A stretch of 64,000 bases of DNA. It comes from an uncultured virus (IMG/VR IMGVR_UViG_3300046792_000272). Its lineage: Duplodnaviria; Heunggongvirae; Uroviricota; Caudoviricetes. Position numbers and translations under genes: made by a program. Shown here piece after piece: positions 1-64,000 of this stretch. The stretch lies in the IMG/VR virus record IMGVR_UViG_3300046792_000272; one strand, 5' to 3'. The number at the start of each line of letters is the position of its first letter. Positions within the stretch are counted from its first letter, which is position 1. The notes beneath the pieces are model-generated. The model was given only the letters and a program-made list of their open reading frames with translations, made no database searches and was not told the origin of the DNA.

Positions 1-1270
1 GCCAGCTGCAGCTCGAGAAGTAGGTCTGGGCGAAGCTCGGGTAGGTGTAGACGATCGCCTTGACTCCGAGGTTGCGGCGCACCAGGCGCAGGAAGGAGCC
101 GACGTAGCGACAGGTCGCCTGTGGGTTAAGCTCGCTCGTCTCGACGTCGAGGACAGGCGGCAGGAAACCCTTGCCGTAGCCGGCGTGTCCGACCACCTGG
201 GTAAACCAGGCCGCCTCCCGGGCGCCTGTGCGGTCGGCCCTGGGCCGAAGATAGTGGTAGACGCAGGGCACCAGGCCCGCCTCGGTGACGGCACGCAGCT
301 TCTTGCGCCCGAAGCCAAAGTCGACGTAATCCTGACCCTCGGAGGCCTTGACGCAGGCGAAGCTGGCGCCGGCGTGGCGGACTGCTCCCCAGTCGATTTC
401 CCCATTGTTGGAGGAGACGTCGATGCCCCAGGCCGGGCCCTTCGGCTTGTGGTGGTGCCGGTGCTTCTTCTTCGGCTTGTGGTGTTTCGGGTGCTTGACC
501 GCCGGCGGCGCCTTGGCCGTGTGGGGGACGTGCTTCGGGGTCGTCTTGATCGGCTTGGAGAGCGGCCGGCGCAGGCGCTTCCACACCCGCGGGCTGATGA
601 TCCCGTTGACCTTCAGGTACTGCGCGTGCTGGAAGTGTTCGACCGCGACCTTGGTCGAGTGGCCGAACTCGCCGTCGACCGTGACGCTCTTGTCGCCGTG
701 GCCGCGGAGCAGCTTCTGGACCTTGCGGACGTATACGCCCTGGCCGGGGCCGCCGGAATGCAGCCGCAGGATCGGGTCGTGGAGGTTCGTCCCGGGATTG
801 GGGCGGTGGAAGACCGGAGTCCATTTGATATGCCACCACTCGCTCGGCGCGTCGGACCAGCACTTGCACCAGCCGAAGCGCTTCCCATGGAGGTCGATAT
901 AGCCACGGGTCGCCTGTGTGACGTCGATCGCCAGGCCGAGGCCGTGATTGGAGGTCCCCGGGATCGCCGCGTTGCCGCAGCTGCCGAGGCCGCACCAATA
1001 GGCGCGATAGTAGTCCTGGCGAGCCAGGGGCCGGTAGGCCGAATCGCAGCCGTTGATCGGGAGTCGCTGGCCGGCGCCGAGCGCCATCGAGTTGAAGGCC
1101 GCCGCCGCATGGTTTTCGAGCTGGCCCTCGAGGGGCGTGCACTTCACCCCGGAAGCGATCGGCGACATCGCGCTCGCCGGCGCGTCTCCATTGGTGAAAG
1201 CGGCGGCGCCCTGGGCGCCGCCGAGGATGGCTAGCAGCGCGCAGAGCGCAGCGAGGGTGGTCCGCCGCAT
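1..1270 (-). CDS. Endolysin (signal peptide, M15/VanY-type peptidase, PG-binding domain, GH25), running off the left window edge
   Basis: Colinear near-copy of 43058..44327; ATG at 1270 after GGAGG. Confidence 0.9.
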   Translation of the reverse strand, partial: MRRTTLAALCALLAILGGAQGAAAFTNGDAPASAMSPIASGVKCTPLEGQLENHAAAAFNSMALGAGQRLPINGCDSAYRPLARQDYYRAYWCGLGSCGNAAIPGTSNHGLGLAIDVTQATRGYIDLHGKRFGWCKCWSDAPSEWWHIKWTPVFHRPNPGTNLHDPILRLHSGGPGQGVYVRKVQKLLRGHGDKSVTVDGEFGHSTKVAVEHFQHAQYLKVNGIISPRVWKRLRRPLSKPIKTTPKHVPHTAKAPPAVKHPKHHKPKKKHRHHHKPKGPAWGIDVSSNNGEIDWGAVRHAGASFACVKASEGQDYVDFGFGRKKLRAVTEAGLVPCVYHYLRPRADRTGAREAAWFTQVVGHAGYGKGFLPPVLDVETSELNPQATCRYVGSFLRLVRRNLGVKAIVYTYPSFAQTYFSSCSW

Positions 1271-1318
1271 GGCGGGCCTCCTTTCGGGATTGGGGAGCCG
1301 GTCAGGGCCGGCGAGGAA

Positions 1319-2017
1319 TCAGCAGCTGGGGAATAGGCCGCAGGCTTGGCCGTGGACTTCTTCGACGACACCGTTGACGGCTTCGCCTACCTGGCCGACT
1401 GCTTTGCCGACCGGGCCCTGGTGGTCGGGACCTGTCGGACCGCTTGGCCCAGTGGGCCCGCTCGGGCCTGTCGTGCCTTCGGGGGCGGGTTCAGCATGTG
1501 GAATTTCCGGATGCGGCGCCGGGTTCTGAGATTTCGGCGGCTTTTTTGTCCCAGCCGGTGTCCCTCCGTGGTGCCCGCCCTTCGGCGGGCCTTGTTGCTG
1601 GCTTCCCTGGTGGGAAGGCTGGAAGGCATCACCCCCTCCAGGGGCCGCACTGGTAGCCCGATGCGAGTGTGTCTTCACCGAGATCCCGTTGGCCTCGCGC
1701 CGTTCAACCTCAGCGACGATCCGCGGCTCGGCAGGGCAGCCGAGGCCGGCTTTAATCGTTGTCGCACAGGCCGCTCGAACCGACTGATGTTCGGAGACCC
1801 GGGTGTGAAGCTGGTCGCAGGGATGCCCCTGCGGGTTGCGAGTGCAGGGCGATTGTTCGATCTTTGTCACGTCCTTGTGGACGTTGGTGATGTCGTTGCC
1901 CTGGCCAACGTTGATGGCGATCGCGTAGAGGGTCCCCAGGCAACAGAGGGCGACGACCACGACCAGAAGCCGCCGGGCGCGCTTCGCACTCCTGTCGATC
2001 GTCTCCGCCTCCGTCAT
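1319..2017 (-). CDS. Lysis-region membrane protein with Pro/Gly-rich (GPx) C-terminus
   Basis: N-terminal TM segment; C-terminal half homologous to 44374..44928. Confidence 0.7.
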   Translation of the reverse strand: MTEAETIDRSAKRARRLLVVVVALCCLGTLYAIAINVGQGNDITNVHKDVTKIEQSPCTRNPQGHPCDQLHTRVSEHQSVRAACATTIKAGLGCPAEPRIVAEVERREANGISVKTHSHRATSAAPGGGDAFQPSHQGSQQQGPPKGGHHGGTPAGTKKPPKSQNPAPHPEIPHAEPAPEGTTGPSGPTGPSGPTGPDHQGPVGKAVGQVGEAVNGVVEEVHGQACGLFPSC

Positions 2018-2245
2018 CTAGATCACCCCTTTGAGCAGCGCGCCCGCGAACCCGGAGGAGATGATCAGTCCCACGAGGACGTACATCACCTGCGTGTTCG
2101 ATCGAACCGTTTCCTTCAGCATCGCCACTTCCTTTCGGAGTCCGGGAACTTCCTCTTGGCCCCTGCGAAGTTCGTCGATCTCGCTCCCCTGGCGGTCCAG
2201 CTGCTTCTCGAGGAGGCGCAGCGGTTCAGATCGATCATCAGCCAC
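2018..2245 (-). CDS. Small coiled-coil plus C-terminal TM protein (holin/XhlA-like)
   Basis: GTG at 2245 after GGAGGAGG; position upstream of lysin. Confidence 0.6.
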   Translation of the reverse strand: MADDRSEPLRLLEKQLDRQGSEIDELRRGQEEVPGLRKEVAMLKETVRSNTQVMYVLVGLIISSGFAGALLKGVI

Positions 2246-2285
2246 TCTCGCCTCCTCCGGGGTCGTTGGGGTTAGGATCATCCGC

Positions 2286-3095
2286 ATGAGCCCATCAACT
2301 GCTCGAGCGGCGGGGCTGCTTTCGGCCAGCGGGGTCATCCTTCTGCTGGCCCTGGGTACATCGGGGCCGGCGGCGGCCGCCGGACCTCCCCAGGAATGCC
2401 CTGAATCGGGTCCACTGGGGCAGGGCATCGTGCTCGCCCGTGACATCAGCTGCACGAAGGCCCGGAGGGTGATCCGGTCCTTTATGAATCACGCCCTCCG
2501 GGAAGGACGACCACGTCTTTGGACGATGGGCTTCTACTGCAAGAACGTGGTCCCAGGCAATGGCCCGGGGATTATCTGCAACCGAGGCATGAAAATGGCC
2601 CGTTATCTCGGATCTCCTCCGGCCTATCGCTTGGAAGCGCAGGCCCAAACGACGATCACCTGCGAACCTTGCTCCTATCCCTACCAGCAATGGGTAGATG
2701 AAGCGAAGGTGCCGACCCCCGATGTGACGCTGACGGTTGTCGAGCACTCATGCATCACGCCCTCGGCGCCGGCATGTTCATTCCCCGAAGAAGGCGTGGT
2801 CGACTTCGGGTCCGACTTTCACCCCCGGCAGAGCTTCTACCACGAGCTCGGCCACGTCTTCGATTACTACATCCTGCCCGAATGGGCGCGGGTCCGCTTC
2901 GAGCAGATCGACGGGCAGAGCGCGCCGTGGGAAGAACCGGCGCTGCTGCACCGCTCCCCCAACGAGCAGTTCGCCGAGTCCTACGCCTTCTGCGCTCTGA
3001 AGGGGCACACCAAGACGCCCTGGATCAACGGCCAGCACGTTCCTGGCGGTGTGACGGTTCACAACAGAGTTTGCCGCCTGATCGACCGCCTTTAG
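2286..3095 (+). CDS. Secreted zincin-like metalloprotease (moron)
   Basis: Signal peptide, HELGH (HExxH) motif and downstream E.FAE; opposite strand to flanking genes. Confidence 0.65.
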   Translation: MSPSTARAAGLLSASGVILLLALGTSGPAAAAGPPQECPESGPLGQGIVLARDISCTKARRVIRSFMNHALREGRPRLWTMGFYCKNVVPGNGPGIICNRGMKMARYLGSPPAYRLEAQAQTTITCEPCSYPYQQWVDEAKVPTPDVTLTVVEHSCITPSAPACSFPEEGVVDFGSDFHPRQSFYHELGHVFDYYILPEWARVRFEQIDGQSAPWEEPALLHRSPNEQFAESYAFCALKGHTKTPWINGQHVPGGVTVHNRVCRLIDRL

Positions 3096-3676
3096 CAGAT
3101 TCCGTAACCATATAGACGGCGATTTTTTGCGGTGATAGTGCCGCTCGTCGCCTTGTATCGAGCAGTCACCGTGTATTCCCCTGCCGGGACTCCGTGAAAC
3201 ATCGGGCCTCCCGTGGTCCCAGTCGCCAGAAGAAGAAGAGCTGAAGTCGCCACACCCACCGGCCCTTCGCTGATATTCATCTTGTCGGGCGCGGTCGTGA
3301 CAAAGCACCATCCAGTCCCGATACTGCTGCCCTCCACCTGGACGCTCGCGCCACCTCCGTAGCGAGCGACCTGTGTCCCGTTGATGAATAGCGCAATCCG
3401 GCCAGCCGCTGCCACCGAGGACTCGATCTCCGCTGCATACTCGATCACCAGTAGACCCGCCGCGTTGACCGGGACTTTGATTTCATCCGGCGTGGTGAGA
3501 GTGCCATAGGCCGTATTGGTTCGACTCTCTTCGGTATTGATGAGACTCGACCGTACTGTGCGGAGGGCCTGCAGCCGGTCGGCCATCGCTTTAGAGAGCG
3601 CGGGAACGTCCGGCGGTTTGTCGGTCGCAAGGGCATACGGAATTTCGTCAGGCGCGGTTTTGCCGGAAATGGCCAT
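3092..3676 (-). CDS. Putative tail fibre / minor tail protein
   Basis: Position after baseplate genes; beta-rich sequence. Confidence 0.55.
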   Translation of the reverse strand: MAISGKTAPDEIPYALATDKPPDVPALSKAMADRLQALRTVRSSLINTEESRTNTAYGTLTTPDEIKVPVNAAGLLVIEYAAEIESSVAAAGRIALFINGTQVARYGGGASVQVEGSSIGTGWCFVTTAPDKMNISEGPVGVATSALLLLATGTTGGPMFHGVPAGEYTVTARYKATSGTITAKNRRLYGYGIC

Positions 3677-3685
3677 TTAAGTTCC

Positions 3686-4321
3686 TCAGATTTCGGTCGG
3701 CAGGATCTCGGCGAGGTCCACGAAGGACGCGAACGTGGCGCCCAGACCCGCCCAGGTTTCCCATTTAGTCGACGCTGCGATGTCGGCCCAGGTCACACCT
3801 TCAATCGCTTCATAGTCGAGCTCCTCCCAGGCCGGGACCGCAGCCCGGACAAGAGCTTTCGTCCTCGCCGGGTCGGGAGTCTGCGAGAGAAGGGTGCGGA
3901 TGTAGTGATGCCCCGGTTCCGGGGTGCGCGAGTGGATGATGACCAGCGGATCTTCGCCGGTCAGGGTCCGCTGCACGGTGAGTCGGATCACCGGATCGGT
4001 TCCACGCACCCAGCCGGTCGGCGCCGTGATCTCAGCGCGGATCTGCGCCTCGGACATCTCCGGGGTGATGACCACGCCGACGAATTGCGCCAGGTAGGGC
4101 AGTGCCGCGCCGGGACACTCATCGGGATCCAGCAGCTTCGACCAGGCCGGGGTTCCGTCCTCGCCTTCCCCGGCCAGTTCGGCCACCGGATCGATGAGCG
4201 TTTCAACCCAGGCCGCGCAGAACTTCAGCAGCGCCCAGTCATTCGCTTCGTCTTCCGTGGTGAACCAGCCGAGCGCCGAATAGAGGTCTTCGGTGAGCGA
4301 GGAGACGACGGGCCGCGCCAT
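3686..4321 (-). CDS. Baseplate wedge protein (P2 gpI-like)
   Basis: DPDECP..LPYLAQFVGV motif; follows baseplate J. Confidence 0.8.
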   Translation of the reverse strand: MARPVVSSLTEDLYSALGWFTTEDEANDWALLKFCAAWVETLIDPVAELAGEGEDGTPAWSKLLDPDECPGAALPYLAQFVGVVITPEMSEAQIRAEITAPTGWVRGTDPVIRLTVQRTLTGEDPLVIIHSRTPEPGHHYIRTLLSQTPDPARTKALVRAAVPAWEELDYEAIEGVTWADIAASTKWETWAGLGATFASFVDLAEILPTEI

Positions 4322-4324
4322 CGT

Positions 4325-5719
4325 CTAGCTCGTTACGACGATTTGGGCAGGTTCCGGGAGGGCGACGGTGCCGGCCAAGCTCACATCGGCGATCCCCACC
4401 TTCACCGCCGAGCCCGATCCGTCAGAGGTGATGTTGATCGCGGCACCGCCCACCGTCGCGGTCAGCTTGAAGGCGTTGGCTTCGGCGTCGCGCACGTAGT
4501 AGACGGTTCCCGTCGCTAGTGGCGCCCCCGGGACCAGGCCGCTCCGCAGGACGACAGCATCGCCGTTGGAGAAGCCGTGTGCGGTCGAGGAGAAGACGTC
4601 GGTCGCGGCGGCGACCGTGAAGGCTTTGCCGGTTCCCCCACCGACCAGCAGGGTGATGACCCGGCCGACACCGGCGGCGCGGTCAAGTTCAGAGATCAGC
4701 TCGTTGTAGTAAAGGGTCGTCTGGTTGGTCCAGCCGGATCCGCTGAGATCGCCCGACTGCGGCTTGCCCCATTCGGCGGGAGAGAGATAGGCGCTCAGCA
4801 CCGACTCTCCGGCAGCCGTCACGGTCGCCGGATCGAAGCCGGTGTCGACGGAGACCTTCGCCACGACGATGATCGGGGTGTAGCTGGGGTCAGCCACATG
4901 GACGTCGACCCCGGAGGGAACCTTTGCCTGCTGGCGTTCCTGCAGGATTTCCTTGACCCCGGCGCTCAGTTTGGCCCCGTCCGCGTCGACCGGGAAGACC
5001 GACACCGCGAGTGCTTCTTCTTTCGATTCGGCGGCGTTGTAGGCCTCGATCGCCTTGGCCCGATCGATCCCGGCGACTGCGCGGGCGTCGATCTCGAAAT
5101 CGCGGGCGATGATCAGCGATAGCGAGAGGAGCTGCAGCGTTTCGACCAGGCGGTTAAGGTAAGCATCTTCATCCTCCTCATCCACGCCGCCCGACGTCGG
5201 CGCCAGCACAGTGATCGATTTGACGAACGCCAAAGCGTCGATCAGCGAGGGAGTGCCTTCCAGGCCGTTGCCTTCCTCGCCCGGTTCGACCGCTTCGATG
5301 AAGATCGTTGTCGTTTCACCGCCCGGGGCGATAGTGGCGTCTTCGGCGGTCTTGAAGCCGACCGACTGGTCCCCCGTCGCCGCGATCGCCACCTGCGTCC
5401 CAGCAGGGATCGTGTAGCCCGCCGTGTCGACCATCGTCCATTGCGTGAGGGCGGTGGCCGGGGCGGCCTGGATCGGGGGGACACCGGCGATCGCTTCGCC
5501 GAATCGCTTGAAGGCGGCGGCCGAGAGGATCGAGGCCTGGTCGAAGATCGTCGCGCCGATGCGCGAGAAGGCCTTCGTCAGCCAGACCTCGAGGTTGCCT
5601 TCGGCAGGCGTCCAGTCTCCGAACGCGGCCTCTATCGCTTCATAGACTTCCTGCTCGAGCGATGTGGCATCAGCTTCACCCTCGATCGCGACGAATTCGC
5701 TAGGCACTTGCTGGCTCAC
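4325..5719 (-). CDS. Baseplate J-like protein with extra C-terminal domain
   Basis: TIPAGT, AVEPGEEGN and GGVDEEDEDAY motifs. Confidence 0.9.
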   Translation of the reverse strand: MSQQVPSEFVAIEGEADATSLEQEVYEAIEAAFGDWTPAEGNLEVWLTKAFSRIGATIFDQASILSAAAFKRFGEAIAGVPPIQAAPATALTQWTMVDTAGYTIPAGTQVAIAATGDQSVGFKTAEDATIAPGGETTTIFIEAVEPGEEGNGLEGTPSLIDALAFVKSITVLAPTSGGVDEEDEDAYLNRLVETLQLLSLSLIIARDFEIDARAVAGIDRAKAIEAYNAAESKEEALAVSVFPVDADGAKLSAGVKEILQERQQAKVPSGVDVHVADPSYTPIIVVAKVSVDTGFDPATVTAAGESVLSAYLSPAEWGKPQSGDLSGSGWTNQTTLYYNELISELDRAAGVGRVITLLVGGGTGKAFTVAAATDVFSSTAHGFSNGDAVVLRSGLVPGAPLATGTVYYVRDAEANAFKLTATVGGAAINITSDGSGSAVKVGIADVSLAGTVALPEPAQIVVTS

Positions 5720-7721
5720 TTTCGATCGTCACGCGCTTGGTCATCTCCTCAACCGCCGCCTCACCGAGCAGGTGGGCCCGCGGCTCGACGGCCTCTACTG
5801 CGGCGAGGTAGAGATCGGCATTCGGATTCGGCCCGAGCTGGGTGAAGGTCTCATCTGGGATCCCGTAGTCGGGGACGTCGAGGCGGGAGCCGGCTTCGGT
5901 GCTGAGCGCCGCAGTCACGCAATCCGTGATCTCATCCGTGCTGCCCTGCTCGACTGTCGCGGCCGAATCGCTGACCCGGAAGGGATGGGAGAAGTGCGGG
6001 CGCCCGCCCTTCGCCTTCTTCGGCGAGACGGTTTCGATCGTCGCTTCCAGCTCCCCACCCGGCTCCGGTACCGTCGTCAGCGGGGTGAGTCCGGCCGCCG
6101 CCGGCCCGAGATAGTAGCTGTTGCCGATCCCGCCTTTGTAGTCGGCTTCGGAGGCTTCTGAGGAGTCGCCCGGCCAGTCGAGCCGTTCGCCTTTTTCGTT
6201 GGCGACGATGTTGTTCCAGAAATAGACGACTGCCTTGATCCGAGGGAACTGTTCGGGCAGGACGTGGTCGTAGAGATTGCGCAGCCAGGTCGGCTTTGAG
6301 CCGCCGGTCTCTGACGCCGCGATCTCGCCGAGCATGATCGGTAGGTTCGGGGCGAGCTGGAGGAGCTTTTCGTAGCTCGCCTTAAGCAGCGTGCGGGTCG
6401 TCTTCCAGCCGACGTTATGCAGCGGGCTCGAGCACGAGTAGGCGTCGAGCCCCGTCCAGTCGACGAACTCTTCTCCGGGCCAGGTTTTGTCGATCCATTC
6501 TTCGTCGATCGTCGCCGAGATCGCATTCGGGCACCACACGAAGGTCGCGTTCGGCGCGATCGCCTTGACGATCCGGTGAAGGTACTGCCACGCTTCCTTG
6601 TGTTCGATGTGGCGGGACCACGGCCAATTCGATTCGGAGAGGTTCTGCTCCCACCAGGGCCGCACGAAGAACGGGTGGCCGAACGCCCGGGCTGCCTGCG
6701 CCCACTTGATGATCGACGTGTCGTGCTTGCCTTCGAGGACTTCTTTGAGGATGTTGGTCCCGCCACCGATCGACTTCATGACGATCGCCCCGCGTGCATG
6801 GACTGCGGCACTCGCGCCGGCGCCATAGCCGTCCCACCGCAGCCCGGCTTTCCCTTCTTCCTGTTCTTTCTTCGTGCCGGCGGTCCAGGGGTCGGAGATA
6901 TGCAGGATGCCGACCTGCTTGCCCGCCTGGGACTCATAGAGATCGAGCGCTTCGAGCCCCTGGGCGCTATAGGGCGGGTCGTCGTTGCCGATCGCCTTGG
7001 TGTCGCCGTCGACCACCGCGCCCTGGTAGCAGGCTGGCGGGCGGGCGGGCGGCGTAGTCGTCCCCGCGCCGTAGATCTCGGTGATATCCCCCGCGCTGAG
7101 CACACGGTCAAAGAGCGCAACATGGCCGATGTAGCCGTTCCAGTTCGTCGAGGCGGCGACTCCCACCTGGAAGACGCCCGCCGAGGCGCTGAAGTCTTTG
7201 GCCATCGTTTTCGCGCCCTGGCTCGCCGCGTTCAGATAGAGGATCGCGGAGTTGCCCGGGTTATCGAAGGTGACCGCGACGTGCCGCCAACCTTCTGCAG
7301 GGAAGACGCCGGCCCAGGCTGCGGTTCCGCCTTCGGCTCCATTGGCGTCGAAGTTGAATTGCAGCGGCGCTGTCCCGCTCGTCAGCCACAGACGAGCGGT
7401 GGCCGCTCCATTCGATCCCATCAGGCGGTTGTTGGTCGCGTTCGGGATCAGGTAGGCCCAACACATCAGCGTCATCGAGGAGCCGGGCGTGAAGGGGGCG
7501 TAGCTGTTGTTCGCGTCGATCCGGTGCCCGGACGCGGCGGTGTATTTGACAGCCCGCTCGGGGTCGCCGGTCAGCGGGCCTGGCTGCGCAAGCAGGGCGC
7601 CATTCTTGTAGGTGCCGTCGCGACCATGGCCGGAGACGTCTTCGGCCACTGTGGCACCGGACTCGGCGCCGGGCCAGTAGAGAATCGGCGCATGTTTCAT
7701 CACCGCTTCGCGGTAGGTCAC
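5700..7721 (-). CDS. LamG/ConA-like + GH26 glycosidase + baseplate wedge (gp25/gpW-like) fusion
   Basis: WRHVAVTFD (LamG); RPWWEQN, WPGEEFVDWTGLDAY, IMLGEIA (GH26); TEAGSR.DVPDYG...VEPRA (gp25-like). Confidence 0.8.
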   Translation of the reverse strand: MTYREAVMKHAPILYWPGAESGATVAEDVSGHGRDGTYKNGALLAQPGPLTGDPERAVKYTAASGHRIDANNSYAPFTPGSSMTLMCWAYLIPNATNNRLMGSNGAATARLWLTSGTAPLQFNFDANGAEGGTAAWAGVFPAEGWRHVAVTFDNPGNSAILYLNAASQGAKTMAKDFSASAGVFQVGVAASTNWNGYIGHVALFDRVLSAGDITEIYGAGTTTPPARPPACYQGAVVDGDTKAIGNDDPPYSAQGLEALDLYESQAGKQVGILHISDPWTAGTKKEQEEGKAGLRWDGYGAGASAAVHARGAIVMKSIGGGTNILKEVLEGKHDTSIIKWAQAARAFGHPFFVRPWWEQNLSESNWPWSRHIEHKEAWQYLHRIVKAIAPNATFVWCPNAISATIDEEWIDKTWPGEEFVDWTGLDAYSCSSPLHNVGWKTTRTLLKASYEKLLQLAPNLPIMLGEIAASETGGSKPTWLRNLYDHVLPEQFPRIKAVVYFWNNIVANEKGERLDWPGDSSEASEADYKGGIGNSYYLGPAAAGLTPLTTVPEPGGELEATIETVSPKKAKGGRPHFSHPFRVSDSAATVEQGSTDEITDCVTAALSTEAGSRLDVPDYGIPDETFTQLGPNPNADLYLAAVEAVEPRAHLLGEAAVEEMTKRVTIESEPASA

Positions 7722-7737
7722 TGACGTTCCTCCAGGT

Positions 7738-8031
7738 CTAGAAGGCTGAGTCGGGAACGGTGGCGCTCGGCTGCCACCAGATGATCACGCCGGGTCCGTC
7801 ACGGTGGGCCGAGATCACGGCGCGATCGCCCTGCTTCGGGTAGAAGACGCCGACCGCAGTGATGACCGGGTTCCACGCCATCGGGTCACAGACCTTCAGC
7901 GGGTCGAAGTTCGGGATCACGCAGGTGACCTCCTGCCCCAGCGCGATCGCGCTTTCGTTGACCCGCGCCTCGTGCAGTTCACCGGGCGGGAGCCGGACAC
8001 TGTCGGTCGTGAGTTTTCTGAGGTCGGGCAT
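7738..8031 (-). CDS. Baseplate spike/gpV-like small protein
   Basis: PKQGDRAVI motif; position between hub and wedge genes. Confidence 0.55.
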   Translation of the reverse strand: MPDLRKLTTDSVRLPPGELHEARVNESAIALGQEVTCVIPNFDPLKVCDPMAWNPVITAVGVFYPKQGDRAVISAHRDGPGVIIWWQPSATVPDSAF

Positions 8032-9959
8032 CAGTACCCCGCCGGGTGGCGCTTTGTGTCGAATTGGGTGAGAAATGCCTTGACCTGACCTGGATCGACC
8101 TTGCCCCAGCCACCTGCGGAGTTCGTGTTCTCGCCGCCGCCACCGGACTCGAATACGTTTCCGGCGATGTCGATCGCGGTGTGTTCTTCTTCGGCACTGC
8201 CGGTCGTCTTCACATACACCGTGATCTCGGAGCCCTTGCCCGCCTGCCCGAAGGCTGCGAGGCCAGTGGTGTCGAGGGGCGAGCCGATGAAGCCGCCGAC
8301 GTGGAGCACGAAGGAGACGCCCCCTGAGCAGTCGTAGGGCCCCGTGAAACCGGGGTCGTGGCCACCGCCCCAGGCATAGGGTCGCTTCTTCGCGGCCTCG
8401 TTTTCGGCAGCCTGGAGCATTCGTTCCACGGTCGCGTTGCCCGCTGCGGATCCGGTCAGGCCGCCGGCTCCGGATGCGCTCACCGTTGAGGTCTGGGCTG
8501 CAGGCTCGGGGAGCGGGGCAGTCGGTTTTTTCAGCGTGATCGTCGCGGCCCGGGCCTCGACATCGCCCGCCACAGGCGATTCGATCGCGGAGACGAGATA
8601 GCGCCCCTTGCCCTCATGGGTCTTTGCCTTCACCGCCGAGCTGATGCCCTGGACCTGGCCCTGTTTGTTCGCCCTCAGTGGGGCGTCCCCGCTTCCCAGG
8701 CTGGCGGGGCCATAGTCGGCAAGGGTCACCACCGCACCGGGGGGAGGCTTCCAACCGTTGACCAGCGCAGTGACCGTGGCCTCAGTGACCGCCTTGTTGA
8801 CATTGAAGTCGAAGTCGATGTTTTCGATGCCGTCCGTGTCCTGGTCGATCGCCAGCCGGACCTGGCCACGGATCAGTTCGATCTCATCGATGAAGAAGAA
8901 GCGGCCGGCGACGATGAAGGCCCGCCAGTTGACCTCCTTGGCGAGCCGCTGGATCGCGTCCCAGTAGGTTTCCTTCGGTTCGACTTTGAATTCGTAGGGC
9001 TCAGTGACGGTGACCGAGGTGGAGGTGGTGCCACCGCCGAAGGCTTCAAGCCATTTGCGGGCCTCTTTACCGACGCCGTCATAGCGTTCGGGGAACTTCG
9101 ACCCCTGGATGGCCTGGGCGATTTCGCCCGCCGAGGCACCGGGGTTCGCCCTGAAGTAGCCGATCGCGCCATTGCCGGTCGGGTCGACCCCCCATCCACC
9201 GGTCAGGAAGCGGTGGATGTCGGACTCGTTCGATTCCGACTTGGAGGCTGGTGTGGCCTGCAGGGGATTGCCAGGATCGAGCGACCCCATTTCGGTCTCG
9301 ACGATCAGCGCCTCGATCAGCGCGAGCGTGACCTTAAACGGAGCATGGACAGATTCGGCGATCCGCAATGCGTCATCACCGAGATTGACCTGATCGCTGT
9401 CCGCCGCATGGCCCTTGACAGTCAGGCCCTTGGTTTCGCCGATCCCCTTGCCGCGGTTGGCCTTCGCTTCTTCGCCGGCCTTCTTGCCCTGCGACTTTTT
9501 TTCAATCGGCTGTTTGTCGTGGAGCTGGGGGCAGAAGAAGTCGAGCGAGGGGTTCGCCTCGTGGACAAGCGACTTGATGAACTCGGCCCGTGTCACCTCT
9601 TCGCGGAACGCCCGTTTCGGCCCCAACACTTCGCGGATGATCGCCACGTCGCGGTCCTCGAGCGTCAGCGTCAGCGTCTTGCCGGCCTTGCTGGTCCCGA
9701 TGTAGCGAAAGTGCAGGCCGTCGACCTCCGCGTCCCATTTTTCGGAGAGCAGAGAATGCCGCAGAAAGCTCAGGTTCGGGTCATAGACCGGGATCGTCAG
9801 CGAGGAGGAGCCGTCGATGGTTCGCGTTACCAGCGGCGTCGGGGTGATCCCTTCGCCGATCTCCTCTATGAGCTTCTTCCCACCGCGAAGTACGAGATCG
9901 CCGAGGTCGGAGCCGATGCCCTGAACGCGGTCCCGCGCCGGCGCTTTAGCGGGGCTCAT
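8031..9959 (-). CDS. Baseplate hub protein with C-terminal NlpC/P60-like cell-wall hydrolase
   Basis: ETYWDAIQRLAKE hub-like motif; YAWGG...YDCSG...H. Confidence 0.75.
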   Translation of the reverse strand: MSPAKAPARDRVQGIGSDLGDLVLRGGKKLIEEIGEGITPTPLVTRTIDGSSSLTIPVYDPNLSFLRHSLLSEKWDAEVDGLHFRYIGTSKAGKTLTLTLEDRDVAIIREVLGPKRAFREEVTRAEFIKSLVHEANPSLDFFCPQLHDKQPIEKKSQGKKAGEEAKANRGKGIGETKGLTVKGHAADSDQVNLGDDALRIAESVHAPFKVTLALIEALIVETEMGSLDPGNPLQATPASKSESNESDIHRFLTGGWGVDPTGNGAIGYFRANPGASAGEIAQAIQGSKFPERYDGVGKEARKWLEAFGGGTTSTSVTVTEPYEFKVEPKETYWDAIQRLAKEVNWRAFIVAGRFFFIDEIELIRGQVRLAIDQDTDGIENIDFDFNVNKAVTEATVTALVNGWKPPPGAVVTLADYGPASLGSGDAPLRANKQGQVQGISSAVKAKTHEGKGRYLVSAIESPVAGDVEARAATITLKKPTAPLPEPAAQTSTVSASGAGGLTGSAAGNATVERMLQAAENEAAKKRPYAWGGGHDPGFTGPYDCSGGVSFVLHVGGFIGSPLDTTGLAAFGQAGKGSEITVYVKTTGSAEEEHTAIDIAGNVFESGGGGENTNSAGGWGKVDPGQVKAFLTQFDTKRHPAGY

Positions 9960-10597
9960 GGCAGGTTCAGCGTCTTGCCGGGGGGCAGCTTCCGGTTCGG
10001 ATCGGAGAGATTGTTCTTCTGCCCGATCTCCTTCCAGCGCTTCCAGTCATGCAGGACATCAGCGGCGATCGAGATCAGCGTGTCGCCTTTCCGGGTGATG
10101 TAGGTGAGAGGAATGTGGTTGGCGACGTGCTGCTGGCGCTTCTTCTTGCGGAGCTTCACCTCGTCGGGCTTCACGTACTCGAGCAGGTGGAGCGTCAGGG
10201 CCTGGCGCAGCAGCGTCCCGTCGTCCTCGCGGATCACCGAGCTCGGATCGAGCTCGATCCCACCTTCAGGGAGCACCCAGCTCTTACCCTCGAAGTAGAC
10301 CGGGCCGAAGACCTTGAAGACGGGCGGCACGTTCTCTTCGCCCACCGCATCGCGGCCGAGCTTGAAGATGGAGTTCAGTTCTCGCTCGACCGACCGCTCC
10401 TTCGCATAGCCGTCGAGCAGAAGCGGCACATCCTGCTGAAGCGGCGCCTGCCCAACCCAGTCGGTGATGGAGATGTCGTCGATGCGGTCGACGGTCTGCC
10501 AGCCGCCGAGGCCGCTGACGATCATCGCCGGGCCGTCCCCCATTTCGACACTGATATCGATGTCGGGGTTCTGGGCGATGATCCGTACTTCCCTCAC
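9956..10597 (-). CDS. LysM-domain tail protein
   Basis: C-terminal YITRKGDTLISIA...N.LSDPNRKLPPGKTLNLP. Confidence 0.85.
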   Translation of the reverse strand: MREVRIIAQNPDIDISVEMGDGPAMIVSGLGGWQTVDRIDDISITDWVGQAPLQQDVPLLLDGYAKERSVERELNSIFKLGRDAVGEENVPPVFKVFGPVYFEGKSWVLPEGGIELDPSSVIREDDGTLLRQALTLHLLEYVKPDEVKLRKKKRQQHVANHIPLTYITRKGDTLISIAADVLHDWKRWKEIGQKNNLSDPNRKLPPGKTLNLP

Positions 10598-12297
10598 GCG
10601 AGTGCCGCCGCATTCCCGGCATGTCGGGCAACGCTCAGCGCGACCTCCCTGCCGTCGATGTAAGTGTGTACGTGGATCGGAGGGAGTCCGCGCCAGTCGA
10701 TGCGCCGTTCGATATTGGCCCTCGGCCGGCCCTGATGCTGCTGCCGACGATGCTGTTGATGGCGGGCCTGCCGTTCGCTATCCAGAGTCCAGCCGCCACG
10801 TTTCCCTGCCCGGACCCTTTCGTGCTTCCCGGTCGGGCTGACGACGTTCAGAAGGTTCGGATTTGCAGGGAAGTCGAGCACCTTGTAGCCGAGGCTTTCG
10901 AGATGCGTGGCCTCTTCTTCCCGCGAGGATGCGTCGGCCTTCGGAGTGTTGAACAGGGAGAGGCCGGCGATTTCTTCAGAGTTTTCGACCGCGAAGACGA
11001 TCTCCGCGATGAGGGCGCCCGCAGCTGCCACGCCCATCGCCGATCCGAGGATCTTGCCCTTGGAACCGAAGAGGGTTTTCAGCCCACCCATCTGGGAGCC
11101 AAGCGCCGAGCCCAGGCCTTCGACCCCCGCCTCGGCGGCAAAGTAGGGGGCGACGGTCTCCAGGAACTTCCAGCCGAGAGCGGTGGCGAGCTTCGCACCC
11201 ACCCTTGCGCCGAGCCTCCCGATCAGGCTGAAGCCACCGAGGAACTTGAACAGCCACGCACCGATGACGAGCTTCCCCGCCAGATCGGAGTGCCTGAAGC
11301 CCGTCCAGACCGCCTCGGCCAGTTTCACCCCCAACTGGCCACCCTGTTCGGCCACTTTCGGGAGGGCACTCGCGATCGCCTTGAGCAGGAATTCCTCCAG
11401 GTCTTCAAACTGCTTCTCGATCCGGACGATCTTCTGGGTGGTCGTCAGCTTCGGGTCGTTGAGGGTGGCGATGAACTTCTGAAGCTGGCCCTCCCCAGCG
11501 TCGATCGCCGGCATCAGCGCCTTAGTCATCGCCACCTGCAGCCCGAGCATCGCCACTTTCGACTCGCGCTGTGCATTGACCATTTCCATCAGCGCGTTGT
11601 TGGTCTTGCCATCGAGGGTGACGCCGTACTTATCCGCCCAGTGGAGTTGTTCCTGCAGGCCCTTGTTGCCCTGGGCGAAAAGCGGCAAGACGGTCGAATA
11701 GCCTTTGCCGAGCAGCGACATCGCGGCCGACTGGCGCCGCGGACCCGCCTCGGCCTTGCCGAATTTCTTGCTGACCAGATCCAGCGCGTAGGCGAAGTTG
11801 TGAGCGCCCTTCTCGGTCTGCGCCTGGGTGATCCCGAGCTGATTGAGCGCCGTTCGCGCCGTGCCACCTTTACGGTTGGCTTCGACGAAGGACCGGCCCA
11901 GTTTGGTGAAGCCCATGTTCAGCGCGGTGGAGGCGATCCCCCGGGCATGAGCGACCGCCGCCCACTCTGAGCCGACCTTCACTGATAGTCCAAGATTCCG
12001 GTTCAGGCCGGTGGTGACTTTCGAGAGTTCGGCGGTGTTTTCAACCGCTTTCTCAAGTGCGAATACGCCACCCACACCGATGAAGCCGAGGCCATAGCGA
12101 GCGGCCCTGCCGAGTTGGCCGTAGCCCTTGCTGAGAACGCTCGTCGCCTTGTGGGCTTTCGTCGTCTCGCGAGTCGTGCGGCTCGCAGCCGTCCCGACGC
12201 CTTTGATCCCCTTCTGCGCGACCCCGGTCCCCTCGGCCACTTCGCGGGCGCCGAGGAGCTTCATGCGGATCTCGATCAGCTCGTTTTTCGACGCCAT
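10594..12297 (-). CDS. Tape measure protein (short, 567 aa)
   Basis: Ala/Gly/Lys-rich helical protein after the tail chaperone. Confidence 0.85.
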   Translation of the reverse strand: MASKNELIEIRMKLLGAREVAEGTGVAQKGIKGVGTAASRTTRETTKAHKATSVLSKGYGQLGRAARYGLGFIGVGGVFALEKAVENTAELSKVTTGLNRNLGLSVKVGSEWAAVAHARGIASTALNMGFTKLGRSFVEANRKGGTARTALNQLGITQAQTEKGAHNFAYALDLVSKKFGKAEAGPRRQSAAMSLLGKGYSTVLPLFAQGNKGLQEQLHWADKYGVTLDGKTNNALMEMVNAQRESKVAMLGLQVAMTKALMPAIDAGEGQLQKFIATLNDPKLTTTQKIVRIEKQFEDLEEFLLKAIASALPKVAEQGGQLGVKLAEAVWTGFRHSDLAGKLVIGAWLFKFLGGFSLIGRLGARVGAKLATALGWKFLETVAPYFAAEAGVEGLGSALGSQMGGLKTLFGSKGKILGSAMGVAAAGALIAEIVFAVENSEEIAGLSLFNTPKADASSREEEATHLESLGYKVLDFPANPNLLNVVSPTGKHERVRAGKRGGWTLDSERQARHQQHRRQQHQGRPRANIERRIDWRGLPPIHVHTYIDGREVALSVARHAGNAAALA

Positions 12298-12307
12298 GTG
12301 CCGCCTT

Positions 12308-13038
12308 TCACCTTTCGGAAAAGGATTCGCCGAGCAGTTCGATGATTCGCACCGCGAGGTCTTGGTTGAACTCCAACCGCTTCTCGACCGCCTTCTCGAT
12401 GACGGCCTTGACGATCAGGCGCTCGGAGGGATCGGTGAGCCTCAATACCTCAAGTGGATTGAGGCCATGCAGCCCCGCGAGGGCGACCGTCTCAATCCCC
12501 TCATCACCTGCGAGGCCCTCTAAAAATCCCTGATCTCCCCCTCGGTGCCACCAGCCACCCAGATGTTGATCCGGGCGCTGTGGTCGATGATCGCGAGATC
12601 CTCGGGGAAGCGGTCGCTGATGATCTCCCGGGCGCTCGTGGCGTCGACCTCGAAGAACTCCGCTAGCCGCGAGTCATAGCGCACCGGTTCATTGCCCCAC
12701 TCCTCCTTGTACTGACTGAGCGGGACCAGCTCGCCATCCAATGCCCGAAGGTAGATGCCGACACAGGTCTGGGCAATGTTGTCCATCGCTACGTGCAGCA
12801 CCGCCTCCTCGTCGCCTTCCTCTTCGAGTTCTGCGACTTTCGCATTGCGGGCCTGGATCTCAGGAATTGATGGAACCCGATATTTGGCGACGAGGCTGCC
12901 GTCGTATCCGGGGATCTCCAGCTCGAGCGGCTTTCGGTTACGCCGCACCTTGCGGTGCTTGGCCTTCAGACGCTCGAACTCGCTTTCCGGGGCCGTCGCG
13001 GCCTCGGTCGGCTGGACAGGCTTCGCGCCTGACTCCAT
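12308..13038 (-). CDS. Tail assembly chaperone (12520..13038) with probable -1 frameshifted extension to 12308
   Basis: GGGATTTTTAG at the stop; the -1 frame stays open to TGA 10 nt before the TMP ATG. Confidence 0.75.
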
Positions 13039-13071
13039 GAGGTGCCTCCTGTGTTGAGGGTGTGGGTACTG

Positions 13072-13488
13072 CTAGCCGACCGTGCCGTCGATCGAGACGA
13101 CGATCACGACCTGGGCCGCGCCCGAGTCGGTGGAGTCGCGTTCGGGCGGCGTGACGGTCTTCAGGATGCCGGTCTGGACGATCGGGTTGCCGAAGGCGGT
13201 GTCGTTGGCATCGAGCGGCTGGTCCTTGATCTTCACAGTCGCCTTGCCGGCCCGGTTCATCCACCGCTTGATCTGAGGGAGATCGCGGGCCAGGTCGAAG
13301 GTCCGGGTCAGCGTGACCGGGCCCGGGATCTGTTTCCCGCCGAGGGAGACAGGCGCCCTGCGGGCGCCTGGATAGATCTGGGTGTCGTCGGAGTCGACCT
13401 CGCCGCCCGACCTCATCTCCCAGACATCGGTGTCTTCGCCGTCGATCGTGACGGTGATCGCCGACTGGTCCTTGCGGTTGCCCGCCAT
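13072..13488 (-). CDS. Tail tube protein
   Basis: 138 aa directly after the sheath; VTLTR motif. Confidence 0.8.
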   Translation of the reverse strand: MAGNRKDQSAITVTIDGEDTDVWEMRSGGEVDSDDTQIYPGARRAPVSLGGKQIPGPVTLTRTFDLARDLPQIKRWMNRAGKATVKIKDQPLDANDTAFGNPIVQTGILKTVTPPERDSTDSGAAQVVIVVSIDGTVG

Positions 13489-14910
13489 CTAGATCGCCTC
13501 CTTGACCACTTCGATTTCCACTCGCTCGGCGCTGGCGCTCATCTTCACGGCGATGATCGCCTTCAGCTTGCCTTCGCTGATCGTCTGCTCTGTGTTGACC
13601 TGTTCGCCCGTCTCGACCTGGAAGGCTTCTTCGGGAGTTTCCCCGAACAGTGCTTCCTGGTCGAAGAGGGGCAACAACACCTCAGCGACGAGATCGCCGT
13701 TGAACTTGGCGATCTCATGCGTCGTGATCTGCGCAAACAGATGCCGCTCCGCGACGGCTTCTGCCCGTGAGCAGATCGCCATGTTGAGCCGAGCGTTCGA
13801 GAGCTGGATCCAGGTGTTATCGACCAGCGGGTTGACCAGCGTCACGTTGTCATAGGGACGCGGGACGCCGTTCAGCTGCCGGATCACGTTCACCCCGGCT
13901 TCGGAGAGCACGGTGCGGTTTTCCGCCGACCACGGCACCTGCGAGACGTTGGTGCAGTAGCGAGCCAGGTGTTCGACTCCCGCGAGCGCCTCGTTGGGGT
14001 TGCCGCCGGATCCGTCGTTCCGGGCCGCCAGCCCCGCCATCAGCGCACAGGGCGGCACGGTCCGGGTCGTCCCCGGCGTGATGCCCGGGACGATGACCCA
14101 TGGCGCGAACAGCGCCATGTAGCGAGCGGTGGACTGTTCGCGCAGAGTCGTCGCCTGCGAGGTCAGGGTGCCAACCGTCGCCGTGTCGGTGCCATCGAGG
14201 AACGCGACGCGGTTCTTCGCCTTCGCATGGGCTGCGATCGCTTTCTGCGCCGCTTCGGTCGTTTTCCCGGGAGAGGAGACCTGGCCGGGACCGAGATGCG
14301 CCGAGAATAGCGCCAGCGCCGCTTCGTGCTGGGTCTCGGTGATGTTTTCCCGATCGTCGGTCCCCGAGGCGAGCGTTTTGGTCGCCGCCGCCGGGTTGCC
14401 TTTGCCGAGGTCGATGAGGCGGATGTAGGGGGAGTTGGCGAAGTAGGCGACGGCCTCCGCGTTGGAGGCGAGGCCGGCCTTTTCTTCGACCACGACGCCG
14501 CCGAGTTTCACCTGAGCTTTGAATTTCGAGCTTTCCGTCGTGGTAATCAATTCGAGCCCATTCGCCCAGGAGCCAACCGAGGTCGCGTTGATGGTCAGGG
14601 TGTTTTCCGAGGAGCCATTTTTCGCGATCGCCGTGGCGAGGGCCGCGGCAGGGCCGCCTTCCCGGGCCACGTATAGACGCGAGCCGCCCTCTTCGAAGAA
14701 GGTCTGCGCGGCGTCGTAGAGGGTGATACCGCCCGATCGCTGGCCGAACTGCGACACAAAGGCGGCCATGTTGAGGATCAGGACGGGTTCGTTGATCGGG
14801 CCTTTTTCGGCCTGGCCCGTGACGAACCATGTCCCGGTGTCGGTCGGGGGAGACGATGACGGCGCAACAGACCCCGATGTGACGGAAACTCCTGGTGCTC
14901 CTGAACTCAT
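13489..14910 (-). CDS. Tail sheath protein
   Basis: APGVSV, G.AEKGPINEPVLI, VPPCALMAGL, GVNVIR, SAERVEI motifs. Confidence 0.92.
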   Translation of the reverse strand: MSSGAPGVSVTSGSVAPSSSPPTDTGTWFVTGQAEKGPINEPVLILNMAAFVSQFGQRSGGITLYDAAQTFFEEGGSRLYVAREGGPAAALATAIAKNGSSENTLTINATSVGSWANGLELITTTESSKFKAQVKLGGVVVEEKAGLASNAEAVAYFANSPYIRLIDLGKGNPAAATKTLASGTDDRENITETQHEAALALFSAHLGPGQVSSPGKTTEAAQKAIAAHAKAKNRVAFLDGTDTATVGTLTSQATTLREQSTARYMALFAPWVIVPGITPGTTRTVPPCALMAGLAARNDGSGGNPNEALAGVEHLARYCTNVSQVPWSAENRTVLSEAGVNVIRQLNGVPRPYDNVTLVNPLVDNTWIQLSNARLNMAICSRAEAVAERHLFAQITTHEIAKFNGDLVAEVLLPLFDQEALFGETPEEAFQVETGEQVNTEQTISEGKLKAIIAVKMSASAERVEIEVVKEAI

Positions 14911-15095
14911 TTCGCATCCTCCTTGTTGCGGGGCTGACGCTTCGGAGGCAGCGGCAGGAGCCGTCCCTCATCGATCAACCGTTTGTCGTGGGGGTCGCTC
15001 GTCTTCACGCGTCGGGTCTCCTCGCCCGGGTCGACCATCTGGCCGCAGGCGATCTCCTCTGCGTGATTCGAGACGACCCGGAATCGCTGGGCCAT
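14907..15095 (-). CDS. Small hypothetical virion protein
   Basis: Overlaps the sheath start codon; GGAGG RBS. Confidence 0.6.
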   Translation of the reverse strand: MAQRFRVVSNHAEEIACGQMVDPGEETRRVKTSDPHDKRLIDEGRLLPLPPKRQPRNKEDAK

Positions 15096-15118
15096 CTGTG
15101 CCTCCGTTCGGGAACTGC

Positions 15119-15715
15119 TCAGTTCGTCTTCTCGACTTCGGCCTCGACGTCGGTGACGACCGGCCAGCCTTCGGGCTGGGGATCGAGTTCGGGGTCGATC
15201 GGGCCGGCACCGACCGTCAGCACGTCCTCGCGCTCGATCACGAAACTCGCTTTCGCGCCGGCCAGGGAACGCCGTTTATCGGATTCGACCAGGGTGTAGC
15301 TCTCACCGCTCCAGTCGACGCCTTTCATCCCGGCGCCGAGGGAACGGCGCTGCATGATGCAGCCTCGCGCTGCGGCGATGTAGAGCTGGGAGTTGCGGCG
15401 GGTCTCAGTCTCCGATGCCGCCGAGACCGAGATGCAGATTTCGATTGGCCACTTGGCGTCGAAGGCTCCGCCCCGATTGATCGGCGGATCGCCCGTGCCC
15501 GGATTGACGATCACGATCGCGGGAAGCTGCTGCTCAGGCCAGCGGTCGAACTCCGCGACCGCCCGAATTGACCCAGGTGGGGCCAGTGTTAGGCCCCCGA
15601 GACCTCCACGCTGCCTGACGACCTCTTTGAGGTAGGTGGGCATCCAGGTCGCCAGCAGATCTTCCAGGGCGGCGTCGATCTGATCGCCGCCGAACAGGTC
15701 GCCGAAGATGCTCAT
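15119..15715 (-). CDS. Tail terminator/completion protein
   Basis: ATG at 15715 (MSIFGD) overlapping the previous stop; LPAIVIV motif; position. Confidence 0.65.
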   Translation of the reverse strand: MSIFGDLFGGDQIDAALEDLLATWMPTYLKEVVRQRGGLGGLTLAPPGSIRAVAEFDRWPEQQLPAIVIVNPGTGDPPINRGGAFDAKWPIEICISVSAASETETRRNSQLYIAAARGCIMQRRSLGAGMKGVDWSGESYTLVESDKRRSLAGAKASFVIEREDVLTVGAGPIDPELDPQPEGWPVVTDVEAEVEKTN

Positions 15716-16191
15716 GCGTGGCCGTGGACGATGTAGTCGGAGACGGCGCTGAGGATCTCCTCTTCCTCGCCGCGGGAAATCCCGGCCACCTTGCGGGCCG
15801 GGATGCCGGTGTTGTGGGAGCCGGCATCGGCTTTCGCCCCGCGAGTGAAGACCGAGTACCAGATGCTCGAGCCCGCCCGGGCGCTCGTCTTCGTCGCCCC
15901 TGTGCGTTTCCCCTTGCCGCCCTCCATCGATGCGCCCAGGGCGCCTGTCTTGCCATGCAGCGGCCGCGGATCGATGCCTTCGCGGGACTTCCGATCGAGC
16001 GTGGCCTGCGCCAAAGGCGCCCATGGCGCTCCGATGTGGCCGCCCTCGCTCTCGAAGGTCTCCTTGTTGGACTTGAGGAAGATCTCGCGCACCTTGCGCG
16101 TGGCCGGGCGGGCGTCTTCAGCCCGCTGGATCATCTTTTCCAAGTCGAGCAGCACCTTCTCGTCGCCGATGACCTCAGTGTCGACCCTCAT
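15712..16191 (-). CDS. Virion morphogenesis (P2 gpS/Mu gpG-like) protein
   Basis: FESEG....WAPLAQAT..RK and IPARK motifs. Confidence 0.75.
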   Translation of the reverse strand: MRVDTEVIGDEKVLLDLEKMIQRAEDARPATRKVREIFLKSNKETFESEGGHIGAPWAPLAQATLDRKSREGIDPRPLHGKTGALGASMEGGKGKRTGATKTSARAGSSIWYSVFTRGAKADAGSHNTGIPARKVAGISRGEEEEILSAVSDYIVHGHA

Positions 16192-16913
16192 GGGAGCTGT
16201 TCCGCCGTCGAGAGCAGCCCCGACCCGGCGACATCGGAGCGGGTGCGGATCGAGTACATGCCCTGCTTGGTGGCGCTTGTATCAGGGATCGCCTCGATCA
16301 GCGCTTTGAGGCCCGCCTCGAACAGCTCGCGCAGGTGTTCATAGGCTGACTGATCGGTGTTGGTCTGCTCCGGGAAGTAGGAGAGCTCCACCCCCATCGC
16401 GCCGCGGATTGCAACCAACTCCCGGGCATAGGCCCGGAGGTCGTCGCTGGGTAGTTCATCGGTCCCCAGCCGAGCCGCGATCTCGTTGACCGCCTGGCCG
16501 ATCAGCACCTGAACCTGGCCTTTGGTCGGCCGAGTCGTGTCGGAGAAGGCTCCGCTCTCGGTTCCCATGTCCTGCGTCCGCGCCCGGAGGATCGTCGCGA
16601 CGTCCCCGCTCGAGGCCCGCCAGTCCACACCCGAGCCGTCATCGAAGACGGGGTCGGTCGGCGTCGACTCGTTGTTGTCCGCGTCGAGAAAGGTGAGCCG
16701 GAAATACCCCTCGGCGAGGCTGCTGGAGAAGGTCAGGTCGCGCTTCGCGGGGCTGGTCGGGTCGGAGTCGACCGGCGATAGCGTCTGCACCCCGTCTTCG
16801 ACCCAGGGCCCGTCCTCGGCTTCGGAGTGCTCGATGTGGACCCTGTTCCAGGGTTTGCCATCGGACCGGGCCGGCGGTCGGGCGCCGAGAAGTGTGTGGA
16901 TGATGCTCGTCAT
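16188..16913 (-). CDS. Head-tail adaptor with extra N-terminal domain
   Basis: F.DTTRPT..QV and VELSYFPEQ motifs typical of actinophage adaptors. Confidence 0.7.
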   Translation of the reverse strand: MTSIIHTLLGARPPARSDGKPWNRVHIEHSEAEDGPWVEDGVQTLSPVDSDPTSPAKRDLTFSSSLAEGYFRLTFLDADNNESTPTDPVFDDGSGVDWRASSGDVATILRARTQDMGTESGAFSDTTRPTKGQVQVLIGQAVNEIAARLGTDELPSDDLRAYARELVAIRGAMGVELSYFPEQTNTDQSAYEHLRELFEAGLKALIEAIPDTSATKQGMYSIRTRSDVAGSGLLSTAEQLP

Positions 16914-18853
16914 TCGCTGCTCCTTCCGCCCGCTGGGGCTCCGGATGTGGCGCCGTGTGGTTCCCCGGGCGCCTCCTCGGCCGTATCGCCTGCGCTGGAG
17001 TTCGCGACATGACCCGCCCGGGAGCCCTGAAGTTGGCCGGTCAGACCTCGGCCCGAGAGGACGAGCCCCATGATCGCCGTGTCACTCAGGGTGAGCGCGT
17101 CACCGACGACCCTGTGAGCTGCCCGCTGGAGGCCGTCGGAGAGAGTGATGGCATCGCTGAGGGTGAGTTGCGTGCCCGCCCTGACTATTTCGGAGCTCTC
17201 AGCAAGCGAGAGCGAGTCGGCGAGGATCTTGTTTGCCGCCCTGATGGCCGCGTCGGCGAGGGCTAGGGAGTCAGCGCGGGCCAGAGCAGCACCGCGGCCG
17301 ATCAACTCTGAGACCGCTAGCGTCTCTGCGCGGCTGAGTCCCGCGAGTTTCGAGAGCACGTCCGAGAAGGTGATCGAGTCGGCGGCGACGTGCCCGACCT
17401 GCTTCGCGAGGATCTCCGAAAGCGCAACCGAATCCGCCTTCGAAAGTGTCGGTGAAACCGAGCGGGACTCGGAGAGCGAGATGCTGTCTGCAGCGGTGTG
17501 GCCTAGGCGCTTGGCGACTTGCTCAGAGATTGCGAGGGCATCGGCCTTGAGCAGTGAAGGCGCCCGGGCCAAGGCTTCGGAGAGGGTCAACGAGTCGCCC
17601 TTTGGGAGCGCCGGGCCCTTGACGGCTGACTCCGACAGTGTGATCGAGTCGCTCTTTTCGAGCGTCTTCAGTTCCCCGGTGCCCGGGACGTACTCGACGA
17701 TTAAGCCCATCAAGTCGACGAGGGCCGCGTTGGTCGAGGCAGTCGCCTTGCGTACGCGGACGCCCGGTTTCGTTCCCAGGGTCACCGTCGGCGCGTAGTT
17801 AACAGTGCCGAAGAAGGTCGTCCAGCCGGTCGGCTCGGTGCCTGCTGCGGTTGCTCCTGTGGCGAGCGATCCCTCGGCGGCATCCGGGCCCGGGTTGGAC
17901 TCCGAGCGCACCTTGATTTCCCGCGAGGTCGTGGTCGAGTTGCCGCCGCGGGCTTTCGCCTGCGTCAGGGTCACGGTGTCGCCTTCTTTCAGGCCGCCAC
18001 CGCCGGAGGCGAGCGCGGTTGAGTAGGCCGCGCATTTAGCGACATAGACATCGGTTGTACCGCTCACGATGTCCCGAATTTGCTTTTCGGCTGATTCGGC
18101 GAGGTTGGAGTCGATCACCCCGGTCGGCGGCCGGTTGTCCTCGGCTTTCCAGAGGTTCGTCGATCCGCCCCCGGGGGCCAGCCAGCCAGCCGAGCGTTCG
18201 CCGTCTTCGGCCGGCTTCAGTTCGACGACCTTCGCCCAGCCCGCCCAACTGTTCTGTTTTTCCCCGCTTGAATCGTTGTGAACGCTGTGCGAGAGGTAGA
18301 TGTCGCAGTTCGTCTCTGAGCCGAAGTGGCCCGGCGAGAATGAAGTGATCGCGCTGTTGCCGATTTCAACCGATTTGTCGCCCGATTCGTAGAGCGTCGC
18401 CCCGGTTTCGCCGTTGTAGATTTTGAGGGCGACGGTGCCGTTTCCGGCCGCCCCGACCAACACCTTGACCTCGACCAGGTAGTGTTTTTCGGCTTCGAAG
18501 GTGAAGACGTCGGTGAGGATGTTGGCGGCTTTGAGGCTGTTCCAGAGCCTCAGTTTCCCGGCCGTCGTGAGCGTCGGGGCGATGTTCCCCGAGCCGGTGA
18601 TGACCCGGAAGAATTCCATATTCGCCGACGGGGCGACCGAACTGAAGCGAAATGGGTGCCGGTAGTAGGCGGTGGTCCCCAATGCGACCGCCAGTGTTTT
18701 GGTGACGCGGTTTTCCGCCCCCTTGGCGAATTTCGCGCAGACCGTGCCGTCGAACTGCTTTTCGGTGTCGTAAGCGATGGCCCCCGTGAGCGAACTCCAG
18801 CCGTCCGCCTGGAACTGGCGGCCCTCCATCGTGATCGTGGACTGGCGGGCCAT
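16910..18853 (-). CDS. Large head/neck-associated fibre-like protein: ConA-like N-domain plus about eleven 18-aa repeats
   Basis: Repeated xxDS(I/L)xLSE units; N-domain aligns by eye with the N-terminus of 45248..48409. Confidence 0.7.
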   Translation of the reverse strand: MARQSTITMEGRQFQADGWSSLTGAIAYDTEKQFDGTVCAKFAKGAENRVTKTLAVALGTTAYYRHPFRFSSVAPSANMEFFRVITGSGNIAPTLTTAGKLRLWNSLKAANILTDVFTFEAEKHYLVEVKVLVGAAGNGTVALKIYNGETGATLYESGDKSVEIGNSAITSFSPGHFGSETNCDIYLSHSVHNDSSGEKQNSWAGWAKVVELKPAEDGERSAGWLAPGGGSTNLWKAEDNRPPTGVIDSNLAESAEKQIRDIVSGTTDVYVAKCAAYSTALASGGGGLKEGDTVTLTQAKARGGNSTTTSREIKVRSESNPGPDAAEGSLATGATAAGTEPTGWTTFFGTVNYAPTVTLGTKPGVRVRKATASTNAALVDLMGLIVEYVPGTGELKTLEKSDSITLSESAVKGPALPKGDSLTLSEALARAPSLLKADALAISEQVAKRLGHTAADSISLSESRSVSPTLSKADSVALSEILAKQVGHVAADSITFSDVLSKLAGLSRAETLAVSELIGRGAALARADSLALADAAIRAANKILADSLSLAESSEIVRAGTQLTLSDAITLSDGLQRAAHRVVGDALTLSDTAIMGLVLSGRGLTGQLQGSRAGHVANSSAGDTAEEAPGEPHGATSGAPAGGRSSE

Positions 18854-18865
18854 CGCCCCTGCTCC

Positions 18866-19297
18866 CTAGCCGACCGTGATGGTGTGCGTGACCTTCAGCG
18901 TGTCCAAGGCGCCGATGTTGACTGCAGCGAATTTCGTGTGCGCGTAGAGGGTGCCTTCGGAGGAGGCCGACAGGATCCCCTCCTCGGTGATCGCGCCTTC
19001 AGCTTCGCCTGCGGCGAATTCTTTTTCGAGTTTGAGAACGGCGCCCGAGACCGAGACCGTCGCGGCGAGGCGTTTTTTCTCGGTTTTCAGTTTGGTATCG
19101 CCCGCTGCCGGTTCTTCGGTGCCGGTCCCCACGGCGATGTACAGGGGCCGTTCGCTGCCTTCCTTCAGGAGTTTGGCGATCGCTTCTTTGCCGACGGTGG
19201 GAACGAGGTTGTGGGCCTCTCGCCGCTCCTTGAGCTCGCCATCGGGGCCGCGGACCTCGAGCGAGACATTGTGAGTGAGCTTCATGACCTCTTGCAC
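18866..19297 (-). CDS. Virion structural protein (fibre-associated)
   Basis: YIAVGTG....A.GDT.L..E and GAITE.GI motifs. Confidence 0.7.
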   Translation of the reverse strand: MQEVMKLTHNVSLEVRGPDGELKERREAHNLVPTVGKEAIAKLLKEGSERPLYIAVGTGTEEPAAGDTKLKTEKKRLAATVSVSGAVLKLEKEFAAGEAEGAITEEGILSASSEGTLYAHTKFAAVNIGALDTLKVTHTITVG

Positions 19298-19338
19298 GCA
19301 GATCAGGCTCCTTTCAGAGGAAAGGTCGGGGTGACGGC

Positions 19339-19602
19339 CTAGAGCAGCAGCTCGTCGGGGATCTCGGTGATGTAGATGTCCCTCTGGGGGACCTCAGCGA
19401 TCACGTTCTCTTCGGAGTCCCAGTCATCCGCTGCAGGAACCGCCTGGGCCTCGATCGAGGCGAGGAGGGACGGACGCCAGGCGAGGTCGAGCGCGACCCG
19501 AGCATCGCGGTTTCCCGCGAGCCCCACGAATCGACCCCTTCTCGCCTGGCGCCTCGCCGCGAGCTGCTCGCGGTAGAGGACAGCCCGTTCCTCCTCGGTC
19601 AT
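19339..19602 (-). CDS. Hypothetical protein
   Basis: Fills the gap in the operon. Confidence 0.45.
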   Translation of the reverse strand: MTEEERAVLYREQLAARRQARRGRFVGLAGNRDARVALDLAWRPSLLASIEAQAVPAADDWDSEENVIAEVPQRDIYITEIPDELLL

Positions 19603-19604
19603 GC

Positions 19605-20009
19605 TCAGGTGCGTTCGATCTTGACCTGGACCTCGCAGCCGGGGTCGACCAGGCCTTCCCCGACATGCAGCGATTCGAGGGTCAGCACGTCGCCTTCGGC
19701 GACGACGAGTTTGGCCGCTTCCGCGTTGAGCGTGAGCGCGGTCTCGTCATTGGCTTCGGCGTTGACGCCCGACAGGAACGCCTTTTCGGCGACCACCGTC
19801 GTGCCGGCACCGGCCTGGGTCTTGTTGACCAGCTTGTAGGTGCGCGAATTGGTATTCGCGCCGGTCAGTTTGGTCGGACAGATGACCGTGACCGAGGTCA
19901 CCTTGCCGGCGAAGGGCGCGGGGCCCAGCGGGAAGACACCATCGGCGCCTTTCGCCACCGTGTCGGCGTCGGCGGTCAGCTTCCTGATCAGGGGTGTGGT
20001 GTCGGTCAT
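19605..20009 (-). CDS. Putative capsid decoration protein
   Basis: Beta-rich, two genes after the MCP. Confidence 0.55.
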   Translation of the reverse strand: MTDTTPLIRKLTADADTVAKGADGVFPLGPAPFAGKVTSVTVICPTKLTGANTNSRTYKLVNKTQAGAGTTVVAEKAFLSGVNAEANDETALTLNAEAAKLVVAEGDVLTLESLHVGEGLVDPGCEVQVKIERT

Positions 20010-20191
20010 CAGCCGTTCTCCTTCACAGCCTGGCGCTGCTCCTCAGCGGTCGGCGAGTCGGGACCGGTCTTGATGCTGTACCGGTCGTTGTCGATCGGGT
20101 CGACCTCCTCGCCGATGAAGCCCTTCTCCTCGGCGGCGTCGACCTTCTTCTGGACCTCGGCCTCACCGGCGTCGGTCTTTTTGGCAGTCAT
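20009..20191 (-). CDS. Small acidic head-region protein
   Basis: AGGAG RBS; TGATG overlap with the next gene. Confidence 0.6.
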   Translation of the reverse strand: MTAKKTDAGEAEVQKKVDAAEEKGFIGEEVDPIDNDRYSIKTGPDSPTAEEQRQAVKENG

Positions 20192-20228
20192 CAGAGATGA
20201 CTCCTTTCGGTCTTGAGAGTTGGAAACG

Positions 20229-20262
20229 CGAAGGGGCGCCCCCGGTCAGAGGCGCCCCTTCG
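20229..20262 (-). terminator. Hairpin directly after the MCP stop (terminator or mRNA stabiliser)
   Basis: CGAAGGGGCGCC...GGCGCCCCTTCG inverted repeat. Confidence 0.6.
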
Positions 20263-20263
20263 A

Positions 20264-21214
20264 TTAGGCCTTCAGGAGAACCGCGGCCGGGTACCGGCTC
20301 GCCTCGGTTTCCTGTTCGTAGTTGATGGTGTTGGCCGTCTGCCAGCCCGCCCGGAAGGTCACGCGCATCGCGACCAGGTCCTGCTGGGCGAGGTTGTAGA
20401 CGATGTTGCCTTCGGTGTCCTGGATCACCGCTTCGTCGAGCAGCTTCCAGGTGATGTCCTGCCGGACACCGACGACCTGCTCGGCCGGATCCGTGGCGAC
20501 CGCCTCGGCTTTGCCGGAGGAACGCGGCCACAGGCCCCGCATCGGGTAGGCGATGTCGATGCCGTGGACGCTGGCGGCGCTGACCTGACCGTCCTGCGGC
20601 TCGATCAGCGACTCGCCCGTCGTGGCGCGGGCCTGGCGGAGGAGGCCTTTGATGACGCGGTCGGCGATGATCGCCTCGGCGTCATAGCCCTCGACCTCGA
20701 TCTTCCCGAGCAGGTCGGAGAAGTCGCCGACGATCCCGCCCGCTTTCGGTTCGTTGGCCCCCGCGGTGATTTTGTTCCCGGCGGCTTCGGCCGCCGCGAC
20801 GATCGCTTCCGGCCAGCTTGCGGGCTTGTTGGTCCCGAAGTAGACCGCGGCGTCGAGGGTGCGGCCGATCGCCTGCTCCATGAGCGGCTGCACCTGCCCC
20901 CAGATGTCATAGGCGGCGTCATCGAGGACGGCCTCGGGGATCGGCACGATGCAGGCGATCTCCTCGATGTTCAGGTACTTGCTTTTCCAGTTGACCTCGG
21001 TGGTCTGCTTCAGGCCCGTGTCGCCGGTGACGAAGTAGGCAATCGGCAGCGCCGAGAGCACCGGGAAGCGCTCCTGGTTGCGGGAGACCGGGACTCGCAG
21101 GAACTGCGAGAGCACGGCCGATGTTTCGCTGAGGCTCTTGAGCATTGCATTGGAAACCTCCTCGGGGACGAGGCCCTGAGCATCCGCTCGAGAGATGATG
21201 TTGTTGGTGGCCAT
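20264..21214 (-). CDS. Major capsid protein
   Basis: HK97-fold actinophage MCP motifs: LVPEEVS, IACIVPIPEAVLDD, NLAQQDLVAMRV. Confidence 0.92.
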   Translation of the reverse strand: MATNNIISRADAQGLVPEEVSNAMLKSLSETSAVLSQFLRVPVSRNQERFPVLSALPIAYFVTGDTGLKQTTEVNWKSKYLNIEEIACIVPIPEAVLDDAAYDIWGQVQPLMEQAIGRTLDAAVYFGTNKPASWPEAIVAAAEAAGNKITAGANEPKAGGIVGDFSDLLGKIEVEGYDAEAIIADRVIKGLLRQARATTGESLIEPQDGQVSAASVHGIDIAYPMRGLWPRSSGKAEAVATDPAEQVVGVRQDITWKLLDEAVIQDTEGNIVYNLAQQDLVAMRVTFRAGWQTANTINYEQETEASRYPAAVLLKA

Positions 21215-21313
21215 TGAAGGTCACTCCTTGTGAGTCGGGATGGATGTGGGGCCTCCATCGCGGAGGGGTGACCCGATGGCCGTCGCGGCTTACGGGTGAG
21301 GTGCTGCGGTGCT

Positions 21314-21838
21314 CTAGGAGCGGCCCGCCGCCTGGCGGATCGCGGCACTCATGTCGGCGGGCGCCTTCGTGGACTTCCGGGCGCCGCCGTCGAAATCGGT
21401 GGTCTGATCCTCGCCGCCGACCAGCTCGAGCAGCTCGTCCGCATCGGCTTCCATCTCCTCCTTCGTGGAGCCGGTGAGCCGGGCAGCGAGCTTCAGCGGC
21501 AGCTTCTTTGCAGCTGCGACCTCGTAGCGCAAAGCGCGGGCCTCTGCGTCGGTGGCGCGTTTCTCCGCCTCCGTCTTGGCCTGCTCTGCTTTCTCATGCT
21601 CGGACTTGTCGCGGTCCTCGAACTCCTTGACCTTCGTTGCCGCAGCCTCGGCCTTCTTGGACGCCTCGCGAGCCTTGGCCCGCTCGCTGCGGAGCGCCTT
21701 CTCGACCGCCTCGGGATCTTTGCCCTGGGCGGCGATCTCTTTGAGGTCGGCATCGGGGTCGGTCGTGGTGGTGGAGGTGGTGGTGGTCTCTTCCTCGGTG
21801 GTCTCCTCCGTCGTGGAGGTGGTCTCCTCCTCTGCCAT
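21314..21838 (-). CDS. Capsid scaffolding protein
   Basis: Acidic N-terminus, coiled coil, RLTGSTKEEMEADADELL. Confidence 0.85.
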   Translation of the reverse strand: MAEEETTSTTEETTEEETTTTSTTTTDPDADLKEIAAQGKDPEAVEKALRSERAKAREASKKAEAAATKVKEFEDRDKSEHEKAEQAKTEAEKRATDAEARALRYEVAAAKKLPLKLAARLTGSTKEEMEADADELLELVGGEDQTTDFDGGARKSTKAPADMSAAIRQAAGRS

Positions 21839-21889
21839 CGCGGCAGGCTCCTTCCTTTTGCGCCGCTTCCTCGCGAAGCGGCTGAGGTC

Positions 21890-23320
21890 TTACTGCTGGG
21901 TGCGCTCGGCGACCGTGACGGTCGGAATCGGGGGTTCGGGGCCGGCAGGCGTTTCTCCGCCTTCGCCCGGGACGGCGCCTTCGCCAGGCCGCAGCTCGGG
22001 CTGCTCCTTGAGCTGCTTTTCGAAGTCCTTGACCTGCTGCGGGGTGAAGCCGACCCGCTCCCATAGGGAGGGGAGCGGAACGCTCAGGGCCCGCAGCTTG
22101 ATCGCCGCGTCGACCTGCTCGCCCTCCGAGCGATACTCCGGGTCGCGCCAGATCGTTTCGGCGCCGAGTGCTTCGGCGAGCTCCTTCTGCCCGCGCAGTT
22201 GCAGCGCGATCCGCATCGCCTCCTCCCAGCTATCGGAGAAGTCGATCTGCTTGCGCTTCACCTTGGCCACGAGGCCGGTCTCCGCCGCCTTCAGCGCATC
22301 ACCGGAAGCGTTGACGATCTGGCCGAGCAGGTAGTGCGGCGGGGTGCGGGTCTGGGCGGCCAGATGCTGCAGGAGCAGGGTGATCGCACCGACGTAGTTG
22401 CTCAGGTTCGCCGCTGAGAACTCGGCGACCTTCGCGTTCTCGTTCTCGAAGGCCCAGAAGCGCGAAACGGCCGCCTTCAACTCCGTCGCCGGAAGCGGAG
22501 CGCCGGTTTCATCGGTCGGCACCTCGACGCCCATCAGCACCCGCTGAGGGAAGGCCGCGAACTCCGAGGCGACGAGCATGTCCGCGACCTCCTTGTTGAT
22601 CGCGTCCTGCAGGGGAACCGCCGGCATCAGGTCCGAGCGGCCGCCCTCCAACATCGAAGGGTTGTTGAGCAACGGGATCATCGGCACGACGCCGAGGGTG
22701 TTGGCTCCACCTTCGTCGTCGGGCTTCGGCACCCAGTTGCGCTGGATTTGGCCCGTCTGACCGGCCCGGATCTTCTCCTTCGTGCGGTACTTGACGATCC
22801 GGTCGGGGAAGTAGAGATTCGCGTAGACGTAGCCGTCCGTCTCGTCGTGCCACTTCTTGATCGCCGTGAGCCGCCGGCGCCGGTCCCCGGGGTCGCTCTC
22901 GACGTAGACCTGCGAGGGATGCTCGACCGTGATCCGGGGGAATTCCTCTCCCTTCGGGGTCGGCGCGATCAGGATGTAGGCAGCACCATTCTTGACCGCC
23001 TCGGTGTGGGCCATGACCGACTCGGCGTCGAGCCCATTGGCCTGCCAGATCGCCCATGCTTCGGTGTCGGCCGGTTTGTCGGAGCCGAGCCGGAATCCCT
23101 CGACGAACAGCCGCTCCACCGGAGCATCGACCACGGTCACGCACCAGTTGTCGGCGAAGGCGCGGAACAGAGCACCGAACGCCTGGCGGAACTTGGCCGT
23201 CGCGAACGCGAGCCGGTGCTTGCCGTTGTAGTAGTCCTCGCAGAGCTGGACCGTTCGCTGCTGGTCGGCGAGCTTCAGCTCGAGATAGGTGAGCCAAGCC
23301 CCAGGGGTCTGCGGTGCCAA
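21890..23320 (-). CDS. Portal protein (SPP1 gp6-like)
   Basis: DNWC..VVD...ERL, AFPQR, SGDALKAAE motifs. Confidence 0.92.
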   Translation of the reverse strand: MAPQTPGAWLTYLELKLADQQRTVQLCEDYYNGKHRLAFATAKFRQAFGALFRAFADNWCVTVVDAPVERLFVEGFRLGSDKPADTEAWAIWQANGLDAESVMAHTEAVKNGAAYILIAPTPKGEEFPRITVEHPSQVYVESDPGDRRRRLTAIKKWHDETDGYVYANLYFPDRIVKYRTKEKIRAGQTGQIQRNWVPKPDDEGGANTLGVVPMIPLLNNPSMLEGGRSDLMPAVPLQDAINKEVADMLVASEFAAFPQRVLMGVEVPTDETGAPLPATELKAAVSRFWAFENENAKVAEFSAANLSNYVGAITLLLQHLAAQTRTPPHYLLGQIVNASGDALKAAETGLVAKVKRKQIDFSDSWEEAMRIALQLRGQKELAEALGAETIWRDPEYRSEGEQVDAAIKLRALSVPLPSLWERVGFTPQQVKDFEKQLKEQPELRPGEGAVPGEGGETPAGPEPPIPTVTVAERTQQ

Positions 23321-23334
23321 TGAAGCTCCTTGGT

Positions 23335-24744
23335 CTAGAGGAAGACGGCTTTCTTCGACTGCGGCTTGGTCCCGACCAGCGTGGAGTGGGCCATCGCCAG
23401 CGCGATCGCGCCGTCGATCGGCGCCCGCTTCCGTTTGCCCTTGACGAACTTCCAGCGCTCGCCCTCCTGCTTCGCCGAGGCGGCGAGAACGTGGGCGTTC
23501 AAGGTCGGGTCATCGGGGTGGGTGATGCGCTTCTCGCTGATCGCCTCCGAGAGACGCTGCGCCGCCAGTTGCATCGGCGTCGTCTTCTGAGAATGGATGG
23601 CGGGCTCGACGCCGAGCTCATCCTCGATCGTCTGCGCCAACTGCTCGCCGCCGGCCTCCGGGTCGAGCACGAAGACGACCTCCTCGAAGGATCGCGCCAT
23701 CTCCTGGATCGGCTCCCAGATGCGCTCGAAGGGAGTCGCGGTGCCGTCGCGGGGAGGCACGACGATCACCGGCTCACCGACGATGGCTAGCTCGGAGCCA
23801 TCGGCCTTCCAGACGGGGACGATCGCGGTTGTGTCCCACTTCCAGCCCAGGTCGATGCCGATGTAGACGCCCTTGGCCTCAGGGGGGATCGTCTCCTCGC
23901 CGGCGCAGGCTCGCCACTCGGTCTCTGAGATCGCGGAATCCTCGCCGGAGAGCCAGACCCCGCAGGCGAAGCGTCCCCACTGCCACGGCTTCATCGACGG
24001 CGAGCGGTGAAGATCGGTCAGCGCCTTGATCGTGTGCCAGGGCGCTGGGTTCGCCTGCTTGACGATCCGCATGTTCGAGCGATCCTGATCTGGGTCAAGT
24101 GCCCACTCGTGCATCGCGAAGTTGTCGGTGCGGACGTAGCGATAGGCGCCCTTGCGAATCAGGCCGGGGAGCGCGTGTGCGGCGGTCCTCAGCTCGCCCA
24201 GAGGTGATGTCTCATCATCGCCGGCGGTGGAGATCGTGACCATCCGGCCATTGCGGGGCCCCAGCCCATCGCGGAAGATCCCGTAGAGGTCTGCCGACTT
24301 GTGGCGGTGGAGCTCATCCACCAGGGCGAGCGTCGGGATCACGCCATCTGCCGTATCGACGTCCGAGGCGAGAATCCGCACTCTGCCTCCGAGCTGGTTG
24401 TGAACGATCTCGCGCTGTTTGACCTGGAGGCGCTGCTGCAGTGAAGGCGATCGGCGGATGAAGCCCTGCGCCTGGCGCAGCATGATCGAAGCCTGGTCCC
24501 GCGATGCCGCGGCGATCACGCACTCGGCATCGGGCGTTGTGCAGAGATGGAAGAGGGCCAGCGCGGCGAGCAGGGTGCTCTTGCCGTTCTTCTTCGAGAT
24601 CAGGATCAGCGTCTCGCGCCGTCCTCCAAACAGGTCGCCCAGCATCTTGCGCTGGAAGGGGTAGAGCTTGAGTGGCTTCCCATCCTCCCGAGTTAGGGCC
24701 TGCTTGCAGAAGTCGGCGAAAAGGTCAAGCTCTTGCACCGACAC
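23335..24744 (-). CDS. terL: Terminase large subunit
   Basis: KKNGKS Walker A, VDELH Walker B, ISTAG, GIDLG nuclease motif. Confidence 0.95.
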   Translation of the reverse strand: MSVQELDLFADFCKQALTREDGKPLKLYPFQRKMLGDLFGGRRETLILISKKNGKSTLLAALALFHLCTTPDAECVIAAASRDQASIMLRQAQGFIRRSPSLQQRLQVKQREIVHNQLGGRVRILASDVDTADGVIPTLALVDELHRHKSADLYGIFRDGLGPRNGRMVTISTAGDDETSPLGELRTAAHALPGLIRKGAYRYVRTDNFAMHEWALDPDQDRSNMRIVKQANPAPWHTIKALTDLHRSPSMKPWQWGRFACGVWLSGEDSAISETEWRACAGEETIPPEAKGVYIGIDLGWKWDTTAIVPVWKADGSELAIVGEPVIVVPPRDGTATPFERIWEPIQEMARSFEEVVFVLDPEAGGEQLAQTIEDELGVEPAIHSQKTTPMQLAAQRLSEAISEKRITHPDDPTLNAHVLAASAKQEGERWKFVKGKRKRAPIDGAIALAMAHSTLVGTKPQSKKAVFL

Positions 24745-25138
24745 GCCTGGCCGCCAGCTCGTCCATCTTCCCTAGCGGGTCGGCGGGCTTCTTCTCTTCG
24801 CCCTCGCCGCCCCCCTTCTTGCGGTAGGTGTCGGTCCAGACCTTCATCGCTGGAACCGACCCGTTGCGGATGGCTCGCGAGAGGTGAAGCTGGACCTCCT
24901 CATCATCCACCGGCTCGTCGGAGTCGGGGGCGTCTCGCGCTTCCCGGATGAAGTCGATCGCGAAGGCGAAGTTCGCATAGGGAGAGTCGGGGTTCTTGCG
25001 CCCCTTGGTCAACCAGCCCTTCACGGTGCGTTCGGAGATGTCGTTTTCGCGACAGGCGTCCGCAAGCGAGGCACCGGCTTTCTGAGCAGCCACGATCCGG
25101 GGCGCTAGGTGGTCGAACTGGGTGCGTCCCTTGCCCAC
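24725..25138 (-). CDS. Terminase small subunit
   Basis: N-terminal HTH, C-terminal DELAARR; directly upstream of terL. Confidence 0.75.
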   Translation of the reverse strand: MGKGRTQFDHLAPRIVAAQKAGASLADACRENDISERTVKGWLTKGRKNPDSPYANFAFAIDFIREARDAPDSDEPVDDEEVQLHLSRAIRNGSVPAMKVWTDTYRKKGGGEGEEKKPADPLGKMDELAARRVGARA

Positions 25139-25257
25139 TGGTCAGCTCCAGGCGCGCGCAAAAAAGTGGGCCCTGTCCGTCGCAACCTCGCCAGGGGGTT
25201 TATCCCCGGGGTCAGCGAAGCCCGAGCGACCATCTATGCGGCGAACGGCGGCGAAGT

Positions 25258-25635
25258 TCATGGCTGCGGCGCTCCGCCATTCGGAATCCTGGGCTGCCTA
25301 AGCGTCGGCTCGGTCGCAGTCAGCATCTCGAGCAGGATGGCCGCGCATTTCTCGATGTAGATGTCCTGCAGCCCAGAGTCGCCGTGCTCATGCTCAGCGA
25401 GCAATGCCTCGAGCGGGACGTTCGTCTTGATCTCGGCTCGGCTTGCCCCTTTGCGAGAGAAGAGACGACGTGCCTCACCTCGTTCGGGTAGAGCTTCGAT
25501 CTCGAAGTGGGTGACCAGGGTGCTGCCATCCGGCATGGGAAGCGGGACCAACATGCGGTCCGCCTTCGCCTTGATCGTGAAGCCCAACTGCCAGAGATGA
25601 TCGGTGATCGGGTGCTGAATCTGGGTGGCGGCCAT
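25258..25635 (-). CDS. Hypothetical protein
   Basis: GGAAGG RBS; operon context. Confidence 0.45.
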   Translation of the reverse strand: MAATQIQHPITDHLWQLGFTIKAKADRMLVPLPMPDGSTLVTHFEIEALPERGEARRLFSRKGASRAEIKTNVPLEALLAEHEHGDSGLQDIYIEKCAAILLEMLTATEPTLRQPRIPNGGAPQP

Positions 25636-25712
25636 CGCGGCCTTCCTTCCTGAGCATCGCGCCCGGTCGGGTTACGTAATTCGAAGTCTTCACATCGGAT
25701 GGGCGGAGCTAT

Positions 25713-26066
25713 TCATCCCACTCGCTTACAGCGCTCCAGACTCCGATGCGGTCTGTCGGCGGCCGCGAACCCGCCGAAGTCTCCGCCGAACTCCTCAGCG
25801 GTCCGATCTCCCTTTGAGCCATTGCAGTCAGAGCAGGCGGCGACGAGGTTCTCTTTATCGTCGGTGCCGCCCCTAGAGATCGGGTTCAGATGGTCGACTG
25901 CGGTGGCGGGGTTGCCGCAGTAGAAGCAGCGAAAGTGGTCGCGCTTCAGGACTTCGTCGCGGACCTTTCGCCAGGCCCGGGTTGAGCCATTGCGGGTCTT
26001 GCCTTGGTGGTCCGGGCAGCGGATCTGGTCGGTGAGGGTGCCGCAGACAGTGCAGGGATAGAGCAC
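25713..26066 (-). CDS. HNH endonuclease (packaging-associated, HK97 gp74-like)
   Basis: RD.FRCFYCG...VDH..P...GG....NL..AC..CN..K. Confidence 0.9.
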   Translation of the reverse strand: MLYPCTVCGTLTDQIRCPDHQGKTRNGSTRAWRKVRDEVLKRDHFRCFYCGNPATAVDHLNPISRGGTDDKENLVAACSDCNGSKGDRTAEEFGGDFGGFAAADRPHRSLERCKRVG

Positions 26067-26398
26067 TCATGGCCTCCATCAGGTTTCGAGGACAGTGTGC
26101 TGCCGCCCGGGAATTCCGTTTTGCCACCCGGATCTTCGGGGCCTGCCTGGTCACCTAGCTATCCAGGCGGTTATGGGATTGTCTTCATCTCCCCGCGTGC
26201 GTGGGCCTTGGATTTCGGCCCTCCGACGTCTGTACACCACGGCAGCGACCTTCGCCTCTACGCGGGGCGAAGTGTCAGTGACGACCGAGCAACACGACCC
26301 CGGCGATGCACACTGCCGCCAGTAGAGCGAGCGCGACGTTCTCCCGTCCCTTGCGGGTCAGGGCGGCTTCTGCCAGGTCGTCGAGTCGGTACGTCATA

Positions 26399-26472
26399 TG
26401 GCGCCGGCAGGATTCGAACCTGCGACCTCCGGGATATGAGCCCGGCGAGCTACCAGACTGCTCCACGGCGCT
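26399..26472 (-). tRNA. tRNA-Met(CAT), initiator-type, no encoded CCA
   Basis: Cloverleaf AGCGCCG TG GAGC..GCTC G CCGGG CTCATAT CCCGG AGGTC GCAGG TTCGAAT CCTGC CGGCGCC A. Confidence 0.92.
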
Positions 26473-26637
26473 ATGAAGATTCTCCCGACGTCGAAGGCAG
26501 GGAGCTCGACGCCGGGCGGATCACTACAGGGAGGTAATAGCGGAGCCGCCTGCACACGGGGTACTGACAACCGTGCCGCGCCCATTTAGGGGCCAATGGC
26601 TGGCTCGACGGAATAATCGACCCTTCGTCGGACGGAA

Positions 26638-27255
26638 TCAGGCAGCGGCCCGCTCGAGCACCTTGTCTTCGGCTGCGGCGATCCGCTTTTCGATCACCCG
26701 GAGGTCAGAGCTGATGTCGATGTTCCGATGCCGGGCCTGCTCGCGGAGCCGAACCAGGCGCTCCTCAAGAGGCGCAGTGGCTTCGGCGATGCGTCGCTCT
26801 GCCATCTCGCGCTCGTAGCATTGGCGAGCGGTTCGGCTCCCGGAATAGTTCGGGATCTCGTCTTTCGGCACCGCCTCCGGCTCGGGCTGATCGCCGAGAG
26901 CGGCGTGCTTCGCCGCAGCGGTCGGGTCGCGTTCATCGTTCGAGATCGCCCTAAGCGTCCCAGGCTCCGGATCGTCCTGTGCCGGCATCGCCGCATCGAT
27001 GTTCTCGGTGAGGCCGCCCCGGCGATCGAGGAATTCGGGCGTCGGCGGCACATAGCGTGCGAACTCAGCCCTCCACCACCAGTCACCACGTCCCTTCTGG
27101 ATCCGGTGGATTTTGGTGATCTCGATCCGGCAGGAACGGAGCTGGAAGATATCGCCGAGCTCTACCGGGCACTTCTGGCCCTCGTCGACCCACATCAGCG
27201 AGTAGGCGGTGCCCTCGTTGATTTCCTGGCGGCGGCCGGCCAACGGGTCCTTCAC
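26638..27255 (-). CDS. Hypothetical protein
   Basis: 205-aa ORF at the end of the middle operon. Confidence 0.6.
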   Translation of the reverse strand: MKDPLAGRRQEINEGTAYSLMWVDEGQKCPVELGDIFQLRSCRIEITKIHRIQKGRGDWWWRAEFARYVPPTPEFLDRRGGLTENIDAAMPAQDDPEPGTLRAISNDERDPTAAAKHAALGDQPEPEAVPKDEIPNYSGSRTARQCYEREMAERRIAEATAPLEERLVRLREQARHRNIDISSDLRVIEKRIAAAEDKVLERAAA

Positions 27256-27352
27256 AGCAGGTCCTCGATTGTGAATGGACAGGCGTCAGCGAGCGGGCGA
27301 TCCACCTCGTTGCATCCACCGCCGGAGGACGGTGTCACCGCCGCCCGCTCGC

Positions 27353-28919
27353 TCACGCCTGCACCGCCTTCACATAGTTGCGCTGCGCCTGGTCGACGTC
27401 GGCCTCGAACCGCTCTTCCTTCGCCCGAATGTTTCTCGACCATCAGGCCCTCGAGCTCGGGGACGTGCGGGAGGTGGACGTGGACGGTGTCGCGCTGGCC
27501 GAAGCGGTAGGCGCGGCGCACGGCCTGATAGCGGCGCTCGAAGGAATCATCGATGCCGGAGAAGACCATCGCCTTGCAGCGCTGGAAGTTGAGGCCGAAG
27601 CCGACCAACTGCGCCTTGGTGACCAGCACGTCGACGTCTCCACGGCGGAAGCCGTGGATCACTTCGCCGGTGGCCTCCTCGGAGGTCGACCCCGACAGCT
27701 CGGCGACTTTCAGATCGTCGCGGAGTTGGCGGATCTCCCCGGCCAGGATCTCTGACTCCTCGTCGAAGTTGGTCCAGACGATCGTCGGGCGGCCTTCGTC
27801 TACCTCGTCGGAGACGAGGCGGGCGACGAGGGCGGGCTTGCGAGATGCGACCGCCTTCGCGATCCGATCCCTGCCGGTGCCCTCGTAGAGGAAGCCACGG
27901 GCGATCTGGGCGAGCTTGGAGCGCTCGCGGACGCCGTAGGTGGTGTCGAAGAGGCCCTTGCCGGAGGTGGTGAGCAATTCCTGCATGGCGACTCGCTGCT
28001 CATCGGTGATCGGGATCCGGTGCTCGAAGTACTCCGGATCCGGGAGGGTGTCGAGGATCGGCTCGAAGCCATAGGCGGCCGGGTCGCGCAGGTAAATCGA
28101 CCAGCCGGACATGAAGGCGTAGAAGGCGTCGCGGGCGTGGGGCTTCACCCGCCAGTTGCCGTACTTGTCGCGGGTGAAGTAGGTCCAGAGGATCTCGCCC
28201 TCATCGCGCAGCTTCTCCAGGAAGGAGGCCTGAGAGGCGTACTCCATGGTGTCGTTCGGCGCTGGTGTCGCCGTCAGCGAAAGCTTGTAGGGGATGCCTT
28301 TGGCGGAGTGGATCAGGTTCCACTTGATGGTCCCGCCGCCGGTCTTCAGGATGCTCGACTCGTCGAGGACGATCCCGGCGCAACGGCGGAGCGGGAGCTC
28401 TCCCTTGGCCAGCTTGTCGATGTTGGTGATGGCGACCCCGGCGGCGGCCGACTCCAGCCAGGCGGTCAGCTCGGCGCGGTTGCGCAGGTCCCGGAGCTGC
28501 TCACCGTAGAAGCGCTCGGCCTCTTCGATCGTCTGGTCGATGATCCGCAGCGGCGAGAAGATCAGCACCGGGCCTTCCTGGGAGACCTGCCGGGCCCACT
28601 CCAGGAAGATCGCCGTCTTGCCGAGACCGGTGTCCGCCCAGACGGCATAGCGGCGAGCCTGCAGGGCCCGCTCGACGATCCAGCGCTGGTAGTCGAAGAG
28701 GTGGCTGGCGAGATCAGCCTGCAGGTCCTGCGCAAGCCTCAGGCTGGAGTCGAGGATGTGGGCGAAGCGCTCCGGGGCCACGATCTTGTAGGTGTCGGCC
28801 TCATGGTCGAAGCAGATCTGTTTCTCGGGAAGCTTCTTCGCTCGCAGGAAGAGGTCGTAGCCCTCCTGGTCGAAGTGGTCGAGCGCGACTTGAACCTGGC
28901 CATCGACGACGGTGATCAC
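27353..28919 (-). CDS. SNF2-like (SF2) helicase, with an apparent 1-nt insertion near 27432-27434
   Basis: DTGLGKT, LDESS, TATPAPND, GFGLNFQ, QAVRRAYRFGQ; removing one base restores a C-terminus ending at TGA 27353. Confidence 0.85.
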
Positions 28920-29818
28920 GCGGCGAGGGCCTCCTCGATCGTCATCTGCGCACTGCCGCCATTAGCGACCCTCTCGAGGTTCTTGCAGGCCTGCCGGTGG
29001 TAGCTCTCCTTCAACTCGAAGCCAAGGCCCTGGCGTCCCTGTTCGACCGCTACGTAGGGGGTCGTGCCGATCCCAGCGAAGGGGTCGAAGACGACGTCGC
29101 CGGGGTTGGACCAGAGCTTCACGCAGCGGCGGACGACATCGAGCTGCAGCGGACAGACGTGCTTCTCGTCATCCTGGTCGCGCCCCATCTGCCAGCCCTC
29201 CAGGACGTCGGTCTCGCGAACGTCGGTCCAGGTGCCCTTTGCCCACCGGATCCACTCATCGGTACTGACCCAGCCGTCCGGGTTCTTGCTCTCGTGGTAG
29301 AGGCAGGGGACCGCCGGTGCCTCCCCGGGTCGCTTGAAGACGAGGCAGTGATCGTTCACGGCCGGGGCGAGAGATCGGCCATCGCGATAGCCGGTGGCGA
29401 AGAGCAGCGAGTTGAGTTTCTGGCGCTGCGCGATCACCTGCGGGTTCTTGGGGATCGTGTACTCAGCCCACCAGTCGAAGCCGGCAGCGTTGAGGACGTC
29501 GACCGTGGCACCGCGCAGGTCGCGCCGGCCCATGTAGCCGTGCTGGACCTTGTAGGTGATCAGCTGCTGGATGTGAATGGCGACCAGGGTGCCCGGGCGC
29601 GTGACCCGGAACAGCGCCTCGGCCCAGAAGCGGAGGTGGGCACCGAAGAACGAGCGGGCGAGGTCGGTGCCGTCCTCGTTGTTGCCGATGTCCTCAGTCT
29701 TGCCCGAATACATGAAGAGGGCGCCGAAGGGAATCGAGGTGACGGTGAGGTCGATCGAGTCCGGCTCGAGCTCGGCCATTCCGGTGATGCAGTCGCCCTG
29801 GTGGATCTCCCAGCTCAT
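28916..29818 (-). CDS. DNA amino-methyltransferase (N4-C/N6-A, beta class)
   Basis: TSIPF (SPPF-like) catalytic motif, H.CPL, DPFAGIGT SAM-binding motif. Confidence 0.9.
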   Translation of the reverse strand: MSWEIHQGDCITGMAELEPDSIDLTVTSIPFGALFMYSGKTEDIGNNEDGTDLARSFFGAHLRFWAEALFRVTRPGTLVAIHIQQLITYKVQHGYMGRRDLRGATVDVLNAAGFDWWAEYTIPKNPQVIAQRQKLNSLLFATGYRDGRSLAPAVNDHCLVFKRPGEAPAVPCLYHESKNPDGWVSTDEWIRWAKGTWTDVRETDVLEGWQMGRDQDDEKHVCPLQLDVVRRCVKLWSNPGDVVFDPFAGIGTTPYVAVEQGRQGLGFELKESYHRQACKNLERVANGGSAQMTIEEALAA

Positions 29819-30222
29819 ATGGCAGGGGCTGCCTGCTCAAGCGGTTCATAGACCGCCGGATCGCTACCCTCGCGCCGCCGGATCACATTTCGGCGGACAA
29901 GGCCCTCCAGGATCGCCCGGGCATTGGTGGCACCGGCGATGATGTCGCAGGTCGCGGCAGCCTCGCGGGCGGTCCGACCGGAGCCGAGACAGGCCACGAC
30001 ATCCTTCTCGGCCTGGGTGATCGAGCTGCGGGGTTTCGCCGGGGGTTTCTTAGGACGCTCAGGCAAGCCCCCCCCCTCAGACTGCTGAAGGCTCTCAGCC
30101 TGCTTGCGCAGACCCTGGAGGCCCTCTCGATGGGTGCGCTTCGAGCCCAACTGGGCCTCGAGTGCCACGATCTCCTCGTCGATGCCGCTGATCTCGGCGT
30201 CGATCGACTCCACAATGCTCAT
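29815..30222 (-). CDS. Coiled-coil plus winged-HTH-like hypothetical protein
   Basis: Own RBS (AAGGAG) and ATG at 30222, in frame with the upstream sigma ORF. Confidence 0.55.
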   Translation of the reverse strand: MSIVESIDAEISGIDEEIVALEAQLGSKRTHREGLQGLRKQAESLQQSEGGGLPERPKKPPAKPRSSITQAEKDVVACLGSGRTAREAAATCDIIAGATNARAILEGLVRRNVIRRREGSDPAVYEPLEQAAPAI

Positions 30223-30915
30223 TCGTCTCGGCTCCTTCTGGTCGTGAGTTGGGCTGGGTCGCCGACGTCGCCGTGGGAGCGAAGTTCGCTTCACACAGAC
30301 GGCGCGCGTGCGGATTGGGCCGGACGCTCCCGGCTGATCTCGGCGCAACTTCCGCCGGACTCGTTGAAGGGCGTTGTCGATTGACTTCTCGTTGACGCCG
30401 GCGCGGTCGGCGATCTCCTCATAGGGAAGGCCCTGAGCGAAGCCGAGAATCGCCTCGCGCTCGATCTCGCTCAGGCCTAGGCCTTGGATCACATTCCGGA
30501 CCCGGTGCAACTCTTCGCGCAGGAAGAGCTGCTCATCGGGGCCGGGAGCTCGGTCGGCGATCACCTCGGCCAGGGTCAGGGTGTCTCTGTCGCCGTCACC
30601 GACCGGCTGCGAGAGCAGCGCCGCATGGTTCAGGGGCCCATGCTTGCCCCGGGTCGCGCCCTTCACCGCGGTGATCACCTGACGTTTCACGCAAAGGTGG
30701 GCGAAGGTGCCGAAGTTGGCACCCTTCCCGGGGCGATAGTCCCGGACAGCTTTGTGGAGGCCATAGAGCGCTTCCTGCCGGAGATCAGCGCGCTCGTGGC
30801 CGGGGGCGAAGTAGTCGCGAACCGTCGCCTCGAGCATTCCCCTATAGCGATCGATCAGTCGCCGGAAGGCGAGTTCGTCACCGCCGCGGGCCCGGAGGAC
30901 CAGGGCGGTGCTCAT
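30223..30915 (-). CDS. RNA polymerase sigma factor, SigH (Spo0H)-like; 3' end uncertain
   Basis: DL.QE...GL.KAVRDY, FA.LCVKRQVITAVK.ATR.KH.PLN, KSIDNALQRVRRKL match Firmicutes SigH. Confidence 0.85.
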
Positions 30916-31439
30916 ATCGCCACCTCCCGCTTCGGGCTCTCCTCTTCGAGCCGCATCTGCATGAAGTCGGGGAGGCCGCCCACATACGCGAGCAGCTCGG
31001 GACTGAGCTCCTCGAAGTAGATGTAGTCGACCCGGCCCTCCACCTGGTTGTGGGCCAGTCGGCAGAGAGGGGCGCCGATCAGGGGGTTGAAGAGGATCGG
31101 CAGCAGCTCCTCCTCCTCGAGCTCGGAGAAGCGGAGGCGGATGAAGTCCTTTGGGATCAGGTGGTGAGCGTCGAGCGGGTAGTCGCAGACGTGATCCTCG
31201 CGGTGGCGATGGAAGAAGCAGGGCCACTGCATGACGGCGCGGTTGAAGTCCTCGCGGGCCCGGCGTTCGGCTGCGGATTCGCTGCGGCGGGATCGCGAGA
31301 GGGAGGAGAGGTTGTCAGTCGCCGGCGGGGGCGGATTACAATGATCGCCGCGGTGGACTGGGCAAACCCGTTCCCCTGGCGGGGGGTTGCCGCCAACCTT
31401 GAAGACGTGGCCGCCGTCCTCTGGGCAGTAGAGCTTCAT
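30912..31439 (-). CDS. HNH-like nuclease / Zn-binding protein
   Basis: DAHHLIP...LCRLAHN. Confidence 0.55.
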   Translation of the reverse strand: MKLYCPEDGGHVFKVGGNPPPGERVCPVHRGDHCNPPPPATDNLSSLSRSRRSESAAERRAREDFNRAVMQWPCFFHRHREDHVCDYPLDAHHLIPKDFIRLRFSELEEEELLPILFNPLIGAPLCRLAHNQVEGRVDYIYFEELSPELLAYVGGLPDFMQMRLEEESPKREVAI

Positions 31440-31702
31440 CGCAGCTGCTCCGTCCCCGGCGGCTTGCCCAGGGGGACGTGCGTTGTGCCGATGGCGACCG
31501 GCGGGTGCCCATCGCCCCAGACGAAGAGCTCAAGGTTGGCGCCGTGGGCGATCGCCTGCCGCTCCTCCTTGGTCGGCTCCCAGACAGAGGAGATCATCGG
31601 TCCCTGGCTGCTATTCCGACGCTCGACCCAGAGATCGTTGTCTTCGGTCCCACCCAGCAGCCTGAAGACGAAGTTGCTGTCGTAGGTTCGGCGGGGCTTC
31701 AC
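31436..31702 (-). CDS. Hypothetical phage protein
   Basis: S.WEPT.EER.AIA.G.N..L.V....HPPV; start/stop overlaps. Confidence 0.65.
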   Translation of the reverse strand: MKPRRTYDSNFVFRLLGGTEDNDLWVERRNSSQGPMISSVWEPTKEERQAIAHGANLELFVWGDGHPPVAIGTTHVPLGKPPGTEQLR

Positions 31703-31923
31703 CGACTCGCCCCCTGTGACAGAGCGAGCTCGGGCACCTCAGCGAGGTGGCTGCGGATCAGGTCGATCGTGTTGGCTTTGCGCTCGATTCGCGTGGCCGC
31801 TTCGATCCGAAGTTCCTCGTAGACGGCCAGGTCATGAAGGGCGGTGAGGCGCTTGCGGACCGTGACCAGGTCCGCATCGATCTCCTCGAGCTCGTTGAGG
31901 AAGGTGTCGCTGACGGTGGGCAT
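31699..31923 (-). CDS. Hypothetical protein
   Basis: TGATG overlap with the upstream gene. Confidence 0.55.
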   Translation of the reverse strand: MPTVSDTFLNELEEIDADLVTVRKRLTALHDLAVYEELRIEAATRIERKANTIDLIRSHLAEVPELALSQGASR

Positions 31924-32582
31924 CAGGCCGGCCGCTTCCCGGTGCATCCCTCGCAAGCTTGTTCCCGTTGAAGCCGGTCTATCTCGGCGGCGATGAGAGC
32001 GCCAGCCTTGACGAGGCTGCGAATGGGGTCGCCGGGAGTCGGCTTGAACCATTCGGCATTCCACGGCCAGTTCATTGGCGTCACCTTCCCGCCGCCCCTC
32101 CCGATCCACTCGCCATCGGGCGAATCGAGGTAGCCCTTAGCGGCAAGACGGATCTCGCCATACTTGTGCTGGTCGTCGTGCTCTGGTGTCCACCCCTCCT
32201 CGTTGACCTGTCGCTCGCGCTCGGCCGCAATCAGGCCAGCGCCGGCCTGCCCCTCCCGCGCCTCAGCTAATAGCTGCTCGGCGTGGTCTGCTCGGGTCTC
32301 GGCTTCCTTCAACTCGTCGTCCGCTTCCATGCAGCGCCCTTCCCAACGAGAGACCCGCTGGAACTCCTCATTCTTCTCCCGCTCCAGCTCCTCGACCTTG
32401 GCTAGGGGGACGACAGGGACCGCTTGCGTCGGCCCGTGACTCTCTCCGAACTTGCCGCCGCAGTTCTTTATGTCGCGCAATAGCGAACTCGTTGGACCAA
32501 TCGCACCGCAGGCAAGGCACCGGGCAACCTCGACGCCGCTCTCGGGCCAGCCCTCCGGTATCTCAGCTTTCAGGTGGGTCAT
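31923..32582 (-). CDS. Conserved phage protein
   Basis: IAAERERQ...EGWTPEHDDQH...LVKAGALIAAEIDRL motif; GGAGGAG RBS. Confidence 0.75.
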   Translation of the reverse strand: MTHLKAEIPEGWPESGVEVARCLACGAIGPTSSLLRDIKNCGGKFGESHGPTQAVPVVPLAKVEELEREKNEEFQRVSRWEGRCMEADDELKEAETRADHAEQLLAEAREGQAGAGLIAAERERQVNEEGWTPEHDDQHKYGEIRLAAKGYLDSPDGEWIGRGGGKVTPMNWPWNAEWFKPTPGDPIRSLVKAGALIAAEIDRLQREQACEGCTGKRPA

Positions 32583-32595
32583 TGGCTCCTCCCAT

Positions 32596-33093
32596 CTAGC
32601 TCGCCCCCCAGCTGCGCCGGGCCCGGACCAGCGCGGGACCGGGAATCTCGAGGCGCCCGCAGGGTGGCGATTCGCCGGCCGAGGAGTCGGGCAGTACGAA
32701 GCGGGGCGCATCATCGGGCGGGATCTCCGGTGGCGCCAGGAGGCGATCGTCTGACCAGCGGACGTGGGTCATCGAACCCTCGCAGGGCCGCAGGTTGGTC
32801 AGCTCGGGGTTGACCTCCTCGCCCTCCGGCGCCCGCCAGGCCGGGCAGCTGATCACGAAGGGCACTGGCAGCGCCAGGCCGGCCTGCTTCAGTGCCCCTG
32901 GCCCTTCGAGGCCGAGCGCGAGGTAGACCTCCCACTCGAAGCCGCAGTCCTCACAGCGGTAGTTCATGGTCAAGCCGCAGAGCGAGCCCACGGCCTGGTC
33001 GATCAGCGCCGCCAGGACGGTCCAATCCTCGGCTGGCCAGGGGCCCTGTCCTTGGTCGATCCTCGCTGCAGCCTTCTCGTACTCGTTCACCAT
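32596..33093 (-). CDS. Hypothetical Zn-ribbon protein
   Basis: YRCEDCG. Confidence 0.55.
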   Translation of the reverse strand: MVNEYEKAAARIDQGQGPWPAEDWTVLAALIDQAVGSLCGLTMNYRCEDCGFEWEVYLALGLEGPGALKQAGLALPVPFVISCPAWRAPEGEEVNPELTNLRPCEGSMTHVRWSDDRLLAPPEIPPDDAPRFVLPDSSAGESPPCGRLEIPGPALVRARRSWGAS

Positions 33094-33266
33094 TTCTCCC
33101 TCCCAGGATCGGCTCCGTTTTCGAGGCGATGCTTGGCCCGGCGCGCGGTTCGCTTCACGGTCGCCAGATAGGCGTACTCGCTGACGCTGATCCCGTTGGC
33201 CGTGGCTCGTTCTTCGACGAGCTGCTTGTCCTCGGCGCTCATGTAGACCGTGATCGGGACGCTCAT
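33087..33266 (-). CDS. Ribbon-helix-helix (Arc/CopG-like) DNA-binding protein, 59 aa, absent from the ORF track
   Basis: My translation: MSVPITVYMSAEDKQLVEERATANGISVSEYAYLA...; ATGA overlap. Confidence 0.7.
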   Translation of the reverse strand: MSVPITVYMSAEDKQLVEERATANGISVSEYAYLATVKRTARRAKHRLENGADPGREKW

Positions 33267-33478
33267 CGGTTGGCCTGGCGCTCGAAGGCCCGGTCAGCCG
33301 ACCCGTAGCAGCGGGGGACGCCGCACACCCGGCAGATCGTCATCGTCTCCTCGGGCCAGCGGTATTCCTCGCCGAGGACATCGCCGAGCCGCAGCGTGAT
33401 CCAACCGTGGTCGGGCAGGCGGCAGCCCTCGACAAGCTCGCGGTCGTACCCGCCGCCGAGCCAGAATTTGCGGCTCAT
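33263..33478 (-). CDS. Small Cys/His-rich hypothetical protein
   Basis: ICRVCG; ATGA overlaps. Confidence 0.5.
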   Translation of the reverse strand: MSRKFWLGGGYDRELVEGCRLPDHGWITLRLGDVLGEEYRWPEETMTICRVCGVPRCYGSADRAFERQANR

Positions 33479-33854
33479 TCGGACCTGCCGGGTGGTAGCT
33501 GGCGGGCAAATGGTGGCCGGCCAGCTACCAGTTTGCTACTGGTTCGCCGGTTCCGAGCCTCGGAATCGCCCTTCGGGTGAAGTCGGCGCTGTGCGTCCAG
33601 GGCGGCCTCGATCGCCGCCCTGAAGCCGAATCGGAGGTTTCTGTCCCGAGTTGTCCCGCGTTGGGTCGGAGACTTACTGAGTCGGGGCGATAGGTTTCCA
33701 ACTGCGAGTCGCCCGCTCCCCAGGTCCAGGTCGCGGCGCCTCATCCGATCGTCTCCGCCCTAGCTGTGTCTGCCCAACAAATACCGAAACCTAGGGGCGT
33801 ATACCCGTCGAGGGCCCTCGACATGGCCCTTCGCCCTTCATAGCGTCGGATCGA

Positions 33855-35279
33855 GTGAATCTCGATGGCTACATTCGAGTATCGCGGGTCGGCGGTCGCG
33901 AGGGAGAGCGCTTTATCTCGCCGGAGGATCAGCGGGAACAGATCGATCGCTGGGCGAAGCTGCGCGGAGTCTCCATCGCCAACTGGGAGACCGACCTTGA
34001 TCAGACTGGCCAGGTGTTGAGCCGGCCCGGTCTTGATCGCATCCTCGAGCGGATCCGCACCGGTCAGACCGGCGGCCTGGTCGTCGCCTACATCGATCGC
34101 TTTTCCCGCGCCGGCGTCGCCGATGCACTGAAGCTGGTCGAGCAGATCGTCGAGGACGGGGGCACCTTCGCCGCGGTCGACCTCGGCCTTGACCCGACAA
34201 CTCCCTTCGGCGAGTTCGGCCTGACGATCATGCTTGGCCTCTCGAGGATGCGAGGGCGCCAGATCGGGGACCGCTGGTATGGCTCCCGCAAGATGGCGGT
34301 CGACCGCGGCGTATTCGTCGGCGGCTTTGTGCCGGTCGGGCTGCGCAAGCGGGAGGACGGACGGCTCGAGCCCGATCCGACGGTGCGCCGTGATCTGATC
34401 GCCGAGCTCTTCGGGCGCCGGGCTGGCCGGGAATCCTGGTCGAAACTCGCGGCGTGGCTCTCGGCCGAGCTCGGTGACGAGGTCAGCATCCCGCGTGTGC
34501 GAGCGGTGATCGCCAACCGGGTCTACCTCGGCGAGGTGAACGGCGGCCAGGGGCTCGTCAACCGCTCGGCCCACAAGCCCCTGGTCGATCGCGCTCTGTT
34601 CGAGCAGGCCAACTCCGTCCGCGGTGTCGTGCCGGCGAGAAGCGGCAGGGCTTCCGGTCTGCTGTCGGGCCTTCTGCGCTGCGCCGGCTGCCGCTACGCG
34701 ATGAAGGCCTCGATGAACGCGGGTGCCGGCGGCCTCGAATACAGGTGCAAGGCGAATCGCCGCGAAACGACCGAGCGCTGTCCGTCGCCGTCGTCGGTCT
34801 CGGCGCACCTGATCGACGGGCTGGTGCTCGAGCAGTTCTGGGAGTGGATCCGACGAGCCCGGGCGACCCAGCTCGAGGGCTCGAAGGCGGTCGAGGAAGC
34901 TGAGGGGCAGCTGCTCGGCGCCGAGGCGGAGCTCGATGCTGTCTTGGACACGCGGCTCTCGGAGGCTCTCGGCAGCGATTCCGAGCGCTACCTCGAGCTC
35001 ATCGCCGATCGCCAGGGCCTCGTCGACGCCGCCAAGGGCGATCTCATCGCAGCCCAGCGCGCCCAGGTCGCGCTCCCGGGCAGCGATGTCGCCGATATCT
35101 GGCCGGATCTCGATCTCCATGAGCGTCGTCGTCTCCTTGCCTCAGCCCTTGACTGCGTGTTTGTTCGCCGCGGCCGGGACCTTGCGAGGCGGACGCACCT
35201 TTGCTGGCGCGGTGAGGCGCCGGACCTTCCCCGAAGCGGAGCGCGCTGGACGCCGGTCCCATTCGACTTTCCAGCGTGA
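33855..35279 (+). CDS. Large serine recombinase (integrase)
   Basis: YIRVS catalytic motif, SPEDQ, RPGL, DRFSR, recombinase domain, LSGLLRCAGC Zn ribbon, coiled coil. Confidence 0.95.
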   Translation: MNLDGYIRVSRVGGREGERFISPEDQREQIDRWAKLRGVSIANWETDLDQTGQVLSRPGLDRILERIRTGQTGGLVVAYIDRFSRAGVADALKLVEQIVEDGGTFAAVDLGLDPTTPFGEFGLTIMLGLSRMRGRQIGDRWYGSRKMAVDRGVFVGGFVPVGLRKREDGRLEPDPTVRRDLIAELFGRRAGRESWSKLAAWLSAELGDEVSIPRVRAVIANRVYLGEVNGGQGLVNRSAHKPLVDRALFEQANSVRGVVPARSGRASGLLSGLLRCAGCRYAMKASMNAGAGGLEYRCKANRRETTERCPSPSSVSAHLIDGLVLEQFWEWIRRARATQLEGSKAVEEAEGQLLGAEAELDAVLDTRLSEALGSDSERYLELIADRQGLVDAAKGDLIAAQRAQVALPGSDVADIWPDLDLHERRRLLASALDCVFVRRGRDLARRTHLCWRGEAPDLPRSGARWTPVPFDFPA

Positions 35280-35345
35280 GCCCGTCCGCTCGTACATGAT
35301 CTGAGTGAAGGTGTGCTCGAAGCTCTTGCGGGCCTCGTCGTTCAC
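35142..35345 (-). CDS. Small basic protein overlapping the recombinase 3' end in antisense (candidate RDF)
   Basis: GTGA overlap with 35342..35566; last gene of the early operon before the recombinase. Confidence 0.4.
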   Translation of the reverse strand: MNDEARKSFEHTFTQIMYERTGSRWKVEWDRRPARSASGKVRRLTAPAKVRPPRKVPAAANKHAVKG

Positions 35346-35566
35346 ACCGGCTCCTCGACCGCGATCTCGGCGACGACCAGGTCCCTGACGACCATGCCGC
35401 CGAGCCACATTTCCGGGCCCATCCGAGCCTTCACCAGGTCGTCGAAGATCTTGTCGGCGGTCTCGCGCGAGTAGGTCGACGCGCAGCGATAGCGGCCGTC
35501 CTGGAGCCAGCGGACCTGGAAGGGCATCGGCCCGTGTGGGAAGAGACGGGAGACGCGCTCGCTCAC
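35342..35566 (-). CDS. Hypothetical protein
   Basis: GTGA overlap chain. Confidence 0.55.
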   Translation of the reverse strand: MSERVSRLFPHGPMPFQVRWLQDGRYRCASTYSRETADKIFDDLVKARMGPEMWLGGMVVRDLVVAEIAVEEPV

Positions 35567-35772
35567 TGAGTGAAGCCCTCCAGCATCGGTTCCCGCAGGA
35601 TCGATTCAAGCCGGTCGATCGCATCCGAGGCATCGCAGGACCAGTAGACCTGGGGCGGCTCTATGCGGGCCTGCCTCGCCAGAGCGGCGAGGCGATGGCG
35701 CTGGGCGGGTGTGGCCGGCCAGCGCAAGCGGCGGGTCCGCTCCGCGGCGATGAAGGGGGCGGATCGCTTCAC
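35563..35772 (-). CDS. Hypothetical protein
   Basis: PATPAQ...L..LA motif; overlap chain. Confidence 0.55.
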   Translation of the reverse strand: MKRSAPFIAAERTRRLRWPATPAQRHRLAALARQARIEPPQVYWSCDASDAIDRLESILREPMLEGFTQ

Positions 35773-36569
35773 GCAGTCGCCCCTGCAGGAACGGGAAGGG
35801 CTTCCAACTCGGCAATGAGGCGGTCAGCCTCTCGGTCGAACGCCGCCGACCGCGCCGCCGACCGCGCCGACTCCGCCGCCGACCGCGCCGACTCCGCCGC
35901 CGACCGCGCCGACCGCGCCGCCGACCGCGCCGACTCCGCCGCCGACCGCGCCGACCGCGCCGCCGACCGCGCCGCCGACTCCGCCGCCGACTCCGCCGCC
36001 GACCGCGCCGCCGACCACGCCGACCGCGCCGCCGACTCCGCCGCCGACTCCGCCGCCGACCGCGCCGCCGAAACGTTTTGCTTACCTTCAAGCGCCGCGA
36101 TGACCTTCTCGATGGCGGCGACCACCTCACCTCGAATCGACTCTGGCCACTGACCGCTGAGGGGCAAGCACTCCTCCTTCAGCCGGCAAATGGCGAGGCG
36201 GTCGGCCAAGCCGTCGAAGTCGGCCCCGACCGGGATCGCCTCGGCGAAGCGGCGGGGCCACTCGGCTGCTTTCTCCTTCGGCAGCCCCTCGAAGATCTTG
36301 TCCTCCAGGTGGGCGAGCCAGGTGGGGAGGCCGAACAGCTCGGGGTAGAGCGCATGAAGGTCGTCCGTCGTCCGCTGCTCCACTGTCGCGGCCGAGTGGA
36401 CTGAGCAGCCCACTGCACACCGTTCGTAGTGGCCGTTGGCCTTGCGGCCGTAGGTGCCCTGCACGATCGCGTCGGCTTTCTCGTGGGCGCCGATGTTCGC
36501 CAGGAGCACGTCCTTGGTGGGCTGCTCGCCGTGGTAGGCGCGCAGAGGTTCGGTTGTCGTCTCGGGCAT
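35769..36569 (-). CDS. Phage protein with C-terminal SAAR/SAAE low-complexity repeats
   Basis: CAVGC, LA.LED.IFEGLP motifs plus repeat tract. Confidence 0.75.
   Translation of the reverse strand: MPETTTEPLRAYHGEQPTKDVLLANIGAHEKADAIVQGTYGRKANGHYERCAVGCSVHSAATVEQRTTDDLHALYPELFGLPTWLAHLEDKIFEGLPKEKAAEWPRRFAEAIPVGADFDGLADRLAICRLKEECLPLSGQWPESIRGEVVAAIEKVIAALEGKQNVSAARSAAESAAESAARSAWSAARSAAESAAESAARSAARSARSAAESARSAARSARSAAESARSAAESARSAARSAAFDREADRLIAELEALPVPAGATA
35842..36070. repeat. Coding tandem repeat of 9/12-bp units (gccgaccgc / gccgactcc)
   Basis: Directly visible. Confidence 0.95.
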
Positions 36570-36787
36570 CAGCTCTCCTCGCTGGAATCGTTGTCGTCGT
36601 CCTGGTGTGCGTCGAAGATCTCCTTGGCGCGCCGGAGGTTGACCGCGCAGCCCGCGTGGATCCAGCCGCGCTTCTCATCGCGCGCGATGTAGTCCTCGCC
36701 GGCGACGATCCGCCCCGAGCAGACCTTGCAGCGTCCATTCCGGCGGGCCAGCATTTCCGGGGCTTGGATGAGCTCAGCCACGGTCAC
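36569..36787 (-). CDS. Small Zn-finger protein
   Basis: C..C.G.I..GE......HAGC. Confidence 0.65.
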   Translation of the reverse strand: MTVAELIQAPEMLARRNGRCKVCSGRIVAGEDYIARDEKRGWIHAGCAVNLRRAKEIFDAHQDDDNDSSEES

Positions 36788-37509
36788 GCCCCCTTGCCTC
36801 CGAGACGGCGGTCGCCGCCCTCCATTCGAACCACACGGCAGCGGGCGAGCCGGGACATCAGCGGCTCGCCGAAGCGCTCGCCGATCTCGGAGAGCTTCAG
36901 GTTCGTCGTCACCAGCATCGGGGCGCCAGCCTGGTCGCGGGCATCGATCGCGGAGAAGAGCTGCTCGCGGCCGAACTCGGTCGGCCGGGCCTTGTCGAAG
37001 TCATCGAGGACGACGGGACCGGAGCCGGCGAAGACCCGGACGGCCTCCAGACGGCCCTCGTCGGTGTAGGCGGAGCCGAGCCGGGCCATGGCGCGGGCGA
37101 TCGAGACGTAGGTGCAGCTCCAGCGCTCGAGGCGGGTCCAACAGGCCGCGGCGGCGAGTCGCGTCTTGCCGATGCCAACCTCGCCGGCGAGCATCAGGCC
37201 GCCGGCATCCTCGGTCTTCGCCCAGTCGGTTGCGGCTGCATGGGCAGCCTCCTGGCCGGGCGCCACCGGGAAGTACTCGAGCAGCTCGCCGCGGAGGGGG
37301 CGAGGGAGCTGGCACCTACCGCGCCGCGCGTCGCGGGCCTGGTGGCGCTCGCGCTCGGCCTGATCGGCGTCGGCTCGCTCAGCGCATTCGTCGCACAGCG
37401 CCTTCGCGGCCATCCGCCGCAGCCAGCGGGCGGCGCCGCTGTCGCCATCGGGCACGGGAAGCGTCAGCTCGGTGCCGCAACCGCTGCAGATCGTGGTGAC
37501 CGTGCTCAC
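36784..37509 (-). CDS. DnaC/IstB-like helicase-loader ATPase
   Basis: GEVGIGKT, VLDD, VTTN, MSRL, GGDRR; N-terminal Zn motif. Confidence 0.9.
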   Translation of the reverse strand: MSTVTTICSGCGTELTLPVPDGDSGAARWLRRMAAKALCDECAERADADQAERERHQARDARRGRCQLPRPLRGELLEYFPVAPGQEAAHAAATDWAKTEDAGGLMLAGEVGIGKTRLAAAACWTRLERWSCTYVSIARAMARLGSAYTDEGRLEAVRVFAGSGPVVLDDFDKARPTEFGREQLFSAIDARDQAGAPMLVTTNLKLSEIGERFGEPLMSRLARCRVVRMEGGDRRLGGKGA

Positions 37510-38375
37510 GCGGCCGGCTCCATGACCTCGTCGTAGCGGGCGAACTTCGATCCGCCGCCGCCGGGTGCGTCCCCGTTGCTGGCCTGCATGCAGCGCTCGA
37601 ACTGCGCGGCGCTGCCGTAGATGACCTCTGGCCCGGGGTGACCCGACCACCAGGGCGAGCGGAAGGTGGCGGCGATGATGGCGCGGTGGGCCTCGGCAGA
37701 GAGCCCGGCGTGTTCGCGGATCCGGCCGACGATCGGGGTGAGGTGGGCGCCGACGGTGTAGGTCGTCCGCGCCGCCTGGTTGAAGGCCTCGATGATCGCC
37801 GTCGCGGTCGAGTGCTCGGAATCGGTGACCGGCTTTCGGTTGACCCGGGGACGCGCACTAGTCTGTGTTGACGTATCCCTTGACGTATCCCCTATAGAGA
37901 CCGAGTCCGAATGTTCGGACCCTTTCTGTCCGGATCCTCGGACCCTTTGTTTTCGTGCCTGGTCCGAGCTCTCGGACCCTTTCGATTTGGCATCAGTCCG
38001 AATGTTCGGACCCTTTCTGTCCGGATCCTCGGACCCTTTGTTTTCGTGCCTGGTCCGAGCTCTCGGACCCTTTCTCATCCGCTGTTCAGCCTCGGAAACG
38101 TCGCCGTCGAGGCCCGGGAGTTTCAGCCAACGGAGGCTCGGCTTGCCCCGGCCGCCGCCGCCCTCGAGAATGGCCAGTTGGCCCGTCTTCTCGATCTCGC
38201 GGAGGACTTCGAAGATCGTCGCGCGCTTCATCCGGGTCTTCCTCATCAGCTCCTTGATCCCGGACCAGGCGATCCCATGTTCGTCGGCGCGATTGGCGAG
38301 GGCAAGCATCGTCACCCGCTGGCGCTGGGTGCCCTCGAAGTACTTCCAGACGGCGTTGTAGGCCTCAACGCTCAC
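37506..38375 (-). CDS. Replication initiator (N-terminal HTH, internal iterons)
   Basis: LALANRADE.G.AW.G...L HTH; upstream of the DnaC-like gene. Confidence 0.85.
   Translation of the reverse strand: MSVEAYNAVWKYFEGTQRQRVTMLALANRADEHGIAWSGIKELMRKTRMKRATIFEVLREIEKTGQLAILEGGGGRGKPSLRWLKLPGLDGDVSEAEQRMRKGPRARTRHENKGSEDPDRKGPNIRTDAKSKGSESSDQARKQRVRGSGQKGSEHSDSVSIGDTSRDTSTQTSARPRVNRKPVTDSEHSTATAIIEAFNQAARTTYTVGAHLTPIVGRIREHAGLSAEAHRAIIAATFRSPWWSGHPGPEVIYGSAAQFERCMQASNGDAPGGGGSKFARYDEVMEPAA
37904..38074. repeat. Two 80-bp direct repeats holding six palindromic iterons (probable ori)
   Basis: 37904-37983 equals 37995-38074; unit GTCCG-N-CGGACCCTTT. Confidence 0.85.
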
Positions 38376-38590
38376 GCGGGCGCCTCGGCTTCCTCGATCA
38401 CCGTGTCGATCTCGACGCCCCACTCGACGGCGACCGCCATCGCCTCGTCGAGCTCGGCCTCATGTTCATCGAGCTGCTCATAGGTGAGGTCGGGGTTCTC
38501 GACAGCCCGCGAGACCTTCATCCAGGCCACCACCAGCTTGCCCCGGGCCCAGGCCTTGCGCTCCCGGGAGATCTGGGCCCCGGACTTCAC
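38372..38590 (-). CDS. Hypothetical protein
   Basis: GTGA overlap chain. Confidence 0.6.
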   Translation of the reverse strand: MKSGAQISRERKAWARGKLVVAWMKVSRAVENPDLTYEQLDEHEAELDEAMAVAVEWGVEIDTVIEEAEAPA

Positions 38591-38799
38591 AGCTCGCCCC
38601 CGAGGAGCATCTGGTGTGCGCTGTCGCGGAGGACGCGACGGACCTGGCGGGCGCTCGCGGAGAAGTAGCCGACCCCGCGGGCGAGCGGCCTGATCGGTAT
38701 TCGCCCTCGCTCAGGGGCGCCGGTGACCGTCGCCTTGAAGCGGCGGCCGCGGATGTTGACCTCGACCTGGTCGCCGGTGTGGAGGTCGGCGAGCTTCAC
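38587..38799 (-). CDS. Hypothetical SH3-like protein
   Basis: GTGA overlap chain; GD.VEV motif. Confidence 0.6.
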   Translation of the reverse strand: MKLADLHTGDQVEVNIRGRRFKATVTGAPERGRIPIRPLARGVGYFSASARQVRRVLRDSAHQMLLGGEL

Positions 38800-39074
38800 C
38801 GAGCTGCCCTCCTGGTGTACTCCGGGGGAAGGGCGGCCTCGATCTCCGAAGGGAGGGGGTCGAAGTGCTGGCCGCCGAGGACGTGCAGCGGATGGTCCCG
38901 GTCGGCCAGCGTCGACGTGATCGGGAACTCGCGCTGCTGTGGAGGGAGGCGGTCAGAGCGATGCCGGTGGTCGTGGACCAGACAGGCCACCCCCATCGTG
39001 ATCAGCATGACCAGGTCGATGATCGCCGCGAAGATCAGGAAGACGAGGGCGATGTTGAGGACGGTCGCGAGCAT
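38796..39074 (-). CDS. Membrane protein
   Basis: Hydrophobic N-terminus; TGATG overlap. Confidence 0.55.
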   Translation of the reverse strand: MLATVLNIALVFLIFAAIIDLVMLITMGVACLVHDHRHRSDRLPPQQREFPITSTLADRDHPLHVLGGQHFDPLPSEIEAALPPEYTRRAAR

Positions 39075-39292
39075 CAGGCCGCGGCGGGCTCCGTGTCGTC
39101 GATCGGCCAGATGTCGGTGACCTGATAGCCGAGGAAGCTGGCGATCTTGAACGCGTTGCGGGCCGACATCGGCTCGCCGGCCTCGGCTCGACCCCAGACG
39201 CTGGCGGCGACACCGGCGCCGCGGGCGGCGGCCGCCTTCGAGAGCCCACGGTTCCGGCGCTCCTTGGTCAGGTTGACGGGGGGGGTCGTCAT
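39074..39292 (-). CDS. Cro-like XRE HTH protein
   Basis: R..RGLS...AA...GV.......AE.G; ends in DIWP. Confidence 0.8.
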   Translation of the reverse strand: MTTPPVNLTKERRNRGLSKAAAARGAGVAASVWGRAEAGEPMSARNAFKIASFLGYQVTDIWPIDDTEPAAA

Positions 39293-39552
39293 TCGCTTCC
39301 GCCTCCGTTCAGCGGCCAGATCTCAGTGGGCAGCCTGTCGAAGACTCGGGCGATCGCGAACTGGGTCCGAGGGAGGGGAACGGTGCGGCCCTCCTCGGCG
39401 TCGCGGATCGTCTTGCCGCTAACTCCGGCTTGTATTCCGAGCTCGTTGGGGGAGAGGCCCGCGTTGATGCGAAGCTTGACCAAGGTCAGATTCCGCGGCC
39501 GCGGCCGCCGCGAGCGGATCTTCGAAACGCGGGTGACGGTTGGGGTCGTCAC
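39289..39552 (-). CDS. Cro-like XRE HTH protein
   Basis: LRINAGLSPNELGIQAGVSGKTIRDAEEG; ends in EIWP. Confidence 0.8.
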   Translation of the reverse strand: MTTPTVTRVSKIRSRRPRPRNLTLVKLRINAGLSPNELGIQAGVSGKTIRDAEEGRTVPLPRTQFAIARVFDRLPTEIWPLNGGGSE

Positions 39553-39631
39553 TTCCCGAAACGTAACACAGACTCCCGTTAGATGCAAGCAGTACCCGCT
39601 AGCCCCCAAAATGGGTGTTTATGGTTGCCTC
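39553..39631. promoter_or_regulatory. Divergent cI/cro promoter region
   Basis: Minus strand TTGCAT-17bp-TACGTT, 7 nt before GTG 39552; plus strand TATGGT, 6 nt before GTG 39632. Confidence 0.6.
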
Positions 39632-39946
39632 GTGGACGAGCTGGTGAAGCGCATTCGCGCAGCACGGGCCTTCGCGCAGCTCTCGCAGCCAGGTGTAGCC
39701 GAGCGGCTTGAGATGAGCGATAAGACCTACAAGCTGATCGAGCTCGGGCAGCGCAGGCCGAAGCGGTCAGAGCTTTTGGCGATCGCGGAGATCTGCACCG
39801 TCCCGATGTGGTTCCTCGAGGGCGGCTGGGAGGGCTGGCGCTCTACCGAATCAGGCGAAGGTGGCGAGCCCGGCGACCTCCGCCCGCGGAATCTGATCCC
39901 CCCGGAGGATCAAGGTGGCGCTGCAAATGAAGCCGAGCAAGCCTGA
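39632..39946 (+). CDS. Phage repressor (XRE HTH)
   Basis: RIRAAR....LSQ..VAERL.MS..TY..IE.G.R.P; divergent from the cro genes. Confidence 0.8.
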   Translation: MDELVKRIRAARAFAQLSQPGVAERLEMSDKTYKLIELGQRRPKRSELLAIAEICTVPMWFLEGGWEGWRSTESGEGGEPGDLRPRNLIPPEDQGGAANEAEQA

Positions 39947-40284
39947 GCTCGGAGGGCTCGGGTCCATGGTCCTGGAGGCCACACAGGGCCAGGTAGGCGA
40001 TCACCAGCAGCCGCTCTCGTTTGACCCCGCCGAGCACAGCTACCGCATGCCCCCAGCCTTCCCGGTTCTCCCCTTTTTCGGTTGTTCTTCAGTGGACGAC
40101 ACTCGCCTCCCGATGGATGAGCCAACCCCCTGCCGGATTGGAGCGGTGATCACCTGGGCTAGATCACGGGGCGATCATAGGCCGGGTTTTCGAGCCACTG
40201 GCCAGATGCCCTACAGCCAATTTGGTGCGAGGACTTTCGCCTGTCCGCAAACAGCGAGAATCCAGTCGAGATAGGAGCCGAACA

Positions 40285-40509
40285 TTGAGCCATCGCCAGA
40301 TATTCATCGGAGCATTCGCTGTCCTGGGCCTGCTGTTTATCTGGCCGCCGCTAGCAGCCCTGGTGTTGGCGGTGATGATCGTGGTCGCAGTCGTCACCTG
40401 GCTGACCGATAGCGGCCGGCCATGTCCTCGCTGCGGCGAGAAGGTCCCGACCGGCACCCTCGATTGCGAGCATTGCGGCTTCGATTTTCGGACCATCGGC
40501 GCGGATTAG
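40285..40509 (+). CDS. Two-TM membrane protein with C-terminal double Zn ribbon
   Basis: CPRCGE......CEHCGFDF; AGGAG RBS before TTG. Confidence 0.7.
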   Translation: MSHRQIFIGAFAVLGLLFIWPPLAALVLAVMIVVAVVTWLTDSGRPCPRCGEKVPTGTLDCEHCGFDFRTIGAD

Positions 40510-40686
40510 TGGCCGTGAAAAGCCCCAGTCTCGGAAGGGACTCCGGCGCCCGAGGTCTCAGGTGCATGTCGAGGGCCAGGCATGGCAGCCATCAACCTCA
40601 GGTCGAGGGCTAGCTGGATTTGCGGGAAATCTCGTAATTTGTCACCCCGGACCAGGCGGTTCCGGCTAGCATGATTCGCCACAACG

Positions 40687-40720
40687 CAAAGAGGGAGGAC
40701 CCGAAGGCCCTCCCTCTTTG
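40687..40720. terminator. Intrinsic terminator-like hairpin, possibly bidirectional
   Basis: CAAAGAGGGAGG / CCTCCCTCTTTG perfect arms; TTCG loop on the minus strand. Confidence 0.75.
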
Positions 40721-40729
40721 GAAATTCAT

Positions 40730-40805
40730 GGGGCTATAGGTAACGCCTGGTCCGCAATCGCCCTTCAAGCACCGCGGATGTGGGTTCAATTCCCCACTAG
40801 CTCCA
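40730..40805 (+). ncRNA. tRNA-Ala/tmRNA-like small structured element
   Basis: GGGGCTA/TAGCTCC-A acceptor stem with G3.U70; GTGGG-TTCAATTC-CCCAC T-arm; no normal D or anticodon arms. Confidence 0.6.
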
Positions 40806-40904
40806 TCACCGCTGACTACGTGGGTGTATATACCCCAAATCGGCCGTTTGTTGTGTTACGAGACCCGATCTGGACGAATTTTTAGTATCCGCTCACGCAG
40901 GGTA

Positions 40905-41522
40905 CTAGGCACAATCGCTCGGCAGCAGCCGAGCGATGCCCCATGAGTCGGTCGGGAACCCCCCAGCTGAGAGGCCGAGCGTGCCGGCGCCGGCGCCGGT
41001 GATGTCGATCGTCCGGCCCGTCCAGGGGGCAGGCCCTATATCGGTTTGTCGGAGGACCGCCGAGTGGCCGGCGACCCTGATCCGGAAGTAGGCGCCCAGG
41101 GTGTCGTAGTTGTAGAGGGCGATTCCGGGAAGCGCCGAGCTGATGCCCAGCGCCGTGGTCCCAGCCCCCTCGAGCGGGGGGCCGAAAACCGAGACCCTGC
41201 CGGCGAAGACGGGGCCGCCGCGGCAGTAGAGCTCATGCCGTCGCCGCTTGTAATAGGCGTGGCGATCGACCGCCCAGCTGTGCTTGATCGCGGCGCGATG
41301 GCCGGGACTCGCCGCACAGCGAACGTGACGATGGTGGGCCCTGATGGTCGTGGTCGAGGGTGATCCCCTGCGCCATCGCTCCGGCGCCCAGACCTGGGCC
41401 GCGAACACTGCCGCCTGCTTCGCTTTCACCGGCTGCGCACAGCCGACCGCAGGCGTATTGGGGTGCGCTGGCGCCGGCGAAACGATGGCGGCAGCGACTA
41501 TGGGGGCAACGAGTGCCCGGAT
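40905..41522 (-). CDS. Secreted RlpA/DPBB-like (lytic transglycosylase-like) protein, probable ATC start
   Basis: DIGPAPWTGRTIDIT motif; signal-peptide-like extension only from ATC after AGGAGG. Confidence 0.6.
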   Translation of the reverse strand: MRALVAPIVAAAIVSPAPAHPNTPAVGCAQPVKAKQAAVFAAQVWAPERWRRGSPSTTTIRAHHRHVRCAASPGHRAAIKHSWAVDRHAYYKRRRHELYCRGGPVFAGRVSVFGPPLEGAGTTALGISSALPGIALYNYDTLGAYFRIRVAGHSAVLRQTDIGPAPWTGRTIDITGAGAGTLGLSAGGFPTDSWGIARLLPSDCA

Positions 41523-41601
41523 ATGGACCTCCTGCTAGGGGACGGGACACCCGCACGTAGGACCGGAAACTCAGCCGGTCCCGGGGGTCATCAGGTGAAG
41601 C

Positions 41602-41967
41602 TCAGCGGAGGTTGTGCAACGGGACGGTGCGGAGTTCGTCGAGCGCCAGGTCGTGGGCGGCAGCAGCTCGCCGCTTGGCTCGCTCCGGGCGGTCGGCGCT
41701 GACCACATCGATGCGGGTCAGCTGGTCGCCGTCCTCCCTCAGGACGACATAGCGGGTTGGCAACCGCCTCGAATTTGCCCGCCTGCGCCGCCTGTTGCCG
41801 TTATACGACGGAACGGCCGCCCTCTGTGGCCTCCGCCCCGGGTTGCACTTCTCCCAGTGCCTCTGCTTGTGCTCGTCGCAGCAGAATTTCGCCGTTTTCT
41901 TACGGCCGTCAATATCCTCGCCGCACCAGAGGCAGTGACGGGTGGGGGGCAGGATCTCGGCCAGCAT
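41602..41967 (-). CDS. Zn-finger hypothetical protein
   Basis: CLWCG.......AKFCC..HKQ. Confidence 0.65.
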   Translation of the reverse strand: MLAEILPPTRHCLWCGEDIDGRKKTAKFCCDEHKQRHWEKCNPGRRPQRAAVPSYNGNRRRRRANSRRLPTRYVVLREDGDQLTRIDVVSADRPERAKRRAAAAHDLALDELRTVPLHNLR

Positions 41968-41970
41968 GAG

Positions 41971-42132
41971 CTACACCTGCCACCCTTCATCCCGTGCTCC
42001 CTTACGGGCAGCCTCCTCTTCGCGTTGCCGTTCGGCCTCCTGGGTCCTGGTCGGATCGATAAGCCGTCCGCCCTCGGTGATTTCAAGGAGGGCCGGTCCG
42101 GGCTCCCTGACCGTTGGCTCGGGGCTCTCCAT
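41971..42132 (-). CDS. Small hypothetical protein
   Basis: TGATG overlap. Confidence 0.45.
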   Translation of the reverse strand: MESPEPTVREPGPALLEITEGGRLIDPTRTQEAERQREEEAARKGARDEGWQV

Positions 42133-42308
42133 CAGCGATGGATCGCGTCGACGAACTCCGAGATGGCAAGCGGGCCGAAGGCGAGGACGACAGCCACGGC
42201 GCCGGCGACGACGGTCGGCAGGCCCACCTGGGTGGTGAAGCCGAAGACGGCGAGGCCCAGCGCCGGGCCGGTCAGGGACTCGGTGGGGCGCTTCTTGATC
42301 AGGCTCAT
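42132..42308 (-). CDS. Holin-like two-TM protein
   Basis: AAAGGA RBS, two hydrophobic segments, downstream of the lysin. Confidence 0.65.
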   Translation of the reverse strand: MSLIKKRPTESLTGPALGLAVFGFTTQVGLPTVVAGAVAVVLAFGPLAISEFVDAIHR

Positions 42309-42517
42309 GGGTTCCTTTCGATAGGGCCGTTGACTTCGAGCTCGAAGGCGTGATCGGCGGCCGTCTCCCGGCGGGTGAGCCAGCAGGCGGCATAGGTGAG
42401 GTTCAGCCAGAGATGGCCGAGGTAGCCCATGGGGGCGTAGTGGCACTCGTCCTCGTAGAAGCGCCAGGGCAGGAGACCGAACCAGAGCGCGCAGGCGATG
42501 GCTCGAGCACGAATCAT
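42305..42517 (-). CDS. Hypothetical protein
   Basis: Operon context. Confidence 0.45.
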   Translation of the reverse strand: MIRARAIACALWFGLLPWRFYEDECHYAPMGYLGHLWLNLTYAACWLTRRETAADHAFELEVNGPIERNP

Positions 42518-42727
42518 TCAGGCCGCCCGTCTCTTTCTCGGCGCAGCGCGGGCGTGAGCCATACGCCGGAGCATGGCGGCGCGGTCTCGGTGGCCGTTGT
42601 AGACCTTCTCGCCGGCCAACGCCCTCTCTCCGCGAGCAACCATTGCTCCGGCAATGGCAGCGGGGTCGACTCGATAGGTGCCGTCCCGGACTTCCTGCTT
42701 TATCCGCGCGAGATGGTCGCTGAACAT
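42518..42727 (-). CDS. FlgM-like anti-sigma-28 domain protein
   Basis: LARIKQEVRDGTYRVDPAAIAGAMV matches the FlgM C-terminal pattern (K..I..G.Y.VD...IA..M). Confidence 0.75.
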   Translation of the reverse strand: MFSDHLARIKQEVRDGTYRVDPAAIAGAMVARGERALAGEKVYNGHRDRAAMLRRMAHARAAPRKRRAA

Positions 42728-42731
42728 CGCG

Positions 42732-44327
42732 TCAGCGGGGAGCCTTCACCTGGTCGACCGGCCTTTCGTCCGCCACCGTCGGCGCCGCGTTGATCAGCTG
42801 CTTCCGGGATTCGCCGCCGAGTGGCAGCTTCACCTTCGCCCGCGGAGCTCGCCGGGCCCGGCGCGGCAGCTTCTTCACCCGGAGGTCGACCAGGGCCGAG
42901 CGCCCGCCGACCAGCTTGTCGACGTCGACGTCGCCATTGACGCCGGCCACGGTCGCAGTCGAGGTGTACTGCCAGAGCAGGTCCGTCGACCAGGGCGGGC
43001 TCGGGACCACCGCCTTGCTGACGCCGTAGTCGGCGATCCACAGTCGGTACTTGCCGAGCCAGCTGCAGCTCGAGAAGTAGGTCTGGGCGAAGCTCGGGTA
43101 GGTGTAGACGATCGCCTTGACTCCGAGGTTGCGGCGCACCAGGCGCAGGAAGGAGCCGACGTAGCGACAGGTCGCCTGTGGGTTGAGCTCGCTCGTCTCG
43201 ACGTCGAGGACAGGCGGCAGAAAGCCCTTGCCATAGCCGGCGTGTCCGACCACCTGGGTGAACCAGGCCGCCTCCCGGGCGCCTGTGCGGTCGGCCCTGG
43301 GCCGAAGGTAGTGGTAGACGCAGGGCACCAGGCCCGCCTCGGTGACGGCACGCATCTTCTTGCGGCCGAAGCCGAAGTCGACGTAGTCCTGACCCTCGGA
43401 GGCCTTGACGCAGGCGAAACTGGCGCCGGCGTGGCGGACTGCTCCCCAGTCGATTTCCCCATTGTTGGAAGAGACGTCGATGCCCCAGGCCGGGCCCTTC
43501 GGCTTGTGGTGGTGCCGGTGCTTCTTCTTCGGCTTGTGGTGCTTCGGGTGCTTGACCGCCGGCGGCGCCTTGGCCGTGTGGGGAACATGCTTCGGAGTTG
43601 TCTTGATCGGCTTGGAGAGCGGCCGGCGCAGGCGCTTCCAGACCCGCGGGCTGACGATCCCGTTGACCTTCAAGTACTGCGCGTGCTGGAAGTGTTCGAC
43701 CGCGACCTTGGTCGAGTGGCCGAACTCGCCGTCGACCGTGACGCTCTTGTCGCCGTGGCCACGGAGCAGCTTCTGGACCTTGCGGACGTAGACGCCCTGG
43801 CCGGGGCCGCCGGAATGCAGCCGCAGGATCGGGTCGTGGAGGTTCGTCCCAGGATTGGGGCGGTGAAAGACCGCGTTCCATTTGATGTGCCACCACTCGG
43901 TCGGGGCATCGGACCAGCACTTACACCAGCCGTAGCGCTTCCCGTGAAGGTCGATGTAGCCGCGGGTCGCCTGGCTGACGTCGATCGCCAGGCCGAGGCC
44001 GTGATTGGAGGTCCCTGGGATCGCCGCGTTGCCGCAGCTGCCGAGGGCGCACCAGTATTCGCGGTAGTAGTCCTGGCGAGCCAGGGGTCGGTAGGCCGAG
44101 TCGCAGCCGTTGATCGCCAGCCTCTGGCCGGCGCCGAGCGCCATCGAGTTGAAGGCCGCGGCCGCGTGGTTTTCGAGCTGCCCCTCGAGCGGGGTGCAAT
44201 GGACGCCGGTTGCGATCGGCGACATCGCGCTCGCCGGCGCGTCTCCGTTGGTGAAGGCAGTCGCACTCCGGGCGCCGCCGAGTAGGACTAGAAGCGCGCA
44301 GAGCGCAGCGAGGGTGGTCCGCCGCAT
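42732..44327 (-). CDS. Endolysin: signal peptide + M15/VanY-type peptidase + PG_binding_1 + His/Lys linker + GH25 muramidase
   Basis: SAYR..., PGTSNHGLGLAID, EWWH; VDGEFG..T..AV..FQ; GIDVS, KASEG, LDVE, WQYT, DVDVD. Confidence 0.92.
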   Translation of the reverse strand: MRRTTLAALCALLVLLGGARSATAFTNGDAPASAMSPIATGVHCTPLEGQLENHAAAAFNSMALGAGQRLAINGCDSAYRPLARQDYYREYWCALGSCGNAAIPGTSNHGLGLAIDVSQATRGYIDLHGKRYGWCKCWSDAPTEWWHIKWNAVFHRPNPGTNLHDPILRLHSGGPGQGVYVRKVQKLLRGHGDKSVTVDGEFGHSTKVAVEHFQHAQYLKVNGIVSPRVWKRLRRPLSKPIKTTPKHVPHTAKAPPAVKHPKHHKPKKKHRHHHKPKGPAWGIDVSSNNGEIDWGAVRHAGASFACVKASEGQDYVDFGFGRKKMRAVTEAGLVPCVYHYLRPRADRTGAREAAWFTQVVGHAGYGKGFLPPVLDVETSELNPQATCRYVGSFLRLVRRNLGVKAIVYTYPSFAQTYFSSCSWLGKYRLWIADYGVSKAVVPSPPWSTDLLWQYTSTATVAGVNGDVDVDKLVGGRSALVDLRVKKLPRRARRAPRAKVKLPLGGESRKQLINAAPTVADERPVDQVKAPR

Positions 44328-44373
44328 GGCGGGCCTCCTTTCGGTTAGGGACCGGCAGCTCTGCCGGTCGAGA

Positions 44374-44928
44374 TCAGCAGTCGGGGACTAGGCCGCAGGC
44401 TTTGCCGTGGACGTCTTCGGCGACGCCCTTGACGGCTTCCCCTACCTGGCCGACGGCTTTGCCGACCGGGCCTGGTTCAGTCTTTTCGGGTCCTTTGTGG
44501 CCGGTAGGGCCTTCAGGAGCGGGTTCCGCCGGAGTCGACGGAGTCGGTTCAGGGCCCGCGGGCCCCGCCGGGGTATGCGGCGTGTGCTTGCCATGCCCGC
44601 TGCCATGGTGCCCGCCCTTCGGCGGGCTCGGTTGCTGGCCTCCCTGGTGGGAAGGCTGGAGGGCATCACCCCCCTTTAGGTGCGCCGAGAGCTTCGGCGC
44701 ATCGGCGACCAGGCGCCGGCAGCTGGGAGTTCGCAGGCAGGTGCGGAGGACGTCGATCGGCCGTACGTGCTCGAGCACGACGATGCGGTGCACGATCGAG
44801 CGGGTTTCCCGCTTGACCTCGGCGGAGATGCCAAGGAAGATCAGAAGCGCACCGAGTACGATCGCGCTGACCCGGAAGAGGGTGCGACCAATTCTGGTCT
44901 CGACAAGCCAGCGACCGAAGCTCTTCAC
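44374..44928 (-). CDS. Lysis-region membrane protein with Pro/Gly/His-rich C-terminus
   Basis: GTGA overlap; C-terminal half homologous to 1319..2017. Confidence 0.7.
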   Translation of the reverse strand: MKSFGRWLVETRIGRTLFRVSAIVLGALLIFLGISAEVKRETRSIVHRIVVLEHVRPIDVLRTCLRTPSCRRLVADAPKLSAHLKGGDALQPSHQGGQQPSPPKGGHHGSGHGKHTPHTPAGPAGPEPTPSTPAEPAPEGPTGHKGPEKTEPGPVGKAVGQVGEAVKGVAEDVHGKACGLVPDC

Positions 44929-45209
44929 CCCCGAGTCACCACCAACATGATGATCGTGCCGATCATTCCGGCCACGACCGTGACCATCAAAGTCGCGACG
45001 AGGCGGTAGAGCCCCCCTATACGTTCCTCGATCTTCGTCTCGATCGCCCCCATCCGCCGCTCGAGGTTCGTGTTCAGGTTTTCGGTCTTCTCGTAGAGCT
45101 CGCCGATCTGCCGGCCATGTTCTTGGTTGGTTCGGCTCAACCCGTTGTTGCCATAGGGCCCCCAGAGGCTCGTCGCGATCTGGGTGACGCGGGTCTCGAG
45201 ATCTTCCAC
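44925..45209 (-). CDS. Coiled-coil plus C-terminal TM protein (holin/XhlA-like)
   Basis: AGGAG RBS; architecture; position. Confidence 0.6.
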   Translation of the reverse strand: MEDLETRVTQIATSLWGPYGNNGLSRTNQEHGRQIGELYEKTENLNTNLERRMGAIETKIEERIGGLYRLVATLMVTVVAGMIGTIIMLVVTRG

Positions 45210-45247
45210 CAGGTGCTGGTCTCCTCTCGCGGAATCGGGGGGTCAGG

Positions 45248-48200
45248 TCAGTTGCGCGACTGCATGGCGATCTCGTGGCGGGCCACAATCGCCGTCAGGG
45301 TTTGCTCGGGGCCGTCGACGGTGATGTCGAGCGATTTCGATTCGTCGTCCCAGGTGGTCGCATAGATCAGCCGCGGTTCGTCGGCCGGGTGGTCGAGGAT
45401 TCCGAGGGTTTCCCCGCAGCGCGGTTTCCAGCCCTGGTGCCAGTGCCCGGCGTAATCCTGGATGTAGCCGCCCGAGATCCGATAGGTCCCGGGCCGCTTC
45501 GGACGGTTGTATTCCGCCAGGAAGGCGCGGCCGAACTGTATGGCTTCGGCTTCGGTGCAGGACCAGGGAACCGTGGTATCGGTCCACAGCGCCTCGCCCT
45601 GCTGGTTGGCCGGGTTCGATTCGGATTCGTCCCGAAGTTCAGAGTGTTCGGACGGGTAGAGGATGCGGGACTTGCCGCTGAGCAGGTCGGTGTAGGAGAC
45701 CGTGACCCCGTTGGCGAAGTTTTCGATTGAGTCGCCCTCGAAGCGGACTTCGACACCCGGATCGTCGGTGCGGATCTGCCAGTCATAGGTGGTCAGGTCA
45801 TTCTGTTCGAACTTGAAGGTGCGGTTCTCCCAGACGCCCATTTCCCAGAGCGCCAGTTCTCGGAGCTGCTGCAGGATGTCGTAGCCGAAGGAGGGGTTGT
45901 CGTGCCAGGTGGCCTGCGTGACCGGGAAGGTGTTCGGCTGCCCCCCCCACTTGAGCTTCGGGTAATAGGTGGCGAGGATGTATTCGATAATCTCGGAGAG
46001 GTAGTAGCCCTCTTCCGGTTCGCTGCCGCGGGCGGTCAGGCCGTGCCTACCAATGACGCGAGGGTTCAGCCATCCATGAACCGCTCGAATATCTCCGGTG
46101 GCGACCCCGAGGTATTGGGACTGAACCAACGCGAACTTCCGGCCCGATGTCGTCGCACTCACCGCTTGGTTGCTTGCGGCGGTCTGATCGTGGTCGGTGC
46201 CGGGATCGCTGGAGGTGCTCAGGTCGTTCGAGGACAGGCGGGCGCGGTCTTCCCAGGTCGCATCGACTCCTTCGCCGCCCAGTGGTGAGAAGTCGTAGCG
46301 AAGCGCACCGATGTCCTCCCCGCCCGCGTAGAACCAGGCCTCACCGTTCTCCTTATAGGTGCCATCGAAACGGGCGAAGGTGAACACGATGCCCGGCGCT
46401 TTGGGGCCTTCGGACCGCCATCCCGCGCTCATCTGCCCCTCCGGGCGCGCTCCGCCGGTCAGAAGTTCACCCTGGCGCTGGGTCGATGGCCCTTCCCAGC
46501 CCGCGAGCCGGCGATCGATTATCAATGGGGCGATCTTGCGCGACTTTAGGTAGGTGGCCCAGCCGACCAGCGCGACGGCGATCTGCTGCTGCGGGCTGTT
46601 GGTGCGCGGATTGGAGTGGTGGCGGCCCTCGTAGGCGATCTCGCCATTGCGCCCGACGAAGCGGTGGGTATCGAGGAGGTTGAGGTCCGGGTAGTCCTTG
46701 AATATCGGCCGGTTGAGTGCGTAGCCCCCGGTGCCGAAGCCGTCACCCCTCTGGGTGCCGAAGCTGAGCCCCAGGGGCCGTGTCGCAGCCTTGCTCGAAT
46801 TGCTGGCGCGGCGGAAGTCTCCATTCGGGGTTTCGACCTCGACGTCCAGCTCAAGGGCCGGTTTGCGGACGGGGGTGGGCTTCGGTTCTTCGCCGTAGGG
46901 GTAGACCTTGAGGCCATCGGCGAGAGCCCTCGCGGGCGGGTCGACGTAGAAGGAGGACGCGAACCCTTCCTTGGCGGCTTTCTGGGCCGCTTCGGAGCTC
47001 TCGATCGGCCAGTCCAGTCGGCCTTCTCCCTGCGGGATGTTCCAGTTGAACCAGACCACCGCCTTGACGGCGGGCATGTTGGTCTGCAGGCTGGTCCCTA
47101 GGAGGTCGGTGATCCAGGTGGACTTCGTGCCGCCGATCTCCGACGCTGCCGTCTCGCAGATGATGAGCGGCTTCGACGGGGCGATTTCCTGAGCGCGTTC
47201 GTAGCTCGGCTTGAACAGCGGCGTCGCAGCTCGCCAGCCGAATTTCTTCAACGGGTTTTCGCCCGAATAGCCATCCAGCCCTACCCAGTCGACATAGGCA
47301 TCGCCCGGGTAGTAGCGCTCGAAGTCGGTTACCCCCCCGAGCACGTTGGGGCACCAGACCCAGGTGACGTTCTGGGCGGTGGGCGCGACCTTGGAATGCA
47401 GGTAGCGCCAGGCTTCGACGTAGTTCGACTGGCCGGCCCATGGCCAGGAGGCGGTGTTCATCTCCCACCACGGCCGCAAGAAGATTGGGTGCTTGGAGGC
47501 CGAGGCGGCGGCGGCCCATGCTGCGATTTCGACGTCGTATTGGCCTTCCAGCGTTTTCGTCAGGACGCCTTCCGGTCCCCCGATCGACTTCAGCGGAATG
47601 CAGCCCCGAGCATGAACCGCATCGGTGGCGCCGACCCCGAAGCCATCCCAGGTCAGCCAGGGGTCCGAGTAGGAGACGATCCCAGCGGCGCGCCCGGCGT
47701 GTTCCTCGAATTTGTTCTGAGTGGCGGCGAGGTAGGGCGCGTCCGCTTGCCCGATCGAGTAGACGTCGCCGTCCATGATCGCCCCCCAGTAAGCGCGGGT
47801 CGGGGACCAGGTGGGCGGCACTGGATCGTTGACTCCGACCCAGAGGTTCGAGGTGGTGCCGGTGCTGTCGTTGATCGCGAAGTCGTCCAGGTAGACGATG
47901 TTGGCCTGCGAGTTGATATTCCCGAGCTGGACCGCTTTGACGCCGAGGTTGCGGAAGTTCATCGACTGTTCGGTGGCGACCGTTTCCCCGTCGATTTTGG
48001 CCACGAAGGTGCCGTTCCCCGCCCCCGGGATCAGGAGCATGACCTCGATCACATACCAGCGTTCGGCTTCGAGGTTCTTGGTGCCGGTCGGATGGGTGGA
48101 GGTAACCGCGTTCCAGAATTCCAGTTTCCCCGCAGAGGTCGAGGCGATTTCCAGCACGGTGCCGGTGTTGTCCTTCAACTGGCAGAGGGACTGTGTGGCG

Positions 48201-48409
48201 CCGGGAAAGGCGGAGAGGCGGAGGGCGAAGCGGTAGAAGTAGGTCGTCCCGAGCGCCGGGGTGATTGCATAGGTGACGGTATTGGCGCCGCTGGCGGCGC
48301 ATTTCGCGCAGGCCCCGCTGCGGGCGTGGGCTACATCTTCGGTGACCGAGCCCGCGATCGTGGCACCCGAGATGGGCCACACGTTGAACTTCTCCGTGGC
48401 GATACGCAA
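45248..48409 (-). CDS. Tail tip protein: ConA-like domain + GH26 + Tal-like minor tail domain
   Basis: TTG after GGAGGAG; RPWWEMN, YPGDAYVDWVGLDGY, IICETA. Confidence 0.8.
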   Translation of the reverse strand: MRIATEKFNVWPISGATIAGSVTEDVAHARSGACAKCAASGANTVTYAITPALGTTYFYRFALRLSAFPGATQSLCQLKDNTGTVLEIASTSAGKLEFWNAVTSTHPTGTKNLEAERWYVIEVMLLIPGAGNGTFVAKIDGETVATEQSMNFRNLGVKAVQLGNINSQANIVYLDDFAINDSTGTTSNLWVGVNDPVPPTWSPTRAYWGAIMDGDVYSIGQADAPYLAATQNKFEEHAGRAAGIVSYSDPWLTWDGFGVGATDAVHARGCIPLKSIGGPEGVLTKTLEGQYDVEIAAWAAAASASKHPIFLRPWWEMNTASWPWAGQSNYVEAWRYLHSKVAPTAQNVTWVWCPNVLGGVTDFERYYPGDAYVDWVGLDGYSGENPLKKFGWRAATPLFKPSYERAQEIAPSKPLIICETAASEIGGTKSTWITDLLGTSLQTNMPAVKAVVWFNWNIPQGEGRLDWPIESSEAAQKAAKEGFASSFYVDPPARALADGLKVYPYGEEPKPTPVRKPALELDVEVETPNGDFRRASNSSKAATRPLGLSFGTQRGDGFGTGGYALNRPIFKDYPDLNLLDTHRFVGRNGEIAYEGRHHSNPRTNSPQQQIAVALVGWATYLKSRKIAPLIIDRRLAGWEGPSTQRQGELLTGGARPEGQMSAGWRSEGPKAPGIVFTFARFDGTYKENGEAWFYAGGEDIGALRYDFSPLGGEGVDATWEDRARLSSNDLSTSSDPGTDHDQTAASNQAVSATTSGRKFALVQSQYLGVATGDIRAVHGWLNPRVIGRHGLTARGSEPEEGYYLSEIIEYILATYYPKLKWGGQPNTFPVTQATWHDNPSFGYDILQQLRELALWEMGVWENRTFKFEQNDLTTYDWQIRTDDPGVEVRFEGDSIENFANGVTVSYTDLLSGKSRILYPSEHSELRDESESNPANQQGEALWTDTTVPWSCTEAEAIQFGRAFLAEYNRPKRPGTYRISGGYIQDYAGHWHQGWKPRCGETLGILDHPADEPRLIYATTWDDESKSLDITVDGPEQTLTAIVARHEIAMQSRN

Positions 48410-48541
48410 GGGGTGCTCCTCCAGACTTGGGTAGGACTTGGGCCGCGGGGGGCGGGAACGCGCTAGGGTGGCCTTGACCACGTAAAACGCCCCGGCTACG
48501 CGCTACACGTCCCGGGGCCGGCCATCAGAATTGAGGTTCCG

Positions 48542-48784
48542 ATGACAGACACACCTTATCCGAGCGGGCAGTTGGACCTAACAGAGAAGATCCAGCGCCA
48601 CACGCGGCAAGGATGGCGCGTCGAGTCCCAGACCGATACTCAAGCAGTGATCGTCAAGGGTCACCGGCCTAATCACCTATTACACCTGATCCTCACGGTC
48701 CTCACCGCCGGGCTGTGGGGAATCGTTTGGGTCATCGTGGCGATTACGGGGGGCGAGAAGCGAATGATGTTGAGGGCAAAATGA
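48542..48784 (+). CDS. Small membrane protein (moron)
   Basis: GWRVES....QA, NHLLHLILTVLTAGLW.IVW. Confidence 0.7.
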   Translation: MTDTPYPSGQLDLTEKIQRHTRQGWRVESQTDTQAVIVKGHRPNHLLHLILTVLTAGLWGIVWVIVAITGGEKRMMLRAK

Positions 48785-49000
48785 GGCGGGTGCTTTTGAT
48801 CGGAGTCATGGCGGCGCTCTTGACCCTCCCCGCAAACTCTCCGGCGGCGTCCGGTGTGGCTTCGGCAATTCGAACCACGGTCAACCGTTGAAGAGGCCAG
48901 GCAGCGGATAGAAGACGGCCGGGTGCTCGAAGGTGAACCCGATCCCAATCGAACTGCCCCTCACGGTTGACGTGTATGCACGCCGAGTAGAATGGAGCTT

Positions 49001-51598
49001 CTAGCGCGGCGCTAGGAACCGTTCGCGCGCCAGCACTTCGATTTGATGTTTGTCGGTCACGTTGGCATCGGCCTCGACCTCGACGTCGTTCCTGCGGGCC
49101 ACAACGACGAGGCGGTTGATCCGCCCCCCCGGTCCCGAGAGCAGGTTCGAGGCGCTTTCGTTGGAAGCGCCCGTCCATGTGGCGATGCCCGCTTCGAGCT
49201 GCGCGGCGGTCGGGAAGTAGGGGTTGAGTGCTTCGCTTTTCTCCCAGAGAACCGCGTCGACCCAGAAGGTGACGGCGGCGGTGCCATTTGTGCGAACGGC
49301 GACTCCGGTATTACCGGACGCCGCCGCGGTGAGGCTGACGTCGATGCGCTGAAACCCAGTGGTCGCCACGAAGCTTTTGGTTGCCGAGCCGACCGCAGCG
49401 TCACCGACCACCAGTTGGAGCGACTCACCCCCCGCGTTCCCTTTCACATACGCGGAGATGCGATAGGTGATGCCCGACACAACCGGGAGCACCTGTTCAA
49501 GGTCGAGCCCCTCTGAGCTTTTGACGCCCGGTGTGACCAGTTTGGCCGCGGCCACGCCGTCCTGATGCTGGCCGGTGTCGCGGGTGAGGGTGGCGCCGGT
49601 ATTCGTTCGGAAGCCGCCGGCCCCGCCTACCCATTTGGCCGTGTTGACCTCGAAGTTCGGATTCGGTACCAGGTTCGTCTCTAGGATCGAGACCCCCATC
49701 GGGTCTAGGTAGAGCTGCGCGCCCCTCTGTGGGATCTCGCCGTAATAGGTGCCCGATTCGTCCTGGCGCTGGTAACCGTCGCTGCGGATCTCGCCGGTTT
49801 TGCCCGAGTAGAGGACCACGTTGGCGGGTTCGCCCGCGAGGAGGCTGAAGTTGTCGAAGACGCGGGGTATGCCCGCTTCCGCGCCGGTGTAAGCGTCGTA
49901 GAAGCCGCCCTTGCCTTTCGCCAGGGTCCCGCCCGTCGCCAGGACAGAGCTCTGACCTTCGGTCAGCGGCGCCGGCTCAGCGCTCCCGCCCGCGAGGTAG
50001 CACCATGCTCGGAATATTCCTGCCGCATCGGCCTGAAGGGACACGATCATATGTGCGCTTGGCTGGGAAAATTCGGTGGGCAACTGTTTGAGAATGGTCG
50101 TCGGTACGGTCGCCACCGTTCTGGTCAGGGCGAGGTAGTAATACGGCACCCCGCTGAAGCTGGTGATATAGGCCATCAGCCAGTTCGATGTGTCGACGTA
50201 GCGCAGGAAGACCCCGCGGCGAAAGACACTCAACCCCTGCCACACCTTGCTCGACCACAGTTCCACCGACACCTTGGAGGTGGTAGGTTCTTCCGTTCCC
50301 GCGAGCGCGAAAGACCCGGTCGTCAGAAGGCCGTCTTCTTTCGCGGTCCGTTCGGCCCAATGGTTCGCTGCGATGACTTTGAATCCCGCCGCTCCGGTTT
50401 TGCTCGCCTCCGCCCAGTTGCCGCCGAGAGGCATCGCGACCGGTGCGTCGAGGTTTGCTTCGGCCTGGAGGAACGTGTCGTAGGCGAGCAGCTTGGTCGG
50501 GCTGTTGTTCGCTTGCCCTCGCGCTCGAGCGCTGCCCTTGGTCGACGGGATCAATTCGAGGTAGTTGAGGTCGACTTCGATCGGTTCCCCGTTTGCCGAC
50601 TTCACTTCGACGCGGAGTTCGGCTTTCTGTTCGCCCAGGAGCGCCTTGTCGAGGGTGATCTCGCCCAGGAAGATGCGGGCGAATTCGAGGACAGAAGGCT
50701 GGACGAAACCCGGGTTAGCGATCGGGATCAGCGGTCCTTCGCCGTTGCGGTAGGCCATGCGGAAGCGGGCCTGTTCGGAGCCGGTGAACACGCGGGCGTA
50801 GACCCTGTAGGAGCCAACGTTTTTAATCAGGCCGGTCCCGCACATCGTCGTGGCCTGGGAAACGGCGGTGGCGCGTTTCACTTTTTCTTCGGAGAAGGCC
50901 CCCGAGCGGGTGGTCGAGGAGCCCGAGAAGTTCGTGACGACGAGGTTTGCGGCGGTGAGCAGGACTGCGGGGTTCCCCGCTTCGCTCGCCACCAGCTCGC
51001 GCCCGAACTCCGCGTAGCGCCGGCTCTGGCTGGCTTTGTCGGTGACCTTGAGCCGCGCCTCCGCCGGGACATCGCCCCCGCACGCGGCATAGAGCACCTG
51101 TAGCGGTTCGGCCGCCGATTCGGTCGCCGCCTTGACCACCTTTTCTTCGGTGTAGAGGAAGGGGCGACAGGTCAGTTTGACCTTGATGACCGGGGACTTG
51201 ATGAACCACCCCGCAAGTTCTCCGGTGGGGGTCACCGGCAGTTCCGACATTTCCGCCAGCGTCGTGTAGGCGGTGTAGGTGCGCGGCGAGTTGGCCGGGG
51301 TCCAGGGGGTTTCCACGCCGCCTTCGGCCCGTTCGGCGGCCTGGAGAGCGTCCTGTAGCTGCCCGAGCAGGATGAAGGCCGCGTCGGTGCTCGCCGCGGG
51401 CCCTACCCGTATTTGCAGGTCGAAGGTTGCGTTCGAGTAGTGGGATTCCTGCACCAGCGCATCCCCGTCCGCGCTGGCGTTCGAGGCCCATAGCGGCTTC
51501 TTGGCCGCGGGTGTGAAGACCAGGCTTTCAAGGGTGAAGTTCACCCCATCGTTCAGCGCCAGGCCCGCGAGGGAAAATTGCTCGAGCGAGGAGGTCAT
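49001..51598 (-). CDS. Distal tail-like protein with inserted lectin and CBM-like domains
   Basis: Follows the TMP; NLVPNPNFE...YRISAYVKG...FWVDAV CBM4/9-like block. Confidence 0.75.
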   Translation of the reverse strand: MTSSLEQFSLAGLALNDGVNFTLESLVFTPAAKKPLWASNASADGDALVQESHYSNATFDLQIRVGPAASTDAAFILLGQLQDALQAAERAEGGVETPWTPANSPRTYTAYTTLAEMSELPVTPTGELAGWFIKSPVIKVKLTCRPFLYTEEKVVKAATESAAEPLQVLYAACGGDVPAEARLKVTDKASQSRRYAEFGRELVASEAGNPAVLLTAANLVVTNFSGSSTTRSGAFSEEKVKRATAVSQATTMCGTGLIKNVGSYRVYARVFTGSEQARFRMAYRNGEGPLIPIANPGFVQPSVLEFARIFLGEITLDKALLGEQKAELRVEVKSANGEPIEVDLNYLELIPSTKGSARARGQANNSPTKLLAYDTFLQAEANLDAPVAMPLGGNWAEASKTGAAGFKVIAANHWAERTAKEDGLLTTGSFALAGTEEPTTSKVSVELWSSKVWQGLSVFRRGVFLRYVDTSNWLMAYITSFSGVPYYYLALTRTVATVPTTILKQLPTEFSQPSAHMIVSLQADAAGIFRAWCYLAGGSAEPAPLTEGQSSVLATGGTLAKGKGGFYDAYTGAEAGIPRVFDNFSLLAGEPANVVLYSGKTGEIRSDGYQRQDESGTYYGEIPQRGAQLYLDPMGVSILETNLVPNPNFEVNTAKWVGGAGGFRTNTGATLTRDTGQHQDGVAAAKLVTPGVKSSEGLDLEQVLPVVSGITYRISAYVKGNAGGESLQLVVGDAAVGSATKSFVATTGFQRIDVSLTAAASGNTGVAVRTNGTAAVTFWVDAVLWEKSEALNPYFPTAAQLEAGIATWTGASNESASNLLSGPGGRINRLVVVARRNDVEVEADANVTDKHQIEVLARERFLAPR

Positions 51599-54500
51599 CT
51601 AGAAGCTCCCCACCCCGCCGGCGCCGGCCGTCTGGGCGCTGGCGAGGGTTCGCGCTCCGAGGTTCCCAGAGAGCATGTCGGCAAGCGCCCGCCACGCAAC
51701 CGCCGAGCTGGTAGACATCGCCTGCTCGCTCAGTTCGCGGGTCTGTTTCATTTCGTTAGCCAGGTCTTGCTCGGCCTGCGTGTGTTCCTGCAGGGCGGCG
51801 GTGAGGGCTTCGGTGGCTTCGATCTGTTTCTGGGCGGTTTCTTCGCCTTCGCCCGACAGCCCCGCGATGCTGCCTTCGACTCCGAGCAGTTCGCCCTGCA
51901 CTTCTTCCCGTTTGGCGAGGACTTTGGCCCGGGCTTTGGCGGTCATGCCGCCTTTTTTCAGTTTCGCGTTGAGGCGGGTGAGCTGTTTCTGGAGGCGACC
52001 TTTCTGGCCTTCCAGCAGTTCACCCTCGAAAGCCCGGGCGGCTGCGTCGTCGGCCGTGCCTTCGGTCCCCTGGGCGATGGTCGCGGCCTGTTCGGCGATT
52101 GCGAGCTGCCCGGCATAGCCGATGCCCGGGGCTTTGAGCATGGCCTGGAGGGCCGGAGGGAGCGCGCCGGCCGCGGCGGAGAGGGCTGAGGGGCTGAGGC
52201 CGCCGACCGTGAGGGCGGTGTGACGGGAGACACCCCCGGCGTTCTGGGCTTTGCCAATGCCGATGTGCGGGGTGAATTTCTTAGCGCCCGAGCCGCTGCC
52301 GCCCGCCCCCCCGCCTCCGGTGCTTCCCAGGGGAGAAATGCTGCCCTTCGAATAGCCGCTATAGGCCCCGCTCGTGTAGGTGTGCCAAGCATTGATGCCC
52401 TGCCCATCGAGGATCTTCTTCATCCCGATCGCGTTGGCCAAGGGGTCAAAGAGGCCGCCATAGTTGATCCCGAACGCAGCGGCCGTGGAGGGGATGATCT
52501 GCCAGAGGCCCTTGTCGCCTTCACCGCCCATTGAGTGAGGGTTCCCCCCGGACTCAGCCTGGGCGATCTGCGACATCAGGCCTGGGTTCTTTGCGCCGAC
52601 ATAGTGGGCAAGTGAGGCGAGCTGGTCGGCGTTCAGCGAGCCCGAGCCATGCACCCAGGAGGGGAGGCGTCCGCCCTTGGCGAAGCGACCCAGGAGGCCG
52701 CCCTTGTAGTGCCCGGTGCCCGAGGCGTGGCCGTCGTCGTGGAAGCCGATCGGGGCGAGCAGCGGGTACTTGAAACCCGCCGTGGCGTGGACCACGCCCA
52801 TCTTCATCGCGAGGGCGGCGGGGTCCGTGAAGCCGCCGAAGTCAACGGCGCCGTGCGGGTACTGCGTCCCTGAGTGTTCGGAGTGGCCGGAGGCCGTGTG
52901 CGGGTCATAGCCCGGGCGATAGCCTGAGGTCGGGCGAACCGGGACGCCCTTGCCCTGGGCGAAGCGGAGCGATTCGATCACCCAGTCGGCCATCGGCAGT
53001 CCCATGAAGGAGCCGACGCCGTTGGGGCCCTTCGAGCCGCCCCCGCCCCCTACGACGCTTTCGAACTGGCTCTTGATCCAGTTCGTGACTTTCGAGATCA
53101 GCCAGGGACCGAGGCCGGTGAAGGGCTGGGGAAGGTGCGGCGTAGGGAGGTTCCCGATCACCGACGAGGCCGTGGCGGCGCTCGGCGTGCCCCCTGTCAT
53201 CGGGAGGCTCGAGATCGCCGTGCCGACCGCGCTGCCGATGCCGCTGGCGATGCTCCCGCCGCTGAGGAAGCCCGGGACACCGAGATCGTGGCCCGCCTGC
53301 GCCCAGTAGCTGAGATTGTTGCGGCGGTAGGCAGGGTTCGTGGCGATTACCCACTCGGGGTGCTGGGGGGCCTCCTCGCCGACGATTGCTGTCGGGCGGG
53401 TGATTGCGCCGCCGCTGTAATGGTGCCCCGCTTCTTCGTGGGCTTTGCGAGTCGGGTATTGATGCTTGACCGGCGAACCGCCCCCGCCACTGCCCCCGAT
53501 GGTCCCGATGCTGATCCCCGGGATCACGTTGATCGCTTCGATGATCGTGTTGAGGACATCGACCACGGCTTCCTTGCCGGTCTTGAAGATGCCCGTCACC
53601 GTGTCCCACGCGGCCGAGAAGCCCTTGCCCATCGCACCGCCGACCGCCCCGACAATCGCCCGGATCGGGGCCGAGATGGCCCGCAGGATGCCCATAGTCG
53701 CCTTGACACCCCCGGAGAAGATGTCCTTGACGCCCTGCCATGCCTTGCCGAATTCGCCGTGGAGGAGGCCGGAGATCACCTCGACGACCCCTTTGACGAC
53801 CTGGGCAAAGCCCTTGAAGAACTGCGCGGCGCCCTTGAGCGCGTCCCCGATCACCGGCCCGATGACGCCCGCCATCTGCTTGACGATGTCCCCGATTTCG
53901 CGGAAGGTCGGCCCCGCCTCGCGGAGTAGCTTCCTGAAGTTCACTTTCGCCAGGGCGCCGGCGAGCTTGTTGATCGAGTCGTAGACGAATTCCGCGGCCG
54001 GGGCGACCAGCACTTTCAGCTTGTTCCCCAGTTCGGCGAAGTGGTCGCTGGTGGTTTTCGTCGCTTCGCCCGTTTTGTCGATTGCCCCTTTACTGTTTTC
54101 GATCGCCTTCTGGAATTCGCCGACGTGGAAGCGGCCCTGTTTGATGGCCTGGATCAGGGCGCCGCCGCCTTTCGAGCCGAAGACTTCGAAGGCACGGTTG
54201 GCCGAGACCGCGCCGCTTTCCATCCCTTTGAAGATTTCGAGGACTTTCTTCCCGGTGTCCTTGGGGGCTATTTTCTCGGGGACTTGGGTGGTGCCGTGGA
54301 CGAGGTTTTTGAAGGCGAGGTTGAGCGCCATCCCCATTTTCGAACTACTCACCCCGGCTTTTTCGAAGGAGGCGAACAGGGCTATGGATTTGCCCAGCGG
54401 GATGTGGAGGTTGCGGAGCTGCGGCCCGAATTTGTTGACCTGTTCGGCGAGTTCTTCGACCGAGCCCCCGGATTTCTGGGAGGCGCGGAAGAACTCGTCG

Positions 54501-54967
54501 AGCACCGGCCCCTGTTTCTTGGTCGAGACTTCCCAGTCTTCGAAGGCACGGGCGACGCCTTTGATGTTGCCCTGGAGATCGCTGCCCGTCATCCGCGAGA
54601 GTTCGAGGAACTGGTGCGAGCTCTCGCGGAGTGGCTTGCCGGTCAGGCCGAGGCGTTTGTTCAGTTCGGTGACGGCAGTGGCGGCTTCTTCGAAGCTCGC
54701 CGGCACGTGGGAGACGACCGACTTGAAGTCATCCTCGAGCTTCTTCAGGTGTTTGCCTGTCGCCCCAGTCCCGGCTCGGATGATGTTGTTGGCATGCTCG
54801 AATTCGCCGCCGATGTCGTAGAGGGCCTTGCCCGCGGCTCCGGCAGCCACGGTAACCGCAGCCACGGCGCCGACGACGCCGGGCGCGCCTTTCGCCGCGG
54901 AGAGGAACGACGCTTTCAGCGCCGTCGCATCTCCTGTCAGAAGGACATTGAGCGTACGGGTGGCCAT
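51599..54967 (-). CDS. Tape measure protein with peptidase-like and SLT transglycosylase domains
   Basis: TGATG..L..L, AWQGVKDIF repeats, VGEE.PE, SGYRPG...H...AVD, AESGGNP....GLWQI. Confidence 0.92.
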   Translation of the reverse strand: MATRTLNVLLTGDATALKASFLSAAKGAPGVVGAVAAVTVAAGAAGKALYDIGGEFEHANNIIRAGTGATGKHLKKLEDDFKSVVSHVPASFEEAATAVTELNKRLGLTGKPLRESSHQFLELSRMTGSDLQGNIKGVARAFEDWEVSTKKQGPVLDEFFRASQKSGGSVEELAEQVNKFGPQLRNLHIPLGKSIALFASFEKAGVSSSKMGMALNLAFKNLVHGTTQVPEKIAPKDTGKKVLEIFKGMESGAVSANRAFEVFGSKGGGALIQAIKQGRFHVGEFQKAIENSKGAIDKTGEATKTTSDHFAELGNKLKVLVAPAAEFVYDSINKLAGALAKVNFRKLLREAGPTFREIGDIVKQMAGVIGPVIGDALKGAAQFFKGFAQVVKGVVEVISGLLHGEFGKAWQGVKDIFSGGVKATMGILRAISAPIRAIVGAVGGAMGKGFSAAWDTVTGIFKTGKEAVVDVLNTIIEAINVIPGISIGTIGGSGGGGSPVKHQYPTRKAHEEAGHHYSGGAITRPTAIVGEEAPQHPEWVIATNPAYRRNNLSYWAQAGHDLGVPGFLSGGSIASGIGSAVGTAISSLPMTGGTPSAATASSVIGNLPTPHLPQPFTGLGPWLISKVTNWIKSQFESVVGGGGGSKGPNGVGSFMGLPMADWVIESLRFAQGKGVPVRPTSGYRPGYDPHTASGHSEHSGTQYPHGAVDFGGFTDPAALAMKMGVVHATAGFKYPLLAPIGFHDDGHASGTGHYKGGLLGRFAKGGRLPSWVHGSGSLNADQLASLAHYVGAKNPGLMSQIAQAESGGNPHSMGGEGDKGLWQIIPSTAAAFGINYGGLFDPLANAIGMKKILDGQGINAWHTYTSGAYSGYSKGSISPLGSTGGGGAGGSGSGAKKFTPHIGIGKAQNAGGVSRHTALTVGGLSPSALSAAAGALPPALQAMLKAPGIGYAGQLAIAEQAATIAQGTEGTADDAAARAFEGELLEGQKGRLQKQLTRLNAKLKKGGMTAKARAKVLAKREEVQGELLGVEGSIAGLSGEGEETAQKQIEATEALTAALQEHTQAEQDLANEMKQTRELSEQAMSTSSAVAWRALADMLSGNLGARTLASAQTAGAGGVGSF

Positions 54968-54989
54968 CGGCTATAAAAAGAGGTCGGAC

Positions 54990-55405
54990 TTAGCCGGCCT
55001 CCATTGCTCTCCTTTTCAGCTCGTCATTCATCGCTTTCAGTGCTCGTGGCGTGATCGAGTCCATGTCCCACTCCTGCACCCCGAAGGCGCTGGCTAGTCC
55101 TGGGTGCCAGAGTCGGCGGGGGTCTTGGTAGGGCGTTTGGGTTTCGGCGCGTCCTTGAGCGCCCCGAGCTCGATGTCGCGGAGGTCATCCATTGCCACCG
55201 GGATCGGCAGCTTCGCCTTGCGCGCCTTGGCGAGGGCCGCGATTACCAGCACCCCCTTGCCGGACCCCCAGGGGATCGCTTCGAGAGGCCCGTTGAAGTA
55301 CGTCTCCACGAACTCGATCTCGCCGAAGGTGAGGGTGGCGATGTCGATTTCCAGGGTCTCGCCGTCAAGCTCGAATCTGCTAACGGTGTCGGCCTTTTTG
55401 GCCAT
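54990..55405 (-). CDS. Tail assembly chaperone (55094..55405) with probable -1 frameshifted extension to 54990
   Basis: -1 frame from CGC CCT AC reads ...LWHPGLASAFGVQEWDMDSITP...; ends 22 nt before the TMP ATG. Confidence 0.7.
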
Positions 55406-55497
55406 CTGTGTCTCCTTCGTCGACGGGTTCACGACAGGTCGCACCCCCCAGCCGCGCCCGTCGTGAAATCACGGCCAGGGGGTACGTTTTGAGACAG

Positions 55498-55908
55498 CTA
55501 TCCGAAGAAGCCGTGGCGGTGAGCGATCTCGTCGAACTTGTCGGCGATCCGTTCATCGAAGTCATCGCCCTCCGCAAGCACGACCCCTGTGACGAAGTTG
55601 GTTTTCGGGATCGTGATCGGCACCCCCCTCGGCCTGATCGTGCCTCCGTACTCCCAAACAGGAGCCTGGGGCAACGTGGAGTAGAGGCTGACCTGTGACT
55701 TTCCGCGCACCGATGTCCTGATCGACTTCCGAAGACGGCCGGTGAGAAACGGCGATGCGGCGGAGCCACGGATCTTGTCGCGGACCTCGTTGCCGAGATC
55801 GCGCAGGGCTTTGTTCAGCTCCTTTTCGGTGTCCTTCTCAATCGCCCGGAGGGCGAGGGTGAGTCGCTCGAACGCCAGTTTGGCGGGAAGCGGCGGGGTT
55901 ACTGCCAC
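55498..55908 (-). CDS. HK97 gp10-like tail component
   Basis: P..TGRLRKSI and EYGG motifs. Confidence 0.75.
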   Translation of the reverse strand: MAVTPPLPAKLAFERLTLALRAIEKDTEKELNKALRDLGNEVRDKIRGSAASPFLTGRLRKSIRTSVRGKSQVSLYSTLPQAPVWEYGGTIRPRGVPITIPKTNFVTGVVLAEGDDFDERIADKFDEIAHRHGFFG

Positions 55909-56895
55909 CTACAACGCAGCGTCTTCGCTTTTGGTTTCGATTATCAGCGGGGCGTTCACGCCGTTGTCCAGCCCTTTGAACGTGACACTCTGGGTGAGAA
56001 TGTCGGGGCCGCCGACAGCGACCCCCGAGTTCACCTGCTTCGCGGCTTTGATGGTGAAATTGGCTTCGGCTTTGTTGGCGGCCTCGATCGTCTTGCCGGT
56101 GCCGTTCAGCGCCAGTTCCACGATTTCCTCAGAGGTGAACCGGGTGTGGTTCGCGAGGGAGGCGAATTCCAGAGTCGCCCCGACGTCGATCGTCACCTGA
56201 TCGTTCAAGATCGGCTCGAGGATGACCCCGGACTGGCCCAGGTTCATCCGGTCGACGCTCTGCGGGATGCCCACGGTGATCGTGATGTCCCGGACATAGG
56301 CGACTTTGGCGCCGCCGATTTTGACTTCCATCTTTTCGAACACGAACGGATTGAATTCCGCGGCGTAGGCGGCGACGGCCAGCGCTTCCCCGGTTTTCTC
56401 ATCGATGCCGATGATCGAAGGGGTGATCATCAGCGTCCCGCCGGCGGCGACGGCGAAGGTGATCGAGGCGATCTTGCAGCCGACATAGGAGAAGGGCTGC
56501 ACCGTGTTGGCGGTGTCGGGGCGGCCGACCTGGATCGTCAGCGCCTTGCCGTAAGGGTCTTTGCCCGCTTTCCCGATTTCGTGTTTCTGTTTGTAGGTTT
56601 TGGTTTCGGATTTTTCCGGGGTGACGACGTTGCCGTGCAGCAGGTTGAGGATTTTCCCCATCCCGGTGTCGAGGAACTCCATCGAGAAGGGGCCCGCCAC
56701 TGTTCGCGTGGTCGCCTTATGGAGACCCTGGGCCTGCACCTGGGCACCGGCCCGCAGGCCCTTGCTCTCGACGTAGTTCTTCGTCAGTTCCAGCCCCTCG
56801 TTCTCGAAGGGCAGGAAGGTCGTCGGAGCTTTGTAGGTCCCGACCGTTTCCTCGGTCGCGATGCCGAGCTGAGAGCTGATCCCTGATCTGGTCAT
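55909..56895 (-). CDS. Major tail tube protein
   Basis: SQLG.A.E...GT, TIQVGRP, Y.GCKI motifs of actinophage tail tubes. Confidence 0.85.
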   Translation of the reverse strand: MTRSGISSQLGIATEETVGTYKAPTTFLPFENEGLELTKNYVESKGLRAGAQVQAQGLHKATTRTVAGPFSMEFLDTGMGKILNLLHGNVVTPEKSETKTYKQKHEIGKAGKDPYGKALTIQVGRPDTANTVQPFSYVGCKIASITFAVAAGGTLMITPSIIGIDEKTGEALAVAAYAAEFNPFVFEKMEVKIGGAKVAYVRDITITVGIPQSVDRMNLGQSGVILEPILNDQVTIDVGATLEFASLANHTRFTSEEIVELALNGTGKTIEAANKAEANFTIKAAKQVNSGVAVGGPDILTQSVTFKGLDNGVNAPLIIETKSEDAAL

Positions 56896-57189
56896 TTACT
56901 TCGTCTCCTTCTCGGATTCGGCGGCCTCGATCGCGTCGATGACCTCTTGCTTGTTTGCGAGCTTGTCTGGCGACTCGACACCGAGCTCGGCCGCCCTGGC
57001 CTCGAGGTCGCCGCGCTTCAGCTTGCTCAGGGCCTCCGGCTCGCCCAACACGCCGTCGACGTCGGTCCAGTCCTGGTCGACCAGCTGCTTGCCGAGCTCC
57101 GGGTTGACCTCGACCGACTCGTCGCGCTCGACAACGGTTCCGTCGGGGAGCACCAGGGCCGAGGGGCCCTCTGTGAATTTCACCTTCAT
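56896..57189 (-). CDS. Small protein with Rho_N/HeH-like C-terminus
   Basis: LSKLKR.DL...A.ELGV......KQE.IDAI. Confidence 0.65.
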   Translation of the reverse strand: MKVKFTEGPSALVLPDGTVVERDESVEVNPELGKQLVDQDWTDVDGVLGEPEALSKLKRGDLEARAAELGVESPDKLANKQEVIDAIEAAESEKETK

Positions 57190-57209
57190 GGAAAGCCTCC
57201 TTGGGCGGG

Positions 57210-57662
57210 TTAGATTCGGGCTTGTGCCGTCAGCGTCAGAAAGACGCGGTGGCCGCGTACTTTGTCTGCGCGGAAGTAGCGCCCGCGCCAGCGAGACAGG
57301 CGAGCTGGGAGCAGCAACAGATCGCCGAGGGTGATGTCCGCACGGATCGCCGCCTCGACGTCCGCGGCGATTTCAAAGGATCGGGTGTAAGCCCCCTTCA
57401 GATCGGTGCCGTCGTGGCCCGATGACTCCACCTGGAGCTCGATCGTCAGGTCCTCCTCGAGCTGGCCGGCACCGATCGGCCCCCAATTCCGTTCGGCATC
57501 GCCGCTCTCTCCATTGGGCCCGAAGCCGACCGAGACGAACTCGGCGGGCCGGTCGTCGCCCACGGGCGGCCCCCAGATGACGGGGATGCCTTTGAGCGGT
57601 GCAGCTGCTTCCAGAGTTTTCTGCAGTTTCTCGGTGACCCGTTCGAGCGCTGAGTCGGCCAT
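57210..57662 (-). CDS. Tail terminator-like protein
   Basis: Position; IRADITLG motif. Confidence 0.65.
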   Translation of the reverse strand: MADSALERVTEKLQKTLEAAAPLKGIPVIWGPPVGDDRPAEFVSVGFGPNGESGDAERNWGPIGAGQLEEDLTIELQVESSGHDGTDLKGAYTRSFEIAADVEAAIRADITLGDLLLLPARLSRWRGRYFRADKVRGHRVFLTLTAQARI

Positions 57663-58487
57663 CTAGTAGATCCCCCCGAACTGGTTGGCCTCGAGGAAGG
57701 CATTCACCTCAGGAATGGCGGTGACCATGCCCCGCACCCCCGGGGTGATCAGCGCGTAGGTCGCCTCTTCGGTGCTGTAGGCCGTGGCGCGGTCATCGAG
57801 GTTCGAGAGCCGCTTGACCGCGATATGGCGCGCCAGTAGGGCGCAGGCCCGCGCAGCCCCCGCCGGCGGGGAGGGGAAGCCGTGCTCGTAGATCGCTACG
57901 ACGTTCTGCGGGGTCGTGGTGGTCCAGCCCTGTTCGCGCCAGATCACCCCGCCGGCCGGGTAGAGCCTCAGGTCCCCGATCGTCAGGGCTTCCCCTTCAA
58001 GCGACACCGACCGCAGGCTGATGACTTTCGGATGGGAGAGCCGCAGCTTCTGCACCCCACTCCCGTCGAGGGTCTCGCGGGCATAGCGGGGCCGGAAGGC
58101 AACATCGCTTTCGTCTTCGAGCAGATACTCAGCGATGTCCCGGGCGATCCTCAGTTTTTCGTCGGTGAGGACTTCGGAGCCGCTGATCTCTTCTGTGACC
58201 TGCGCGAAGGAACAGAGGCGGGCGCCGACGATCTCCTCGTAGGTGGTGAAGGTCGAAGGGCCCGCTTTCCAGGTGGCCGTGAGCCGGTCGAGGGAGCCCT
58301 GGGCGGCGAGTTCGTAAGTGGCGATCCCGTTTTCGTCGGTTTTCCCCGCTCCCGCTTCGTTGACCACCGTCGACCCGTCGGAGTCCTTGACGATCGTGAC
58401 TTTGACGGCCGTTTCTTTGGGGACAGGTCTGCCATCCGCGTCCGTGATCAGCGCACGGATATTGGTCGGGACCCCCTTGAGGACCAT
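57663..58487 (-). CDS. Head-tail adaptor with N-terminal Ig-like domain
   Basis: E.LDGSG...L.L...V..L.SV, Y.HG...PP. Confidence 0.7.
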   Translation of the reverse strand: MVLKGVPTNIRALITDADGRPVPKETAVKVTIVKDSDGSTVVNEAGAGKTDENGIATYELAAQGSLDRLTATWKAGPSTFTTYEEIVGARLCSFAQVTEEISGSEVLTDEKLRIARDIAEYLLEDESDVAFRPRYARETLDGSGVQKLRLSHPKVISLRSVSLEGEALTIGDLRLYPAGGVIWREQGWTTTTPQNVVAIYEHGFPSPPAGAARACALLARHIAVKRLSNLDDRATAYSTEEATYALITPGVRGMVTAIPEVNAFLEANQFGGIY

Positions 58488-58493
58488 GGATGG

Positions 58494-58787
58494 TTAGCCC
58501 TTCTTGTTTTTCGCCGCGGCCCGCTGCTTGTTTTTCGCCGCGCTGCGCTTCTTCGCCGGTTTCTTCGCCGGTTTGCGCTTCTCGGCAGGCTTCGGAGCCT
58601 TCTTCGGGCTCGCGCTGCCCTGCTTATCCGCGACCTTTGGGGCCTGCTTGTGCTCCTGCCCAGCTTCAACGAAGCCGAGCTCAGCGGCGGTGTCCAGATC
58701 CACCTCTTTCGGATACATGGCCTCCGGGTCTCCAGCAGGGACAACGGTCCCATCATCGGTGACCCAGACCAGCAGCGAGTCGCCCAT
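58494..58787 (-). CDS. Small protein with Lys/Ala-rich basic tail
   Basis: PAKKPAKK repeats; TGATG overlap. Confidence 0.65.
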   Translation of the reverse strand: MGDSLLVWVTDDGTVVPAGDPEAMYPKEVDLDTAAELGFVEAGQEHKQAPKVADKQGSASPKKAPKPAEKRKPAKKPAKKRSAAKNKQRAAAKNKKG

Positions 58788-59212
58788 CAGGCGATGTCGA
58801 GGTACTCGACGACCACCGTGAACTTGCCGGCGGTGAGGGCGGCTGTGCCGATTTTCGCCACGATGCTGCGAGCGGCGGTGGTGGTGATCGGTGTGCTGGT
58901 CGCGGTCACCGCCCCACGCTTCGGCGTCGCGGTCGACCAGGGGGCTTCCGCCACTTTTTTCGACGCCTGCACGTCGCCTTCGGACTCGGCGGTGATGAGG
59001 ATCGTCGCTTCCCCGCCGGATTCCGGTTTGGTCTGGACGTGGATCAGCGTGTCGATGATCACGGCACCTTTGGGGATCGTGTCCCCGCGGAGCGTGATCG
59101 ACCCGACTTCTTTGGAGTCGATGGCGCTGTCGTACTGGGCAACAGCCCGCTTCGATGTGGCGCGGCCAAGCCGCCCGACACCGAGCTTGTTGGTTTCCTC
59201 GATGACTGTCAT
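58787..59212 (-). CDS. Putative capsid decoration protein
   Basis: IP.GAVI and LTAGKFTVVVEY; follows the MCP. Confidence 0.6.
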   Translation of the reverse strand: MTVIEETNKLGVGRLGRATSKRAVAQYDSAIDSKEVGSITLRGDTIPKGAVIIDTLIHVQTKPESGGEATILITAESEGDVQASKKVAEAPWSTATPKRGAVTATSTPITTTAARSIVAKIGTAALTAGKFTVVVEYLDIA

Positions 59213-59304
59213 TCAGGGAACTCCTTTCGAGCCGGGACCGGCAGCTCTGCCGGTCAGGAACCGCAGCGGGGAGCCGCCCGAAGGCGACCCCCCGTTCAGC
59301 GTTC

Positions 59305-60531
59305 CTAGATTTCGGTGACCTTGCAGAGCGCGGTGCCGCGGTAGACCACGAGCGCCACGCGGATCGAGCACCGGACCGCCTGCTTGCCTTTCACGAAGAA
59401 GTCTTCGTGAGAGTTCGAGACGAGCAGCTCGATGCCCCGGCGCGTCACCAGTTCCGTGTAGTTGGCGATGTCGCCAACCAATGCGGTGTTTTCGGTGATC
59501 GCGTCGGTCTGGACGATCGGCAGGCCCCAGATCCGTTCCGGGCCTATTTCCGAGGGGTTGCCCCAGATGTAGATGCCCTGTTCGGTCCGGAGCAGACGGA
59601 TCTGCTGCCAGTCGTTGGGGTGGATGTAGACGACGCTCGGCACGGCGCGGCCGGTGACCCGGACCTTGACCATGCCTTTGTAGATCGCGTCGGGCGAGGG
59701 GTCCGCACCTTTGGCCTGGGTCTGGACGCCAGTGGCTTCCAGAAAGCCTTTCAGGTTCGGATTGGCCCCGTTGCCGACCAGGATCTGTTCGTCGAGCCGC
59801 TGCCTGACCATGAAGGGCAGGCGCCGGTTGATGTAGCCCTGTGCCTGGGCGACATCTTCGAGCTGCTCATCGGTGACGGGCAGGAACACCGGGATCTTGC
59901 GAACCGGGCTTTCCGCCACCGCGAGTTTGAGGGCGGCTTCCGGGAAAGCTTCCCCCTCTTTTTTCTCGGCCGCGGCGTTCGTGAAGGTCGTCTCTTCCAT
60001 GAACTTCACGACCGGCATCGTTGTGCTGCCCGCGGGCACGGTGTCGATCACCTGAATCGGCCGGGTGGCCTTGTCGATGACGACTCCCGTGCGGAGCGAC
60101 TCCGGTTCCCACCCTGCTCCGGTTTCGAACAGAGCCTTGGTCTCGAAGTCCTCCATCGAGATCTCGCGGCCCTTCAGCTCGCCGCCGACCTTGGACTCGA
60201 TGAACTGCTCGCCGAGCGACTTCTGCTCGCCGCCGCCGTCGCCGTCCTTCTCGGGGAGGGGATGGCCGTTCTTCTCGGCGAACTCCTCGGCGTGCCGCTT
60301 GCCGCGCTCGAGCTCCGCGTACTCGTCCTCGAGCGGCTGGAGCTTCTCGCCGATCTCGGAGAGCTCGTCGTTGAGGGCTTTGATCTTCGCCGCCTTCGCA
60401 GCGTCGTCGCCCTCGATGCACTTCACCTTCGAGGTGTCGAGCTCCGGGCCGGCCTGCTCGAAGATCTCGTGGAGCTGCTTGCGCCGCTCCTCGGCCTGAC
60501 CCCGAAACTCTTTCAGCTTCGCAGTGTCCAT
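59305..60531 (-). CDS. Major capsid protein (HK97 family, with delta domain)
   Basis: EG...PE, V.DE.LED, IL.GNG, HP.DW, IWGLPIV. Confidence 0.92.
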   Translation of the reverse strand: MDTAKLKEFRGQAEERRKQLHEIFEQAGPELDTSKVKCIEGDDAAKAAKIKALNDELSEIGEKLQPLEDEYAELERGKRHAEEFAEKNGHPLPEKDGDGGGEQKSLGEQFIESKVGGELKGREISMEDFETKALFETGAGWEPESLRTGVVIDKATRPIQVIDTVPAGSTTMPVVKFMEETTFTNAAAEKKEGEAFPEAALKLAVAESPVRKIPVFLPVTDEQLEDVAQAQGYINRRLPFMVRQRLDEQILVGNGANPNLKGFLEATGVQTQAKGADPSPDAIYKGMVKVRVTGRAVPSVVYIHPNDWQQIRLLRTEQGIYIWGNPSEIGPERIWGLPIVQTDAITENTALVGDIANYTELVTRRGIELLVSNSHEDFFVKGKQAVRCSIRVALVVYRGTALCKVTEI

Positions 60532-60549
60532 GGTGTGGACTCCTCCTGG

Positions 60550-61527
60550 TTAGATGGACTGGGCCGCGAAGCGCAGGTACTCATGCGCGAGCGACTCAGC
60601 CTCGGTGTTCTGTGGGTCAGCCTCCGGAGTCAGGACTTCCTGCAGGCTGGTAAGGCTGGACTCGACCTCGGCCAGAAGCTCCTTGGAGCCGTTGCCGAGG
60701 CCTTTGCCCTCTTTCGCTCGCAGCGCCTTGACGTCTGCGACGCGGGTACTGAGTCCATCGACGGCGCTCTTGACCGCTTCGATGTGACGCTTGAACTGCA
60801 AGGTCTGCCCCGACTTCGGGGTGTAGGTGGTGACACGCTCGACTTCGATCAGCTGCTCGCCGAGGGTGATTTCGTCGTCGGTCTGGGAGTAGGAGACGCT
60901 GTAGAGATCCCAGTCGGTGCCATCCCAGACTTCGTAGATGACGAAGCCGTTGTCGGTGTCGAAGTCAGCGACATAGACGCGATTCTGTTCGCCGCCACCG
61001 CTATTGAAGCGCTCTTCGCCTGCCTCCTGGAGGTCTTCGCGGAGATCGGATTGGAGCTGCTTGGCCCCCTTCACGGCAAGAGTGCGGGTGTCCACCCCGG
61101 CGCCGAGGATGACCGGGGAGACCTCGTGGACCTTGAGGCTCTTCAGGTAGCGGACGGACTCGCCGTCCTTGGTGCCCTTTTCGGAGTCGACCACGTCGTA
61201 GCCGTAGCTCCATTCCTGCAACTCGCCCAGCTGCTTGACGACCTCGAAGGTGTCGGCGCCGGCGGTGGTGTCGAGGAAGAACTGCCCCTTCAGCACGGCG
61301 ATGTCGCCGGTCTCGGTGATCGTCCCCTTGCCGACCGGGAGCGCTCCGTCCCAGGACTTGTGGTTGTAGGCGCTGATCCGGACCTCGGCGCCATCCTCGA
61401 AGGCGCCCTTCAGGGTCACGTCGCCGTCTGAGTCCTTGACATCCAGCGTCGCGAAGATGGCTTCGACCTCGCCCTTCGTGGCGTCGGTGATCTTCAGCCC
61501 CGTGAGGGCCTTGTGCTTGCGGTCCAT
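60550..61527 (-). CDS. Prohead maturation protease (HK97 family)
   Basis: D.DGDV..KGAF, YNH, WSYGY, EVSPV.LGA. Confidence 0.9.
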   Translation of the reverse strand: MDRKHKALTGLKITDATKGEVEAIFATLDVKDSDGDVTLKGAFEDGAEVRISAYNHKSWDGALPVGKGTITETGDIAVLKGQFFLDTTAGADTFEVVKQLGELQEWSYGYDVVDSEKGTKDGESVRYLKSLKVHEVSPVILGAGVDTRTLAVKGAKQLQSDLREDLQEAGEERFNSGGGEQNRVYVADFDTDNGFVIYEVWDGTDWDLYSVSYSQTDDEITLGEQLIEVERVTTYTPKSGQTLQFKRHIEAVKSAVDGLSTRVADVKALRAKEGKGLGNGSKELLAEVESSLTSLQEVLTPEADPQNTEAESLAHEYLRFAAQSI

Positions 61528-61539
61528 CTGGGCGTCCTC

Positions 61540-62694
61540 CTATTCGGACGGTGGCGGTGGCGGGATGACGGGGGGGAGTTCGGGCGCCTGGGGGGAGTCG
61601 AGCCCTTGAAGGTTCTCTTTGGCGCGAACATCGTCGACCGTGAGGAAGCCCGATTTGATTGCCCGTTCATAGGCTTCGTAACGCGATTTCAGGTCGGCAC
61701 GGAGGAGCCCGTCGACCAGGTACTCGCAGAACAGCTTGCGGCTGGTGATGATTGCCCGGTCACGGTTGAGCGCCGACTCGATCCGTTTCAATCGGCGCTG
61801 CAGGGTGTAGGTGACGAACTGGAGATTCTCTGACTCAGTGGTTTTGTAGGTCAGCGAGTCGCCGGACTTCGTGCCGAGGCGGCCGGGCGGCACCAGGAAC
61901 ATCTGCGCCACCCGTTTGTCGGAGAACTCCATCTGTTCGATGAACTGGGCGTCCTCCAGCGGCATCGTCCAGGGTTTGGCCGTGATCCCTTCCTCGAGGA
62001 CAGCGGTGCCGCCGCTTTTGATCGAATCCCAGTTGGCGCGGAGGCGGTCGGCAATCTCCGGTTTCAGCTTGTTCGGGTGTTCGAGCAGAACCGCGGGTTT
62101 GCCCTCGTTCTTCAGCCAGGTGCCCTGGAAGCGCTCCATTGCCTGGGTGATGCCGACCTGGTTGCGGTGCAGCTGGATCGGCGAGTAGCCCACCAGCCCG
62201 TCCATCGAGAGTGCCCGAATGTGAAGAATCTCGTTTTCGGTGTAGCGGTTGCCTTCGATCCAGAAGCCACGGGAGCCGTCTTCTTCGCGGCTCACTCTCA
62301 CCCGGCTCGGCGCGATCGCCCAGAGCTGCCCCGCTACCGCTTCCAGATCGGGGTCGGGCTTCTTCCAGATGAAGGCGTTGCCCCAGAGCTCGATGTGCGA
62401 GCCGGCCAATTCCCAGAACTCGTCGGCCGCCATCTCGGGATTCGGCTGTTCATGGAGCAGATGCCAGGCGGCATCGTCTTCGGCGGGCTTGCGGAATTGC
62501 CCCTCGCGTTCGTAGACCATCAGCGGCAAGCTGGCGATTGCCCCCGCGATCTGGCTCACGGCGTTGTAGACAGGGACCAAACCCAGGGCCCGTTCGACGC
62601 TGACCGTCTCTCCGGTGTAGGTCGTGCCGGCCCAACTCCAGCCATACTGGCGTGGCCCGTAGACCGGGCCGAAGATCGTCTGGAAGAAGCTCAT
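61540..62694 (-). CDS. Portal protein (HK97 family)
   Basis: IA..IASLPL, PNPEM, L.GNAF, ILHIR, G.SPI, DAQFIE. Confidence 0.93.
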   Translation of the reverse strand: MSFFQTIFGPVYGPRQYGWSWAGTTYTGETVSVERALGLVPVYNAVSQIAGAIASLPLMVYEREGQFRKPAEDDAAWHLLHEQPNPEMAADEFWELAGSHIELWGNAFIWKKPDPDLEAVAGQLWAIAPSRVRVSREEDGSRGFWIEGNRYTENEILHIRALSMDGLVGYSPIQLHRNQVGITQAMERFQGTWLKNEGKPAVLLEHPNKLKPEIADRLRANWDSIKSGGTAVLEEGITAKPWTMPLEDAQFIEQMEFSDKRVAQMFLVPPGRLGTKSGDSLTYKTTESENLQFVTYTLQRRLKRIESALNRDRAIITSRKLFCEYLVDGLLRADLKSRYEAYERAIKSGFLTVDDVRAKENLQGLDSPQAPELPPVIPPPPPSE

Positions 62695-62855
62695 CGACGC
62701 CTACCGGCGAGGAACGGCAGGACCATGAGTACGACGCCGGCCAGGATCAGGGCGGCGGGGCCGCTCACCCGCGACACTCCGGTCGTCAGCAAGATGAAGC
62801 CGATGCCGAACGCAATCGAGTCCGCCTCGCCGGCCAAAGCGCGAAGCGCCCTCAC
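62691..62855 (-). CDS. Small two-TM protein between terL and portal
   Basis: GTGA and ATGA overlaps on both sides. Confidence 0.6.
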   Translation of the reverse strand: MRALRALAGEADSIAFGIGFILLTTGVSRVSGPAALILAGVVLMVLPFLAGRRR

Positions 62856-64000
62856 AGGACCACCATGTCGCGATCGTCGTAGACCGACCCTCGATCCAAG
62901 GCGTCCGAGTTGAAAGCAACCTCCCACGCACAGCCTGTCGCCATCACACCGTCCACCTTTCCTTTGACCTTGCCGTGCAATCGCTCGCCGTGGGGCGAGT
63001 CCTTCGTTTCGGCGGCCTGGAAGTGCGCGCGAAGTCTTTGATCGCCGTCGTTCCGCATCCGGCCTTCGCGGATTGCCGCGAGCATCTCGGCGGTAAGCGG
63101 TCCCCAGACGCTTGAGTTCATCGACACCGAGACCATCGGCAGGCCCTCGTCCTCGAGCTGCTCGGCCGACTCGGCGAATCCGCCGAGCTTGTCGTAGCCG
63201 ATCGCCATGACCGTCCACCGCTCGCAGGCGTCCCGCATCGCCTGCTTGATCTTCCAGTAGGGAACGACGCCGCTCTCTTCATCCTCCGGCACCCACATTT
63301 CGACGGGCACGACCAGGCCCCGGGGCTCTTCAGAGGAGAGGTCGAGATCCGGATCCGGATACAGGGCCTCGAGTGCAGCGTGGTCGCGATGGCGCGCATG
63401 GTCGTAGCCGAGAATCACCGTCGCCCCGTCGGGGATCTTGGCCTTGTGATCGGTGAACGGGTCCCACTCCTTCTCGACGTCGAGCCAGCGACCCTCCGGC
63501 ACCGCCCATAGCCCGCAGTGATAGCGCTTCCAATCTGCGGTGGTGGTCTCCGGATCCTCGAAGACCTCCTTCAACCCCTCGACGGTGACGAAGCTCGCTG
63601 GGTTCGCCTTCTTCACCACCGCCATGTCGGCGATGTCGGCCTTCTCTCCGACCGACCATTCGAGCATCGCGAACTGGCCATCTTCAGAGCGGACCAGCGT
63701 GAGGCAATCCCGTGCGATCTTGTGCGCCATCCGCCGGGCTTTGTCGAGAATCCGGCCGAGCAGAGAGTCCTTGTCAGAGCCCGCCGTCGAGATGCTCAGC
63801 ATCTGACCGCCGCGCTTGTTGAGGCCGCCTCGGCAGGCGGTGTAGATCGCGTTGTTGATGTGGGCGTGGAGCTCCTCGATGATCGCCAGCGTCGGGCCGA
63901 TCCCCTGCAAGGAGCCGGCATCGAGTTTGTCCGAGGCCAGGACCTCGAGGGAGCCCTTGGCCTCGCCGCCGGCGAAGTGGATCGCCCGGTAGCCCGGGCG
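62852..64000 (-). CDS. terL: Terminase large subunit (start lies beyond the right window edge)
   Basis: IEELH Walker B, ISTAG, KANP, KVDG. Confidence 0.9.
   Translation of the reverse strand, partial: RPGYRAIHFAGGEAKGSLEVLASDKLDAGSLQGIGPTLAIIEELHAHINNAIYTACRGGLNKRGGQMLSISTAGSDKDSLLGRILDKARRMAHKIARDCLTLVRSEDGQFAMLEWSVGEKADIADMAVVKKANPASFVTVEGLKEVFEDPETTTADWKRYHCGLWAVPEGRWLDVEKEWDPFTDHKAKIPDGATVILGYDHARHRDHAALEALYPDPDLDLSSEEPRGLVVPVEMWVPEDEESGVVPYWKIKQAMRDACERWTVMAIGYDKLGGFAESAEQLEDEGLPMVSVSMNSSVWGPLTAEMLAAIREGRMRNDGDQRLRAHFQAAETKDSPHGERLHGKVKGKVDGVMATGCAWEVAFNSDALDRGSVYDDRDMVVL

Follow-up and report, generated by a model that had tools for sequence, protein, structure and literature searches.

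A candidate anticodon-less alanine-type tRNA mimic, apparently built on a tRNA-Ala frame, in a temperate soil phage

A 76-nt element on the + strand of the window, by which we mean the whole 64,000-nt stretch of uncultured virus DNA analysed here, may represent a functional anticodon-less alanine-type tRNA mimic of the kind listed for Mycobacterium phage DS6A, in this case derived from a tRNA-Ala gene; we give this reading a probability of roughly 0.45. The parts that have been kept are exactly those which are read by tRNA-handling enzymes, namely a 7-bp acceptor stem with G3.U70, the discriminator base A73 and the T arm, while a short hairpin and a stub of 6 bp take the place of the D arm, the anticodon arm and the variable loop. 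Identity at 35 end positions, a 40-nt core that cannot be aligned and retention of the overall length of a tRNA form an uneven pattern which is unlike uniform decay. Anticodon-less alanine-type RNAs are already known as a kind from DS6A, and the element adds one copy to it, not a new kind.

A preliminary description of the locus was exact with regard to letters, coordinates, the 7-bp acceptor stem with G3.U70, the discriminator A, the T arm, the 13-nt D region and the 6-bp helix. The element and its parts are the following:

40730-40805, + strand: anticodon-less tRNA-Ala-like gene, 76 nt up to the discriminator A (sequence; fold; Rfam tmRNA 22.3 and tRNA 23.1 bits; no ARAGORN call).
40730-40736, + strand: 5' strand of the acceptor stem, GGGGCUA, with G3 of G3.U70 at 40732 (7 of 7 pairs with 40798-40804; the first 10 nt are those of an Acidimicrobiales tRNA-Ala(GGC)).
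40737-40749, + strand: D-region analogue UAGGUAACGCCUG, 13 nt, with a possible 5-bp mini-hairpin and 3-nt loop (RNAfold; not better than in shuffled cores).
40750-40779, + strand: stub helix GUCCGC/GCGGAU, 6 bp with an 18-nt loop, in place of the anticodon arm and variable loop (sequence, RNAfold; stability not above chance).
40780-40797, + strand: T arm GUGGG-UUCAAUUC-CCCAC with an 8-nt loop, or a 7-nt loop and a bulged C (sequence; T-loop insertion in the cmscan alignment).
40798-40805, + strand: 3' strand of the acceptor stem, UAGCUCC, with U70 at 40802, and the discriminator A at 40805 (sequence, fold, tRNA-Ala alignment).

The third acceptor pair is a G.U corresponding to the canonical G3.U70, and an A directly follows the stem. 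After this discriminator the sequence continues with UCA, so that CCA is not encoded by the element. The two strands of the stub helix (40750-40755 and 40774-40779) enclose an 18-nt loop only, leaving neither an anticodon arm nor a tag reading frame, and the T stem abuts the stub directly without a linker. The T loop UUCAAUUC consists of 8 nt instead of the canonical 7 on an intact 5-bp stem; DS6A and all 10 other short elements considered below have 7 nt at this position, as opposed to 8 (or 7 and a bulged C) in the window. The extra C is identical in the window, in the IMG/VR record G001 and in one contig of sequencing run X2, and is therefore not an assembly slip. The D region had been described as lacking a canonical stem. 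It is indeed 13 nt long, but RNAfold adds the 5-bp mini-hairpin with its 3-nt loop. As had also been stated, both ends are present, and with a 5' strand that pairs at 7 of 7 positions the element is not a simple att remnant retaining the 3' end alone.

The ends of the element closely resemble those of a bacterial tRNA gene. Among 185,579 species genomes, a pattern covering the T arm and 3' strand (a 23-mer with the extra C optional) had one match, which lies in a tRNA-Ala(GGC) gene of an Acidimicrobiales MAG (JBBSHM010000016.1). When aligned with this gene, the element is identical over 10 of 10 positions at its 5' end and over 25 of 25 at its 3' end, apart from its one additional C, whereas the 40-nt core could not be aligned and no similarity was observed outside the gene. 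The tRNA-Ala(GGC) gene, which is called by ARAGORN, measures 74 nt compared to the 76 nt of the element; it likewise does not encode CCA, and T arm, acceptor strand and discriminator are identical, but it possesses the D arm, GGC anticodon arm and variable loop, all three of which the element lacks. A BLAST search with the element against 401 Acidimicrobiia genomes yielded short matches in 5 of them, four to the T arm and 3' end and one to 23 nt of the core with an E-value at chance level.

tmRNA genes were found in 56 of the 61 Acidimicrobiia genomes searched. In each of the 20 tmRNAs inspected, the 5' end has the form GGGGGUG..GGyUUCGAC and the 3' end the form GGAC..CACCUCCA. The element differs from all 20 in its acceptor stem and T loop, with the proviso that the host may lie outside the Acidimicrobiia. 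Marks specific for tmRNA were not found either: the D region reads GGUAACGCC and the T stem is preceded by GGAU, as opposed to GGyUUCGAC and GGAC in 20 of 20 Acidimicrobiia tmRNAs and to GGUCGAC in DS6A, although, by eye, 6 of 9 positions in the D region match the Acidimicrobiia motif. The comparison with tmRNA and tRNA-Ala 3' ends that had been proposed previously hence came out in favour of tRNA-Ala(GGC), including the 5' end, and not of the Acidimicrobiia tmRNAs, which may not be those of the host. Ends that equal those of tRNA-Ala(GGC) and differ from those of Acidimicrobiia tmRNAs suggest that the frame of the element is that of a tRNA-Ala and not of a tmRNA, an assignment that is not final, since the true host may be a different one; with the same reservation, descent from a tmRNA gene was not borne out by this comparison of ends.

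As a whole, the element is not a product of chance, as judged from its fold, its scores with the Rfam tmRNA and tRNA models and the identity of its ends to tRNA-Ala(GGC). RNAfold predicted a free energy of -29.6 kcal/mol for the entire element (z -2.38; 4 of 200 shuffles were equally stable). With acceptor stem and T arm kept constant, dinucleotide shuffling of the 43-nt core (1000 times) gave folds as stable as the original in 15% of cases (z -1.0), and the internal helices are therefore not above chance. The Rfam tmRNA model matched with 22.3 bits, at an E-value of 5.9e-7 in an 801-nt search with laxer filters and of 7.5e-9 in the 43-kb phage record; this match covers both ends of the model, with 320 internal positions replaced by 29 nt. 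The Rfam tRNA model scored 23.1 bits (E 4e-4 in the 43-kb phage record). Thus, the model search suggested in the preliminary description produced matches to both models, but both fall below the gathering scores of 47 bits (tmRNA) and 29 bits (tRNA). At gathering thresholds, Rfam reported only a tRNA-Met in the whole window and not the element, which was also lost in a whole-window search with stricter filters at E <= 0.01 that again retained the tRNA-Met alone. The same tRNA-Met, at 26398-26473 on the - strand, is the single ARAGORN call in the window. Accordingly, the element does not qualify as a functional tRNA-Ala, having no 5-bp stem with a 7-nt anticodon loop, a tRNA score of 23.1 bits compared to the required 29, and no ARAGORN call. 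The tmRNA model also scores ordinary tRNA-Ala genes, with 42.5 and 32 bits, and a tRNA-sized tmRNA match is therefore not specific. The element is clearly tRNA-related, yet the tmRNA and tRNA models tie (22.3 versus 23.1 bits).

DS6A is listed as a 'TLD only' tmRNA by Hudson et al. 2014 (PMC4131195), who cite Mao et al. 2009, and this is repeated by Nawrocki et al. 2025 (PMC11915505). In our literature search no functional study of phage TLD-only RNAs was found. We located the DS6A element at 28478-28560 of JN698994, directly past gp30-33, where it scores 43.2 bits with the tmRNA model and gives no match with the tRNA model. The products of gp30-33 are not annotated in the record; we take them to be the lysis genes. 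Similar to the window element, DS6A thus carries a phage RNA of about 80 nt with a 7-bp acceptor stem containing G3.U70, a discriminator A, a T arm, a short GG-containing 5' region, a stub hairpin replacing anticodon arm and message, and no encoded CCA, and in both cases this RNA is positioned just beyond the lysis genes of a temperate phage, an actinophage in the case of DS6A. The two differ in that DS6A retains the GGUCGAC signature and a 7-nt T loop, neither of which occurs in the element, while the element has tRNA-Ala-type ends and lies on the strand opposite to the late genes; they can be aligned in the shared tRNA-like frame only. The earlier proposal that the element has the layout of the tRNA-like domain of tmRNA therefore holds insofar as this layout is the same as in the DS6A RNA, but is weakened by the poor tmRNA marks, the tie between the models and the tRNA-Ala(GGC) ends. 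Two further candidates from the literature, AcrIIIA1 (PMC11662646) and CoCoNuT (PMC10542128), were set aside as not relevant to phage-encoded short elements.

Ten further anticodon-less elements, referred to here as minis, were identified in nine IMG/VR contigs (L004, L007 with two, L008, L009, L010/L011, L012, L016 and L072). A first, narrow pattern scan of IMG/VR returned 17 stretches, which comprised the phage itself, 8 ordinary-looking tRNA-Ala-type genes (sorted by eye and not by ARAGORN) and 8 mini loci; L072, which is not called by ARAGORN, was added by a second scan. The minis in the 8 loci are 67-82 nt in length, and tmRNA was the best Rfam family in 7 of these loci, with 8 matches of 28.3-55.6 bits, 4 of them above the gathering score; L012 had no Rfam match at E <= 0.01. 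In L007, two minis are arranged in tandem. The architecture that the minis have in common with the window element consists of an acceptor stem with G3.U70, a GG-containing 5' region of 9-13 nt or a mini-hairpin, a stub helix, a linker of 0-5 nt, the T arm and the discriminator A, and the stub-helix architecture of the element recurs in L007a, L007b, L004, L012 and L072. In L007a, L007b and L072, moreover, the acceptor stem is likewise GGGGCUA/UAGCUCC and the 5' region also contains an AGGU motif, and L007 is, like the window phage, a phage of 66% G+C. Across the mini contigs the G+C content ranges from 35 to 66%, and hosts and contexts vary; the other minis reside in different genomic surroundings, with neighbours that include anti-restriction-like, DNA-repair, Mom-like and anti-repressor genes, and mostly on the same strand as these neighbours. 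In a MAFFT alignment of the minis only the acceptor stem and the T arm align. As tRNA-Ala has both of these, the minis would not yield a discriminating covariance model. Scores with the two Rfam models were as follows:

DS6A: tmRNA 43.2 bits, no hit with tRNA, difference at least +43.
L008: tmRNA 48.1 bits, tRNA 14.7, difference +33.
L009: tmRNA 54.8 bits, tRNA 26.0, difference +29.
L010: tmRNA 55.6 bits, tRNA 27.9, difference +28.
L007b: tmRNA 28.3 bits, tRNA 20.1, difference +8.
L007a: tmRNA 30.1 bits, tRNA 28.9, difference +1.
Window element: tmRNA 22.3 bits, tRNA 23.1, difference -0.8.

The preference for the tmRNA over the tRNA model, amounting to +27 to +43 bits in DS6A, L008, L009 and L010, is absent in the window element, and L007a and L007b are as ambiguous between the models as the latter. 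Among the elements seen, that of the window is the weakest and a marginal member. CDS-less organellar tmRNAs provide another parallel, as they possess a tRNA-like domain without a tag reading frame; such RNAs have been described in jakobid mitochondria (Jacob et al. 2004) and as forms of about 65 bp in Mallomonadaceae plastids, according to PMC11915505. Unlike the phage element, these RNAs are cellular or organellar, co-occur with SmpB and are derived from tmRNA.

The carrier of the element is a 43-kb temperate soil phage, in which the element occupies an internal position between the late operon and the CI operon. The IMG/VR record G001 (43,051 bp) corresponds to window positions 25173-44476 (99.5%) followed by 1-25166 (99.99%), and window positions 1-43057 therefore constitute one full unit of a phage of about 43 kb; a small-terminase-like ORF and an HNH gene flank the ends of the record. 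Positions 43058-44673 repeat 1-1636 (endolysin, 89% identity), and 44674-64000 hold a different structural module of the siphovirus type. The window thus joins two phages with a common lysis-to-early region, within which the element is located. A junction artefact was ruled out, since the element lies 3.7 kb from the point at which the two structural modules diverge; two assemblies also place it inside the phage. The genes and signals surrounding the element are the following:

33855-35279, + strand: large serine integrase, the only integrase found (Pfam Resolvase and Zn_ribbon_recom; PHROG 95).
39326-39946, + strand: CI-like repressor with HTH (Pfam HTH_31; PHROG 2328, transcriptional repressor).
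40222-40509, + strand: small membrane protein with a C-terminal zinc ribbon, the last + strand ORF before the element (Pfam UPF0547, 31.8 bits; hydrophobic stretch, CxxC...CxxC).
40687-40720, no strand assigned: palindrome forming a hairpin with 14 of 15 pairs and a CGAA loop, with an A-run and a T-run on its flanks (sequence; 9 nt upstream of the element).
40905-41429, - strand: last ORF of the late (lysis-side) operon, convergent with the element (relatives at 40-61% identity; no family match).
42732-44327, - strand: endolysin with VanY-like, PG_binding_1 and GH25 parts (Pfam and PHROG searches).

Nearly all genes of the window are on the - strand, where the order is terminase, portal, capsid, sheath, tube, tape measure, baseplate, endolysin and three small ORFs ending at 40905, followed by the element in antisense orientation. 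Beyond the element are the zinc-ribbon membrane ORF, the CI-like repressor, Cro-like genes, a replication initiator and a DnaC-like loader, and then the serine integrase, a sigma factor, a methyltransferase, a helicase, the tRNA-Met and HNH. CI, the zinc-ribbon ORF and the integrase are encoded on the + strand, as is the element, and nothing coding follows the latter on this strand. From its sequence, we read the hairpin at 40687-40720 as a probable terminator that acts in both directions where the CI operon and the late operon converge; it was not called in a terminator scan, which demands a longer T run. The hairpin also gave spurious matches to miRNA hairpins on both strands. A promoter scan of 39900-41500 returned no promoter-like site. 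By eye only, TAGCAT at 40667-40672 resembles a -10 hexamer.

The element is not conserved, as no close relative carries it. The neighbouring ORF at 40905-41429 has relatives in 14 loci (one from IMG/VR and 13 from metagenomes, the latter screened at E <= 0.1), none of which contains a tRNA- or tmRNA-like match. Only one of these loci, L028, is syntenic on both sides, and has an unrelated 222-aa ORF in the slot of the element, while the domain matched in L031 belongs to an NlpC/P60 protein of 1025 aa; most of the 14 are therefore not true syntenic relatives. The IMG/VR locus, L024, shares solely the C-terminal part of the ORF. Homologues with conserved pairing, to which the preliminary description had looked for support, were thus not obtained from these loci. 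Comparison of 40400-41200 with 50,697 phage records by blastn gave no match, and tblastn with TerL and endolysin yielded nothing above 38% identity, indicating that there is no cultured relative. An exact 26-mer led, in IMG/VR, to the same phage only, and none of 82 matches to an endolysin pattern in genome contigs was confirmed. Among 6 sequencing runs no RNA holder was recorded. Among runs X2 to X5, X2 was the sole run with informative coverage of the element; in it the element is unchanged, with no variant letters inside and hence no covariation. This run also contains a variant without 40078-40627, a 550-bp deletion with its joint at 40077-40628 which removes the zinc-ribbon ORF. Between relatives, the slot in which the element resides is variable cargo space.

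If the element is a functional mimic, it would be transcribed together with the CI operon or by read-through from it. The 5' end of the transcript would be cut by RNase P and the 3' end trimmed, and, since the gene encodes UCA, CCA would have to be added by the CCA-adding enzyme of the host. Alanyl-tRNA synthetase might then charge the RNA via G3.U70. Because the product cannot decode, it would act as a competitor for proteins binding the acceptor and T arm of tRNA-Ala and tmRNA, such as SmpB, EF-Tu and AlaRS. The outcome that would be expected for this kind of RNA from published suggestions is a damping of host trans-translation, with titration of SmpB being the guess put forward for TLD-only RNAs (PMC4131195 and PMC11915505). 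As the specific role of the window element, we regard SmpB titration as doubtful.

A sizeable minority view, which we consider rather unlikely but well worth weighing, is that the element is a functionless pseudogene, i.e., a tRNA-Ala(GGC), once carried by the phage or captured from its host, that was remodelled or has decayed through an internal rearrangement, by which the D and anticodon arms were lost, and through gain of the additional T-loop C. The identity of the ends to the Acidimicrobiales gene would be expected in this case, and the presence of a good tRNA-Met in the same phage, the sub-threshold scores in both Rfam models, the missing ARAGORN call, the 8-nt T loop, a core that folds no better than its shuffles, the absence from every one of the 14 loci in which the adjacent ORF has a relative and the lack of a promoter-like site in 39900-41500 are all in line with it. 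Against it, decay would not leave each of the 35 end positions intact and at the same time exchange the entire core, a pattern for which one recent event would be needed. The overall length of a tRNA is moreover preserved, and at least 10 other phage elements show the same architecture, with a mini-hairpin, a stub next to the T arm and no variable loop. The preliminary description had linked decay of a tRNA-Ala to use as an att site. Of this, the decayed or remodelled tRNA-Ala is a live rival, whereas att use is contradicted by a sole integrase that is a serine recombinase 5.4 kb away. Many actinophages of the tyrosine-integrase type keep int-attP in the slot after the lysis genes, and an attP core overlapping the 3' end of tRNA-Ala or ssrA might leave 25 nt equal to the 3' end of a bacterial tRNA-Ala(GGC), as observed here. 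Where an actinophage uses a tyrosine integrase, the 3' half of a tRNA is typically common to attP and the host (PMC10865867). In the window phage, no tyrosine integrase was present among the ORFs scanned; moreover, the 5' acceptor strand is present and perfectly paired, the extra C inside the presumed core would spoil the rebuilt tRNA, no resemblance to the tRNA locus extends past the gene's end, and the element is internal to the phage and not at a junction. Together, this largely refutes an att remnant, to which we attach only a very slight probability.

tRNA-shaped, non-decoding RNAs at transcript ends that can be cut by tRNA-end enzymes resemble the element in another respect, and mascRNA is a known example of an RNase P-processed tRNA-like 3'-end signal. 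In plant mitochondria, t-elements with a tRNA-like structure have been proposed to serve as cleavage signals for RNase Z and RNase P (PMC1920247). By analogy, cuts by RNase P, RNase Z or both might set the 3' end of the CI-operon transcript, leaving the hairpin as a protective end and the small RNA as a by-product. The position 9 nt past a strong hairpin that closes the + strand operon would fit, as would a weak full-length resemblance to mascRNA (Rfam RF01684, 17.9 bits), but the latter does not exceed chance (E 0.92), the hairpin could be sufficient for termination, no coding sequence follows on the + strand, and the alanine identity pair, as for t-elements and mascRNA, would not be needed. 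We therefore judge such a processing signal improbable. Less probable still is a decoy or sponge for a host defence system or toxin which acts on the acceptor end of tRNAs, by modification or cutting of the 3' end or by acetylation of the charged amino acid, and from which the translation of phage or lysogen would be protected. Retention of the acceptor/T-arm half alone, the accessory slot beside prophage-expressed genes and the vicinity of some other minis to anti-restriction-like or anti-repressor genes would agree with this idea, which is wholly inferential and is faced with the lack of any linked defence or counter-defence gene at this locus. The preliminary description had also named tRNA-cutting defence nucleases as possible targets; among these, anticodon nucleases are unlikely targets of such a decoy, as the element has no anticodon loop.

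Anticodon-less alanine-type tRNA mimics in phages have so far been documented for one cultured phage only, DS6A. To this, the window adds a copy that is plainly built on the frame of a tRNA-Ala and that is located on the lysogeny strand of a temperate phage. Our results also call for caution in the use of the Rfam tmRNA model, which scores tRNA-Ala genes with up to 42.5 bits, so that tRNA-sized tmRNA matches need a control with the tRNA model. Taken alone, the element is weak and unconserved, and its best use is as a single data point for surveying the class and not as a model system. More speculatively, and at rather long odds, it might be hypothesized that phages have repeatedly turned tRNA-Ala genes, and not tmRNA, into anticodon-less alanine acceptors, and that the element is a prophage-expressed copy on the repressor strand which damps ribosome rescue in the host or soaks up an acceptor-end toxin, thereby affecting the fitness of the lysogen or excluding other phages. 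If this were true, 'TLD-only' RNAs would be a convergent class with a role in lysogeny rather than degenerate tmRNAs.

The slot that holds the element, the 76-nt anticodon-less tRNA-Ala-like gene at window 40730-40805 (+), is not constant. In one contig of run X2, position 40077 is joined directly to 40628, so that window 40078-40627 is missing; the membrane zinc-ribbon ORF (40222-40509, +) is thereby absent, while the sequence leading into the hairpin and the element is kept. This joint therefore demonstrates that the slot differs among co-occurring strains.

Anticodon-less alanine-type minis also occur in a complete phage of 57.7 kb with terminal repeats and 66% G+C (IMG/VR 3300043493_000066), where a Mom-like gene adjoins them:

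L007 1417-1567 (-), equivalent to 50536-50683 of 3300043493_000066: a tandem pair of minis separated by about 10 nt.

In the Acidimicrobiia genome G109, the T-arm and 3' end of the element find two separate matches of 27-29 nt (C69:1155-1183 and C9:2573-2599), one of which extends 6 nt beyond the end of the RNA. The double match may represent a tRNA-Ala 3'-end duplicate that an integrated element left behind.

With regard to its overall make-up, the window comprises a complete temperate phage of about 43 kb, myovirus-type and equal to IMG/VR record G001, which is followed at 44674-64000 by a second structural module of siphovirus type. What this module has in common with the phage is solely the endolysin end (1-1636 versus 43058-44673; 89% over 1.6 kb and 98% over the first 300 nt). 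The window is either a genuine tandem or the product of an assembly that fused two mosaic phages.

Further features of the window are:

37904-37983 and 37995-38074, both within ORF 37506-38423 (-), which encodes the replication initiator: an 80-nt direct repeat in two identical copies, with a spacing of 91 nt.
35778-36103, inside ORF 35769-36569 (-): a dense 9/12/21-nt repeat array, 21 copies in register.
29815-31227 (-): a phage gene whose 470-aa product carries regions 2 and 4 of sigma-70.

Each 80-nt repeat contains repeated TCGGACCCTTTC-like units, and the pair looks like origin iterons. The ORF harboring the array has weak matches only, DUF982 and tail-protein-like. The sigma-70-like protein may serve the phage as a sigma factor of its own, directing middle or late transcription.

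Finally, the Rfam tmRNA model, with the tRNA model not run in competition, assigned 42.5 and 32 bits to ordinary tRNA-Ala(CGC) and tRNA-Ala(GGC) genes (Acidimicrobiales MAG G002; L042 1501-1574 and L043 1503-1576). Such scores on ordinary tRNA-Ala genes are a trap when mini-tmRNAs are to be called.

Follow-up and report, generated by a model that had tools for sequence, protein, structure and literature searches.

What is a variant of FlgM, the anti-sigma factor of flagellar loci, doing among the lysis genes of a phage? The open reading frame (ORF) that raises this question, referred to here as ORF69, encodes 69 amino acids (aa) on the minus strand at positions 42518-42727 of the window, by which we mean the whole 64-kb stretch of DNA that was analysed, and its protein sequence begins MFSDHLARIKQEVRDGTYRVDPAAIAGAMV... 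The preliminary description of this DNA had reported a frame of this length and sequence starting 4 nt past the endolysin stop, and both the gene and its position are confirmed. The spacing between the endolysin stop and the ORF69 ATG is indeed 4 nt, the ORF69 TGA abuts, with zero gap, the ATG of ORF70 (42305-42517, minus strand), a Trp-rich protein of 70 aa that has no family match, and the ORF70 stop overlaps the ATG of ORF58 (42132-42308, minus strand), a small membrane protein of 58 aa with a hydrophobic segment at residues 32-50, which is holin-like by position only. ORF69 is embedded in the lysis cluster via junctions of the translational-coupling type. A read-through fusion of ORF69 with the endolysin was considered and rejected, the two genes being in different frames and the ORF69 frame being already closed 6 codons before its ATG.

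The endolysin itself (531 aa; 42732-44327, minus strand) contains a GH25 domain (E 5e-38), a PG_binding_1 domain (1e-11) and a weak VanY-like region, and matches endolysin PHROGs; its N-terminus carries a signal-like hydrophobic segment at residues 6-24, and a basic tail is also present. Upstream of it lies a gene for a 94-aa protein with one C-terminal transmembrane (TM) segment (44925-45209, minus strand), again holin-like by position only. On the other side of the cluster are found ORF121 (41602-41967, minus strand), whose Cys/His-rich and basic product has a weak HNH-like PHROG match, and ORF174 (40905-41429, minus strand), the last minus-strand gene ahead of the divergent lysogeny genes, for which no family match was obtained. 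A scan of positions 40400-45400 found no sigma70 promoter and one terminator-like site, which falls within the endolysin gene but on the opposite strand. Sites fitting the sigma28-type pattern TAAA-N14-16-CCGATA numbered 0, with 0 expected. Judged from its position, ORF69 is apparently transcribed late, together with the lysis genes. Its product is basic (net charge +9) and soluble, with a maximum 19-residue hydropathy of 0.67 and with neither a signal peptide nor a TM segment, and three helices, at residues 3-14, 22-37 and 49-67, are predicted by AlphaFold2 from a 4-sequence alignment (mean pLDDT 77.6, pTM 0.56).

The FlgM-type hairpin and its family

The Pfam FlgM profile (PF04316) matches ORF69 with an E-value of 3.9e-6 and 27.4 bits, just over the curated cut-off of 25, as the preliminary description had anticipated. 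The aligned stretch begins 3 residues into the protein and pairs residues 4-30 with positions 28-54 of the 55-position profile, so that the domain as a whole is not covered. When the near-identical 43-kb record G001, which contains the same gene, is scanned in all six frames, ORF69 is the sole PF04316 match even at E<=10 (2e-7, 27.3 bits), and among 14 control genomes only those of E. coli, B. subtilis and T. maritima exceed the cut-off. An HMM built from 28 canonical FlgMs, which came from a different sample, puts the ORF69 frame in first place when all 1259 stop-to-stop frames in the window are ranked, although with a weak score (E 0.052, against 0.48 for the second). With the NCBIfam FlgM equivalog model (TIGR03824), ORF69 reaches 25.9 bits over model positions 70-95 of 98, below the cut-off of 40.75, and no match for ORF69 was found in PHROGs.

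A HMMER search of 1.84 billion representatives identified three relatives of ORF69 (P0002-P0004; 67-71 aa), which are 48-53% identical to it, align from end to end and share 19 invariant columns. The PF04316 scores of ORF69 and the three relatives are 27.4, 30.7, 30.0 and 33.9 bits, with all four over the cut-off, and the TIGR03824 scores of P0002-P0004 are 27.6-33.0 bits (cut-off 40.75). When used as a query, the profile of this four-member family retrieves solved FlgM chains, namely 9wsf_B (E 2.5e-4) and 1rp3_B (E 0.052), and is aligned to their last helices. Searches with the AlphaFold model, by Foldseek against the PDB (best E 2.3) and by VIA-align wide (best Z 4.8), returned helical hairpins of a generic kind, among them no FlgM chain, fold search having little power for an extended helical protein of 69 aa. 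The family consists of 4 clusters with 1 member each; a word-based homologue search with ORF69 returned the query alone, scans of viral contigs for P0003 and P0004 found nothing, and genome and metagenome scans with the relatives returned canonical FlgMs or a fusion to a helix-turn-helix (HTH) domain, and no family members. One apparent match to P0002 in viral contigs (L009) was discarded as spurious; it lies on the strand opposite a terminase-like gene in a phage of low GC content.

Which part of FlgM has been kept? In the Pseudomonas aeruginosa sigma28-FlgM complex, FlgM has two helices; sigma2 is contacted by the first part of alpha1, and the residues packing on hydrophobic residues of sigma4 are V77, I80 and I84 of alpha1 and V96, A97, L100 and L101 of alpha2 (PMC12784957). 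In the alignment of the family profile to the solved FlgM chain, in which the chain numbering equals the numbering of the paper plus 2, these residues align to L6, I9, V13, I25, A26, M29 and V30 of ORF69. The seven positions are hydrophobic in all four family members and in 28/28 canonical FlgMs, and Y18 and A26 (ORF69 numbering) are invariant in all 32 of these sequences. Residues 4-30 (42638-42718, minus strand) would form a FlgM-type helix-GxY-helix hairpin, the equivalent of alpha2 and the final part of alpha1 in the P. aeruginosa protein, where this part contacts sigma4. Nothing precedes this hairpin: the sigma2-contacting start of alpha1 is absent, and so is the N-terminal export region, the motif beginning at residue 4, whereas canonical FlgMs have 27-88 residues ahead of the Pfam match. 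As far as can be judged by sequence comparison, ORF69 keeps the sigma4-type hairpin of FlgM and has dispensed with the export region and the sigma2-contacting segment.

In its remaining part, ORF69 has a predicted third helix (residues 49-67; 42527-42583, minus strand) that lies outside FlgM. The third-helix region is invariant at N44, G45, D48, A51, R55, M56, A59 and R60 across the four-member family, and by this measure the predicted helix is family-specific and conserved. The earlier view of ORF69 as the C-terminal half of FlgM without its export region is sound with regard to the missing export region and the match in the sigma-binding part, and has to be amended in that the Pfam domain is represented by one half only, the sigma2 segment is missing, an extra third helix has been added and the score stays below the equivalog cut-off.

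These data also bear on the possibility that ORF69 is a remnant or a non-functional ORF, and that its likeness to FlgM is without consequence. The borderline Pfam score would fit this, as would a GC3 of 0.73 (neighbours 0.82-0.89), the lack of a clear Shine-Dalgarno sequence ahead of the gene and a family made up of four single-member clusters. However, the relatives are conserved over their full length, both ends of the gene are tightly coupled to its neighbours, ORF69 is 100% identical in G001 while the endolysin differs there by 3%, and the AlphaFold model attains its mean pLDDT from only 4 sequences, and we regard a remnant as very improbable. Contigs covering ORF69 contain no informative variation, the one exception being a contig of low depth in X1 that bears an indel at 42555-42570.

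The phage, its sigma factor and its host

ORF69 is not near flagellar genes and sits between the endolysin and the small membrane proteins of a phage. When ORF69 and a canonical FlgM (L006) were compared by tblastn with 50,697 phage records, no match at E<=1 was obtained; none of 10 FlgM-like proteins matched PHROGs through the hairpin, and no report of a phage-encoded FlgM was found in the literature searched. Judged from these collections, a phage-borne FlgM-like copy is unusual.

Since record G001 (43,051 bp) is equivalent to window 25173-44476 followed by window 1-25166, the window from position 1 to ~43057 represents one permuted phage unit. Its structural genes are of the myovirus type (TerL at 23335-24744, portal, capsid, sheath and baseplate J), and its early region codes for a helicase, a methylase, a sigma factor, a DnaC-like loader, a replication initiator and Cro-like and CI-like regulators. 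A large serine integrase (33855-35279, plus strand; phrog_95, E 2.2e-55) serves as a marker of a temperate phage, and a gene for a CI-like HTH repressor (39326-39946, plus strand) is divergent from the Cro-like gene (39289-39609, minus strand). Integrase and repressor genes support a temperate lifestyle; the earlier term prophage goes beyond these markers, no host flanks being present in the window.

Several other features of the window were observed. From 43058 rightwards, it contains a different structural module, of the siphovirus type, and it links a myovirus-type module (running from 24.7 to 3.6 kb) and the siphovirus-type module (running from 64 to 45 kb) via a shared lysis/early region. 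The N-terminal two-thirds of the endolysin are duplicated (1-1422 and 43058-44476, 93.2% identical), and an IMG/VR contig that carries the siphovirus module (L011) ends exactly at 43058. The two joined structural modules could stem from a chimeric assembly or from phages that are tandem or mosaic. The replication-initiator gene (37506-38423) contains two 80-bp direct repeats (37904-37983 and 37995-38074), which are 100% identical, lie 91 bp apart and are possibly origin iterons. Upstream of the CI-like repressor gene, and on the same strand, lies a gene (40222-40509, plus strand) for a membrane protein of 95 aa whose C-terminal part is a zinc ribbon (UPF0547; phrog_8436), and this gene may be expressed in lysogens. 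The early region also contains a tRNA-Met (CAT) gene (26398-26473, minus strand), whose neighbours are a gene for an HNH endonuclease (25713-26066) and one for the small terminase subunit (24725-25138).

The phage sigma factor is encoded at 29815-30915 (minus strand), where a SigH-like sigma domain (30313-30915) is followed by a C-terminal extension of ~165 aa; its location agrees with the preliminary description, which had placed a phage sigma factor at 30.2-30.9 kb. To the eye, the C-terminal extension resembles a coiled coil joined to a region of winged-helix type. Sigma regions 2 and 4 are present, and the protein scores 151.8 bits with the NCBIfam SigH model, below the cut-off of 208 bits, and only 19.8 bits with the FliA/WhiG model TIGR02479. 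Its best named relatives, with 40-59% identity, are annotated as 'SigH' in Egicoccus, Nitriliruptor, Thermoleophilia, Gaiellaceae and Frankiales metagenome-assembled genomes (MAGs), and also in Clostridia; the Actinomycetota among the best of them are deep-branching. Taken together, the named relatives of the sigma factor and the GC content of 65% point to an actinobacterial host, and the phage probably infects a member of the Actinomycetota. The DNA was found in soil and rhizosphere metagenome runs, and no RNA run carrying it is among the sequencing runs listed.

ORF69 might act on this phage-encoded sigma factor, either as a late brake or timer of the transcription that depends on it or by holding it inactive, and the two would then be a sigma/anti-sigma pair carried by the phage. 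The phage sigma has both region 2 and region 4, ORF69 bears a putative sigma4-type hairpin, the two genes are part of one 43-kb genome unit, and an anti-sigma factor encoded distally in the late operon would yield a simple negative feedback. To our knowledge, however, the partners of FlgM-type proteins are always group-3 factors of the sigma28 type. The phage-encoded sigma is SigH-like and not of the FliA/WhiG type, as its TIGR02479 score indicates, and its gene is non-adjacent to ORF69, at a distance of 12 kb; we consider this target, the main alternative to a host sigma, quite unlikely.

Short hairpin ORFs in Actinomycetota

In the genome collection, the sole match was an Actinomycetota MAG (G002), and a sample of 401 genomes from its phylum was analysed; the tallies include 13 genomes flagged as unpublished, none of which is among the 20 or 51 positive genomes described below. 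The ORF69-family profile matched 20 of the 401 genomes at E<=0.01, and 19 of the 24 places were examined, with L033, L035, L036, L040 and L044 dropped as off-motif or very long frames. In most of the 19 loci the ORFs are short (46-93 aa), carry the hairpin at the N-terminus or close to it and continue into an unrelated tail. When compared with the Pfam FlgM profile, 12/16 hairpin ORFs match at E<=0.1 and 4/16 exceed the cut-off, always over profile positions 26-55 only, and they are not given a family of their own in NCBIfam. In the ESM Atlas, the clusters nearest to ORF69 are likewise actinobacterial hypothetical proteins of 59-71 aa (scores 0.87-0.88), with FlgM on 13-24% of their members, which we take as a lead only.

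No flagellar genes were seen in the 3-kb loci around these ORFs (19 loci). The earlier statement that FlgM is normally found in flagellar loci and not in prophages agrees with the lack of matches in PHROGs and the 50,697 phage records, and goes too far with regard to the short hairpin ORFs, which occupy non-flagellar loci of Actinomycetota. A thiL-like gene (AIRS/AIRS_C) is a neighbour in 8 of the 19 loci (L023, L024, L025, L027, L034, L037, L038 and L042, in genomes G160, G173, G047, G147, G238, G368, G264 and G002, respectively), and the hairpin ORF and the thiL-like gene form a conserved small-protein neighbourhood that is apparently undescribed. Other neighbours include a D-Ala-D-Ala ligase (1 locus), a sortase (2 loci), a response regulator plus prepilin peptidase (3 loci) and an aGPT-pyrophosphorylase-like protein (2/19, one of them also with a serine recombinase). 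The latter two loci contain hairpin ORFs of 86-89 aa (L043, 1327-1593, minus strand; L045, 1501-1758, plus strand) directly downstream of a gene for an alpha-glutamyl/putrescinyl-thymine pyrophosphorylase-like protein (DNA hypermodification); L045 is the one with the additional serine recombinase, and both are probably mobile elements. In G002, a hairpin is fused to a resolvase-type HTH domain (HTH_7) at L003 5992-6273 (equal to L022 1492-1770); this gene is ~200 nt from tRNA-Pro and beside tRNA-Gly, the genes after it have no family match, and the region looks like an integrated element.

Full-length FlgM-like ORFs are present in the same phylum. PF04316 is over its cut-off in 51/401 genomes, and among the 53 listed matches 43 cover most of the profile and 10 are of the half type. 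For the 28 full-coverage matches that were extracted, the frames are FlgM-like, measure 84-137 aa from the first start codon and end 9 residues after the motif. According to a 2014 review, actinobacteria encode no FlgM-like protein. Two of the full-length ORFs among L046-L075 share a contig with flagellin (G177 and G007). Streptomyces venezuelae is reported to be without a FlgM homologue and to use RsiG, a protein of a different fold (PMC7005675).

A FliA/WhiG-family match (E<=1e-50) is found in all 51 genomes with PF04316 over the cut-off, compared with 292/401 overall, a comparison that ignores phylogeny and completeness and is made against a high background of 73% of the sample; counted by the family cut-off, 286/401 genomes have FliA/WhiG. 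The 10 genomes with only a half-type match all fall within the 51/51, and FliA/WhiG is present in 18 of the 20 family-profile genomes, the 2 without it having had off-motif matches. Flagellin was detected in 2/10 half-type genomes versus 3/5 canonical-FlgM genomes; an export-less hairpin fits cells without a flagellar exporter.

Proposed function and comparison with known systems

The explanation we tentatively favour, with a confidence somewhat short of even, is that ORF69 is a genuine late-operon phage protein, composed of a FlgM-type C-terminal hairpin and a third helix, that binds sigma domain 4 of a host FliA/WhiG factor. As it has no export region, signal peptide or TM segment, the protein would most likely stay in the cytoplasm, where it would grip sigma domain 4 through the hydrophobic face known from FlgM and block or remodel the use of RNA polymerase by the target sigma. 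The most probable target would be a group-3 FliA/WhiG (sigma28)-type sigma of the actinobacterial host, a partner favoured because FlgM hairpins are known to bind such sigmas and because the hairpin ORFs co-occur with them. The sigma28/WhiG regulon (motility or development genes) would be shut down as a result, and more core polymerase would be left for other sigmas, including that of the phage. The ORF, its close coupling to the lysis genes, the match to FlgM, the conserved contact positions and the family itself are established; binding to any sigma, the choice of sigma and all physiological consequences are what we infer, and the affinity or mode of action may differ from that of FlgM, because the sigma2-contacting part of alpha1 is missing. 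Two benefits put forward in the preliminary description, the loss of a flagellar phage receptor and the freeing of polymerase, are weakened by the apparently late expression of ORF69, which makes an advantage in terms of motility or receptor hard to see.

A short amphipathic hairpin could also serve non-sigma partners, as the HTH fusion L022 may illustrate. ORF69 might then be a cytoplasmic lysis accessory, such as an antiholin-like protein or a regulator of endolysin export, or else a small dimeric or nucleic-acid-binding regulator that acts via its basic tail. The sole direct functional clue is the position of the gene, which is tightly coupled to the endolysin on one side and to two small proteins, one of them membrane-spanning, on the other, and the signal-like N-terminus of the endolysin suggests that lysis timing may want extra control; the basic tail (net charge +9), the fusion of the hairpin to HTH_7, the many actinobacterial hairpin ORFs in non-flagellar settings and the return of generic helical hairpins only by fold searches are further points in favour. 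ORF69 lacks the TM segment looked for in a holin, antiholin or spanin, but may still act like an antiholin in the cytoplasm. On the other hand, no lysis-related PHROG or Pfam match was found for ORF69, the residues conserved are exactly those that FlgM uses on sigma4, and FliA/WhiG accompanies the hairpin in 51/51 genomes with a PF04316 match; we judge such a role somewhat unlikely, though a serious rival.

A broader scenario can be drawn, which we put forward as speculative and, as a whole, unlikely: a temperate actinophage would have captured the sigma4 hairpin of FlgM as a cytoplasmic, AsiA-like inhibitor or appropriator of sigma made with the lysis genes, and ORF69 would represent, on the phage side, a larger and so far unrecognised class of export-less 'half-FlgM' proteins, perhaps acting against WhiG/FliA in mostly non-flagellated Actinomycetota. 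Phage proteins acting on sigma are few and mechanistically informative, and one derived from FlgM is absent from PHROGs, the 50,697 phage records and the literature searched. Should ORF69 bind a sigma, it would define a ~30-residue sigma4-binding unit of FlgM and reveal a new route by which a phage can re-programme transcription. The short hairpin ORFs in turn bear on the control of WhiG/FliA-type sigmas where the flagellar exporter is missing, and represent a candidate actinobacterial regulator.

Among the known systems, the closest is FlgM itself (PF04316, TIGR03824; structures 9wsf and 1rp3/1sc5), with which ORF69 shares the helix-GxY-helix arrangement, the seven hydrophobic sigma4-contact positions and the invariant Tyr and Ala, and which is equally small, helical and soluble. 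In contrast to FlgM, in which the motif lies 9 residues from the C-terminus, ORF69 has the motif at its N-terminus, is without the export region and the sigma2-contacting start of alpha1, has an additional conserved third helix, and is encoded in a phage lysis cluster and not in a flagellar locus. The actinobacterial hairpin ORFs (e.g. L027, L030, L034 and L022) resemble ORF69 in their N-terminal hairpin and short tail, in matching the second half of the Pfam profile only and in their non-flagellar contexts; they differ from it in that their tails are unrelated to its third helix and that they are chromosomal (8/19 beside thiL-like genes) or located in other mobile elements, and they are uncharacterised.

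T4 AsiA is a small phage protein that binds sigma domain 4 and redirects host transcription. Gp67 of the S. aureus phage G1 (PMC3694059) is likewise a small binder of sigma domain 4, which acts on RNA polymerase through the host sigma and redirects transcription. Both offer a works-like analogy only, no sequence relation to ORF69 being expected, and whereas they act early and on the primary sigma, ORF69 belongs to a late/lysis cluster and would derive from a sigma28-type anti-sigma factor. RsiG is a c-di-GMP-dependent anti-sigma factor of WhiG in Streptomyces with a 6-helix coiled-coil fold entirely unlike that of FlgM (PMC7005675); it resembles ORF69 in its proposed activity, as it inhibits a flagellar-clade sigma of Actinomycetota and is not exported, and is different in that it needs c-di-GMP, has another fold and shows no sequence likeness to ORF69. 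Set against these systems, ORF69 appears to be a phage-borne variant of a known anti-sigma module, truncated at one end and extended at the other, whose function we infer from that module.
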